Sequence record: AP025967.1
Source of the DNA: a plasmid
DNA: 64,000 bases
Direction: 5' to 3' (one strand)
Shown here: one piece after another, positions 1 through 64,000 of the stretch
How the letters are laid out: every line of letters begins with the position of its first letter
Position numbering within the stretch: position 1 is the first letter of the stretch
Position numbers and translations under genes: made by a program
Notes under the pieces: generated by a model
The model's input: the letters and a program-made list of their open reading frames with translations, nothing else
What the model was told of the DNA's origin: nothing
Database searches by the model: none

Positions 1-147
1 TCATTGGGTGGGTATTTAGCTCAAATGGCTTTGATATATTGCGATATTAAATATAAAGACAAATTATCTTTTAGCCCTAATGAAGTTTATACTTTTAATG
101 CCCCTAGTGTTTATGGTTGGAATTTTCCTAATATAGCTATATTTTAA
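1..147 (+). pseudogene. 5'-truncated duplicate of the lipase-like gene at 513..2015; nt 1-144 match 1009-1152, then diverge into an own stop (..NFPNIAIF*)
   Basis: Direct sequence identity with the internal segment encoding SLGGYLAQMALIYCDIKYKDKLSFSPNEVYTFNAPSVYGWNFPNIAI, in frame from nt 1, stop at 145-147. Confidence 0.6.
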
Positions 148-197
148 TTTTTAAAAAAGTAGAATAATTTTATTAAAAATATTAAAAAGGAAAATAA

Positions 198-503
198 ATG
201 GGTGCATTTCGTAAGTTTTATATTGTTTGGGTAGTATTTTGTATAAGTGGGTTTGTTATTTCTCCTGCTGTAGGGCATAATCCAAATAGAGTGTATGAAT
301 TTTTTGTAATGCTAGGTTGGATTATTTTTCCTTTAATTCTATTAATGCTTTATCGCTTTTTTTCTCTTTGTGAAATAAAGTTTTTGTATATAGCATTGCT
401 ATTGTTACTTTATTATCCTATAGCTTCGATATTATATTACATGTTTTATTATCATAATAGTTTTTATGTTACATTATATATTTTTTTGTCATTATTTAAA
501 TAA
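198..503 (+). CDS. small very hydrophobic polytopic membrane protein (101 aa); candidate immunity protein for the lipase-like toxin family
   Basis: ORF with ~3 predicted TM segments, between a lipase-gene remnant and the full lipase-like gene. Immunity role is inferred from context only. Confidence 0.4.
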   Translation: MGAFRKFYIVWVVFCISGFVISPAVGHNPNRVYEFFVMLGWIIFPLILLMLYRFFSLCEIKFLYIALLLLLYYPIASILYYMFYYHNSFYVTLYIFLSLFK

Positions 504-512
504 AGGATAATT

Positions 513-2015
513 TTGCAAGAAAAAATCAATGAATTAAAAGATTATGCAGAACTTGCACAAGCTAGTTATTTTTATTTTGATTTAGAAGATTGTATATTGC
601 AAGAAAATGAAACTATTATTACCTTAAATGAGCTTTTAAACTTAAGCTATAATGGCAAAATAGCTGGAAAAAAAGAAAAGGTCGGACAAAAATATAGTTT
701 TATTAGTAAAGGTGAACTCAACGGAGAATTTGGAGAATTACAGACTAAAAATTTCATTCAAAGATATGAGGTTCAATTTCATCAGCCTAACACTACAAGT
801 GGCTTTAGTGCTACTTTGTTTTACGATAAACAAAAAGATGAATTTATAGTAGGGTTTAGAGGAACTGAGGGTTTTTGGAATATAGATACGATGCAAGACA
901 TAACTCTATCCCTCAATGGCAATATCCAATCTTCTTCTCTTTTAGAATTTTTAGAACAAGTAAATAAAATAATCAAAAACAAACACAAAAGAATTATATT
1001 TGTAGGACATTCATTGGGTGGGTATTTAGCTCAAATGGCTTTGATATATTGCGATATTAAATATAAAGACAAATTATCTTTTAGCCCTAATGAAGTTTAT
1101 ACTTTTAATGCCCCTAGTGTTTATGGTTGGAATTTTCCTAATATAGCTATCAACCCTAATACTATAAAAATTATGCAAGATCTTTTAGGAAAATACACTA
1201 TAGATGTTTCAGAAAAAATCACTCATATTTATGATAATGGTAAAATTGAAATCATTGCTTCAGCTCAATATGGTGCAAGCAATGCTTTAGGTATATATAC
1301 AGGGAAAAATGATCACTCTATAAAACCTCTTGTTAATACTCTCTATTTTTATTCCTATCTTTTAGAATTAGATGCTAACTATAACAAAGTCAAAGATAAA
1401 AGCCTTAGTGAGTGTATAGAGTATCTTAATCATTTTATGAAAAATATTCAAATTTATACAGAAACTTTTGTGTTAAAAAATAATGCTATTAATAATAAAA
1501 ATTTCGCTCTTAAAAATGGACCTCTTGGACTTTTTAGAAGTTCTCCAGAAAAAATCAATCATTTTGAATATTTTCTTTCATTAATAGCCACCATAATGCA
1601 AGAAACAAATGGTATTTTAGAAGAGCTTGGAGATAATTATTATGCAAGCTATAAAGCTCCTACCATTAGTCAAACAAAAATCATAGATTTTATTTTAAAG
1701 GCGCAAGAAAAAGAAAAATACATTTTAATTCTTGATAAAAATGATTTTAATAAATACAGAAAAGATTGTTCCTTTATTAATAATCAAGAAAATTTAGCTC
1801 ATAAAATTGCCATTGGGGAATTTAGAATTTTCATTGTGGTTTATAAAGATATGAAATGTCTTGAAAATATTAATAATATAACAAAAATATATGGATATAA
1901 TTCAAAAAGTTATAAAATAAAAGATCAAATTTGGGATGAGCAATATTTAGGTGGAGTTTGTAAAATATCACAAGCTTTGTATTTTAATGGAAAAGCTAAA
2001 ATAGGTATTATTTAG
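513..2015 (+). CDS. alpha/beta-hydrolase lipase-like protein with GxSxG nucleophile motif (FVGHSLGGYLAQ); candidate T6SS phospholipase (Tle-like) effector
   Basis: 500-aa ORF. TTG start at 513 preceded by AAGGA at 504-508. Lipase class-3-like GHSLGG motif. Located in a T6SS effector/immunity island. A partial duplicate lies at 1..147. Confidence 0.5.
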   Translation: MQEKINELKDYAELAQASYFYFDLEDCILQENETIITLNELLNLSYNGKIAGKKEKVGQKYSFISKGELNGEFGELQTKNFIQRYEVQFHQPNTTSGFSATLFYDKQKDEFIVGFRGTEGFWNIDTMQDITLSLNGNIQSSSLLEFLEQVNKIIKNKHKRIIFVGHSLGGYLAQMALIYCDIKYKDKLSFSPNEVYTFNAPSVYGWNFPNIAINPNTIKIMQDLLGKYTIDVSEKITHIYDNGKIEIIASAQYGASNALGIYTGKNDHSIKPLVNTLYFYSYLLELDANYNKVKDKSLSECIEYLNHFMKNIQIYTETFVLKNNAINNKNFALKNGPLGLFRSSPEKINHFEYFLSLIATIMQETNGILEELGDNYYASYKAPTISQTKIIDFILKAQEKEKYILILDKNDFNKYRKDCSFINNQENLAHKIAIGEFRIFIVVYKDMKCLENINNITKIYGYNSKSYKIKDQIWDEQYLGGVCKISQALYFNGKAKIGII

Positions 2016-2022
2016 GAAAATT

Positions 2023-2340
2023 ATGATAGGTAAAGACTTTTTATATTCTATTCATAAAGATAAAAAAAGTATTTATTTGTTTTGTGAAAATAAAAGCATA
2101 ATTGATTGTCAAAGTATTTATGATGAACTTTATAAATTAGAAGCAACGACAGATTTTACTTTTGAAGAACTTCAAAACTATCAAGCTTATATCTTCCTAA
2201 ACTCCACCCTCCTTACAGGCTCAAATGAACTTCCTAACAATCCTTTTTACTTTGGAGAATTAGATCAAGATAATGCCATAAAACAAGATACACCTAGTTA
2301 TTATTTTTCTCCTAGTAATGAATTCAAATGCAAATCATAA
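2023..2340 (+). CDS. 105-aa protein carrying a ~41-aa module (IFLNSTLLTGSNELPNNPFYFGELDQDN.IKQDTPSYYFSP) shared with 5203..6699; probable toxin-gene fragment
   Basis: 124-bp near-identical nucleotide block 2191-2314 = 5875-5998. No other recognisable domain. Confidence 0.35.
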   Translation: MIGKDFLYSIHKDKKSIYLFCENKSIIDCQSIYDELYKLEATTDFTFEELQNYQAYIFLNSTLLTGSNELPNNPFYFGELDQDNAIKQDTPSYYFSPSNEFKCKS

Positions 2341-2481
2341 AGGATAAAATAATATATGAAAACAAGCCAAATATATGAAACTTTATAAATATGCTAGAAT
2401 GTGCTGGACTAGGTATTCTATAAATTTAAATGAGAACATGCTTAAGGAATTTCTAAAATATAAAAACAATAGGATGAAATA

Positions 2482-4014
2482 ATGGATGAAGAACTTTTTT
2501 GGGAAAACATTGTTCCAGTAGGACATATTAATGAAGAAACTTTAAAGAGCCAAATTTATATTAATAATATAAATTTTAGCACTTTACAATATGATGAAAC
2601 AGTGTTACCTACAGAATTAGAGTGTTGTTATAATGAATTTAAATACTATCAAAAAAGCAATAATGAAATAGCAACACTAGGTTGGGCTATTAGCTATCAA
2701 CTTCAAGTATTGTGGCAAAATAGCCCTAAGATAGATACAATACAAAATTATCATCTCCCCGTAAAACAAAATAAGCCTAATAATCCCCAAGCAGAACAAA
2801 GACTAAAAGAAATACAAAATTTCTTACAAAGTAAAGGTATAGAACCTCTTATTTTACATTATACCCCTTATCCAAACAACACACAAACCCAAGAGATGAA
2901 AAGACTAAGGCAAAATTCAGAGCGTTTTTCGCGCCATGTAGATAATAAAACAAATGAAGTAAGAGAAGAAAGGCGTTCTACTAAATTTTACACTACGCTA
3001 GATTGGGATAAGTTTTATTCTCATTTTCCTATAATAAAAAGACTAAGTAAAAAATTTCATACAAAAGAAGACATATACACTCAAAATTTTACAAAGCAAA
3101 TAGAAATAATCTTACAAAAAACTCATAATATTTTGATATTAAAAAATTTACCTCAAGGAGAATATAAATTTGATTTTGCGATCGATATAAAAGAAAATCG
3201 AAGCGATAAAAATGAAGAATCTTATTTCATCATTAAAGAAAATGATGAAATTTCAAAAGATTATAAACGCATTTTAGACTGTAAGCCCTATGAGCTTGAT
3301 ACTTTAAATTGTCAATATATAGGTGTGGGTGATGATGAGTTTTTCAGACAAATTTGGCAAAATTTAGGTATAAATATTGCAGAGAAATTTAAGGTAGATT
3401 TTTCTTATGCTAGACTTGATAAATTTATTTTTGCGACATCGCCATTTGGACTTACTTATAATACATATGAGACTTTAGAGCAAACTTATGATGAACTCAT
3501 GCAAGATCTATCTCTTTATGCTTGTAGTGGTAAATTTTCTTTTAATTTTGTTCCTTCAAAATTAAGCATTAAAAAAGAAATTCAAGGAGATAGAGAAAAG
3601 GTATCATACCGCGTTGATGAAATGCTTGTTTATGTTTATGATAGCTTTGATTTTTTAGATCAAGGACATGAATTTGATGATGAGGGAAATTTTATCAAGT
3701 TAGGACAACCTGTTGGAGCTTGGGATTTTAATACGAAAACTTTTAGCATAGAAGGTTCTTTATATCAAATGGCAACTTATAGAGAATGGCTTGAATGGGA
3801 AATAGATGGATATAAAATTGATTGTTCAATAAGCCCTCAAAGAATTCTGCAATCTCCAAAAACCAAACAATACTATCTTTACAATCAAGATTATCAAGAC
3901 TATCAAAAATTCACTCCTTATGGTTTGGACTTTAAACTTTATAGTAAAGATTTTATCACTAAACTTGATTTTAAAGATGAAGCTTATAATGTGCTTTATA
4001 ATACAGGAGTTTAA
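2482..4014 (+). CDS. hypothetical 510-aa protein, candidate toxin/effector; stop overlaps the start of the downstream 4-TM protein (TAAATG)
   Basis: ORF with RBS-like AGGA upstream. Its last 118 nt are duplicated in front of the second immunity-like gene at 4519-4636, a typical effector/immunity duplication signature. Confidence 0.4.
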   Translation: MDEELFWENIVPVGHINEETLKSQIYINNINFSTLQYDETVLPTELECCYNEFKYYQKSNNEIATLGWAISYQLQVLWQNSPKIDTIQNYHLPVKQNKPNNPQAEQRLKEIQNFLQSKGIEPLILHYTPYPNNTQTQEMKRLRQNSERFSRHVDNKTNEVREERRSTKFYTTLDWDKFYSHFPIIKRLSKKFHTKEDIYTQNFTKQIEIILQKTHNILILKNLPQGEYKFDFAIDIKENRSDKNEESYFIIKENDEISKDYKRILDCKPYELDTLNCQYIGVGDDEFFRQIWQNLGINIAEKFKVDFSYARLDKFIFATSPFGLTYNTYETLEQTYDELMQDLSLYACSGKFSFNFVPSKLSIKKEIQGDREKVSYRVDEMLVYVYDSFDFLDQGHEFDDEGNFIKLGQPVGAWDFNTKTFSIEGSLYQMATYREWLEWEIDGYKIDCSISPQRILQSPKTKQYYLYNQDYQDYQKFTPYGLDFKLYSKDFITKLDFKDEAYNVLYNTGV

Positions 4015-4518
4015 ATGGGAGAAGATATTATACTTTCTATTTTTTGGGGTTTATTTGGATTTATTCTTGCTTTTACTAATATAAAATTTTATCTTACAAC
4101 TTTAAGTGTTCTTGTTGTCTTTTCTATTTTAAATTATTGGATTAAAATTAACATAAAAGAATTTGTAAAATCTTATTTTTTAATATCTTTTATTATCTTT
4201 TTTATGGCTATTGTTATCATATTTTATCTTAGCTATGATCTTGAATTTTATAAATCGCTTGTATTACTTGATCCTCCAGAAATTGAAAAATTATCACCGC
4301 AAGAATATAGAGTGCGTAATTATTTTAAATTTTTAACCTTTGCAACTATGTTTTTTTTAGTAATCACATTTATCATATTTCCTTGTTTATTACAAGCTTA
4401 TTTATTTAAATGTTATAGCACAGGAGAAAAACGCAAAAAATTAAGTTGGCTTATAGGGTTTGTGTGTAATATCTTTTTATTAATTGCGAGTGTGTATGTG
4501 GTATATGAAAATCTTTAA
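4015..4518 (+). CDS. 4-TM membrane protein, candidate cognate immunity protein
   Basis: 167-aa ORF translationally coupled to 2482..4014. Paralogous to 4637..5140. Confidence 0.5.
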   Translation: MGEDIILSIFWGLFGFILAFTNIKFYLTTLSVLVVFSILNYWIKINIKEFVKSYFLISFIIFFMAIVIIFYLSYDLEFYKSLVLLDPPEIEKLSPQEYRVRNYFKFLTFATMFFLVITFIIFPCLLQAYLFKCYSTGEKRKKLSWLIGFVCNIFLLIASVYVVYENL

Positions 4519-4636
4519 AGACTATCAAAAATTCACTCCTTATGGTTTGGATTTTAGACTTTATAGTAAAGATTTTATCACTAAGCTTGATTTTAAAAAT
4601 AAAGCTTATAATGTGCTTTATAATACAGGAGTTTAA
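4519..4636. repeat. duplicate of the 3' end of 2482..4014 (compare 3897-4014), remnant left by tandem duplication of an effector-3'-end plus immunity unit
   Basis: Near-identical sequence (gactatcaaaaattcactccttatggtttgga...tacaggagtttaa) at both locations. Confidence 0.8.
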
Positions 4637-5140
4637 ATGGGAGATAGTATTGCACTTTCTATTGGCTGGGGTTTGATTTTGTTTATTGCTAGTTTTGCTA
4701 CTGTAAGAATTTATCTTATAACTTTAAGTATTCTTATTGCCTTTTCTATTTTAAATTATTGGATGAGAATTAACATAAAAGAATTTGTAAAATCTTATTT
4801 TTTAATATCTTTTATTATCTTTTTTATGGCTATTGTTATCATATTTTATCTTACTTATGATCTTGAAACCTCTAGATCGCTTGTATTGCTTGGTCCTCCA
4901 GAAATTGAAAAATTATCACCACAAGAGTATAAAGCGTATAATTATTTTGGATTTTTAAGTGGTATCACCATTGTCTTTTTAGCGATCACTTTTTTTATAC
5001 TTCCTTGTTTATTACAGGCTTATTTATTTAAATGCCATAGTACAGGAGAAAAATGCAAAAAATTAAGTTGGTTTATAGGGTTTGTGTGTAATGTTCCTAT
5101 ATTGATCTCAAGTGTTTATGTGATATATGAAAATCTTTAA
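4637..5140 (+). CDS. paralog of 4015..4518 (4-TM, 167 aa); orphan immunity-like gene preceded by a toxin 3' remnant
   Basis: Protein is ~70% identical to the 4015..4518 product by eye. Same length and TM layout. Confidence 0.5.
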   Translation: MGDSIALSIGWGLILFIASFATVRIYLITLSILIAFSILNYWMRINIKEFVKSYFLISFIIFFMAIVIIFYLTYDLETSRSLVLLGPPEIEKLSPQEYKAYNYFGFLSGITIVFLAITFFILPCLLQAYLFKCHSTGEKCKKLSWFIGFVCNVPILISSVYVIYENL

Positions 5141-5202
5141 AGACTATCAAAAATTTAATATATTTGATATAATATTCATTTATCTTAAATATTTAGAAAA
5201 AA

Positions 5203-7651
5203 ATGGATAGAGAATTATTTATAACAAGGCTTGCTTTTATAAACAATGATGAAATAGACACAATAGATAAAAATTCATCCATAGCATACTTAAAAGCCTT
5301 ATATCAATGTGAAAATTCCATAGCTATAAATTATAATCAAGAAGAGCTTTTCACCCAAGCTACCGCTATAAACAATCTAGGCTATAATTCTACTTTCACA
5401 AAAATCTTCATCCTAGATAAAGAAAAGCTCAATGATACCTATCTTGATGCTAGAAAAAGGCTTTATAAATCTATCAATACTTTAAAAGAAAAAAGAAATG
5501 AAAAAATAAAAGATATCCAAGACTATTTAAATAAAGAAATTTCCTTACAAGATAATCTAAATAATCAAAGCTTTAATACTAAGGAAAATGATGTTAATTT
5601 AATTTTAAACGAAGTATTTAACATAGAGCAATTTTATGATAAAAATACCAATACCATAGTATTAAAGACAAATAATATAAAAATCATATTCTTAGATAAA
5701 GTAAATTTACAAGATTTGCAAGATAATTCTAACAATACTTCTTTCATCTCTATGTCAAATTTGATCCATATTTATGATAATCATTGTGATATTTTTGCAA
5801 AAGATAGAAGTGTTTTGGATATAAAGGACATAGAAGAAAAATATCAAATAGATTTTAAAAGTTTAGATATAAAAATCTTCCTAAACTCCACCCTCCTTAC
5901 AGGCTCAAATGAACTTCCTAACAATCCTTTTTACTTTGGAGAATTAGATCAAGATAATACTATAAAACAAGATACACCTAGTTATTATTTTTCTCCTAAA
6001 GATGAAAGCAGTGGTTTAGGAAGACTTAGTATCTTTTATAAAAATGATGAACTTTGTTTGCTTAATTATTCTATATTAGAAAATTCTTTAAATATCAAAT
6101 TAGAATGTTTAAGCAAACAAAGCTTAGAGTATAAAGACTTAATTTCAAACACTTTAAAAGAACAAAAAACCACACAAGTAGATAAAAAACAAGCTATAGC
6201 TAAACTTCATGCTCTTTTAGAAAATCAAAACCTAGAATGTATCCATGGAGGTAAAGTCATACTTAAATCAAACAAAGGAAAAACTTTTAAAGATGATGGT
6301 GTGCCTATAATGCTAGAAAGTGATTTATTAAACTCTAGTATAGTAGCTTGTCCTAATACTATAGCAGGTGTAAGTGTTCCTTGTACTAAAGTTGTTAATG
6401 TAAAAGGATCCTTATCTCAAAAGAAAGTCAATAATGAATATGTAATCTTACAAGAACTCATCTCAGCTTGTAAAACAGATAAAGGCTTTGCTTTAAAAGT
6501 AAGCTTTACTCCTACTAAGTTTAAATTTGATCACAGCTTTGATCCTAAAGAGGGCTTAGGAGAACAAAGTAAAAATCAAATAGAGTTAAAAGAGCCTATA
6601 ATAAGACTTCATTATAAAAGTGATAGATTTCAAAAAGATAATTTACCTATCTATAATCTTTTAATCAATAATGAAAAAAAGAACAAAATAAGGCTTTAAA
6701 TGAATTTAATATAGATTTAAAAGATTTAAAAGATATAGAGGATATAAATATTCTTAATCAATTCAAACAAGACTTTAGTAAAGATTATGAATTTAAAGAA
6801 CTAAATCTTAGCTTTGATACTAATTTAATCAAACTTTATTTTATTATCCCAAAAAACATTGCTAAAGTTTATAAAAGTGCTTATAAGGAATTTGAAAATA
6901 AAGATTTAGGAGTAGGGTATTTTACACAGCTACATGAGTATGATAAAATCATCAAAAATGCTTTAGAAGATAATAAAGAATTAAACGAATATCATTTTAG
7001 TTTTTTAGCTCCTGCAAAAATGCAAAATTTAAAACTTCAAATCGCACAAGGACTAGATGAAATCTTAGAAGATGAAGATAGAAAACAAGAGCTTTATGTT
7101 TGTAAATTTGTGGTGGTAAATGGGGTTAGTGAAAACAATACTCAAGAAATTATCCCTGAAATGTTATAAGAATACAAACACAAGATGGCAGTGGGGAGTT
7201 TATTGAGATAGTATTTCCTAGTCAATTAGAACTCAATGATAAACCTTTGGAAGATGTGAGTTATACATTTGTTCCGGCTTTAAGAGGGATAAAGCAATTT
7301 TTTAAAGATACTGAGTATTTAAAACCCAGAACATTGACTAAAGATGAAGTGTTGCAGATAGTAGATAAACTGCCAAAAAATGTTCGAGATAAACGCAGGA
7401 GAATAGTTGAAAATAAAGAGGAATTAGACAAATTATGGAAAAAGTTAACTAAAAATTCTGAAGAGTTTGAAAATAAAGTAGATAAAAAATACGGACAGCC
7501 GATTTATATGAGAAAACTAGATGATCAAACTATTATACAATATAAGAAAACTTCTAAAAGCGGGGGTGAGACCATAGAGATAAATTCCAATAAGCCAAGA
7601 GGAAATCTTAAAACAATACATATAGAAAATGGGATAAAAAATGAAATATAG
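5203..7651 (+). pseudogene. polymorphic-toxin-like gene split over three successive reading frames (5203..6699, 6683..7169 with no start codon, 7160..7651). It contains a PAAR-like Cys motif (C.HGG...PIML...PCTKV) and a C-terminal toxin-like domain
   Basis: The second and third segments are long open frames lacking start codons, and each opens within a few nt of the previous stop. The first junction lies in an A7 tract (6674-6680). The N-terminal part is homologous to the mid region of the 1411-aa protein at 38579..42814 (KLNDTYL.ARK.LYKSI linker, SMSNLIHIYD.HCDIF). Confidence 0.5.
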
Positions 7652-8387
7652 GTATATAAAATGGGATGAAAACGAAAAGTGTGCTATTTTTTTTCCTGAT
7701 ATAGATTTTGATATATGGAAAAAAACCCAGCTTTTAGAGAATGATTATGCTAATCCAACTTTAATTATATCATCTCATTTAAAAGATAAGGTCGGTATTT
7801 TAGAGCTATTTGAATATTATATTTTGCTTATTTGTGGAAAAAGCATGGGTGTCTCAAGGTGGGAATGTAATAATTTAATTTTATTAGATACTTACGGCAT
7901 CGATAATATTAGCAGTCCATTTTATTTAAATACACCCAAACCTACCTATATAAGTGAATATATTAATGTCTTGGGGCAACTTTTTCTAGCAGGTTATATA
8001 GATTTTGGATCTTATTGTGATGAAGATAGAAATAAAATAGATTATCCCTCAAACTTATCTTATTATAAAGAAGATAAATATCAAGCTTGGATATATTTTA
8101 GAGATAATTTCTTTTATCAAGACAAATTTATTAGAGATTTGGACGATCCTGAAACATTAGACGAGGGTGGATATAGTCTTATTTTAAATGATGTTTCTTG
8201 GGATACACCACAATATTGGTCACAATACAATATCTGGATAGCAACAACCCCAAAAGGCACAAAATACTTCCAAGAAATCTTAGCTCCTAAATTTTACAAC
8301 AAATACAAAGATTTAGAAGTAGAGATTGATGATAAGGGCAATGTGCTTAGATGGATAGGAGAGATTAATAGAGACAAAAAATATTAG
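7641..8387 (+). CDS. hypothetical 248-aa protein, candidate immunity protein for the upstream toxin domain
   Basis: Overlaps the upstream ORF by 11 nt (coupled). No recognisable motif. Confidence 0.4.
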   Translation: MKYRYIKWDENEKCAIFFPDIDFDIWKKTQLLENDYANPTLIISSHLKDKVGILELFEYYILLICGKSMGVSRWECNNLILLDTYGIDNISSPFYLNTPKPTYISEYINVLGQLFLAGYIDFGSYCDEDRNKIDYPSNLSYYKEDKYQAWIYFRDNFFYQDKFIRDLDDPETLDEGGYSLILNDVSWDTPQYWSQYNIWIATTPKGTKYFQEILAPKFYNKYKDLEVEIDDKGNVLRWIGEINRDKKY

Positions 8388-8431
8388 CAAATAAAAAATG
8401 ATATAATAATGCTTTATATAAGGAATCTTTT

Positions 8432-11400
8432 ATGTTTATAAGTTCTAAAACAGAGTTAATTCAAACTATTAAAAATTTAACAATCAACAATAAAGAAGTT
8501 AAACAGATTGATTTTATTTATCCTAATTTTTCTATTTTACACGCTATATTAAAAAATATTGATTTTCATCAAAGAAAAATGCTATCTAAAAATCAAATAT
8601 TGACTATGGAAATACTAGAAATTTTAAAACAAACTTGTGATAATCACAATAGTATAGAAATAAATATCCATACCCTTAATGAGCTTGATGCTGGACAAAA
8701 TGTAAATTTAAAAGATTTATCAAGCAGTGAAATTTGCACTAAAGTTTATTTAGAAGACTTAGAAGAAGAAATTCAAGACAAGAAACAAGGTAAAGATTTT
8801 AATCTTTTTTATCATACAGATAAAAATAATCTTTGTATCGAATTTATCAATACTTTAAAAGAACTAGCCAAAGATTCTGAAGATATAACAACCTTAGACG
8901 AGTTAATCGAAAACATTGATCCTGATGATATAAGCAGTGAGAAATTTGATGATTTTAAGAAAAAAGTTTTAGAAAAGATTGGAAATGTCATAGAATCGGA
9001 TTTTTTCAAAAATAGCATAAGTCCCACTTTAAAAAATACTTATGAAAAATTTATCAATGAGTTGTTAGAACACATTAAAAAACTTGCCGAAGAAAAAGAA
9101 TATGAAAAAATTAAAATCATACTAAGTGCTATAGCGGGTGTTGCAATAGCCACAGTGGTAGCTGTTCTTACAGGTGGGGCAGGATTAGCTATTTTGGCTG
9201 CTGGTTTATTTTCTTTAATGGGTTCTGCAAGCGAGTATTATGAATTTGCTCAAAGAGATTATGGCACACTTTTAACGCCTTTAGCTGCATTTTTAGCCAC
9301 TAGATGTGCTATGTTTATTCATTATATTAATTCTCGCTTATTATCTTGTGTTTTAATTATTGATAAAAAAGAAATTATTGATTTAAGTGGTTTTGGATTA
9401 TATCTTGGAAGTGATGAAAGCAATATCGCTTCGAATTTGGCTTATAAAATCACTTTAAGCGAAGAAATAAAAAGCATTGAAAATATTTTTAGTGAAATCT
9501 TTTTAAACCCAGAACAAAAAGACAAGGGATATAAAAATACACCCAATGATTCAAAATCGAGCAATTTACCCGCTTTCATTTCAACGCAAAAATTATCTAA
9601 TTTGTATTTAAAAAACAATGCTATTTTAAAGAATTTGCAAGAAGATATTAAACAATTTATTTATTTTTCCTATATAGAAAGTCCAAATTTTAACTCAAGT
9701 AAACTAGCTGAATTTTTCGCACAAAAAAATCAAAATGCACAAATAGATTTAAATACAACTAAAATGAGTAAAAATTATTTGATTATTTCAAATATCCCCA
9801 ATAAATACAATGCAGGACTTAGTGAAAGTTTAACTCAAGAAATCGCCAACTATAATATACAAGATAAATACAGAAGAATTAAAAAAAATATTGATACTTC
9901 AAAAAAAACTTATGACAGCACAAGAGATTATAGCGAATATAGCATAGAAATGCCACAAGATGAAAATGAACCTTATATTTTACAATTAAGCCCTTTTGTG
10001 AAAATATCCAAAGAAGCTTATGAGAATAGTAAAAAAGCTTATGAAGATATGCAAAAGGTTTATAAATATTTAACAAATTTTGTTGCTACACCGCAGAAGC
10101 TACCAGAATTCGCAAAAACAGCTAAAGAAAAATTAGCAATATCAGAAAATGAGCCAATGATAGAAATAGTAAAAAAGACGGAAAATTTACGACATTGCGA
10201 ACGAATAAACATTTTAGCTTATATTGACTACAATAAAAAAATAAATGATAAAAAATGGCTTCCTTATTTTTATATCAAAAAATTCTTTAAACAAAACGAA
10301 GCCAAAGAATCCATCATAGAAAAAGAAAAGAAGATAGCTCATCAATATTTAACTTTTTTGAAAAAAGAGTTTTTTGAAAAATCGGATAAATCTTCATTTG
10401 GGAACTATTCTTTAATGGAATGTTTATTCATTTCATTTGTCTTGTATCAAGCTAAGCTTATTTTTCCAAATATCAATTTGGATTTGAAAAAATATGGAGG
10501 CAGTAATTTTGTATATATAAAATACTTAGAGGAAACTTATGTTTTATGGACAGATGAATGTCCAATATATGTAAATAATGAGCCAACAAATATTACAGCA
10601 TATGAAGTTGTATCGCAATTATTAAAAATACTTGACAAAAAAGATTATTCTTTTGTGGAAAATGATAGTTCGATAACTATAGATGATTTTTTTAATGAAT
10701 TATCAAAAGATTTAGATACAACAAATACATTAGATAAAAAAATAATCAAATTAAAGCAAATGTATCATTTAGATGAACAAAAATGCATTAAAGAATTTAT
10801 GAATTTAGACGAAGAAACGCAACGAGCTTTTGTTGCATGGATGGATATAGAGAAACAAATATCAGATTTATCAAAGCTTTTGGAACAGATGTATGGAAAA
10901 GAATATTTAAATAAGGCAAAAGAACAAAAAACAAGTGAAATATTTACTTATGCAATGTTAAAAATTTTATTAAGTGCTAGTCCTTTTATCAGCTTTACAG
11001 CTCAAATGTTGTGGGATTTTAATTTTTTAAAAACAATAGAATATGTTATTCAAGCTTGTATTAAAATAAACAAAGAAGGATTTAAAGAATTTTTTAAAGA
11101 ACAGCTTGGTATTTTTGCACCTCCAAAAAAGAATAGTATATATCATATACACATAAAATCTAATTTAATAATAAAAGCACGCTTGCAACAAATAGAAAAA
11201 GAATTAATTCATACTAAAATCCAAATGATTTTAGCACAAGAGATAAAATCCAATTTAATAATACAAAAAAATACATCCGGTTTAAATCTATTTATCACAA
11301 AGATAAAAGAATACTTTAATGAAAAACAAATTAAGATTTATTGGAGTGATAAATATATGAAGCAATTATTTATATACTCTAATCAAGAAAGCAATATATC

Positions 11401-12367
11401 TAAAATTGCTCTTATGCATAGCATAGATATACAAACTCAAAAATATACTATTTATACTTATGCTAAGCTAAATAAACTTGACCTTGCTTCTATTGTGACT
11501 GGAGAATTTGTGGGTATTTTTTTAAATTATCTCTTTCCAACAAATTTTAAAGCCCTACAAGAACAATATGAAAGCATTGTTTATCAGCTTTACACCTTTA
11601 AAGATGATTCTCCTTTAGCGGTTATAAGAGATCATTTTGTAACTTATCCTTTTGCAATCAATTCGAAATTCATTAGCTTTGATTTAAAGAAAATTTTTTA
11701 TGGCATAGATCTTTGCACAGGAGTTTTTGACACTCATTTTTCCTTTCATTATGAAATAGATCAAAAGCTTGAAGAAAATAAAGAATTTCTTTTAAAAAGA
11801 CTTTTGTCTTATTTGATTATTGATGAGAAAAGAAATGCAACTGCTTTAGAGGATATAAAAGAACAAAAATATATTATAGATGATTATACTTTTTATTTTA
11901 AAGAGTTAAAATCTTTAGAACTTAAAAAATGCACTATATATCAACTTCCTTGTAATCATCCTTTGTTTAAAGAGTTTAGAAATAAAGAAAAGCAAATTAG
12001 TGCTTTTAAAAAGGATGAAGATAGTCCTATTCATGCTTACAATGAAGCTTTACAAATTTTACAAGATTTTGCTAATGGAATTTACAATACAAGTAAAGAT
12101 AAAACAGGAAGATATATAGAAGATAAAAATAAAACCAGAAGATTACTAGAAAAACTCAATATCATAGGACAAAACAATCTTAAGGCTATGTATATGGGGA
12201 TAAATGGAAATAGAGATAAAACTTCTAATACAAGTAGAGGCAAAGAAGATATGACCAATAAGACAAGTGCAAATGCTGATATCACATCAGAAACAAAAAC
12301 TCCGCCTAATTTCATAGGCAGATTAGCCACTACTATAATTATAGAAGATGGTTTATATATGGGTTAA
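8432..12367 (+). CDS. large (1311 aa) protein with an N-proximal cluster of Gly/Ala-rich TM helices (aa ~225-300); candidate secreted effector
   Basis: Long ORF with RBS AAGGA upstream. Shares the ~200-aa soluble N-region followed by a TM-helix cluster architecture with the 1411-aa protein at 38579..42814, without obvious sequence identity. Confidence 0.45.
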   Translation: MFISSKTELIQTIKNLTINNKEVKQIDFIYPNFSILHAILKNIDFHQRKMLSKNQILTMEILEILKQTCDNHNSIEINIHTLNELDAGQNVNLKDLSSSEICTKVYLEDLEEEIQDKKQGKDFNLFYHTDKNNLCIEFINTLKELAKDSEDITTLDELIENIDPDDISSEKFDDFKKKVLEKIGNVIESDFFKNSISPTLKNTYEKFINELLEHIKKLAEEKEYEKIKIILSAIAGVAIATVVAVLTGGAGLAILAAGLFSLMGSASEYYEFAQRDYGTLLTPLAAFLATRCAMFIHYINSRLLSCVLIIDKKEIIDLSGFGLYLGSDESNIASNLAYKITLSEEIKSIENIFSEIFLNPEQKDKGYKNTPNDSKSSNLPAFISTQKLSNLYLKNNAILKNLQEDIKQFIYFSYIESPNFNSSKLAEFFAQKNQNAQIDLNTTKMSKNYLIISNIPNKYNAGLSESLTQEIANYNIQDKYRRIKKNIDTSKKTYDSTRDYSEYSIEMPQDENEPYILQLSPFVKISKEAYENSKKAYEDMQKVYKYLTNFVATPQKLPEFAKTAKEKLAISENEPMIEIVKKTENLRHCERINILAYIDYNKKINDKKWLPYFYIKKFFKQNEAKESIIEKEKKIAHQYLTFLKKEFFEKSDKSSFGNYSLMECLFISFVLYQAKLIFPNINLDLKKYGGSNFVYIKYLEETYVLWTDECPIYVNNEPTNITAYEVVSQLLKILDKKDYSFVENDSSITIDDFFNELSKDLDTTNTLDKKIIKLKQMYHLDEQKCIKEFMNLDEETQRAFVAWMDIEKQISDLSKLLEQMYGKEYLNKAKEQKTSEIFTYAMLKILLSASPFISFTAQMLWDFNFLKTIEYVIQACIKINKEGFKEFFKEQLGIFAPPKKNSIYHIHIKSNLIIKARLQQIEKELIHTKIQMILAQEIKSNLIIQKNTSGLNLFITKIKEYFNEKQIKIYWSDKYMKQLFIYSNQESNISKIALMHSIDIQTQKYTIYTYAKLNKLDLASIVTGEFVGIFLNYLFPTNFKALQEQYESIVYQLYTFKDDSPLAVIRDHFVTYPFAINSKFISFDLKKIFYGIDLCTGVFDTHFSFHYEIDQKLEENKEFLLKRLLSYLIIDEKRNATALEDIKEQKYIIDDYTFYFKELKSLELKKCTIYQLPCNHPLFKEFRNKEKQISAFKKDEDSPIHAYNEALQILQDFANGIYNTSKDKTGRYIEDKNKTRRLLEKLNIIGQNNLKAMYMGINGNRDKTSNTSRGKEDMTNKTSANADITSETKTPPNFIGRLATTIIIEDGLYMG

Positions 12368-12385
12368 ATTAAGAAAGGATAGATA

Positions 12386-13654
12386 ATGAGTGAAACTTAT
12401 GAGATTTATACACCCAATGGGTTAATAATGGATGTATATAAAGACACTAATAAAATCATTTTTTCAGGAAGTGCTAAGCCAACAGGCGATTATACCGAAG
12501 AATATTCCAAAGCCCTTTTTGAAGCCGATCGCATATTAAGAAACTCCCCCTACAAAGACTATAAACCCCAATACCTAGATCCTAACTTTTATACAGGACA
12601 AAAATCCACTCTAGTTGAATTTAAAGAATGGCAAAACATTTATTTAAAAGATCCTATCAAAGGAGCTATAGCTCCTTGGACTAAAGCAGAAAAAGCTTAT
12701 TATCATTCTTTAAAAACCAAAAGAGAAAGATATAAATATTTAGCAATAAGAAGTGGATTAAGATCTGTGGTTATAGATATACCCTATGATGCTTATGCTA
12801 ATGTAGATGAAAAAGGAAGATTGGTTAATGAAGATTATGCCTATATTTACGATGAAGTAAGTTCTCATCGTGGAACATTAAAATCTTATTCTTTCTTTAA
12901 TGAATGGGAATTAGCTGCTTTACTTTTGGGAAATATTAAAGCTAGTCCTACAGCTGCTGTAGGATTTAAAGCAAGACAACAACAAGCATTGTTCTTACAA
13001 GCTCAACTTGGAGATAAAAATGCTTTTAAAAGTTTAGGTTTAGCAGTATTGTGTTCTAATTCTTTTCTTACAGGGCAACATTGGAATAAGCTTAGAGCAA
13101 AAATGATTTACGATTTACACGATTATCATTATGAGAGTTTATTAGATGAATTTGGTATGCTTCCTTTTTTAGATGAGATTATAGGAGCAGATTGGACGAT
13201 TGATTTAAATAAATATGATTTTGCCTATGATGAAGAAGGCAGGATCATTTGGGCTTTATATAATGATATTGAAAAAGGCAAATTAAAAGATCCAAGAGAT
13301 ATAGATTCTACTCCTGAAAGTAGAAATGAATTTGATGATGCTATGGATGGATATAGAAATGGGATGAAAACTAACTTTGATGTAGATACTCCAAATGATT
13401 GGAGTGAACAACAAGCTACTTTATTCAAAGATACCCTAGTATTAAGCGCCAAACTAGCAGCCTTAACTCCTCCTCAAGGCTATCCTAATGCCCCTTATTA
13501 TTTTACACCTGAAAGATTGGAATGGATTTATAAAAGAGGATATTTAGACAAACTCCTTGATCCAAGAATTCCTGCTATTTATAGATATAATTTTCCGCAA
13601 GAACTTCGAGCTAAAATACTAGCTTATGCTAAAGAGCATAATATAAAAGAGTAA
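12386..13654 (+). CDS. hypothetical 422-aa protein (notably less AT-biased, enzyme-like composition)
   Basis: ORF 18 nt after the previous stop with AGGA RBS. No motif recognised. Confidence 0.45.
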   Translation: MSETYEIYTPNGLIMDVYKDTNKIIFSGSAKPTGDYTEEYSKALFEADRILRNSPYKDYKPQYLDPNFYTGQKSTLVEFKEWQNIYLKDPIKGAIAPWTKAEKAYYHSLKTKRERYKYLAIRSGLRSVVIDIPYDAYANVDEKGRLVNEDYAYIYDEVSSHRGTLKSYSFFNEWELAALLLGNIKASPTAAVGFKARQQQALFLQAQLGDKNAFKSLGLAVLCSNSFLTGQHWNKLRAKMIYDLHDYHYESLLDEFGMLPFLDEIIGADWTIDLNKYDFAYDEEGRIIWALYNDIEKGKLKDPRDIDSTPESRNEFDDAMDGYRNGMKTNFDVDTPNDWSEQQATLFKDTLVLSAKLAALTPPQGYPNAPYYFTPERLEWIYKRGYLDKLLDPRIPAIYRYNFPQELRAKILAYAKEHNIKE

Positions 13655-13707
13655 TTTAATCAAAATAAAAAAATATTTAAAGTAAAATAAAAACAAAAGG
13701 AAAAACA

Positions 13708-14511
13708 ATGCAAAAAATACTTCAAATCGATTTAGAAAAAAGAAAAGCTTTAGAGAATTTCAAAAATCTAGCTTTATTAGGATTAGGTGGAACAATGCTT
13801 TTAAATTTAAAAGAACAAGCTTTGGATTTTAGTCAAGAATTAACTTATATAAATACTTATGATAAGTATTTAAATTTAAAGCTTGATTCTTTTTATATCC
13901 CTTCTACACTTTTATCTTTGCTTCAATTAACTCAAAAAAGCAAAGAAGCTTTTTATATCAATGTTTTAATCAATAGCGATACACATTATAAAAATCCTTT
14001 ATTACAATATGCTATTACCCAAAAACAAGAACAAGAAAATATCGTTTATGCTTTAAAAAATAATGAAAATATTAATGCTTCTTTTGCAAATCTTAATGCT
14101 TTAAAATTAGCCTTAGAAGAAAAGAATTTTTATCTTAATTTTATAGACTTAAACAGCAAAGAAAGTCTTCTAAGTTTTTATAATCAAATAATAAGCAATA
14201 ATCATTTTAGAAATTATTTTTATATAAAAAATAATCAATTTTTTATTAAAAAAGATATAAAAAATAAAATTTTATTTCATAGTATTCACTCTTCTTCTAT
14301 TATAAGTAATTATCTTAGATTGTTAAATGATTTTAATACTTTAAGCAAGATAGAACTCATAAATATATTAGAAAGTTTAAGTTTATACAATCTTTCAACT
14401 TTAATACAAACTATGCAAACTATACAATCAAAAAATGAATATAACTCAAAAGACTTTGATAAAGATAGTATCTTTTTATCTAATATGATTATGAATGTGA
14501 GATTGAAGTAA
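13708..14511 (+). CDS. hypothetical 267-aa protein
   Basis: ORF with AAGGAAAA RBS. No motif recognised. Confidence 0.4.
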   Translation: MQKILQIDLEKRKALENFKNLALLGLGGTMLLNLKEQALDFSQELTYINTYDKYLNLKLDSFYIPSTLLSLLQLTQKSKEAFYINVLINSDTHYKNPLLQYAITQKQEQENIVYALKNNENINASFANLNALKLALEEKNFYLNFIDLNSKESLLSFYNQIISNNHFRNYFYIKNNQFFIKKDIKNKILFHSIHSSSIISNYLRLLNDFNTLSKIELINILESLSLYNLSTLIQTMQTIQSKNEYNSKDFDKDSIFLSNMIMNVRLK

Positions 14512-14607
14512 AAAGATAGTAGATTTGGTAAATTTAAATCTTGTTAAGTTTATTATTTAGTTCAAATAAAAAATATAAAAAAATATAGAAAATCAATAGA
14601 AGAAGAG

Positions 14608-14833
14608 AAGTTTAGTTAAAAGTTTGTTTGGTAAGCCAAAGGGATTGTTCTAAACCCTGCAAAAGCAGGGGATACTCAATAAGCCTTGACATAGCAAAGC
14701 ATTAAGAGTATAATTATTAGAACAATGTTTAGCAATTTAATCACCGCCTTTCTAGGTTATGATTAATGCCAAAGGTAGCCGCCTTTGGCATCTACCTTTT
14801 ATAATTATACCAAACAAACTCTTTAACTTCTTA
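14608..14833. repeat. MITE-like element copy 1: imperfect ~24-bp terminal inverted repeats (aagtttagttaaaagtttgtttggta ... taccaaacaaactctttaacttctt) enclosing hairpins, a consensus promoter and a terminated ~90-nt transcript
   Basis: Same architecture and ~150 bp of near-identical sequence at 32478-32708. A third diverged copy lies at 32800-33036. Confidence 0.6.
14686..14714 (+). promoter_or_regulatory. consensus sigma70-type promoter TTGACA-17 nt-TATAAT inside MITE-like copy 1
   Basis: ttgaca(14686-14691), tagcaaagcattaagag spacer, tataat(14709-14714). A hairpin plus U-run terminator (gccaaaggtagccgcctttggc atctaccttttat) lies ~90 nt downstream. Confidence 0.5.
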
Positions 14834-14943
14834 AAACAGTCCATGAAAAGATTTTACTTTTTATTCTTTAGCACTTTGTTTTTTGCACCTTCATTTTTGC
14901 TTGGTGCAACTGAAATCTAATTTATACTTGGGGTTATGGCGAT

Positions 14944-17400
14944 GTGATGAATGAAATCATGCAAGCTGTTAAAGGAATAACCACTGAAACAGGCTATATC
15001 GTTAATGCAGCCTTAGCTATTTCATTATTGCTTTTTAGTATCAAAAAAGCAATGGATGGACAAACAAACCCTGTGTTTGAACTTGGAAAAATGTTTGTAC
15101 TTTTTGCTGTAGTGTGGTACATATTTTTAAGGGCGCCAAATGACAATAATCACCGCTTCATGATTCACGATGAAGTCACTAGCAAAGATTATGTCATTTC
15201 TCAAATTCCTATAGGCATAGGAAAAAGCTTTGCATTGATGACGCAATTTGAGAAGGTTATCCTAGAAGCTATGGAAAAACATTTTTCAACTCCACAATCT
15301 ACAAATTTTTCTAACGCAGGTTTAGGTTTTTCACTTCAAGTGATGAGTACTTTACCAAGTGTAAAGCTTTCGGCTATTGATGCAACTTTACAAAAAAATA
15401 TTGATTTTTATTTTAGAAACTGCGTTTCAGTAGGTATCTTGCTTAATCAACAAGGTAGAAATCTTTTTCAAAACTCTGATAATTTAATACAAGATCTTTT
15501 CACAAACATAGGCAATGGCTCTCAGCTTACTCCTTTGTTTGAAAATAACAATAATATTGAAAAACAAAGTGTTGTACCTTGTTCTGATGCAGGTCCTCAA
15601 ATCGTTGAAATGATTAAAAACGATACAGATGAAGCTATGAAGATTCATGCTGCTTTGCTTGGTATGGCGAATGATATGGCAAATTATGAGCAAAAGTTCT
15701 TAGGCGCTGCACAAATCTATAATGAACAAGCTGTAAGTGCTAGATCTTATTTGCAACAATCCATGATAATGCTTGCTTCTCAAGATGCAATCATTAATAC
15801 CGCTAAATCAGTAGGATTAAATCCTGCTTCTGTGGCTGCAAATACTGCTTATGCGGATCAGCAATTTTATGCAAGTATGCAAGCACAAGGACACTTGGCA
15901 CAAACTTATTTGCCTTTAGCTAAAGCTTATTTAACAGCTATTATCATAGGTTTGTCTTGGCTTGTTGCTTTGCTTTCTATTGTGTTTGGCTCTTATGCTC
16001 ATATTAAGATGTTTTTTACTCTATGTATTTGGATAGTACTTTGGACTCCTATACTTTGTATTATTAATTTTATAAATGATTTTAATCTTATGAATGTTGC
16101 ACAGGTGATAACAGGTGGAAAAGCAGCTTTAAGCTTAGGAGATAACATTCTTATATTCAAAGAAGTAGCAAATAGATCAAATTTCATGAATTATCTTGTG
16201 ATGAGTACTCCTGTTTTAGCTTATGCTATAGCTAAAGCAAGTGAACAAGGATTTGTAACTTTTGCTTCTGGATTATCTCAAGCTCTAACAGGTGCTTCAA
16301 GAGCTGCTGGAAGCTTTGCAAATCAGCAAGCTCTATCTACACAAACTAGCATTGCTGCTCCTAGAGGAGATGAAGTTTGGGCTGTGGATGCAGGTTATAA
16401 TACTCTTCAATCTTCGTTTGGTGTAGGTGGTAGAAGTTTTATGGGAACAAGAGATATGCAACATGGTGGCGAATTAGTTAAAGATAATATGACAGGAAGT
16501 TCCGCTGTAATCAATGCTAATGGTTCTATAGGTAATGCTTCTATTAAAGGTTTAAATGCTGGTATGACTGCAAGCAATTTAGAAACAAGACAACACGCTC
16601 TAAGTGATGCGATTCAAAATTCTAACCTATCTCAAAGAGCTTTAGAAGTTGCTAGTGGCAAAGGAGATAGCTTAGCCTTATCAGAAAACGATAGAAATAC
16701 TATCACCAAAGCATCACAACATGCTTTAGCTAATGCTTATTCTAAAGCAACAGGTGTAGATGTATCGCAAGAATCTGAAGATTGGTATCAAAAACTAAGC
16801 AAAGATCAAAAAGAAACATTCCAAAAATCATTCAATGAAAGTATTTCTAATGAAATTGGTAAAAATAGAGATGCAAGTGCTTCATTTAACAATCTTCTTA
16901 AAACAGGAAATGTTACAAATTCTGCTAGTATTAAAAGTTCTATGGATAGCTATAATGAAGCTAAAACACTTAATAATTCAGTGGGTTATGATGGCGGATC
17001 ATCTATCGTTCAAGGCTATATCAATGAAAATTATGGTGGCGTAGTTAATAAAGAAAATGTGGCTTCTGCTGTGAATGCTGTTGAAAATATGGCTGCAAGG
17101 GGAGATATGCAAGGATTATCACACTATGCAGGAGTAAACTCTAATGTCAATTCAAATGGATTACACGATCAATCAAAACATAATTATTATGATCCAAAAG
17201 GCGTTATGACTGATCACAATAAAGCCATAGATGATTTAAATTCAAGATATCAAGGTTTCTTAAAAACAAGAAATGCTCCTACTAAAATTGAATCAGAAGG
17301 AATAGCATTTGAGGTGCAAGAAGCAGCAGGTGCAACTGAGAAAAAAGCAGGAACTGCTATTAAAGAAAGAAATGAAAAAATCAATGATACTTATAAATAA
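14944..17400 (+). CDS. TraG-like conjugative transfer membrane protein (F-type TraG N-terminal domain-like)
   Basis: 818-aa ORF with N-terminal TM pair and a central cluster of TM helices, followed by a long Ser/Asn/Ala-rich soluble tail. The layout is typical of TraG/VirB6-like proteins of Campylobacter plasmids and integrated elements. The family call is by eye. Confidence 0.5.
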   Translation: MMNEIMQAVKGITTETGYIVNAALAISLLLFSIKKAMDGQTNPVFELGKMFVLFAVVWYIFLRAPNDNNHRFMIHDEVTSKDYVISQIPIGIGKSFALMTQFEKVILEAMEKHFSTPQSTNFSNAGLGFSLQVMSTLPSVKLSAIDATLQKNIDFYFRNCVSVGILLNQQGRNLFQNSDNLIQDLFTNIGNGSQLTPLFENNNNIEKQSVVPCSDAGPQIVEMIKNDTDEAMKIHAALLGMANDMANYEQKFLGAAQIYNEQAVSARSYLQQSMIMLASQDAIINTAKSVGLNPASVAANTAYADQQFYASMQAQGHLAQTYLPLAKAYLTAIIIGLSWLVALLSIVFGSYAHIKMFFTLCIWIVLWTPILCIINFINDFNLMNVAQVITGGKAALSLGDNILIFKEVANRSNFMNYLVMSTPVLAYAIAKASEQGFVTFASGLSQALTGASRAAGSFANQQALSTQTSIAAPRGDEVWAVDAGYNTLQSSFGVGGRSFMGTRDMQHGGELVKDNMTGSSAVINANGSIGNASIKGLNAGMTASNLETRQHALSDAIQNSNLSQRALEVASGKGDSLALSENDRNTITKASQHALANAYSKATGVDVSQESEDWYQKLSKDQKETFQKSFNESISNEIGKNRDASASFNNLLKTGNVTNSASIKSSMDSYNEAKTLNNSVGYDGGSSIVQGYINENYGGVVNKENVASAVNAVENMAARGDMQGLSHYAGVNSNVNSNGLHDQSKHNYYDPKGVMTDHNKAIDDLNSRYQGFLKTRNAPTKIESEGIAFEVQEAAGATEKKAGTAIKERNEKINDTYK

Positions 17401-17436
17401 TAATGCACTGAGTCTAGTTTTAACTAGGCTTAGTAT

Positions 17437-17691
17437 TTATACATATCCTAAAATATCTTTTTTTATAAAACTATAATCATCTTTATCTAATTCATCTAAT
17501 GGGCGATTAACAACTCTAACATTCTCTTTTAAAAACTTCTTGATTTTCAATAATGTATTTTTAGGATACAATTTGCTTAACCTATCTCTGATTAGATATA
17601 AAAGACAACAAGTTATTAAAACACTAACGATAGATGCAAATACTGCTAAATAAATAATTAAGTGTGCTTTATCCATCTTTATTCCTTTCAA
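17437..17691 (-). CDS. small membrane-anchored protein (84 aa)
   Basis: ORF with one N-terminal TM helix. Overlaps the downstream toxin gene by 4 nt. Confidence 0.3.
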   Translation of the reverse strand: MKGIKMDKAHLIIYLAVFASIVSVLITCCLLYLIRDRLSKLYPKNTLLKIKKFLKENVRVVNRPLDELDKDDYSFIKKDILGYV

Positions 17692-17969
17692 TATTTTTTA
17701 AATAACTTACTATGACTACCTAGTTTTAAAATATTTAGCTCTAACTCATTATTATGTTTTTGATAAATTAATAACAAGTTAGACTTTATATGACATTCTC
17801 TAAAATCTTTTAATACACCTTTTAATTGATGATCTTTATATTTAGGTTCTAAATTCTCATCATTAGAAAGTTTTACAATAACTTCATCAGTTATTTTACG
17901 CTCTTCATCGCTTATTTTTTTGTAAGCTTTTATAAAATCTTTATGGTAATAAATTTTATATTTTGCCAT
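17688..17969 (-). CDS. type II toxin, RelE/ParE superfamily (YafQ-like mRNA interferase)
   Basis: 93-aa protein whose C-terminal half (KDHQLKGVLKDFRECHIKSNLLLIYQ...LKLGSHSKLF) matches the YafQ/RelE pattern (.H.i.pDwlLIY......l.l.RtGsHs.LF). Overlaps the upstream antitoxin-like ORF by 14 nt. Confidence 0.65.
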   Translation of the reverse strand: MAKYKIYYHKDFIKAYKKISDEERKITDEVIVKLSNDENLEPKYKDHQLKGVLKDFRECHIKSNLLLIYQKHNNELELNILKLGSHSKLFKKY

Positions 17970-18213
17970 TTTGATAAGCTTTCACAAAGTCTTGATGCGA
18001 ATTAAAGCTTAATGCAGTATTGACTTTTTTTTCTTTATCAAGTTCTTTGCTTGCATTTAATATCTTACTTTCAAAACTACTCAACTTAGGCTTAGAAATT
18101 TTACATTTGGCATTTATGCTTTTTGCTAAACCCTTGAATGCAGGTAAAAAATCTTCATTAACATTTTCAATAATAAGAGTCATAAGCAACTCCTTTCTCA
18201 ATTTATATAACAT
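17956..18213 (-). CDS. DinJ/RelB-like antitoxin partner of the YafQ-like toxin
   Basis: Small ORF directly upstream of and overlapping the toxin. N-terminal I.ENVNEDFLPAFKGLA resembles the DinJ N-terminus. A degraded paralog N-terminus lies at 30217-30333. Confidence 0.45.
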   Translation of the reverse strand: MLYKLRKELLMTLIIENVNEDFLPAFKGLAKSINAKCKISKPKLSSFESKILNASKELDKEKKVNTALSFNSHQDFVKAYQNGKI

Positions 18214-18316
18214 AATTATACCATTTTTAATAATTTTTGCAAGTATTTTTGCTATAAAATGCCTATTTTTTAGTGGTTTGAAACGGATTTCTTTTTTTAT
18301 TTAACTATGTCAATTT

Positions 18317-18679
18317 TTAAGTGCTTATTTTATAAGACTTTATAGCGCTATTTGCAAGATCAGCTAAGAATTTACTTCTATTATCGCTTATTGTATCTAT
18401 TGCCTCTACTAAGCTTTTAGGCAAGGTAATATTAATTCTAATTTTTGCTTCATTATCAATAGGTTCTTTAATATAATCACCTTTTTCAAGCATAACTTCT
18501 AATGCTCCTTTAAATGCTTCTTTGAGATCTTTTAAGGCTTCTATTTCATTTTCACCATCTCCCATAATATAAGGGAAATCTTTATATCTTGCAAAATATC
18601 CTCCGCCATCTTTTTCATCAAGTTTTTTTATAATAATTTCATAAGGTAGATTAAGATAGTAATCTAAGTCTTTCATCAT
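18317..18679 (-). CDS. hicB: HicB-family antitoxin (N-terminal HicB fold plus C-terminal RHH-like DNA-binding tail)
   Basis: 120 aa. YY.NLPYEIIIKKLDEKDGGGYFARYKDFPYIMGDGENEIEALKDLKEA matches the HicB pattern. C-terminal LPKSLVEAID...SKFLADLANSAI matches a ribbon-helix-helix tail. Lies immediately downstream of hicA. Confidence 0.7.
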   Translation of the reverse strand: MMKDLDYYLNLPYEIIIKKLDEKDGGGYFARYKDFPYIMGDGENEIEALKDLKEAFKGALEVMLEKGDYIKEPIDNEAKIRINITLPKSLVEAIDTISDNRSKFLADLANSAIKSYKIST

Positions 18680-18940
18680 TCATTCTCCTGTTATAGCTTT
18701 TAAAACCATTTTGACATATATAGCCTTTATAGGGCGTTTAAATGGAATAGTAATAAGATCACATTCTTTTTTTCTGAATTGATAATGTGATCCGCCTTTA
18801 TTAAAACATTCATAACCTTCGCTTTCTAATAAAATCTTAAGCGTTTCAAAGCGCACATTGTTAGGATTATTTTTTAAATCTTTAATAATTTTATCTTTTT
18901 TACTCACTATAATATCCTTATAAGTATGTATTATACACAC
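18680..18940 (-). CDS. hicA: HicA-family toxin (YcfA-like mRNA interferase)
   Basis: KIIKDLKNNPNNVRFETLKILLESEGYE...KGGSHYQFRK...ITIPFKRPIKAIYVKMVLK is the HicA signature. Its stop abuts the hicB start. Confidence 0.7.
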   Translation of the reverse strand: MCIIHTYKDIIVSKKDKIIKDLKNNPNNVRFETLKILLESEGYECFNKGGSHYQFRKKECDLITIPFKRPIKAIYVKMVLKAITGE

Positions 18941-19083
18941 TTTTTATTAAGTATCACTTATAAACCGAACGCAATTCTTTTAATAAAGTTTAGATATAAT
19001 CTCACAAAACGCTTACTATGTCGTTTCATAGTTAAGCCTTTAGGGTTATTTCCGCCAAGAGTTAAAACTCAAGGCGGATTTTT

Positions 19084-19773
19084 ATGAAGGAAAGATTTAA
19101 AATGAGAAATTTAACTTTAGAAGAAAATATATTTTTAGCAAAAAGAAACCTTGTAGATATTATTTGGAAATCCGCGAATTTAGAAGGTGTAAATGTTACT
19201 TTTCCTGAAACTCAAATGATTATAGATGGCTTTAGTGTTCCTGATAAAACAATACAAGATTTAACAATAATTTTAAATCTCAAAAGAGCTTGGAATTATT
19301 TGTTTGATACCATTAATGAAAAAGTTAGTTTGAGTTTGATATAGGACTTTAATAGGATTGTAGGCAGAGATTTGGTTCATAAATCAGGATTTTTAAGAAC
19401 AGCTGATGTTAAAATAAGTGGAACAAATTTTAAACCAAAATTACCTATTGATTATGAGGTTAGTGAAAATATAGAAACAATTTTAAAAAATGAAAATAAA
19501 AAAGAAGTAGCATTGTATTTGATGTTATATCTTATGAGAAGTCAATTATTTTTTGATGGAAATAAAAGAACTTCAATGCTAATTGCTAATAAAATTTTAA
19601 TTGAAAATGGATTCGGTATTTTGGCAATTGCTAAGAATGATATGAATGAGTTTTTTACCCATCTTGTTAAATTCTATGAAACAAACAATAATTATGAAAT
19701 AAAACAATTTTGTAAAGAAAATTGTATTGAAACAATGATTTTTCATAATGATGAAGAAAAAAACAAATTATAG
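19084..19773 (+). pseudogene. Fic/Doc-family gene interrupted by an in-frame TAG (19342-19344); degenerate motif QLFFDGNKRTS (H to Q)
   Basis: The two ORFs 19084..19344 and 19372..19773 are in the same frame and read continuously across the TAG (...SLSLI*DFNRIVGRDLVHKSGFLRTADVKISG...). Doc-type FxDGNKRT motif is present. Confidence 0.6.
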
Positions 19774-20279
19774 GAAAGAATTGAGATAACACCCAAATTT
19801 TCATATAAAACATTAAAACTTATTCATTCAAAAATACTATAATTAAAGCGTATTAAGCATGGCTACTCTTTCGGTTATAAGAAGGAGACATGATGAGTAG
19901 TCATTGATTTTTTAGTTCTTGTCTTAGAATTAATTAACGAGATAATCAAGCTTGTTGATTATCTCACTTAAAAAACCGTTGAAAATTCTATAAAAACCAC
20001 ACTTAGTCTAAGCTTAATACAATTGTAACAAAAAACACTTAACCGAAAGAGGCGTGGCTTTCGGCTATTTGTTCTTGCAAAGTCTTTATCGTTAATATGT
20101 TCTATTATAAAACTTCTATAAAAATTTCTTTATTTTTTAGTTCCTCATAAACTAAATTGACAATTTTTTTATTGTATGATATAATTTAAAATCATTATAA
20201 GGGCGGATCGAGATCGCCCATCTTAAATACTATTTTAAGTAGCTATTCAAATCTTTTTCAAAACTCTCTATTAAATCAC

Positions 20280-20891
20280 TTAAAAAAGCATTGATTTTAT
20301 TTGGCATAACGCCTTAAAGGTATTATGTGATTTTGTGGTGATTCTAGGAGCTAAAGCCTTTTGATTTGTTATTTTTGTTTTATATAAATTTTCCCAGTGA
20401 AAACTTCTATTTCTGATTGTGAGTAAAAGGTTAAGAACAGTATTTGCTTTTTCTATATTGCTAAAACTATTTTTATATTTTTTATTATTTACATAGTGAA
20501 AGTAATATTCTTTGTTGTGTGCATAATATTTTTTAAAATTTATATTAGAAGAATTAATTATTTTTGCCTCTAAGTGTTCTAGCTTAATTATAAATATTAC
20601 ATCTCCTAAAGAAATTCTTGAAATGAGTTGATTGTTATCTAATATTTCTTTGTTTTGCAATTTAATTATTTTTTGTTTGATGTTTTCTTCGTTATAATTT
20701 CTTAACCATTCTAAATCTTTTTCTTTCATATGTTTATCTAGTAAATTTCTTAATACTAGTTCAAGTATTGCTATTTTTGTTGTTATGCTTGCAATCATTT
20801 TTAAATTATCAAAATGTTCCTAAATATTATTATAAGATTCTAATCTTTCTTTAGAAAACAAATATTCAAGATCGGTCTGTTCTGTTGGCAT
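20280..20891 (-). pseudogene. Abi_2-family abortive-infection-like gene with an in-frame TAG after codon 23 (plus-strand 20820-20822); a 172-aa ORF restarts at 20798
   Basis: N-terminal MPTEQTDLEYLFSKERLESYNNI* matches the Abi_2 start (fS.eRl..Y). Downstream LLTIRNRSFHWENL matches the Abi_2 IRN..aH motif. Confidence 0.5.
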
Positions 20892-21067
20892 GAATTTCTC
20901 TAATATTGGATTAATATTCTTAAATCATATCAAATTTTTACAAAAAATATTATTATTCACACTTGTAAGTACTTTTTTCAAGCTTTCTTTCCATTTCTTT
21001 TTTTGGAAATAAAATTATATGGTAAAATGACTTATCTCAAAAGCCTATTTTATCAATGTTTTCACTT

Positions 21068-31042: not shown

Positions 31043-31981
31043 ATGAAACTTAAAAATACTACAATAAGTGAAGATTTAGAGCGTTGGATAGAAGCTTATT
31101 TGAAACATATTCAAGCATTATCCTATTCAAATAATACTTTTTTACTTTATAGGCGTATTTTACTAGAATTTGTAGAATATTCTTTAGATTATCAAGATGA
31201 AATGCAAATAAACGATATAAAAACGACTTTTTTAGTCAATTTTCTTAATTATTTAGAAAATAATTCAAAAAATGGCAATAAACTATCAAAAAAAACAAAA
31301 ATAACTTATTTGAGAGCATTAACTAGCTTTTTTTCTTTTATAAGCGATAATAATGATGATTTGTTTATTTTTTCCTTTGATATGAAGAAAATTAGATTTA
31401 GAACAGAAAAATCAGAAGAAAAATTAAATTATCTTAATGAAAATGAAATTATAAGGCTAAATAATGTTTTAGAGAAAGAAAAAGCAAAAAAAGAAGTTTA
31501 CAATAGTTTTAGAAACTCTTTACTGATAAAACTTATGCTTTATGGAGGACTTAGAATTTCTGAAGCTTTAAATGTAAAACTTTGTGATTTTGAAGAGGTT
31601 GATGATGAAATATTAAAAATATCCATAATAGGCAAGGGCGGTAAAGAACAATTTGCATTTATTAAAAAAGAAGAAGTAGATGATGAGCTTGAATATTTTA
31701 AAGAAAATATCCAAGATAGTGATTACATAATGCAAACTAGCACAGGAAAACATTTAAACAGAAGTAATGCTTTTTTGATTGTAAATAATATTTACGCTAA
31801 AGCTTTGATCAGCAAAAAAGGACTTCATTTGCTTAGACACACTTTAGCCATGAGATTAACAGCCAAAGGAACAAACCTTGTGGTCATACAAAAAATTCTA
31901 AGACATGCAAATCTAAATACTACTACTATATATGCCAAAGCAACAAATGATACAATAAAAACTGCGTTATTGAATAATTAA
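31043..31981 (+). CDS. tyrosine site-specific recombinase/integrase (Xer/phage-integrase family)
   Basis: The C-terminal catalytic region has GGLRISEALN (R), LLRHTLAMRL (H-x-x-R) and LRHANLNTTTIYA (H, nucleophile Y). Confidence 0.75.
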   Translation: MKLKNTTISEDLERWIEAYLKHIQALSYSNNTFLLYRRILLEFVEYSLDYQDEMQINDIKTTFLVNFLNYLENNSKNGNKLSKKTKITYLRALTSFFSFISDNNDDLFIFSFDMKKIRFRTEKSEEKLNYLNENEIIRLNNVLEKEKAKKEVYNSFRNSLLIKLMLYGGLRISEALNVKLCDFEEVDDEILKISIIGKGGKEQFAFIKKEEVDDELEYFKENIQDSDYIMQTSTGKHLNRSNAFLIVNNIYAKALISKKGLHLLRHTLAMRLTAKGTNLVVIQKILRHANLNTTTIYAKATNDTIKTALLNN

Positions 31982-32023
31982 TTTTTCTAAAATTAATTAT
32001 TTACATAGACTTCTTTTTGAAGT

Positions 32024-32248
32024 CTATGCTGTGAATCTTTCTAATAAAAGTTTAGGTTCTCCGCGAAGTATTTTGATGAAATTTGCAATTCTTGATTGTA
32101 TCATTTCTACGGAATACATACCTCCTAAACCGCCTAAAGCATAAAATAATTCTTCGAAAATGTCTTCTTTGTTAAATTCAAGTTCTTCTATATCAATAAG
32201 ATCAGGAGTTCGGCTACATTTTTGTAAATTTTGATATATTTCAACCAA
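32024..32248 (-). CDS. hypothetical 74-aa protein
   Basis: ORF only. Confidence 0.25.
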   Translation of the reverse strand: MVEIYQNLQKCSRTPDLIDIEELEFNKEDIFEELFYALGGLGGMYSVEMIQSRIANFIKILRGEPKLLLERFTA

Positions 32249-32477
32249 AATATTAATTCTTTCTGGATTATTTTTAGTTTTTAGATAAGAATTTAAGTGT
32301 ATGATTAGGGTTTTTATGAGTTTTTCTCTATTTTTTTATTTTCAAGAAAACTCAAGAGGACTGTGATTTATAGTTAAAATAACCAAAAGAACATACTTGA
32401 AAAATTAATAATACAAAAAACATATACTTTTTAAAAAATAAAATTTTTCAAATATAGAAAATCAATAGAAGAAGAGA

Positions 32478-32708
32478 AGTTTAGTTAAAAGTTTGTTTGG
32501 TAAGCCAAAGGGATTGTTCTAAACCCTGCAAAAGCAGGGGATACTCAATAAGCCTTGACATAGCAAAGCATTAAGAGTATAATTATTAGAACAATTTTGA
32601 GCATTAAACTCACCTCCCTTCTGGGCGGTAAATTAACGCTAAAGGGTTGCAGCCCCTTTGGCGTTGCACCCTTTTATAATTATACCAAACAAATTCTTTG
32701 ACTTCTTA
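32478..32708. repeat. MITE-like element copy 2 (left ~150 bp identical to copy 1, right transcript part different)
   Basis: TIRs agtttagttaaaagtttgtttggta / taccaaacaaattctttgacttctt. Promoter ttgaca(32545-32550)-17-tataat(32568-32573). Terminator hairpin before the ttttataatt tail. Confidence 0.6.
32545..32573 (+). promoter_or_regulatory. consensus TTGACA-17-TATAAT promoter inside MITE-like copy 2
   Basis: Identical to the copy-1 promoter. Confidence 0.5.
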
Positions 32709-32799
32709 ATACATTTTATTTATGATTGAATCTTATCTTTTAGCATAAGCAAGAAAAATATAAATTAAAAAATAAAATAATTCAATAGAAAGGAAGATA

Positions 32800-33036
32800 G
32801 GCTTAGTTAAAAGTTTGTTTGATACCGCAGGTAACCCACTCCAGTTGCCCCAAAAATGGGGCTTGGTTAATATGCCTTGACTATAAATAAACAAAGCAGT
32901 ATAATAACCACTAGAATGAGTTGTACGAACCTCATTGAGTTACCTCCTTTCAGGGGTTTCACAATTTAGCCGTAGGGGGTCAGCCTGCGGCTTAAACCCT
33001 TAATGTAATTATACCAAACAAATTCTTTAACTTCTG
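32800..33036. repeat. MITE-like element copy 3 (diverged; same TIRs, hairpin, TTGACT-17-TATAAT promoter at 32875-32903, terminated transcript)
   Basis: TIRs gcttagttaaaagtttgtttga / taccaaacaaattctttaacttct. Terminator hairpin gccgtagggggtcagcctgcggc. Confidence 0.55.
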
Positions 33037-33169
33037 AAACAATTTATGAAAGATTTTTGTATAAGTTTTAATATTTTAATGAAAATTTAGGTGTAAGCTA
33101 TAAACAAGAAGCCTTTCGAGCTAGCTAAGAATACTTGGCTTTAGTTAGGAACCTCCTACTTCTAAGCGT

Positions 33170-33385
33170 TAGCGAAAGTAGGAGTAATTCACAGTTTTCA
33201 TTGTTTTAAAATTTTTCTCTTTGTTATTAATAGATAATTTCGATATATCATATCTATCCCAAAAGATAAGCTCTAAGGGTCGTTGTAAAAAATGATAAGT
33301 TAAGCTTATAAAAATAATCAAAGCTATAAGCACACCACAAGGTATATAAAATCTTTTAAGTTTGTAAAAAGGTTTTTTTATTGTT
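33170..33385 (-). pseudogene. 5' remnant of a 42798..43562-like gene (IKKPFYKLKRFYIPCGVLIALIIFISLTYHFLQRPLELIFWDRY...) with ATA in place of the start ATG
   Basis: About 190 bp near-identical to 43440-43562, then unrelated sequence and a stop after ~70 codons. Confidence 0.5.
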
Positions 33386-33391
33386 TATCCT

Positions 33392-34393
33392 TTACTCTGC
33401 TTTAAGCTCTCCACCTTTAACCACAAGTCCATTAGAGTCTATAATTACTTCTACTCCACCTGCTTTAATGATAACACAATCAGGTTTTGCATTAATAATT
33501 GTTTCTCCTACCTGTATAGTCGCTTCGCTATCGGCTTTTAACTCATGAATAGTTTTTGCATAAGTTGTGATATTATCAGCTACCATGCTTGTATTTTTAT
33601 CACTTTCAAATCCTATGGATTCATTACTTGTAAAAAGAATATTATCTTTGCTTTTATAATCCATCTCTTTCTCGCTTAACACTTGCATTTTATCACTGAC
33701 ATTAATACCATAATGCCCCTCAACCACTTCCTTTTTATTCCCCTTCACATTTCTTATTTCATCTTTATGTATAATAGTATTTTGATTTGCACCTATTTCT
33801 ATGTCTTTGTTTTCTCCTACAAACTCATGAGAGTTTTTAGCCACTCTTACTTTATTATCTACTCCTACATTTAAGGTATTGCTTAATCCTACTATGGTAT
33901 CTTTAGATAAGCCTACATTAGTTAAGTATTCTCCTCCTACATTGACATTTTTAGCTAAGTCTATGGTTTGAGTATGAACCTTTTTAATCCTTTCATTATA
34001 AATTCCATCCACTATAGAATCTTTATCATTTAAAATTCTTTGAGTGAAATTATGTTGTACTAATTCATCATAATCCTTTTGGGCTTTTAAATAAATTTGT
34101 TCTTTATCTTTTATATTTGAGAGGGTAAGTTCATTATAACCTTCTTCATTAACACCTATGGTTTTAGAAGAAAGAGAAGTTTGGTGATCATTAAAAGGAA
34201 GATTTACTAAACTTGGATTAGCCCCATTATACAAACTAGAGCTCACATAAGGTTTATCTATATCATCATCTAAAAAAGAAATAATCACTTCATCTCCTAA
34301 CTTTCTTTGATAAGGGCTTTAGTGATTTTAAAGGGTAGGGGATTTGAAGTAGAATTTAAAATATCAAGACTCATATAAGAATTAAGGGACATT
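33392..34393 (-). pseudogene. vgrG: vgrG remnant: the first ~31 codons of vgrG fused out of frame to its last 298 codons, an internal deletion of ~1.5 kb
   Basis: 33337-34299 is near-identical to 47864-48826 (the encoded 298 aa are identical to the VgrG C-terminus). 34300-34407 is near-identical to 50342-50449, which carries the vgrG start and upstream region. Confidence 0.7.
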
Positions 34394-34536
34394 GAAGATC
34401 CTTTTAGGGGTTGAGTTTATGGTGTTTATAATTTGGTATAAATCCACTATGTTTTTAATTTTTATATTTATTATTTTAACACAAATAGTCTAAATTTGAG
34501 TAGAAAAAAGGAATGGCTTATTTTTGTTATTAAAAT

Positions 34537-35175
34537 CTATTTTTTATCTAAATTTACTTCTATGATATTAGATTCTTTTTCGCTGTTTTGTGTATTTTCT
34601 AAACGCAATTTTATTTTATTTGCACCCATGGGAGTTAAAATAGTAAAATATCTAGTATTATTTTCATAAAAACCCCAAATTTCATCAAATTCCAAATAAT
34701 TTGCTAATCCATATTCTTTAAACTTACATTCTTTATAGATTGATTTTAAAAATTTTGGCACTTCATTAATAATAAAAAGTATTTTGATTTTTTCTTTTTG
34801 AGAATTAATATCCAATTCTTTAATCAGATTATTTTGATATTCTTGCTTAATTATTTCTATTATTTTTTTATTATCACAATTTTTTAAATCATTAAGATTA
34901 ACATCCATTTCTTTTTTTAACTCTAATTCTTGAGGAAAATAATTTGTATTCTTATAATTAGAAGCTTGTGGTAATAATATATTTAATTGTTCATCACTTT
35001 TAAAAATTAATTTCGCTATATTCATAATTTTAATATTTAATTCTAATATAGCGTAAAAATCTTTTTTAGAAAAAATTTTATCTACACCTTTTTTCATATT
35101 TACAATATCTAAATTTTCATCAGATAAAAATTCTATAAGTTTATTTAAAAATATAGGTTGAGGAAGCATTACCAC
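34537..35175 (-). CDS. hypothetical 212-aa protein
   Basis: ORF. Overlaps the upstream gene by 7 nt. Confidence 0.35.
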   Translation of the reverse strand: MVMLPQPIFLNKLIEFLSDENLDIVNMKKGVDKIFSKKDFYAILELNIKIMNIAKLIFKSDEQLNILLPQASNYKNTNYFPQELELKKEMDVNLNDLKNCDNKKIIEIIKQEYQNNLIKELDINSQKEKIKILFIINEVPKFLKSIYKECKFKEYGLANYLEFDEIWGFYENNTRYFTILTPMGANKIKLRLENTQNSEKESNIIEVNLDKK

Positions 35176-35519
35176 CCTTTAAGCTCTAAGCTTTCAAGCT
35201 CTTCTAAACTCATTGCTCTAATTAAAATCCTTTCTTCTGATTGAATTAAAGAAAAATCTTGCAATTTCTCTAAAGCTTCTTTATACTCTAAATACCCCAA
35301 AGGCTCATCTTTGCTAATGCTAAAAAAACTCAGCCTCCATTTGGTTTCTTTATCTTCATCATCTAGTTCAAAATTTTCCCAAGGTTTTTTAAAAAGAATA
35401 GTATCTGTATCTTCACTTAGGGTGAAATTTATTATTAACCCATCTGGTGTTTCATAAAGTTTAGGCATAGCTTCATAAGCTTCTTCCCAACGTCCTTGTA
35501 AAAGTTTTAAATCTTCCAT
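35169..35519 (-). CDS. hypothetical acidic 116-aa protein (immunity-protein-like size and composition)
   Basis: ORF only. Confidence 0.35.
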   Translation of the reverse strand: MEDLKLLQGRWEEAYEAMPKLYETPDGLIINFTLSEDTDTILFKKPWENFELDDEDKETKWRLSFFSISKDEPLGYLEYKEALEKLQDFSLIQSEERILIRAMSLEELESLELKGW

Positions 35520-35603
35520 AAATTTTTCCTTAAATATAAAATGAAATTATAACTAAAAATCTTTTTATATTAAATTGCAAAATTTTTTATAGCTTTTAGT
35601 CTT

Positions 35604-36170
35604 TCAATTTTCATATACCATAACTTCACTAAAACTAAAACCTAATAAATTATTTTCTCTCACTATTTTTCTAAATTCACTTGATACAAAAACAGGTACT
35701 TCATCATCTTTAATTCTAAATATATGGCTTCCATCAAGTTTTGATTTTTTTAAAACAGCTTTAGTAATACTTAGATATTCATCATTATCACCCATATAAG
35801 TATATATAGAATGTTCATAATCTAAAGCCTCAAGTGATTTTATTACATGCATAATTTTACAATCATAATAATTTATTTCCTGATTTTTAATTTCTACATC
35901 CAAATATTGCACACAATCTTTGATTAAATTTTCCATTAATTTTACAAATTTAGGAGAGACTATACGCCAACCACAGTCATTGTGTATAAGACCAGTTAGT
36001 ATGCTTCCTTCATCTTTATCGATTTCAAATGTAGGTGTTTGCCAATTTGTGATAGGTTTAGATTCTAAAAGTGCATATTCATTATTATTTTTTATATCTA
36101 CAAGATTACAAGAGCACCAATTATCCACATCATTATGATTATAGTTATACATCATTTTATAATATCTCAT
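35604..36170 (-). CDS. candidate immunity protein for the upstream nuclease-like toxin (188 aa)
   Basis: Start overlaps the toxin stop (ATGA). Role is inferred from position only. Confidence 0.4.
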   Translation of the reverse strand: MRYYKMMYNYNHNDVDNWCSCNLVDIKNNNEYALLESKPITNWQTPTFEIDKDEGSILTGLIHNDCGWRIVSPKFVKLMENLIKDCVQYLDVEIKNQEINYYDCKIMHVIKSLEALDYEHSIYTYMGDNDEYLSITKAVLKKSKLDGSHIFRIKDDEVPVFVSSEFRKIVRENNLLGFSFSEVMVYEN

Positions 36171-36946
36171 TGTTTTCTCTCCTTATAGTATTCTTTGCGA
36201 AGTATAGCAGGATTATTTTTGATTTCTTCTTTTAGTTTTTCAAATTCTTTTAAGAATTTATTCTTATCCCCTCTAGCTATTTTATCAATTTTCTTCATTT
36301 TTTCAAGAATGTATTCATGGTATTCATTGGGATGTCTTCCGCGATGTGGCATTTTAACTTTATTCCAATCTCCATCTAATTCTAAGTTATATTTTTTTAT
36401 TATTTTCTGAAATTCTTTAGTAAATCTTTTACTCTTATCAGTGGCAATGTGATGGGTTTGAATTGGTAATTGATTGTTTTTACCTCCTACCCCTTCCCAT
36501 CTTATCCTATCATACTTAATCTTAGCAAGAGGACTAGCTTGTATTTTAGCTAAAGCAAATTTAATCTTATTCTTTTTAGGTATAGTTAATATAGGATAAC
36601 CTTTATTACTTACTCCTATTAAACCCATTTGTAAAACAGAATGTTTATTATTAACTTTATGATCTGAATAAGTATAAGGAAATACCATAGCTACTTTAGT
36701 ACAAGGTCCTCCTAGTATAGGTGGATTTACACATCCACTTATACTAGCTCCTTGTATTTCATTATTAAGCATAATAGGAATATTGTCTGATTTTATTCTT
36801 TTAGCATTCTTTGCTTTTAACTTAACTCTACCTCCATGTAAGCATACTAAAGTATTATCTTCTAATATAGGATGCATACAAGAAGTATCAGGACTTATAT
36901 TAATATCTTTTATTCTAGGAATAAGGATTGTTCTTTTTCTAGCCAT
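36167..36946 (-). CDS. PAAR-like (DUF4280-like Cys motif) protein with C-terminal HNH/AHH-type nuclease-like toxin domain; candidate T6SS spike-tip effector
   Basis: N-terminal C.HGGRVKL...IPIML...GC.NPPILGGPCTKV is paralogous to the motif in 5203..6699. C-terminal QTHHIATDKSKRF ... MPHRGRHPNEYHEYI resembles Tox-AHH/HNH signatures ([AST]HH ... H.G.H...YH). Confidence 0.5.
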   Translation of the reverse strand: MARKRTILIPRIKDINISPDTSCMHPILEDNTLVCLHGGRVKLKAKNAKRIKSDNIPIMLNNEIQGASISGCVNPPILGGPCTKVAMVFPYTYSDHKVNNKHSVLQMGLIGVSNKGYPILTIPKKNKIKFALAKIQASPLAKIKYDRIRWEGVGGKNNQLPIQTHHIATDKSKRFTKEFQKIIKKYNLELDGDWNKVKMPHRGRHPNEYHEYILEKMKKIDKIARGDKNKFLKEFEKLKEEIKNNPAILRKEYYKERKQ

Positions 36947-37004
36947 GAAAAGTCTTGTGGGTTTTTAAACCCACTAAGATTAAATCAAATCATAAGGAAA
37001 GTAT

Positions 37005-37348
37005 TTACACAAAGCTAATTCTATTTTGCTTAATCATTCTAGCACGATTGATAAGAGCATAAAGGGCTATATCTTCATCATTATATATTTCTCCTTCAAA
37101 TTCTTCATCCCCATCAAACTCAATACTTTTCCATTCTATAATTTCTGCTTTAGCATTAGTGATAAAAGAAATATATTTATCTCTTTGTTTATCGTGTTTG
37201 ATACCTGCACATAAAGGTTTAAGTGCTTCATCATACCAAATCACTTCTAGATTTTCTTCTTTGATGATTTTTAGTGCTACTTCTTTTGTTAGATATTCTT
37301 TAATGTCTTTTCCATCGTATTTTTTTGTTCATAATTCATCTGCAACAT
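37005..37348 (-). pseudogene. small gene (~111 aa) broken by a 1-nt slip in an A7 tract (plus-strand T7 at 37320-37326); possible effector accessory or chaperone gene
   Basis: MNYEQK in one frame continues as KYDGKDIKEYLTKEVALKIIKEENLEVIWYDEALKPL... in the next frame, straight into ORF 37005..37244. Confidence 0.4.
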
Positions 37349-37394
37349 TTTATCAATAGCTTCTTTTTCACTATCAAAAGAATACTCAAGTTCA

Positions 37395-37545
37395 ACACCT
37401 CCTCTTTCTCAAGAAAGGACTGCGCTTATTAAGGCATACTTTTAGCTATGAAATTAACCGCCAAAGGAACAAACCTTGCAGTCATACAATAAAATTAAAG
37501 CATGCAAATCTAAATACAACAACTATACACAAAAGCCGATTATAA
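37395..37545 (+). pseudogene. degenerate 3' remnant of a second tyrosine-recombinase gene
   Basis: About 75% nucleotide similarity to 31835-31981 (the end of the integrase at 31043..31981), with stops and frameshifts. Confidence 0.5.
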
Positions 37546-37702
37546 TTATTTTTATGTCAAAAATCCTATAAAATATATTTCTTTTACTTTTTATTGCTCA
37601 TCTTTTCTAAATAAACTTTCTAAAATAAGTCAGTCTTCACGCCGATTTTTCATCCTGATTGATTGCATTAAAGTGAGCAAATTTAATTTATTTCAACTAA
37701 GT

Positions 37703-38566
37703 CTATTTTTGTTTAAAATATTGCGCATATTCAAAGGGTCTTTCTTTTAGTTTAAAATAAAATTTATTATGAAATTGGGTTGTGGTATTTAAAGTTTTTT
37801 GAAGAGTTCCTAAAGAATATTCTAAAGCCCCATTATATATTATCTCTTCTTTTTGCAAATAACCCACAGCATATTCCAAAGGAGAGGTATTTGAGAAAAA
37901 TAATTCAATAAGATTAAAATTTAAATGATTATTCGCTTCTATATAAAAAGGATGATTCTTATGTATTTTATAGGTAGCTAAATTAAAAAATAAATTATTT
38001 TTATCTTGATACAAACCTATATCATAAGCAATGATAAATTTTCTCAAACTCCATACAAGATAAGAATAAAATAAATCATCGCTAAAATCTACTACTTCAT
38101 AGTCATTTTTTTGCACCATTTCATCTAGCATTGAAATTAGTTCAAATTTATTTAAATTTTTATTTTCGATATAGTAAAGTTTAATACCATGAACTTGATT
38201 AATTTCATTAATATAAGAAGTTAAAAATTCAATATTATCTTTATAAAGTTTTAAGAAATATTTTTTTAATTCTAAATTATCTATAATTTTATAGGGGTTA
38301 TTTTTGAAGAAAAGTTCTTTAAGTCCTTCAAAGCAATTCTCACCAATATTAAAAGCTTTAAAAATGATATTTTTTTCTTTGATTATAATTTTACCTAAAT
38401 AAATGCTTGTTTCAAATTTGAAATTTCTCTTAAGATTATATTCTTTTTTTAAGAATTCTTCATCAAGTCCTTTTATACTCATATCACTTTGCAAGCCCAA
38501 GTAAATAGTTTTATCTTCTCTTATATTGGAGATATAATCTTTAAGCGGTATTTTTATAGTTTTCAT
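37703..38566 (-). CDS. hypothetical 287-aa protein immediately downstream of the large HExxH protein; candidate immunity protein
   Basis: ORF 12 nt after the effector stop. Role is inferred from position. Confidence 0.4.
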   Translation of the reverse strand: MKTIKIPLKDYISNIREDKTIYLGLQSDMSIKGLDEEFLKKEYNLKRNFKFETSIYLGKIIIKEKNIIFKAFNIGENCFEGLKELFFKNNPYKIIDNLELKKYFLKLYKDNIEFLTSYINEINQVHGIKLYYIENKNLNKFELISMLDEMVQKNDYEVVDFSDDLFYSYLVWSLRKFIIAYDIGLYQDKNNLFFNLATYKIHKNHPFYIEANNHLNFNLIELFFSNTSPLEYAVGYLQKEEIIYNGALEYSLGTLQKTLNTTTQFHNKFYFKLKERPFEYAQYFKQK

Positions 38567-38578
38567 TATTTTCCTTGA

Positions 38579-41500
38579 TTATAAACTTCTACCTATGAGG
38601 GTTTCTACATATCTTGGATCTCTTTCATTGGGCTGAATTTCATAAGCATCTTGTATAGCACCTATATTGCAACCTACTAAATAATTCTCACTAGGATCGC
38701 AAATTCTACTAAATTTATCAAAAATAATTTTCTCATTGATATAAGCTTTTTCAGAATAAAAAACATATCTGCCTAGAGCATCCATATTGTGATTATAATA
38801 TTTTTCTATATAAAAATGCCTACATTCGTGAAAAACCGTTTTTGCAAATTCTTTAAAATAAGCTTTTAAAATGTATTGATTTAATCTGACCTTATTTTCT
38901 TCATAAGCTCCAAATGATAAAGATCCGCTAGGCTTTTGGCTATAAAAGACTACATTTTCTAAAGGTAAATTAAATTCTTTACAAAGAGTTTGAGTTAAAG
39001 CTTTTAGAAAATCTTTACATTCTTTAAGATCTCTGTTTTTGTTATTTAAAAGCTCTGTGTGGAATTGTTTAAAACTTTTACCATTCTTATACTCTAAAGG
39101 TAAAATTTTATTAATTATGGTGCTAATATATTTGCCATCTCTATCTTGAAGATAATTTCCTTTATCTTTTTCTGATATACTTGTTAAAAATTCCTTATTG
39201 ATTAAATCAAATCTATAGTATATATAAGCGATTTTTCCGGCAAATTGAGGATAGGTTCTGAGATAGGTAAAAAAGTCTCTTTTTTCTTGATTTTTTAAAT
39301 TTGCCCTTAAAAACCAATTTGCCTCTTCAACACTATCGATTGATTTTTGTCGGTTAAGATTATATACATTAAGGGCTTTTAGCTCCTCTCTTGTAAATAA
39401 TTCTTTCACCCTATCATCTCTACCAGAGCCAACTTTAAAACTCATATCTATGATTTTATAAGCATCATTTAAATTAGGAAGTCTTTTAAATTTATTTTTA
39501 TCTTCATAAGCAAAAACTAAAGCATAATATTTATCAAATTCTTCTTCATTAGCCCTTGTTAGAGGTAAACTAAAGCCTATTTTTTCAAATTCTTCATCTT
39601 TTTCCTCATCATCCATTTCCCAGCATTCATGAAAATATTTACTTTCGTCTTTTAAAAACTTTATATCTTTAAATTCTAAATGCTCTTTACCTTCTAAAAT
39701 TCTTTGAAGTCCTGCTTCATTTTGAATTTGAGCTAAAGCCCAAACGATATTTACATCATCTTCTAAACCATCAACTTCGCATTCTACATAAGTCCCTGGT
39801 GCAAAATTTGCCTTTTCATCGATAATAATCCTTACACTTTTTTCAGCACTTACCACATCTTCATCTTCATCGAGTTCCCATTCTATTTCTTTTATGAAAT
39901 TTACTTTAGATTTCTCTTGCTTAGGATACTCTACTCTTAAAGAAACAATTCCTTCCTTCTCATCTTGTATAAACTTAGCTTGCTTACTTAAATCCTCTAA
40001 TAACTGTGCTTGTGCCATACCTATGCTACCATTACTGCCAAATTCTCCCTTTTCATTGATAGAGTAAAGATATAGATTATCTTTTATTATGCTTTGCTCT
40101 TTTTTATCTTTTTTGCTTGTTTTGTTTTCTTTTTCATTACTTTCTTTTATTTTTACTTCTTTAAAAGTTTTAGAACATTCTTTATTGGTATATAATCTTA
40201 CACAACATTTTCCCCAAGTTTTTCCTATTTCAAAGGGATAATCTTTTAAAAAGCTAGGGTTAGTATCTTTAGCTATTTCATTAATCTTTAAATAATATTC
40301 TCCTTCAGGCAAAGTGCCAAATCTATCTTTAATACTTTCATCATCATAATAAAAATAAGCTTTTTTACCTTTACTTGTATCTTTTTCATCTTGGTAAAAA
40401 TAATTTGCAATTTGCTTTTTACTTCTTTTTTCATTATCTGCCTTAGCAGTACCACTTCTTGCCATATAAGAATTAATTAATTCATTTCCTTTATAATGAT
40501 AGAGATTAAATCCATCATAAACTAAATGATCTTTTGCTTTAAATTTAAGTATGAGTCCAACTTTGTGATGGGTATAATTATTAAATATCCTTTTAGCATT
40601 TTGTAAAGGAGTAGGAAAATAAGCTTCACTTTCATCAAGCTTTACTTTAAAGCTATAACAATCACTAAAATACTTTTCTTTATCAAATCTTATTTTACCC
40701 TTTTCATCACTGCGTCTTTTTAGATTAACTACTCTTAAAGCTTCATCATGTTTAAAACCTTTGATAATGATTTTAGCATTAGCAATGGGTTTATTGTGTT
40801 CATCTTTTAAATATAAAGTGATAAAGCAAGGTTCTTTAGCACTGGATGAGGATTCATTTAAGGGTTCTTTTGAAATTTTGTTAAAACTTGTATTGTTGTA
40901 AACAATTTCTTTTTTAAGCTCTTTGGGTTCTAGTTTAATATTTAAACTTTCTTCTAATAAAGAATAATTTTTAATCTTTGCATTATGATTGTTATATTTT
41001 ATATTCAAATCCCCTAGAGAATTTAAATCCTCTTTATCGTATTTAAAATAATAAAGCAAATTTTCTTCTTTATCTTCAAATGAAAACTCATTATTTTCTT
41101 TTGCACCTAAAAGAAGTTTTTCGTAAAAAAACACTCTTGTATTAAATTCTTTAAATTTAATATCATATTCTTTTTCTATTCTTTTAATGTCAAGTAAAGA
41201 TTCATTTTTAATAAAAATATCGCAATGACTATCATAAATATGGATTAAATTTGACATCGATGAAGCATTATTTAAAAAGATAATTTTTTTATTTTTGTCT
41301 TTATTTTCTAAGATGAAATGGTTTAGGTTTTTAGAGTGGGAAGATAAAAGATAAAAATCTTGTTCTTTTATGCTATTTGTATTTTCTTTTGTATCACTTT
41401 CTTGATTTGAATTTTCATCTTGATTTAAATTTTTATTTATTTCTTTATTTTTATTTTTATTTATTGTTTCGTCTTTACTATTTATTTCTTTATTTACAAT

Positions 41501-50584: not shown

Positions 50585-51493
50585 TTATTCACATAGTTTC
50601 ATATATACTATTGTATATTTTTTTTGCGTATTACCTAAAATTTTTGCCCAACCAAGTTTGGCAGTATTTTCTTCTCCTAACACAAACTTCATTTCTGAAG
50701 AATAGTTGATTTTAAGATATAAATCAACACAAAATTCATTATTTGTTAAAAACATTATACTATTTTTTAAATCATCGTGTTTGGTTCCATTGGGCATAAA
50801 TTTAACCGCTTCTTGATATGAAATATCCTTTATATAGATCGCTATTTTGTTTTGATAAGAGATAAATTTATCGCCTAATATGAAATTATTTCCTAAAATA
50901 TTGTTCTTTATTCCTAAGTTATTTTTTTGCGAATTTGAAATTAAAATTTGATGGGGTAAATTTTCAATAATTGATAATTTATCCTTAAGTTTAAAATTGA
51001 CTTGTAAAACTCTTTCAATGTGTGTTTTAGGTCGTCTTAAACTTAGTAGTAAAGGTGCAAATGGTAAATATTTTTTTGCAATATCGTATTCTTTAATTCC
51101 CAACATGCTAAATAAAATTTTTGAAATAGAATCTTTAAAATTTTCATTAAAAGATCGTGGATAATTTTTTAAGCTTATTACATCAAAAAATATCCAAAGC
51201 AAATAATGATTAAAGAAATCAAAGAATAGAGTCCAACCTTGATCGCCATCTTCATTTCTTGACAGTTTATCTAGCATAAATGAAGGAAGTTGTGAAGAGA
51301 CTCCATGTAGCCCCATGAAATTTATAAACAATTCTATAACTGATTGTTCGTGTTCTGAAAAAATGATTTTTTCTATATCTTTATTTGGATGTTTTAAACT
51401 TTTATTTGTTCTTAAAAATATATTCTTTCTTCCATAGTCTTTTTCTAATTTTTTTATTAATTTAAAAAAACTATATGAAGTAAGATTATTCAT
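50585..51493 (-). CDS. tssG: T6SS baseplate protein TssG
   Basis: 302-aa ORF overlapping tssF by 4 nt, in the conserved tssE-tssF-tssG order. Assigned by position and size. Confidence 0.6.
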   Translation of the reverse strand: MNNLTSYSFFKLIKKLEKDYGRKNIFLRTNKSLKHPNKDIEKIIFSEHEQSVIELFINFMGLHGVSSQLPSFMLDKLSRNEDGDQGWTLFFDFFNHYLLWIFFDVISLKNYPRSFNENFKDSISKILFSMLGIKEYDIAKKYLPFAPLLLSLRRPKTHIERVLQVNFKLKDKLSIIENLPHQILISNSQKNNLGIKNNILGNNFILGDKFISYQNKIAIYIKDISYQEAVKFMPNGTKHDDLKNSIMFLTNNEFCVDLYLKINYSSEMKFVLGEENTAKLGWAKILGNTQKKYTIVYMKLCE

Positions 51494-53211
51494 ATTAAAG
51501 CTTTTTTTCCAAAAGAAGCAGGGTAATGTAAAATTTCTTTTGAGTCAAGGCATCTTATTTTTAACTCACAAAAGGAGTTAATATTAGCAAAAGAAGCTAA
51601 AAATTTAGATATAATCAATCCCAATAAATATACCTCGCCTAAAGTGTAAAACTTCGAATCTTTAATACTAAAAATAGCTAAGGTCCCTTTTTTTGTGATA
51701 TTTTCATCTATTAAATAAGTGCTTTTACTTTGAATATCGATTATAGATTCTTGCAAAAGCTTATAAATCTTCCAATTTGATTGATTATCTAAAAAGCTAT
51801 AGCTTTCCAACACACCAAAAAAAGCTTTTTTGCTCAATATTGTTTGATATGAAAAAGATAACACAGAAACAAGCTTCCATAATAAATTACCATCAACACT
51901 ACATCTTCTTGTTTCGCTTGGAATTTCCACATTTTTGGTATCGACACCTTTTAGATCGCAGGTATTAATATCACCTATTTTTAATTTTGAAGGTAAATCT
52001 CCATTGGAGCACAAAAGATCAATACTTATAGTTTCATCCATTATATAAGAGGAAAAGAAAGAAATTTCGCTAAATACCTCTCCTTTGGAATTCTTTTTAG
52101 TATTTACGCTATAAAAATCCTTTTGATTATCTTTTAAAAATTCAAAGCGTTCAAAACTTTTATAGTTTTTTAATAACCTTTTGCCGCCTTCACTATTATG
52201 TGCTTTAACCTGTAGTGTCTGTATGATTTCGTAAGCTTTAGGTTGGCTTCTATCCACAAAAATTCTATAACTATCTTTTTTGTGATTATTTATAAGAGGT
52301 TCTGCACTTTTTGTAAAGATATTGATAATAGGTGTCATGCTTAAAGAAAGTAATTCTTTTCTAAAAATACAATTTGCAGGAAATGGTTTAGAGAATTTAA
52401 ATTCAATATTAACTGTCTTTCCTTGACAATTATTTAAAATATCCAAACCATTGATTCTTAAAAAATTAAATTTATGTGGCATGAAAAAATATTCTCTTAG
52501 TAAGGAAAATGCTTCAAAACCTAAATCATTATAAGATAAACTACTTTCATCTGGATTCAATCCTATTTTTTCAATATTATAGGTATTAAGAAAAAATTCT
52601 TCATCAGTATCTAAACTTTGAATTTTTAATTCTTTTAAATAAGAATGCATGTATAATAATAAAGTACTAGACATATAGGGATCATTGCCTAGATATAAAT
52701 TAATTTTCTCCAAACCCAAATCACATATTTTTGTTTCTGCCTTATTGACTTGCAAAGTTAAATTGAAAGTATAATCTTGATTTTTACTAGATATAAAAAC
52801 TTCGCTGATGGAGATAGAATAAAGATAAACATCATATACTGTTTTAAATTCACAAACACATTTGTCTATTGGTTTTGATTTAATAAGAGTTCCTTTGGGA
52901 ATAATTAAATTATTTTCTTTACTATTTTGTTCAAATTTAAATTCTTGCATGCATAAAGAAGGTAAAGGATTTGTATAATTTGGAGAAACAATATTAATCA
53001 AAGATTCTGCAATGTGTGGCATATTTTCATCAAGCTCTTGATGGATTTTAGAGCTTAAAATAGCTAAATTTTCAATAATTCTTTCTATATCAGGATCTTT
53101 GCTATCATATGCCAAAAATGGTGTTAACTTTGGATAATTTTTTATAAAATACTCTCTTTTTTCATATAGATATTCAAGCTCTTTTTGATAATAAAAAATA
53201 TTATCCTTCAT
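51490..53211 (-). CDS. tssF: T6SS baseplate protein TssF
   Basis: 573-aa ORF overlapping tssE and tssG by 4 nt each. Assigned by position and size. Confidence 0.65.
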   Translation of the reverse strand: MKDNIFYYQKELEYLYEKREYFIKNYPKLTPFLAYDSKDPDIERIIENLAILSSKIHQELDENMPHIAESLINIVSPNYTNPLPSLCMQEFKFEQNSKENNLIIPKGTLIKSKPIDKCVCEFKTVYDVYLYSISISEVFISSKNQDYTFNLTLQVNKAETKICDLGLEKINLYLGNDPYMSSTLLLYMHSYLKELKIQSLDTDEEFFLNTYNIEKIGLNPDESSLSYNDLGFEAFSLLREYFFMPHKFNFLRINGLDILNNCQGKTVNIEFKFSKPFPANCIFRKELLSLSMTPIINIFTKSAEPLINNHKKDSYRIFVDRSQPKAYEIIQTLQVKAHNSEGGKRLLKNYKSFERFEFLKDNQKDFYSVNTKKNSKGEVFSEISFFSSYIMDETISIDLLCSNGDLPSKLKIGDINTCDLKGVDTKNVEIPSETRRCSVDGNLLWKLVSVLSFSYQTILSKKAFFGVLESYSFLDNQSNWKIYKLLQESIIDIQSKSTYLIDENITKKGTLAIFSIKDSKFYTLGEVYLLGLIISKFLASFANINSFCELKIRCLDSKEILHYPASFGKKALI

Positions 53212-53600
53212 TTAACCTCGCAATATCTATTGTTTTTAAAGATGATTTCTATATTAAATTCTTTAAAACGATCATCCTGAAAAAAACATTTTACAATAAA
53301 AGAAAGTTGCCAAGGACTTAAATTGTTATCATAAGTGATAGAAACTACACATATTCTTTTTTCATAGTTATCAATTAGTTTTCTTATTTCCTTAGCCATT
53401 GATACGCATAATTCATTAGAGTTAAGATTAATATCAGCCATATTAGGCATTCCCAAATTTTTTACAGCATAACAATCATTAATTTTTACATTGAGCAAAA
53501 CCTTTATATTGTTTTTTACATCCTCAAAATCATTTTGATAGAATGGAATATGAATGTTTTGCTCATCTAAATTATGGATCAGTTTATCTAGCAAGGACAT
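53208..53600 (-). CDS. tssE: T6SS baseplate protein TssE (gp25-like)
   Basis: 130 aa. SLLDKLIHNL...VKNNIKVLLNVKIND pattern of gp25/TssE. Sits between tssC and tssF. Confidence 0.7.
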   Translation of the reverse strand: MSLLDKLIHNLDEQNIHIPFYQNDFEDVKNNIKVLLNVKINDCYAVKNLGMPNMADINLNSNELCVSMAKEIRKLIDNYEKRICVVSITYDNNLSPWQLSFIVKCFFQDDRFKEFNIEIIFKNNRYCEVK

Positions 53601-53602
53601 TA

Positions 53603-55057
53603 TTATTCTTTATCTAATTTTCCTACTAAAGAAAGTTCAAAATTACCGCCCATATATTTAAAATGAGGTCGGACACTTAGCCCTATTTTATACCATCCTG
53701 GCTCTCCTGGTATATCACTAACTTTCACTTGTGCTGCTCTAAATGGACGACGACTTCTTACTTCAGAAGGTGGATTTTCTTGATCGGAAATATATTGTCT
53801 AATCCATTCATTAAGTCCATTTTCAATATCGCTTCTTTCTTTCCAGCTCCCTATTTCTTCTCGTTGTAAAACCTTTAAATAGTGCGCCAATCTTGAAATT
53901 AAAAAGATATATGGAAGTTGAGTTCCTAATCTGTAATTTGTTTCAGCTTCTTTACCTTCTGGGGTATTTTGAAATAATTTTGGTTTTAACGGAGAATTTG
54001 CTGAAAAAAATGCTGCATTATTACTATCTCTTCTTAATGTTAAGGTTATAAAACCTGCTTCAGCAAGTTCATACTCTCTCCTATCTGTAATCAAAACTTC
54101 TGTAGGTATTTTTGATTGTATAGTTCCAAAATTTTCATAAAGATAAGTAGGCAGATCCTTAACAGTCCCTCCACTTTTTGGTCCTATAATATTTCCACAC
54201 CATCTATATTTAGCAAAGCTTTCTGTTAATCTTGTACAAAAAGTATACGAAGAATTAGCCCACAATAAATGATTATGCGAAGCATGAACATTTTCTTTAT
54301 AATTAAAGCTTTTAATAGGGTTTTCTTCAGGATCATAAGGGCTTCTTGCTAAAAATCTTGTCACTAGTAAGCCTGTATATTTAGAGTCTTCATTTTCTCT
54401 AAAAGTTCTCCATCTTGTATATTGAGGACCTTCTAGCAAACCTTGCAAATCTTGAATATTCGCAAGTTCAGAATAATCATCAAGCCCAAAAAATTTTGGT
54501 CCAAAAGATGTTAAAAAGGGAGAATGACTCATAGCCGCAATACTAGCCATTTTATTTAAAAAAGTCATATCAGGACTTGCTGATCCAAGTTGATAATCTC
54601 CAATGATTGCTCCTACAGGCTCTCCTCCAAATTGTCCATATTCTGAAGAATATATATTTTTATAAACAACGCTTTGTGTTATATCTGGATTGTTTTCAAA
54701 ATCCTCTAAAGCTTCTTCTTTTCTTATATCAAATAGGTCAATTTTTATATTTTCATTAAAATCAGTTCTTTCAACTAGAAATCTAAGTCCACGCCAAGTA
54801 GATTCAAGTTTTTGAAATTCTTCATTATGTAAAACTTCATCCATTTGTTTTGAGAGTAAATAATCAATATGGGCTATCATTTCATCAAGTGCAAATTTAT
54901 TGATTTTTTCTTCAGCATTGTCGCTTTTTACAATTTCTGAAATAAATTCAGCAACACCTCTTTTAGCAATACTATAACTTTCATCGGTTTTAGAGTATTT
55001 GCTTTTCTCCATAATTTGTTCAATAATTGGCATATCAACTGCTTTAGTATTTGCCAT
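53603..55057 (-). CDS. tssC: T6SS contractile sheath large subunit TssC (VipB)
   Basis: 484 aa. Recognisable VipB-like sequence throughout (for example WRGLRFLVERTDF, GPKSGG). Immediately follows tssB. Confidence 0.85.
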   Translation of the reverse strand: MANTKAVDMPIIEQIMEKSKYSKTDESYSIAKRGVAEFISEIVKSDNAEEKINKFALDEMIAHIDYLLSKQMDEVLHNEEFQKLESTWRGLRFLVERTDFNENIKIDLFDIRKEEALEDFENNPDITQSVVYKNIYSSEYGQFGGEPVGAIIGDYQLGSASPDMTFLNKMASIAAMSHSPFLTSFGPKFFGLDDYSELANIQDLQGLLEGPQYTRWRTFRENEDSKYTGLLVTRFLARSPYDPEENPIKSFNYKENVHASHNHLLWANSSYTFCTRLTESFAKYRWCGNIIGPKSGGTVKDLPTYLYENFGTIQSKIPTEVLITDRREYELAEAGFITLTLRRDSNNAAFFSANSPLKPKLFQNTPEGKEAETNYRLGTQLPYIFLISRLAHYLKVLQREEIGSWKERSDIENGLNEWIRQYISDQENPPSEVRSRRPFRAAQVKVSDIPGEPGWYKIGLSVRPHFKYMGGNFELSLVGKLDKE

Positions 55058-55058
55058 C

Positions 55059-55544
55059 TTAATTTCCTTGCTCTTCTTGTTTAATTTCTAAAAGTAATTT
55101 TTCTTTAGTTTTTTCATTTTTTAACGCTTCTAAAACAGCTTTTCTAAAATCAGGAATATTACCCATAGGACCTTTTAAAGCCATTAATGCTTCTCTTAGC
55201 TGCAATAATTTGTTTAGCTCGGGTATTTGTTTAGCTAAGCTATCTGGAGAAAAATCCTTCATACTAGCAATATTGAGCTTAACATCAAGCTCTTCAGCTC
55301 CTGTTCCAAGAGTGTTTTTTACGCTAAAACTTGTTGTTATATTGAGTTTTCTCATGACTTGATCAAAATTAATCTTATTAATTTGCAAAATTTCTCTTTC
55401 CTCTAAAGGAGTTTCGTTTTTTCCTTTTAAATTTGCCATTACCATTAATTTTAACGGCAACTCCACATCCTCATTTTGTCCATTAGTTTTAGCTTTATAT
55501 GTAATATTAATCCGCTCTTTTGGAGCATAAGATCCATCTGACAT
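55059..55544 (-). CDS. tssB: T6SS contractile sheath small subunit TssB (VipA)
   Basis: 161 aa. KERINITYKAKTNGQNEDVELPLKLMVMANLKG matches the VipA/TssB N-terminal signature. Confidence 0.85.
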   Translation of the reverse strand: MSDGSYAPKERINITYKAKTNGQNEDVELPLKLMVMANLKGKNETPLEEREILQINKINFDQVMRKLNITTSFSVKNTLGTGAEELDVKLNIASMKDFSPDSLAKQIPELNKLLQLREALMALKGPMGNIPDFRKAVLEALKNEKTKEKLLLEIKQEEQGN

Positions 55545-55612
55545 TTAAAATCCTTAAAAACAAAATTTTTAGTTTAATAATTATATTAAAATTTACTAAA
55601 TTTAATCTTGTA

Positions 55613-56860
55613 TCACTTAATTTTACTTTTTGCGTTTTCGTATTCTTCGGCTAGATAATCTTTTAGTAGAGTTTTCTCCATTAACTCTACTAAGTATATA
55701 TTTAAAATTTTAGAGTTCTTTTTCATTCCTTTTGATTCAAAAATTTTTACCATATCTAGCAAGGAATTAATATTATTCATAATAGAATTATTAAAATTTT
55801 CTTTATCAATATTCATCAGCATTTGCTCAAAATCTTGTAATGTATGTTCTTTGTCAGTTTTTTTACTTGAAAAAAAACTTTTTTTATTTTCTTTGGATTT
55901 AACAAAATATTTATAAACTTCTTCTTTGCAGATAAAATCACCATTTTGAAAACGGAGAAGTTCAATAGTATCAAATTTAGAAATAAAATCACTTGTTAAT
56001 ATTATAAGAATGTCTAATTGTTTATTTTTTTTCTTTTTTTCTAAAAAATCACAAAAGAGTTGTACACCCTCTATCCAAAAAGGATTTAAAATAAGTTCAT
56101 GCATAAAACATTTAATATGTTCTATATCATTTTCTTTATCAGAAAGTAATATGCGAATTATATCTGCATCAGGTTTTCTTATTTTAGTAATTTTTTCATT
56201 ATTACATTCAGGCAAACACCTGATTTTTCCCCACATTGCTTGGGTGAATAAAGCGTAGATATTGAGATTATTTTCATCCTCTTCCAAAAGCTCAAATGCA
56301 AGTTTTTGATAAAAATTTTTATATTCTCTCTCGTTTAAAGAGTTAATATTATCGCTTCTAATGTTTACAGATACTTGAGTTACAGGAGATTTTGGAAGTT
56401 GTGGTGCAACTTGAGCAATTTCAATTTTTGCAAAATTGCAAGATAGTAAATTTTCAAATTCGGAAAATAAAGTAATAAATTGATTAACAATCTCAGATGA
56501 TATAAGCACTTTTGTTTTATTGTATTCTTGAATAAAATTTTGAATAAAATTTTGAATTTTTCGCTTTTGAGCTAATATATAAGCATTATTTTCATCTATA
56601 AGTTTTTTTAAATGTTGAAAAAGAAGCAAAAGCTTTTCAAAGCATTCTTCATTGTTTAAATTAAAACACGATAAAAGAAAATAGTTGCAAATTTTAAAAT
56701 CTAAAGAATGATTTAATAATATAAACTGAGAATATTGATAAACTTTATCCCAAGAAATATTTTCATGGTTTAAAGTCTTATATTTTGACATCTCATCTTC
56801 AAGTAACTGAAATTCTTGTAGTTCATCTAAATTATTTTTCAATTGATCACAAAAATACAT
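55613..56860 (-). CDS. tssA: T6SS TssA-like protein (ImpA N-terminal domain family)
   Basis: 415-aa ORF upstream of tssB. Assigned mainly by position and size. The N-terminal region is compatible with an ImpA_N domain. Confidence 0.5.
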   Translation of the reverse strand: MYFCDQLKNNLDELQEFQLLEDEMSKYKTLNHENISWDKVYQYSQFILLNHSLDFKICNYFLLSCFNLNNEECFEKLLLLFQHLKKLIDENNAYILAQKRKIQNFIQNFIQEYNKTKVLISSEIVNQFITLFSEFENLLSCNFAKIEIAQVAPQLPKSPVTQVSVNIRSDNINSLNEREYKNFYQKLAFELLEEDENNLNIYALFTQAMWGKIRCLPECNNEKITKIRKPDADIIRILLSDKENDIEHIKCFMHELILNPFWIEGVQLFCDFLEKKKKNKQLDILIILTSDFISKFDTIELLRFQNGDFICKEEVYKYFVKSKENKKSFFSSKKTDKEHTLQDFEQMLMNIDKENFNNSIMNNINSLLDMVKIFESKGMKKNSKILNIYLVELMEKTLLKDYLAEEYENAKSKIK

Positions 56861-56985
56861 TTAATTCCTCCAAAAATTTGCCTCATTATAATTAAATTTT
56901 AAAAAATATTATGTTAATTTTTTAAAAAATTTACTCAATTAATCATAAATTATATATTCTAAGATAGAAAGGATACTTTAGTTTC

Positions 56986-57432
56986 ATGTTTTGTAAAAAA
57001 AGCTTATTTTTTTTATTGCCACTATTCTTTTGCGCTTGCTCAAGTGTTGTTAGTGTTAAGATAAATAATGTAGAGAATTCCAATCTTAATAATAGACATG
57101 ATGATGTTCCTGTTACGGCTATTGTATATCAACTTAAGGATATTAAAAAATTTGAAGAAGCAAGTGATATAGATTTGGCTACTAGAGAAGAGGGGGTACT
57201 AGGCAAGGATAAACTTGATTCTATTAAAACGCAAATTGCACCTAAAGACAATATTATCGCGGTTAAAGTAGATGAAGAAGAGGTTCCTTATGTAGGCATT
57301 CTTGTATTATTTGCAAATAATACAAAAAAAACAACAAAAATATGGGCAAAGACCGAAGATGCAAATGGGTTTGGGAAGAATAAGTATTTAAAATTTGAAA
57401 TATCCAAAGAAGGTATCAAAAGAATTAAATAG
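56986..57432 (+). CDS. tssJ: T6SS outer-membrane lipoprotein TssJ
   Basis: 148 aa. Signal peptide with lipobox-like LFFCAC-S. First gene of the tssJ-tssK-tssL operon. Confidence 0.65.
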   Translation: MFCKKSLFFLLPLFFCACSSVVSVKINNVENSNLNNRHDDVPVTAIVYQLKDIKKFEEASDIDLATREEGVLGKDKLDSIKTQIAPKDNIIAVKVDEEEVPYVGILVLFANNTKKTTKIWAKTEDANGFGKNKYLKFEISKEGIKRIK

Positions 57433-57441
57433 GAATAATAT

Positions 57442-58839
57442 ATGGCAAATAAATTAAAAGTTGCTTGGTTTGATGGACTTAATATTGGACAAACCCATTT
57501 TGAGCAGCAAGAAAGATTTTTTAATAGAAATATAGATCTTAAAACTATAAATATATATAGTAATTTATATGGAATAATAGACTTGGAATTTTCTCAAGAG
57601 ATGTTATTGCAAGGAAAAATTGCACTTTCTAAAATTTCAGGTATCGCACAAGATGGAAGCATTTTTAATGCACCTGAGCAAGATTTGTTGCCTGAGCCTA
57701 TTGAAATCAATTATGAATCTTTAATTGATTCAGTTGTGGTATTAAAAATTCCTATCGGAGTTACTGATATTGCTGATTTATCTTTAAGAAATACTTTTCC
57801 AAATTCAAAGTTTATATGTCTTAGAAATAGTATTGCTTTAAGAAATTATGATGATTCAAAATCTAATGTAATGGACAAAATTGAAGATGAGTACGAACTT
57901 GAAAATCTGACTTTTACACAAGAGAAAAAAGATTTACTTCTTGCTAGTTTAAGACTAAAACTTGGCATTTTAGGTAATTCAACTCCTGATGAACTTGAAT
58001 TACCAATTGCAAAAATTAAAAATATTGATATCAATAAAAAAATTGAATTAGAAAGTGATTTTATACCCACTTGCTTAAATATCAGCAAAATATCTACCAT
58101 AAGATCCTTTTTGGAAGAAATTATTTTTTCAATCAATCAACATAAAAAAGTTCTATCTAATGTTTTTAAAGGAATCGATCAAACAAAAAATACATTGGAT
58201 TTTGGCACTTTTTTATCCCTTAATCTTTTAAAAAAATGGTATTTAATATTTTCACATCTATCAAAAAAAGATAAAATACATCCTGAATTTTTATACGAAA
58301 AATTTTTAGAATTTCAAGGAGAGCTTGCAGCTTTTAGCAACGAAGAATCTTTTTTAGATTTTATTCCTTATAAACACGATAATCTTTATAATACTTTTTT
58401 AAATATGATGAATAATCTAAGATTGTTATTTTCTAAAATCACAAGCCCTAAATATTTTATAGCTAAGACCAGTATTAACGGCAATGGTTTTTATGATTTT
58501 ATTTTTGATAATTCGGGAATTTTAGAAGAAAGTGAAATTTATTTCGCAATCCGTGCAGATGTTACTACAGAATATCTACTTAATAATTTTAAAATTCAAA
58601 GCAAGATACATACTCAAAGTAAAATTAAAAATATAGTCGCAACTCAGCTTGAGGGCTTAAATGTAGATCAAGTACCTAATGTTCCATCTAGCATTCCTTA
58701 TTTAAATGGTTATGTTTATTATAAATTAGATAAAAGAGATCAACTGTTTAAAGATTTTAAAAATGAAAGTATCATTAGTATGTACTTGACCAACAATATA
58801 AAAAACCCTGATATTATAATGTGGGCGGTATTTCAATGA
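57442..58839 (+). CDS. tssK: T6SS baseplate protein TssK
   Basis: 465 aa. N-terminal VAWFDGLNIGQTHFEQQERFF matches the TssK pattern (pv.W.eGm.l.PqHFQqqdR). Confidence 0.75.
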   Translation: MANKLKVAWFDGLNIGQTHFEQQERFFNRNIDLKTINIYSNLYGIIDLEFSQEMLLQGKIALSKISGIAQDGSIFNAPEQDLLPEPIEINYESLIDSVVVLKIPIGVTDIADLSLRNTFPNSKFICLRNSIALRNYDDSKSNVMDKIEDEYELENLTFTQEKKDLLLASLRLKLGILGNSTPDELELPIAKIKNIDINKKIELESDFIPTCLNISKISTIRSFLEEIIFSINQHKKVLSNVFKGIDQTKNTLDFGTFLSLNLLKKWYLIFSHLSKKDKIHPEFLYEKFLEFQGELAAFSNEESFLDFIPYKHDNLYNTFLNMMNNLRLLFSKITSPKYFIAKTSINGNGFYDFIFDNSGILEESEIYFAIRADVTTEYLLNNFKIQSKIHTQSKIKNIVATQLEGLNVDQVPNVPSSIPYLNGYVYYKLDKRDQLFKDFKNESIISMYLTNNIKNPDIIMWAVFQ

Positions 58840-59609
58840 AAGAAATAAATGAAGAAAAAAAGGCATTAAGCTTACTTCTTGATTCAGATTTTGATGGTTT
58901 AAAAAACAATAAAATTATTGATTATTCTTTGGAGTTGCTTTTGCTTTCTTATAGACTTTCAAAAATAAGCTCTATGGATACAAGTAGTATTAATCAACTT
59001 AGAGAAACATTGATTAATAAAATTTTAGATATAACCGCTAAATTAAGTATATGTAAAGAATATGATGAAAAAGAAATTATTAAATTCAAATATTGTCTTT
59101 GTGTCTTTATAGATGAAAGCTTAATGAAAAATGAACTTTTTATTAATTTTTGGGCTCACAATACTCTAACTGTAAGGTTATTTGATGAAACTTTAGGCGG
59201 AAATAATTTTTATGATATTGCATCATCTTGGATTAATAACCCTTTTAAGTTTAAAGATTTTTTGGAATTTATCTATGCTTGTTTAATTCTTGGTTATAAA
59301 GGAAAATATAATGAGACTAAGGATAGAGATGAAAAAATAATTCATTTTTGCAATAATATTGCCACATCTTTAAAACCGGTTTATAAGATAGAAGAAGAGT
59401 TAGCTTTTAATAAAGCATATAAAACTGGTTTGAAAGAAAATATTTGGCAAAAATTTATAAGATTGTATTTTAAAAAACTTATTATCGTTGTGCCAGTATT
59501 GATTATATTAGGAGTATTAAGCTATTCAATTTTCAATTTAGAAACTAATAATCTTAAAGTGGATAATAATATATCCGTATTGATAAAAAATTTAACACAT
59601 ATAGAATAA
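58821..59609 (+). CDS. tssL: T6SS membrane-complex protein TssL (DotU-like) with C-terminal TM anchor
   Basis: 262 aa. Overlaps tssK by 19 nt. DotU-like LILGYKGKY segment. TM helix near the C-terminus (IIVVPVLIILGVLSYSIF). Confidence 0.6.
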   Translation: MGGISMKEINEEKKALSLLLDSDFDGLKNNKIIDYSLELLLLSYRLSKISSMDTSSINQLRETLINKILDITAKLSICKEYDEKEIIKFKYCLCVFIDESLMKNELFINFWAHNTLTVRLFDETLGGNNFYDIASSWINNPFKFKDFLEFIYACLILGYKGKYNETKDRDEKIIHFCNNIATSLKPVYKIEEELAFNKAYKTGLKENIWQKFIRLYFKKLIIVVPVLIILGVLSYSIFNLETNNLKVDNNISVLIKNLTHIE

Positions 59610-59863
59610 ATATACTAAATTTTTTAAATATCAATTTATTTGTTATGAGTAAAATTAAATAAAAATTGTTTTACTGCTAGAATAAAAATCAAATGTAAAA
59701 CCTATAAAAGGATAAAAATAATATAAAAACAAGCTTTAATTATGCAAATTATTAGTACAAATAAGTATAAGGTCGTATCATAATTATGCCATGGATATAA
59801 TTCACGATACAATCCCAACTATAATTATGTATTTTAGTCAGGATTATTTAAGATAAATTATAA

Positions 59864-60379
59864 TTAAGCTTTGCCCTCTCTCCAATCATCACTTCCGCTA
59901 GTTCCAGCAGCAGTATGTTCCCAAACTACTTTTCTATAGCTCATTGAAACTTTTAAAAGCTCGGTTTTATCATGATTACTTGACTCTTGCGCATTTGGCA
60001 TTATTAATTCAATATTTGTAATAATTGCATCTTCCAATTTTGTAGTAAAAAAATGTTCAGATCCGCCACTTGTTGCGGTTCTAAACCAATGAACTTCGAC
60101 TGTTGGAAGTCTTTCTCCTTTGGTAAGTGCATTATATAGCAAAGGCACAGATTTATTTAATGAACAAGTAAAAGAAAAAGGCTTATGAACTCTTTGTCCA
60201 GAAGGTTGTCCGCTTTGCTGATCAACAGGTACGGTTACAATATGAGATACCTCTTGAGCCATGATTTCATCTTCATGACCCGATTTATATCTATTGCCAA
60301 TACTCGCTTCAGTAGATGCACCGCTTGAAATCAAACCTTGCGTGGAACCTTCAATTTTTATAAACGCTGGTTCAGCCAT
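59864..60379 (-). CDS. hcp: T6SS tube protein Hcp (TssD)
   Basis: 171 aa. MAEPAFIKIEGSTQG...HKPFSFTCSLNKSVPLLYNALTKGERLPTVEV is a classic Hcp, recognisable as Campylobacter Hcp. Confidence 0.9.
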   Translation of the reverse strand: MAEPAFIKIEGSTQGLISSGASTEASIGNRYKSGHEDEIMAQEVSHIVTVPVDQQSGQPSGQRVHKPFSFTCSLNKSVPLLYNALTKGERLPTVEVHWFRTATSGGSEHFFTTKLEDAIITNIELIMPNAQESSNHDKTELLKVSMSYRKVVWEHTAAGTSGSDDWREGKA

Positions 60380-60494
60380 AAAAAAACTCCTTTAATTTTT
60401 TTTAACATTCAAAATTGTATCATTTTAATCTTAATCTATTAAATTTTTGCAAAATATTTGCATATTAATTTGTTTTTACTTTACTAAGGAATAA

Positions 60495-63400
60495 TGATGT
60501 TTAAAAAAATATTTGATTTTGTGAAATCAAGATTATTTATAACTGCTTTTTTGCTTTGTTGTATTTTTCTTTTGAGTATTTTATTTTGGTTTTGGGGTTC
60601 TTTAGTAGCTTTTAATGACATATATATTTTTAGTAGTTCATTTTTAAGATTTAGTATTATTTTGATAATTTGGCTTATTGTTTTTTTGTTTTTTTTATTA
60701 AAGCCTATTATAAATTTTATATCTTCTTTAAAAAGTGAAAAAAGATTAAAATTTAAAGTCCTAAAAAAAGAAGCTGATGAGTTCATTTACAAATCTAAAA
60801 GAAACTTCTTTTTATCTCTTAAAGATGCCAAAGAAACATGGAAGAATGATTTAAAAACAAAAAATTTACCCTTAATTATCATCATAGGAAATGAAGGAGC
60901 TGGAAAAAGCACTTTTATTAATTATTCTGACATCGAATACCCACTTAGTGATAGTTTAGAGTCTTATAAAAAATTCCATAAGTCTACTAGAAATTTTGCA
61001 CTTTATGTATCAAAAAAAGGTGCTTTGTTAGATACAGAAGGAAACTATTTTTCACAAGAAGAATTTTTTAAGCCTACAAGTAGCGATGAAATACCCGAAG
61101 ATGATATAGATAAAAATAGAGATTTTTTAATTAAAAAAAATATATGGAAAAAATTCCTTACTTTTCTCAATAAAAATTTTTTTCATAGCAAACTAAATGG
61201 AATTATTTTAGTTGTTGACACTGTAATTTTCTTAAATAATCCTAAGGAGTATTCCAAAAATCTTATTAGATATCTAACAAAAAGAGTAAATGAATGTGAA
61301 AAAACTTTAAATTTAAAACTGCCTATTTATATAGTTTTTTCAAAACTCGACTTGATCGAAGGCATGAAAGAGTATTTTGATATTTTCGATAAAAAAATTT
61401 CAGATAAAATTTTAGGATTATCTTTTGATAAAATCTTAAGTGAAGAATTTTTAAATAATGAATTTAAAGAATTAAGTGATTCATTATTATGTTCCTTGAT
61501 GAGTAAAAACTCCCATATTTATAATATAGAAAATAAAAATAAAAGCTACTTATTTTTAAAACAACTTGATAATTTATTTGCATTAGCAAAGACTTTTATT
61601 TTGGAAGTGCAAGAAGAAAATAAGCTTAAAAATAATTCTTATCTTAGAGGAGTTTATTTTGTTAGTGCCTATCAAGAAAATATTCCTAGAAATTTCTTAC
61701 TCGATGCCATATGTGAGAAATATAACTGCAAAAAAGTATTATCAAAATCCAATATTATACATAATAAACAAAGCTATTTTGTTAAATCACTGCTCGAAGA
61801 TTTAATTTTTACAGATTATTCTTTAAGCACTATGAAATCTTATTCTAAAAAATTATCTTTTTTAATGATAATTTTAATCATAAGCTTTGGAACATATGCT
61901 ATATCTTCTTATTTTATAAGTAAAAACAATAAAGAATTCGAAAAAAGCCAAAACACCTTAAGATCTTTACAATTGCTTCTTAAAGATCAAGATTATCAAA
62001 ATTTAAATATTAAACAAAAAGCTGACTTCTTAATTGAATTGAGAAATATTTTAAATACTTATCCTGAACTTTGGCAAGATAATAATATATTTCAATATTT
62101 AAATCTAAATCTCTCATACAAAGGATTTAAAGAAGCTAAACAACTTTATTACAAACTGAATGAAGATGTGTTAAAAAATACTTTATTAAAAGAAATGGAA
62201 TATACTTTACTTACCGATACAAATAAAGAAAATTTAATCAAAACATTATATATGTATAGATCTTTGTTTGAACAAAAATATTTTAATAAAGAAATACTAA
62301 AAATTTGGATTAACGAGAATTGGAATACTTTAAGTAAGTATTCAATCTCTAAAGATGACTTTCTAGAAGGGGTGGATGAGCTTAAACAATTTAATCTTAA
62401 ATCTTTTACAGAAGATGAAAACAGTATACATACAGGAAAAAGAAAACTTGAGAGTATAAGTAGAACTCAAAGAATTTACATTCTTCTTAATTTTTTAAAT
62501 AGCGATAAACCTAAAGAAAAATATCTTATAAAAGAGGATTTAGGTTTTGCTGCAAATAGTGTATTTTCAAATAATTCTCAAATAACTTCTATAGATAAAA
62601 TATATACAAAAGTTGGTATGATGGACTTTTTAAATGATTTAAATCAACAAGTTGACACCGCAATCAATATTGAATCTTGGATGCTAGATAACAATTTTAA
62701 AGAAAATAAAAACACTTTGACTATGGGTATTTTAAAATTATACTTAAGTGAATACCAAAATGCTTGGCAAAATCTACTCGCTTCATTGCAACCTGTTAGG
62801 TATAATACCAAAGAGGCAATGCTTAATGAGCTTAATATCTTATCAAAAAAAGAAAACCCTTTATATTCTTTGTTAAAAATTGTTAGTTCTAATACAAATT
62901 TAAATGATGCAGTTTTACTAACTCAAGCCTACAATTTAGGATTAAATGCTGGGGAAATTAGATCAAATTTTATTGGGGTAAGCAATGCTTTCACACAATA
63001 TCATAAGCTAGTAAACAAAAATACACTTTTGAGTGTTGGTAATATAGAAGTGGGCAAAGGCACTGATGATGAAAAAATATTAGATATTCTTAATACAAAT
63101 ATTACAAATATGTCCAATAAAATTATAGATTTTAGTTCTAATAATAACCAAAGTGCTGAAGAAAAAATTTCATATGCTCTTGGAGGCAATAAAGATGCCA
63201 ATGATCCTTTTGCTGTATTTCAAATGAACATAAAAAAATTACCTAATGATTTAGAGAGATATTATAGTCAGCTTTCTAATTATTCGTGGAATTTTATAGA
63301 AAATCATGGTATTTCTTTATTTAATACTGCTTGGATTAATGAAGTGTATAATCCATTTGTTAATGATATTGCACCATATTATCCTTTTAATGATGAGAGT

Positions 63401-64000
63401 GTAGCAGATCTTAGTATGGATAGTTTTAAAACATTTTTTGGAAGAAATGGGACATTAAATAGTTTTTATAAAAAATACTTGAACAATGTTTTAGTAAAAA
63501 GAAAAAATAACTATTCTATCAATTCTCAATTTGCTTCAAAATTAAATTTCTCTAAAGAATTTTTAGATTTTATCACCAATGCAGGCAATCTCTCTAGTCT
63601 CATACTAAATGGTAATGATAATATAAAAGTTAATTTTACTATTCAAAGCCTTGATTTAAGTGCGGATTTTTCCTTTATAAAGCTTGGCTATGATAATAAA
63701 AATATCCAATACGATCATACTCTTAATCAAACCCTACAAATTGTAGCAGAAAAATTCAATAATGGAACAAGTTTAAATTTTACAGCCTATAACTACTCTA
63801 ATCCTAATTTAAATTATACAAAATCATATAAAGGAGAATGGGCATGGTATAAGTTTATAAAAGATAATAAAAGTAATTCTATATACAGCATTATATTTAA
63901 CAATAATAAAAACTTATATTTTGACTTTGAAATTATTAACGGTGCTAGTGAATTAAATAATATAGTTTATATTTTAAATAATCTTAAAATAGTAGAAAAT
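60495..64000 (+). CDS. tssM: T6SS membrane-complex protein TssM (IcmF-like), 5' part only; continues past the window end
   Basis: No stop to position 64000. N-terminal TM helices, then Walker A GNEGAGKST at aa ~133-141. Not in the supplied ORF table because it lacks a stop within the window. Confidence 0.85.

Follow-up and report, generated by a model that had tools for sequence, protein, structure and literature searches.

Units made up of a toxin gene and an antisense RNA are a common plasmid-maintenance device. In hok/sok of plasmid R1, the toxin mRNA folds back 5′ to 3′ and is translationally inert until it is processed, and loss of the plasmid leads to killing. Hok is about 50 aa in length and is translated via the leader ORF mok; the pairing site of Sok lies upstream of the toxin ORF. 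Inverted ends are also found in short repeats of Neisseria that carry promoters and adjoin genes, the Correia/NEMIS-type MITEs; their ends are conserved, their target site is duplicated (TA), and they occur in hundreds of copies, with no internal gene pair. The Ibs/Sib repeat families of Escherichia coli specify 19-aa hydrophobic toxins that end in AY and are matched by cis-antisense RNAs, of which SibC covers the whole ibsC ORF. The published hallmarks of aapA1/IsoA1 are an IsoA1 promoter situated inside the aapA1 ORF and 5′–3′ folding of the mRNA (Arnion et al. 2017, PMC5416894).

The window analysed here is a 64 kb stretch of plasmid DNA (AP025967.1), and it contains three copies of an element of about 230 bp. 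Each of these is very probably a type I toxin–antitoxin module with an AapA/IsoA-like architecture. It shares with the Helicobacter pylori systems the phylum, a small peptide toxin, an antisense promoter inside the toxin ORF, an antisense RNA of approximately 80 nt over the 5′UTR and start, a sequestered SD sequence, a long-distance mRNA fold, and an occurrence in multiple and tandem copies on chromosomes, ICEs and plasmids. It differs in its peptides, which are 19–23 aa long, hydrophobic almost throughout and terminated by VKAY, whereas AapA has about 30 aa (the family consensus length is 30 aa) and is lysine-rich, and in an antitoxin promoter with a full –35. One aapA/IsoA system has been reported on a C. 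jejuni plasmid (PMC5416894). To hok/sok the likeness is that of a plasmid-borne type I module; besides the differences in toxin length, leader ORF and pairing site, there is no sequence similarity.

The probable toxin gene and its antisense RNA

The copies are located, as originally predicted, at 14608–14833, 32478–32708 and 32800–33036, all in the plus orientation, with the second and third forming a tandem pair. Alignment of the repeats placed the whole modules, which have features on both strands, at 14590–14833 (toxin on the minus strand, antitoxin on the plus strand), 32460–32708 and 32790–33036; for the first, the repeat family and a strong fold on both strands also support this assignment. 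Folding of the whole element gave z scores of about –8 relative to shuffled sequences, on either strand.

On the minus strand of each copy are an extended –10 promoter (TGGTATAAT), an SD sequence within a hairpin and an ORF for a hydrophobic peptide of 19–22 aa. The promoters lie at 14804–14812, 32679–32687 and 33008–33016, with predicted transcription start sites (TSSs), by homology with plasmid pTet, near 14798, 32673 and 33002. The conserved family ORF of copy 1 (14676–14735) has a TTG start and a TGA stop and encodes the 19-aa peptide MLNIVLIIILLMLCYVKAY. ORF comparison identified those of copy 2 (32545–32604, ATG start, MLKIVLIIILLMLCYVKAY, 19 aa) and copy 3 (32867–32935, ATG start, TAA stop, MRFVQLILVVIILLCLFIVKAY, 22 aa). 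The SD regions are AGAAAGGCGGTG at 14742–14753, placed inside a hairpin by the fold, AGAAGGGAGGTGAG at 32609–32622 and GAAAGGAGGTAAC at 32939–32951, all on the minus strand. A simple terminator scan found no terminator for the toxin mRNA at the window copies. The original prediction recognized the sRNA promoter of the plus strand but overlooked this minus-strand promoter, SD sequence and conserved ORF of 19–23 aa. With these in place, the plus-strand sRNA becomes an antisense antitoxin, and the hairpins formerly assigned to its 5′ side become the 3′UTR of the toxin mRNA.

The plus-strand promoter had been described as a perfect consensus in every copy. This is correct for copies 1 and 2, which match at 12 of 12 positions (TTGACA-17-TATAAT at 14686–14714 and 32555–32583), but copy 3 matches at only 11 of 12 (TTGACT-17-TATAAT at 32877–32905). 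Such sites are few, with four TTGACW-17-TATAAT sites observed in the 64 kb window against 0.15 expected. Both the –35 and the –10 lie within the toxin ORF (14676–14735 and its equivalents), and the two promoters converge at a distance of approximately 77–82 nt. The predicted TSSs are near 14722, 32591 and 32913. As judged from its pTet counterpart, the antitoxin RNA of copy 1 would run from 14722 to 14798 (about 77 nt) and would overlap the toxin 5′UTR, SD sequence, start codon and first five or so codons. This putative plus-strand RNA is perfectly complementary to the toxin 5′UTR, SD sequence and start codon. The hairpin and U-run terminator predicted for all copies passed the terminator scan in copy 1 (hairpin 14766–14791 followed by CTACCTTTTA) but failed it in the others; in copy 2 the T-run lies about 8 nt past the stem of the 3′ hairpin (32635–32665), and in copy 3 the hairpin (32968–32992) is without a T-run.

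Transcript data exist for the homologue on pTet of C. jejuni 81-176, where dRNA-seq mapped both convergent TSSs (Dugar et al. 2013, PMC3656092). The plus-strand TSS at 26519 has a step height of 85985, the largest of the plasmid, and is preceded by GCCTTGAC...GTATAAT; the minus-strand TSS at 26600 has a step height of 483 and is preceded by TGGATATAAT (PMC3656092). The former lies 8 nt downstream of TATAAT, in agreement with the expectation of a start just after this hexamer, and the plus-strand promoter is therefore functional, as shown by the dRNA-seq TSS at this homologue. It gives rise to CJpt2, an 82-nt sRNA candidate that was absent from Northern blots, and the TSS was classed as internal to cmgB5 (PMC3656092). 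CJpt2 is the homologous plus-strand transcript and has the same promoter sequence as the window copies, which would, by this homology, be transcribed likewise. It was published as an sRNA candidate with an internal cmgB5 TSS, and a toxin ORF and an antitoxin role are absent from the main text of that report (PMC3656092). The present results thus offer a reinterpretation of an orphan sRNA that has the strongest TSS on pTet.

Distribution of the family and borders of the copies

The element is multi-copy and widespread and is not confined to this locus. Some 57 true homologues were found in Campylobacter and enterohepatic Helicobacter, and tandem and multiple copies occur in the family. All of them retain a minus-strand ORF of 19–23 aa, with an SD sequence 4–8 nt ahead of an ATG or TTG in every one, and the family peptide ends in IILLCII(V/A/I)VKAY-stop; 12 chance promoter matches in other phyla all lack such an ORF. 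ATG codons upstream of VKAY are distributed over frames 0, 1 and 2 as 56:0:1, and a stop codon was present in the ORF frame of one of 54 copies, compared with 51 of 54 in frame 2. The minus-strand ATTATA is nearly invariant among 54 copies.

This toxin family is new to the curated libraries searched, Pfam, NCBIfam and Rfam, and spans both genera. Among the family peptides, eight with a length of at least 20 aa were compared with Pfam and NCBIfam and gave no match at E≤10, models of known type I toxins included. The original suggestion that the element is not a tRNA holds, and it fits no Rfam family either: the window gave no Rfam match at the gathering score, nor did Rfam covariance models match four homologous loci at E≤1. 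A literature search for the peptide motifs of the toxin family gave nothing usable. IbsC (MMRLVIILIVLLLISFSAY) is identical to the copy 1 toxin at 8 of 19 positions (permutation p ~0.007, for a comparison chosen after the fact); BLASTP of the toxin peptide against IbsC gave no alignment. The architecture also differs from that of Ibs/Sib, in that the antisense TSS lies inside the ORF, about five codons from its start, and SibC covers the ORF completely.

On Campylobacter plasmids, the modules are situated where the translation of a T4SS gene begins and share the orientation of that gene: virB5 on pTet, trbJ and trbG on Trb plasmids, and TraG-N in the window. This arrangement, together with the plus-strand TSS internal to cmgB5, would suit a regulatory cassette of the T4SS operon without toxin function, comparable to prgQ/prgX of pCF10, in which convergent promoters and a structured leader tune virB5, trbJ or traG by transcriptional interference or antisense control, the ORF being incidental or a leader peptide. 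The same module, however, is found in Helicobacter chromosomes, in intergenic regions between housekeeping genes and far from any T4SS, and the ORF, SD sequence and frame are conserved in all copies, unlike those of an incidental ORF. A purely regulatory cassette is accordingly considered highly improbable.

The inverted repeats that led to the original description as MITE-like are real. The motif AGTTTGTTTGGTA occurs at 14621, 32490 and 32812 on the plus strand and at 14808, 32683 and 33012 on the minus strand, and the inverted ends of the window copies measure 24–28 bp; in copy 1 the left arm (14606–14633) is partnered by 14808–14832. The identity claimed for the left part of copies 1 and 2 was also confirmed in the alignment, through ...TTATTAGAACAAT, with divergence thereafter. 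Similarity between copies nevertheless extends beyond the inverted repeats, both to the left, where a repeat, D3, starts at 14561 and 32430, and to the right, where ATGAAA(A)GATTTT is common to the flanks of copies 1 and 3. The inverted repeats are therefore not the borders of the repeat unit. The three window copies and some Campylobacter relatives have them, most of the family lacks them, and in another Campylobacter subfamily the inverted ends are of a different sequence (AAGTTTAAGTAGG/CTTACTTAAACTT). The notion that flanking inverted repeats are a family-wide property was dropped, as mismatched flanks bound as well as matched ones; that complementarity test is weak because its sequence windows clipped the inner arms. 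The type I toxin–antitoxin model does not account for the inverted repeats on the outside of the window copies.

Could the element then be a non-autonomous transposon that carries an sRNA gene and is moved by a transposase acting on these repeats? Its inverted ends, the different ends of another subfamily, and its presence at unrelated loci, including the Helicobacter housekeeping intergenic regions, speak for a MITE, as do the TraG-N homologues of C. upsaliensis and C. iguaniorum that lack an upstream module. These homologues were distant, and no clean excision site was found upstream of TraG-N. The copies, moreover, show no target-site duplication or flanking direct repeats, their borders are not sharp, most members (those of the pTet and Helicobacter types) have no inverted ends, and the arms vary in sequence between subfamilies, unlike transposase binding sites. 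The window contained neither a matching transposase nor solo ends. In comparison with the Correia/NEMIS elements, the present modules have no duplication, ragged borders and a complete toxin–antitoxin gene pair. The proposal of a mobile sRNA cassette or MITE was consequently not sustained, given the absence of a target-site duplication, the similarity beyond the inverted repeats and the many members without ends; it is judged very unlikely, though mobility of this kind could hold alongside a toxin–antitoxin content.

RNA structure and the strand that folds

Analysis of 56 antitoxin regions by RNAalifold on a MAFFT alignment recovered the 3′ hairpin only, because the subfamilies misalign, and covariation was judged instead by helix tests on each copy. 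The GC hairpin to the left of the plus-strand promoter (CCCTGC-AAAA-GCAGGG in copy 1, 14655–14670, minus strand) covaries across copies. Read on the plus strand, it has 30 A.C and nine G.T wobbles, and this A.C excess means that the hairpin folds in the minus-strand RNA, as part of the toxin 3′UTR. The hairpin common to both RNAs has wobbles of both kinds (17 vs 14). Covariation, with wobbles that suit the minus-strand RNA only, is likewise seen in a long-range pairing that joins the first part of the coding sequence to the 3′UTR (in copy 1, 14717–14726 with 14644–14653, minus strand). This pairing is specific to the copy, with a binding energy of –13.2 kcal/mol for cognate and –7.2 kcal/mol for non-cognate partners, and the share of non-cognate partners that bound as well as the cognate one had a median of 5.7%. 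The minimum-free-energy folds show the same pairing and place the toxin SD sequence within a stem-loop. An SD-like motif in the left flank, AGAAAGGAG, was considered as an anti-SD at the 3′ end of the toxin mRNA and rejected, since the SD/3′-tail duplex was not significant relative to shuffled sequences (mean z –0.37).

These results bear on a further reading, that of an Frpo/ssi-type ssDNA promoter or priming signal used when the plasmid enters the cell as ssDNA. As a repeat of about 230 bp on a conjugative plasmid, strongly structured and with a consensus –35 and –10, the element recalls known Frpo elements, which are also repeated, about 300 nt long and furnished with consensus boxes, and the pTet copy adjoins ssb. 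The folds, however, put the –35 and –10 in small separate hairpins or loops rather than in one continuous duplex. An Frpo-like promoter was rejected on the pTet TSS data, where the promoter is highly active during ordinary growth, on the wobble pattern, which fits a minus-strand RNA and not the ssDNA of the transferred strand, and on the copies in chromosomal housekeeping regions; next to no probability is attached to it.

Proposed mode of action and relation to T4SS genes

Under the type I toxin–antitoxin model, transcription would start at the right end, from the extended –10 promoter, and yield a toxin mRNA with a 5′ hairpin, an SD sequence held in a stem-loop, an ORF of 19–22 codons whose strongly hydrophobic product has VKAY at its C-terminus, and a 3′UTR that folds back on the first codons. 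The promoter inside the ORF would supply an abundant antisense RNA of about 80 nt which, as in hok/sok and aapA1/IsoA1, may pair with the toxin mRNA, stop ribosome binding and trigger cleavage of the duplex. Both the toxicity of the peptide and its neutralization by the plus-strand RNA are suggested by analogy with those systems. On loss of the plasmid or ICE, the short-lived antitoxin would decay first, the membrane peptide would be made and the cell would be killed or arrested; the module would thereby stabilize the megaplasmid. These modules are unannotated and reside on Campylobacter plasmids with tetracycline resistance (pTet) or type VI secretion (megaplasmids), for whose stable upkeep they would provide a concrete and testable reason. 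Because the antitoxin promoter is co-directional with the flanking T4SS genes, the module may also act as a strong internal promoter.

It may further be speculated, as a rather unlikely possibility, that the module is a selfish toxin–antitoxin unit whose insertions are specific to the points where translation of exported T4SS genes begins, and that two arrangements make its presence there tolerable. In the first, an in-frame module after the start codon would form an N-terminal extension of approximately 70 aa on VirB5, TrbG, TrbM or SLT-like proteins; changes synonymous for the toxin would keep such copies stop-free, so that one strand would encode the toxin and the other part of a secretion protein. 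In the second, the module would lie between the SD sequence and the ATG, and pairing of the flanking inverted repeats would loop the 230-nt insert out of the mRNA, thereby rejoining the SD sequence and the start codon. The host operon could then not drop the module without dropping the gene, and the strong promoter of the module would drive distal T4SS genes. Some copies do lie in frame within T4SS genes (virB5 and trbG) and are stop-free, which implies that several RefSeq T4SS proteins start with about 70 residues derived from the reverse strand of the toxin gene.

Repeat copies of the window and their relatives

The window belongs to a megaplasmid of Campylobacter jejuni/coli, and pCjS36-like records are 100% identical to it across 601 bp. 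Three copies of a repeat element are present, at 14608-14833, 32478-32708 and 32800-33036 (copies 1, 2 and 3), all in + orientation and each with inverted ends (AGTTTGTTTGGTA / TACCAAACAAAC). Every copy carries a TTGAC[AT]-17-TATAAT promoter, with consensus matches of 12/12, 12/12 and 11/12 in copies 1, 2 and 3, respectively; four sites of this kind were observed in the 64 kb, as compared with 0.15 expected. The fold of each copy is approximately 8 sd better than those of shuffled sequences, on either strand. As an observation, the original prediction was confirmed. The terminator it assigned to each copy is convincing in copy 1 but not in copies 2 and 3, and its interpretation was right in part. 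The copies are very probably type I toxin-antitoxin modules, which provide the best explanation instead. An Rfam search of the window and homologous loci gave no match.

Matches to the core of copy 3 were found in 269 Campylobacter plasmids, among them pTet of strain 81-176. When one genome per species was scanned for the pattern, 69 loci were obtained, approximately 57 of which are true homologues, from many Campylobacter and enterohepatic Helicobacter species and often several per genome. On pTet, a TSS at 26519(+) lies immediately 3′ of the homologous promoter, its step height of 85985 being the plasmid maximum, and an 82 nt sRNA candidate, CJpt2, has been described (Dugar et al. 2013, PMC3656092). 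The same table (PMC3656092) holds a convergent TSS at 26600(-), with TGGATATAAT ahead of it. All three window copies retain the minus-strand -10, as TGGTATAAT, at their right ends, and it is nearly invariant among 54 distinct copies. Both strands have a promoter, and both TSSs are mapped in the pTet homologue. The + TSS signal on pTet exceeds the - signal 178-fold, which is consistent with an antitoxin kept in excess. CJpt2, a published sRNA candidate, receives a new interpretation.

Predicted toxin ORF, antisense RNA and mRNA fold

The gene layout was established together with a conserved ORF and a conserved mRNA fold. In all of the true homologues, the minus promoter is followed by a hairpin and then an SD (AAAGGAG or GGAGGTG), an ATG or TTG start 4-8 nt past it, and an ORF of 19-23 codons with the C-terminal end ...IILLCII(V/A/I)VKAY-stop. 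The 12 chance hits of the scan, in other phyla, have no hairpin, SD, start or ORF of this kind. The peptides predicted from the - strand of copies 1, 2 and 3 are MLNIVLIIILLMLCYVKAY, MLKIVLIIILLMLCYVKAY and MRFVQLILVVIILLCLFIVKAY, respectively. The ATGs located no more than 40 nt ahead of the conserved part are distributed 56:0:1 over frames 0:1:2; 53 of 54 copies have no stop in the ORF frame, and stops are found in frame 2 of 51 of the 54. Since the conserved + motif AATAAGCCTTGAC corresponds to GTC AAG GCT TAT TAG (V K A Y stop) on the opposite strand, the + promoter lies inside the toxin ORF. The + RNA is antisense to the toxin 5′UTR, SD, start codon and first ~5 codons.

The GC hairpin that lies left of the + promoter shows covariation. 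Among its pairs that are not Watson-Crick, A.C (30) outnumbers G.T (9) as read on the + strand, a bias that fits G.U pairs in the minus RNA. The right-hand hairpin, which is transcribed on both strands, shows both wobble kinds (17 and 14) and compensatory changes in 7 of 9 pairs (RNAalifold). The first toxin codons pair with a segment of the 3′UTR in a copy-specific manner, for example AAAUUCAUCUUG:CAAGAUGAAUUU (Helicobacter), CAUUGUUCUAA:UUAGAACAAU (copies 1 and 2) and ACUCAUUCUAG:UGGAGUGGGU (copy 3). The mean energy of this long-distance pairing is -13.2 kcal/mol for cognate versus -7.2 kcal/mol for non-cognate partners, foreign partners that equal the cognate one in binding make up a median of 5.7%, and the wobbles are likewise G.U in the minus RNA. 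From the strand-specific wobbles and the pairing of coding sequence with 3′UTR, it follows that the two predicted 5′ hairpins constitute the 3′UTR of the toxin mRNA.

Copies 1 and 2 have the toxin C-terminus, 3′UTR and antitoxin promoter in common (14590-14726 versus 32460-32596, divergent beyond), but are unlike in the antisense-overlap region, that is, in SD, start codon (TTG versus ATG) and 3′ hairpin. A chromosomal copy of C. volucris (L063) has a peptide like that of copy 1 and an overlap region like that of copy 2. This mixed likeness is suggestive of recombination, or of selection for antitoxins that do not cross-react.

The module shares its design with aapA1/IsoA1 and hok/sok as described, namely an SD-sequestering stem-loop and a 5′-3′ long-distance interaction. 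By analogy, the plentiful + RNA would base-pair with the toxin mRNA, stop its translation and lead to cleavage of the duplex, and loss of the replicon would permit toxin synthesis. AapA/IsoA is nearest in architecture, but the 30 aa AapA peptide is unrelated in sequence to the module toxins. At the peptide level the likeness is to Ibs/Sib, IbsC (MMRLVIILIVLLLISFSAY) being identical to the copy 1 toxin at 8/19 positions; SibC, unlike the module antisense RNA, covers the entire ibsC ORF. The toxin peptides gave no Pfam or NCBIfam match and no BLASTP alignment with IbsC, and their motifs were not found in the literature searched. The putative toxin family, absent from the curated libraries searched and carried on resistance and T6SS plasmids, is probably new, and the kind of system is already known; the one aapA/IsoA system mentioned on a C. 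jejuni plasmid (Arnion 2017, PMC5416894) may be the same locus.

Inverted-repeat arms and genomic context

The copies had been read as MITE-like. Against that reading stand the lack of target duplication at the copies and similarity that passes beyond the arms: copies 1 and 2 have ~47 bp in common outside the left arm, and ATGAAA(A)GATTTT recurs outside the right arm of copies 1 and 3. The pTet and Helicobacter types have no such arms; in other Campylobacter subfamilies the arm sequences differ and complementarity is retained. As the right arm is upstream of the toxin TSS, pairing between the arms is restricted to + strand read-through RNA and DNA.

A strong SD-like AGAAAGGAG is situated directly left of the module in inverted-repeat-ended Campylobacter copies (window 14590-14607 and 14833-14847; flanks of loci L004, L012, L019, L022, L025, L033, L037, L046, L063 and L066), and the ATG of the next gene, which has no SD of its own, lies ~10-15 nt to the right. 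In these copies the module appears to separate an SD from its start codon; a role of the arms in a split RBS is speculative.

In Campylobacter plasmids, modules are found where translation of exported T4SS genes begins, and they run in the direction of those genes: in the window one precedes TraG-N, on pTet one lies within the 5′ end of virB5, on a 26.5-kb Trb plasmid two precede trbJ and one lies within trbG, and another is fused to TrbM. Helicobacter copies lie between housekeeping genes (e.g. radA, tatD, dcd, dps, flagellin). Over 201 nt, twelve of the 54 copies are open in the + frame in which the promoter reads LISLDYNYTKEYN. All gene-embedded copies, and no others, belong to these twelve; intergenic copies have 1-9 stops. 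At a recurrent stop-avoiding site, AAAG[G/C/A]AG replaces AAAGTAG, and in the toxin this affects a Leu codon without changing the residue. Copies in frame 3′ of a start codon occur in pTet virB5/cmgB5 (L003, 5953-6924), in trbG (L075, 8429-9589) and at L007, L014, L016, L032, L040, L054 and L072. Three diverged virB5 genes have no canonical start codon between module and signal peptide, so that translation must traverse the module. Because the module is in frame in exported T4SS genes, ~70 residues of the annotated N-termini (…LISLDYNYTKEYN…) are encoded opposite the toxin gene, giving these T4SS genes an unusual dual-coding arrangement. In the proteins with embedded copies, the signal peptide comes after this ~70-residue stretch. 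The L075 record (NZ_AP028405.1, 53 kb) is a head-to-tail dimer of a ~26.5-kb plasmid, in which all genes and modules repeat at +26566.

Other features of the window

The TraG-N gene is disrupted at 14845-14960. In comparison with C. coli LMG 9860 and C. volucris it has lost 13 nt, a deletion that separates the signal-peptide ORF (MKRFYFLFFSTLFFAPSFLLGATEI*) from the body, which is an ORF starting at GTG 14944; judged from this comparison, the gene is probably frameshifted. A fourth perfect promoter (20157-20215), TTGACA-17-TATAAT extended by TG, has a short GC hairpin (GGGCGGATCGAGATCGCCC) after it. It reads into the minus-strand gene 20280-20798 at that gene's 3′ end and may produce a further small antisense RNA. 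Five overlapping 53-nt repeats in an 11-nt register (TTCAACTTAACTACAAC…) at 22340-22562, near ORF 21068-22075, are iteron-like and may mark a replication origin.

Duplicated segments of 100-300 nt with 99% identity (33294-33625 versus 47821-48152; 43475-43573; 34300-34408 versus 50343-50451) occur once downstream of copy 3 and a second time at a distance of ~14-16 kb, in the vgrG/T6SS-associated region. At its left end the window has further direct repeats, of 89-100% identity (1-140 versus 1011-1150; 3896-4195 versus 4518-4817; 2191-2322 versus 5875-6006). Immediately 3′ of copy 3, the sequence at 33080-33200 is GC-richer and apparently structured (…GGAACCTCCTACTTCTAAGCGTTAGCGAAAGTAGGAG…).

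Follow-up and report, generated by a model that had tools for sequence, protein, structure and literature searches.

A Campylobacter jejuni T6SS plasmid carries, at the distal end of its effector region, a partial vgrG gene. What is it, and how did it come to share long identical segments with an intact vgrG on the same molecule? The question concerns a 64,000-nucleotide stretch of plasmid DNA (record AP025967.1; ‘the window’ below), AT-rich at 26% G+C, whose main VgrG (838 aa, 47919..50435, minus strand) is identical to BDL79601.1 from the 129,655-bp plasmid of C. jejuni THJ022. In the region of the partial gene (‘the remnant’), several complete C. jejuni T6SS plasmids, pRM3194 and pCJDM202 among them, are 99.9% identical to it. 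A sequence-only reading of the window had described the remnant as an internally deleted vgrG created by a 963-bp duplication, and as the mark of either a decayed second vgrG island or a recombination scar.

The main gene is a genuine VgrG, with Pfam matches to Phage_GPD (residues 74-361), Phage_base_V (residues 513-560) and Gp5_trimer_C and with TssG and TssF encoded upstream; a homologue search with the full protein returned near-identical full-length proteins only. Along the minus strand, tssF, tssG and vgrG are followed by mostly unannotated genes, an AHH nuclease gene, an Imm11/DUF1629 gene, a DUF4299 gene, a 210/212-aa gene and the remnant, with a tyrosine recombinase beyond. The remnant lies where the variable region borders the backbone, adjoining the integrase. 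The main gene, the remnant and its downstream neighbor comprise the following parts:

47919..50435, minus strand: intact main vgrG (tssI), 838 aa, right after tssF and tssG; partner of the remnant's repeats (47864-48826 and 50343-50448)
34300..34405, minus strand: 5' piece of the remnant; a 13-nt leader with a ribosome-binding site, ATG at 34392-34390, codons 1-31, then TAG at 34299-34297
33392..34299, minus strand: 3' piece of the remnant, gene nt 1610-2517; a 298-codon ORF from GTG at 34288 to TAA at 33392, equal to residues 541-838
33337..33391, minus strand: last part of the 963-bp repeat; a 10-nt intergenic spacer, then 15 codons (IKKPFYKLKRFYIPC) from the gene after vgrG, with ATA for ATG in both copies
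33169..33381, minus strand: truncated downstream gene, 70 codons where its start is intact (WP_002861585.1, pAR-0411)

Self-comparison of the window, a check that the sequence-only reading had itself proposed, bears out the larger repeat exactly: 33337-34299 and 47864-48826 are identical at 963 of 963 positions, far more than chance would give, and the match reaches 33326/47853 if four mismatches are allowed. The 963 nt consist of 908 nt of the vgrG 3' end (stop codon included), a 10-nt intergenic spacer and the first 15 codons of the ORF behind it; the 298 vgrG codons counted earlier are right, and the approximately 18 codons ascribed to the downstream gene are reached only by counting the four-mismatch extension. 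The smaller repeat is also real, but its coordinates had been set one base off. As first noted, 34300-34407 agrees with 50342-50449 at only 42 of 108 positions; moved by one, to 50343-50450, it agrees at 107 of 108. The exact pair is 34300-34405 and 50343-50448, 106 nt that run from the 13-nt leader through the start codon (34392) to codon 31 (the gene start that had been reported as retained), and the alignment places a 1-nt indel further upstream.

The two pieces of the remnant meet at AGT/TAG, where the N-terminal frame stops directly past codon 31, and the sequence resumes in the 3' piece with the second base of codon 537 (gene nt 1610). Gene nt 94-1609, the central 1.5 kb of the earlier description, are missing, and because these 1,516 nt are not divisible by 3 (1516 mod 3 = 1), the C-terminal 298 codons (V541-E838) lie in a different frame, again as described; no continuous reading frame runs from start to stop. 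A search for exact microhomology at the deletion junction found none, and only an imperfect AAGAA motif. The gp27-like hub (Phage_GPD) falls wholly inside the deleted segment, and what the 298-codon ORF still covers is the last part of the OB fold, followed by the gp5-type beta-helix and the C-terminal region. Phage_base_V, found at residues 513-560 of the main gene product, has zero Pfam match in this ORF, which starts at residue 541; the beta-helix is kept (Gp5_trimer_C, E=3.8e-20 in Pfam; TIGR03361 positions 426-512), and the ORF aligns with residues 432-592 of P. aeruginosa VgrG1. With the hub and half of the OB fold lost and a stop past codon 31, a functional spike protein could not be made, and the remnant, judged from its sequence, most likely has no function as a gene.

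Repeats of about 1 kb trouble assemblers, and the records of pCJDM202 and pCJDM67L (NZ_CP014743.1 and NZ_CP014745.1) have as their position 1 the base 33337, the end of the 963-bp repeat, which suggests that those assemblies were broken or circularised there. A collapsed or mis-joined repeat, with no second copy in the cell, might accordingly be suspected in the window as well, and the distribution of the junction makes this extremely unlikely. A 26-nt sequence spanning the junction occurs exactly once in each of 18 loci examined; of the 38 Campylobacter T6SS plasmids in PLSDB, 16, complete molecules from different laboratories, match a 201-nt probe over the junction along its full length, and the junction is also present in two complete chromosomes. 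The exact 298-aa product was found in ten places, on plasmid contigs and two complete chromosomes, all collinear across the junction, and the unique flanks on either side are collinear in all loci. The chromosomal copies, moreover, differ from their main genes by a 5-nt patch, which collapse could not produce. The same junction in so many plasmids and in two chromosomes argues for one inherited deletion rather than an artefact of assembly. A search of one genome per species gave no match to the 26-nt junction, which was met only in strain-level collections.

Some of these loci carry rearrangements of their own. In the C. jejuni chromosome CP155851.1 (1-9790), homology to the window begins at 34498, just upstream of the remnant, and a prophage (tail tube, tape measure, Dam methylase, S24 repressor) replaces the 210-aa, DUF4299 and AHH genes. 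In UIGQ01000002.1, 15906-19732 is a tandem duplicate of a backbone segment (33463..29638 of the window) that starts 72 nt inside the 3' end of the remnant and so yields a third partial vgrG 3' fragment. The window holds further internal repeats, namely 41481-41798 versus 44577-44891 (a 79% match of a 1411-aa gene with a 337-aa gene), 3896-4533 versus 4518-5155 (an 87% tandem duplicate, two 167-aa genes) and, close to its start, 1-140 versus 1011-1150 (a perfect 140-nt repeat).

Comparison with relatives, which the sequence-only reading had also proposed, upholds its suggestion of a decayed second vgrG island. C. coli plasmids pCOS503 and pAR-0411 and the C. jejuni chromosome CP148219 have an intact 838-aa orphan vgrG where the window has the remnant, likewise preceded by the DUF4299 and 210-aa genes, and the flanks of the remnant match pCOS503 at 96.5-97.5%, continuing past the stretch common to the main gene. 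C. coli pAR-0411 carries three vgrG genes in series: the main vgrG with an ankyrin/toxin cassette, then DUF4299, 210-aa gene and vgrG with a second cassette, then DUF4299, 210-aa gene and remnant. On the upstream side its remnant matches the intact middle copy over 1,277 bp with 0 mismatches and 1 gap, and on the downstream side over 1,050 bp at 100%. The repeated unit is the whole vgrG module and the lesion a 1,516-bp internal deletion, and the notion that a 963-bp duplication created the remnant has to be given up. The remnant resembles these orphans, and the orphan VgrG2 of C. jejuni 488 (CJ488_0998, 838 aa, as given in the available part of Robinson et al. 2021, PMC8285248), in its distal position in the variable region and its preceding DUF4299 and 210-aa genes, and its retained parts are 96.5-99% identical in nucleotide sequence to intact orphan vgrG2 copies; unlike them, it lacks nt 94-1609, is out of frame and is followed by a gene cut to 70 codons.

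These alignments also bear on a more recent origin, in which a 963-bp piece of the main vgrG was copied and pasted beside a short 5' fragment. Such a history would account for the 100% match to the main gene over 963 nt and for its abrupt end at 33337/47864. It is nevertheless very improbable, given that both flanks of the remnant match intact orphan modules past the limits of identity with the main copy, that within pAR-0411 the homology to an intact vgrG2 module amounts to 1,277 + 1,050 bp, and that the junction is common to plasmids whose 963-nt haplotypes lie 3-16 sites apart; a junction shared by differing haplotypes is older than the present identity. In pAR-0411, the two full-length vgrG copies (6715-9362 and 20809-23324) are both annotated as the same 148-aa ORF (with the same WP accession) plus a longer second ORF, which reflects either a frameshift that conversion has carried from one copy to the other or a sequencing error in a homopolymer.

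The genes upstream of the remnant help to define the module:

34537..35175 and 35169..35519, minus strand: 210/212-aa gene and DUF4299 gene, the pair ahead of the remnant
35604..36170, minus strand: Imm11/DUF1629 immunity gene (Pfam Imm11, E=1.6e-21)
36167..36946, minus strand: AHH nuclease effector (Pfam AHH, E=3.8e-18)
37410..37527, plus strand: integrase 3'-end-like fragment, 118 nt, 81.5% to 31813-31930; a degenerate copy

The DUF4299/210-aa pair precedes the remnant and all orphan vgrG2 copies examined, and in Table 2 of PMC8285248 CJ488_0996/0997 stand ahead of VgrG2 in strain 488. An effector-immunity pair (AHH nuclease and Imm11) is present further upstream; it may be functionally linked to this vgrG copy, and would then represent the ‘upstream cargo’ of the remnant. 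Of the PAAR-like/nuclease module proposed earlier at 34.5-37.3 kb, the nuclease and its Imm11 partner are supported by Pfam, and the PAAR-like part was not confirmed. A PAAR-like N-terminus of the AHH protein is a published prediction, found in the available part of PMC8285248; searches of that N-terminus for PAAR, DUF4280 or DUF4150 gave no Pfam or NCBIfam match even at E<=10, a PDB profile search gave zero match, its AlphaFold model (pLDDT 40) is too low in confidence for use, and its homologues come from Campylobacter and Helicobacter only. The 118-nt integrase fragment abuts 37410, where homology to the orphan-vgrG module of pCOS503 begins, and marks the inner border of that module; it suggests that the end of an older element is buried at 37410-37527.

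On the other side, the homology of the downstream gene to an intact family of 254-257 aa (42798..43562; pCOS503) ends past codon 44, at 33250, the point at which the T6SS variable region gives way to the backbone of the plasmid or island. This position, at the border and beside an integrase, raises the thought that the remnant is the footprint of insertion of a T6SS module into a CJIE3-type backbone, like CJE1141/CJE1142 of C. jejuni RM1221, and vgrG fragments have indeed been proposed as mediators of T6SS integration (PMC3667781). Islands of the RM1221 type (n=2), however, end with a 420-aa gene and a 70-aa gene, lack the remnant and carry a different lesion, and the remnant retains the upstream genes and leader of an orphan module. 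The junction was not seen at the border of any T6SS-free element lacking a history of an orphan module; an origin as an insertion footprint is hardly to be expected.

The gene after vgrG has an ATA start at 33379-33381 and at 47906-47908, and ATG in pAR-0411, pCOS503 and a third paralogue (43562); its N-terminal 15 codons (MKKPFYKLKRFYIPC) are common to three otherwise divergent downstream genes. The window also holds three copies of a non-coding unit of approximately 310 bp, at 32434-32740, 32754-33070 and 14565-14870, the first two in tandem just downstream of the remnant. Each contains a conserved promoter-like site (TTGACA-17-TATAAT, plus strand), a motif resembling an anti-Shine-Dalgarno sequence (CACCTCC(C/T)TTC) and a GC-rich hairpin, and opposite lies a short hydrophobic ORF with VKAY at its end (32545..32613 and 32867..32962, minus strand). 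To judge by these elements the units look like type I toxin-antitoxin modules, with no Rfam match (an Rfam search of the whole window gave zero matches).

If the deletion is old, the perfect identity of the remnant to the main gene calls for an explanation of its own. The 963-nt core was compared in seven plasmids (AP025967.1, pRM3194, pBCH-10927, pA48, pAR-0412, C. coli pAR-0411 and C. coli FDAARGOS_1466). Remnant and co-resident intact vgrG show 0 differences in all seven, and the plasmids fall into five haplotypes, 3-16 differences apart, so that only five independent haplotypes stand behind the comparison, and short-read polishing of repeats could inflate the identity of the copies in some assemblies. 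Copies within a replicon are thus more alike than the same copy is between replicons across the seven plasmids. The exception is found in chromosomes CP155851 and CP169447, where remnant and main copy differ by one 5-nt patch; homogenisation is therefore not universal. In pAR-0411 and FDAARGOS_1466 the repeat within the plasmid extends over 1,050 nt at 100%, and the ATG to ATA change appears in both copies in the AP025967.1 lineage, other plasmids (including pAR-0411) keeping ATG. Since the junction is common to diverged plasmids, the deletion predates the divergence of the haplotypes, and parallel changes can then arise only if sequence passes from one copy to the other, through gene conversion or recurrent crossing-over. 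Identity that holds within each of seven plasmids, though the plasmids themselves differ, is best explained by later homogenisation, and this pattern in the aligned copies points to concerted evolution by gene conversion.

Homogenisation also affects how the integrity of the 298-codon ORF is to be read. The ORF is intact in all copies seen and is annotated as a CDS (WP_011049861.1), and a native AGGAG stands 5 nt before its GTG, right after the TAG, where re-initiation is possible; it might therefore be expressed as a free C-terminal fragment of VgrG (beta-helix and tip region) that has its own role, such as binding PAAR-like or adaptor proteins or modulating spike assembly. An intact ORF is nonetheless expected without selection if the segment is continually recopied from an intact gene, and the fragment would be without the hub and most of the OB fold that are needed for seating on Hcp and the baseplate. 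A scan for promoters and terminators near the remnant gave fewer hits than shuffled sequence did, and is uninformative. There is a small chance that the ORF undergoes some translation; a functional free fragment seems improbable.

Related plasmids indicate what the vgrG repeats may do. FDAARGOS_1466 corresponds to pAR-0411 minus the 14 kb between the main and second vgrG, joined within their shared 1.7-kb N-terminal part. Its layout is that of AP025967.1, which explains why the main VgrG of the latter has 838 aa and a C-terminus of the vgrG2 type. NZ_CP040614, in turn, corresponds to the window minus 34300..48826, leaving tssG, vgrG, the 70-aa gene and the integrase in succession; this structure is the very product that crossing-over in the 963-bp repeat would give, and the cassette-free state is either a deletion derivative or an ancestor. 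The earlier alternative of a recombination scar is partly right: the repeat is a substrate for recombination, in that natural plasmids match the expected products, and the origin of the remnant lies in a decayed orphan gene. It is tempting to go further and propose that the remnant is kept as a homology cassette, bracketing with the intact vgrG a 14.5-kb effector array that RecA-dependent crossing-over excises, reinserts or exchanges between plasmids and chromosomal islands, frequent conversion keeping the hinge efficient; this is a tentative suggestion, and on balance an unlikely one.

The reading that is probably correct, and that we hold with some assurance, is that the remnant, a pseudogene, represents the distal one of the repeated orphan vgrG2 modules (DUF4299, 210-aa gene, vgrG2 and the beginning of the gene behind it), located where the T6SS effector region ends, and that it was disabled by one old deletion, is homogenised with the main gene and serves as a hinge of the array. 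Its history would begin with a single ancestral illegitimate deletion, the result of which is seen in the loss of gene nt 94-1609, and so of the entire gp27-like hub along with half of the OB fold, and in the stop past codon 31. The remaining pieces, of 106 nt and 963-1,050 nt, would then have persisted as direct repeats of the intact vgrG approximately 14.5 kb away, in the observed pattern of continued identity, presumably through homologous recombination or gene conversion. Crossing-over at the vgrG repeats would remove or add whole effector cassettes, as natural variants illustrate (the direction of change being our inference), and through such gain and loss the remnant would act as the distal hinge of the array. 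The plasmid may have borne the loss of this copy since its main VgrG likewise ends in a C-terminus of the vgrG2 type; with that C-terminus identical, the DUF4299, 210-aa and AHH genes could still work with the main VgrG.

The remnant is a known kind of object, in that both vgrG pseudogenes and recombination at vgrG have been described before. Bleumink-Pluym et al. 2013 (PMC3667781) reported the split vgrG CJE1141/CJE1142 in the T6SS-negative CJIE3 of C. jejuni RM1221. Like the remnant, this is a vgrG pseudogene on the same family of elements, and its 3' 963 nt are identical to those of the remnant; it differs in being a near-full-length main vgrG, split and with the T6SS core deleted upstream, the remnant being an internally deleted orphan copy. 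That the remnant is itself the CJE1141/CJE1142 of RM1221 was ruled out: RM1221-like islands have the main vgrG split into 471 + 315 aa beside an FHA gene. Robinson et al. 2021 (PMC8285248) described the variable region together with VgrG1 and VgrG2, and their Table 2 includes A0W69_08910 of pCJDM202 as a 35% match to VgrG2. This is the same locus as the remnant (the gene order A0W69_08910-08930 matches, and the sequences are 99.9% identical), and it appears in the available part of that paper as a table entry only, with its internal deletion, spread and identity to the main gene unmentioned there. In a later genus-wide survey, fragmented VgrG ORFs were filtered out.

To this the present analysis makes a modest addition: the remnant appears to undergo concerted evolution with the active gene and, together with it, flanks an effector array that recombines. 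The T6SS effector region of Campylobacter, on plasmids and islands alike, can be viewed as a set of repeated vgrG modules that recombine mutually, with three natural states that differ by whole cassettes. For annotators, and for the mining of effectors, a caution follows, in that a 298-aa ‘hypothetical’ or ‘VgrG’ protein is here a pseudogene fragment, and the region contains perfect repeats of nearly 1 kb.

Orphan rhs-CT and cdiA-CT modules, which lie downstream of Rhs and CdiA genes, encode alternative toxin tips together with their own immunity genes. The remnant resembles such Rhs/CDI orphans in being a downstream 3' gene fragment, homologous to the main gene and able to recombine with it; unlike them, it has a C-terminus identical to that of the main gene and thus no alternative tip, and is followed only by a truncated 70-codon gene. 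Another parallel comes from Vibrio cholerae, in which recombination at vgrG is an established route of effector-module turnover (Kirchberger et al. 2017, PMC5361080). In both genera, conserved vgrG sequence provides the homology arm for the gain, loss and replacement of downstream effector modules; the relics in Vibrio are mainly orphan immunity genes, whereas the relic in Campylobacter is a vgrG copy itself, homogenised with the active gene.
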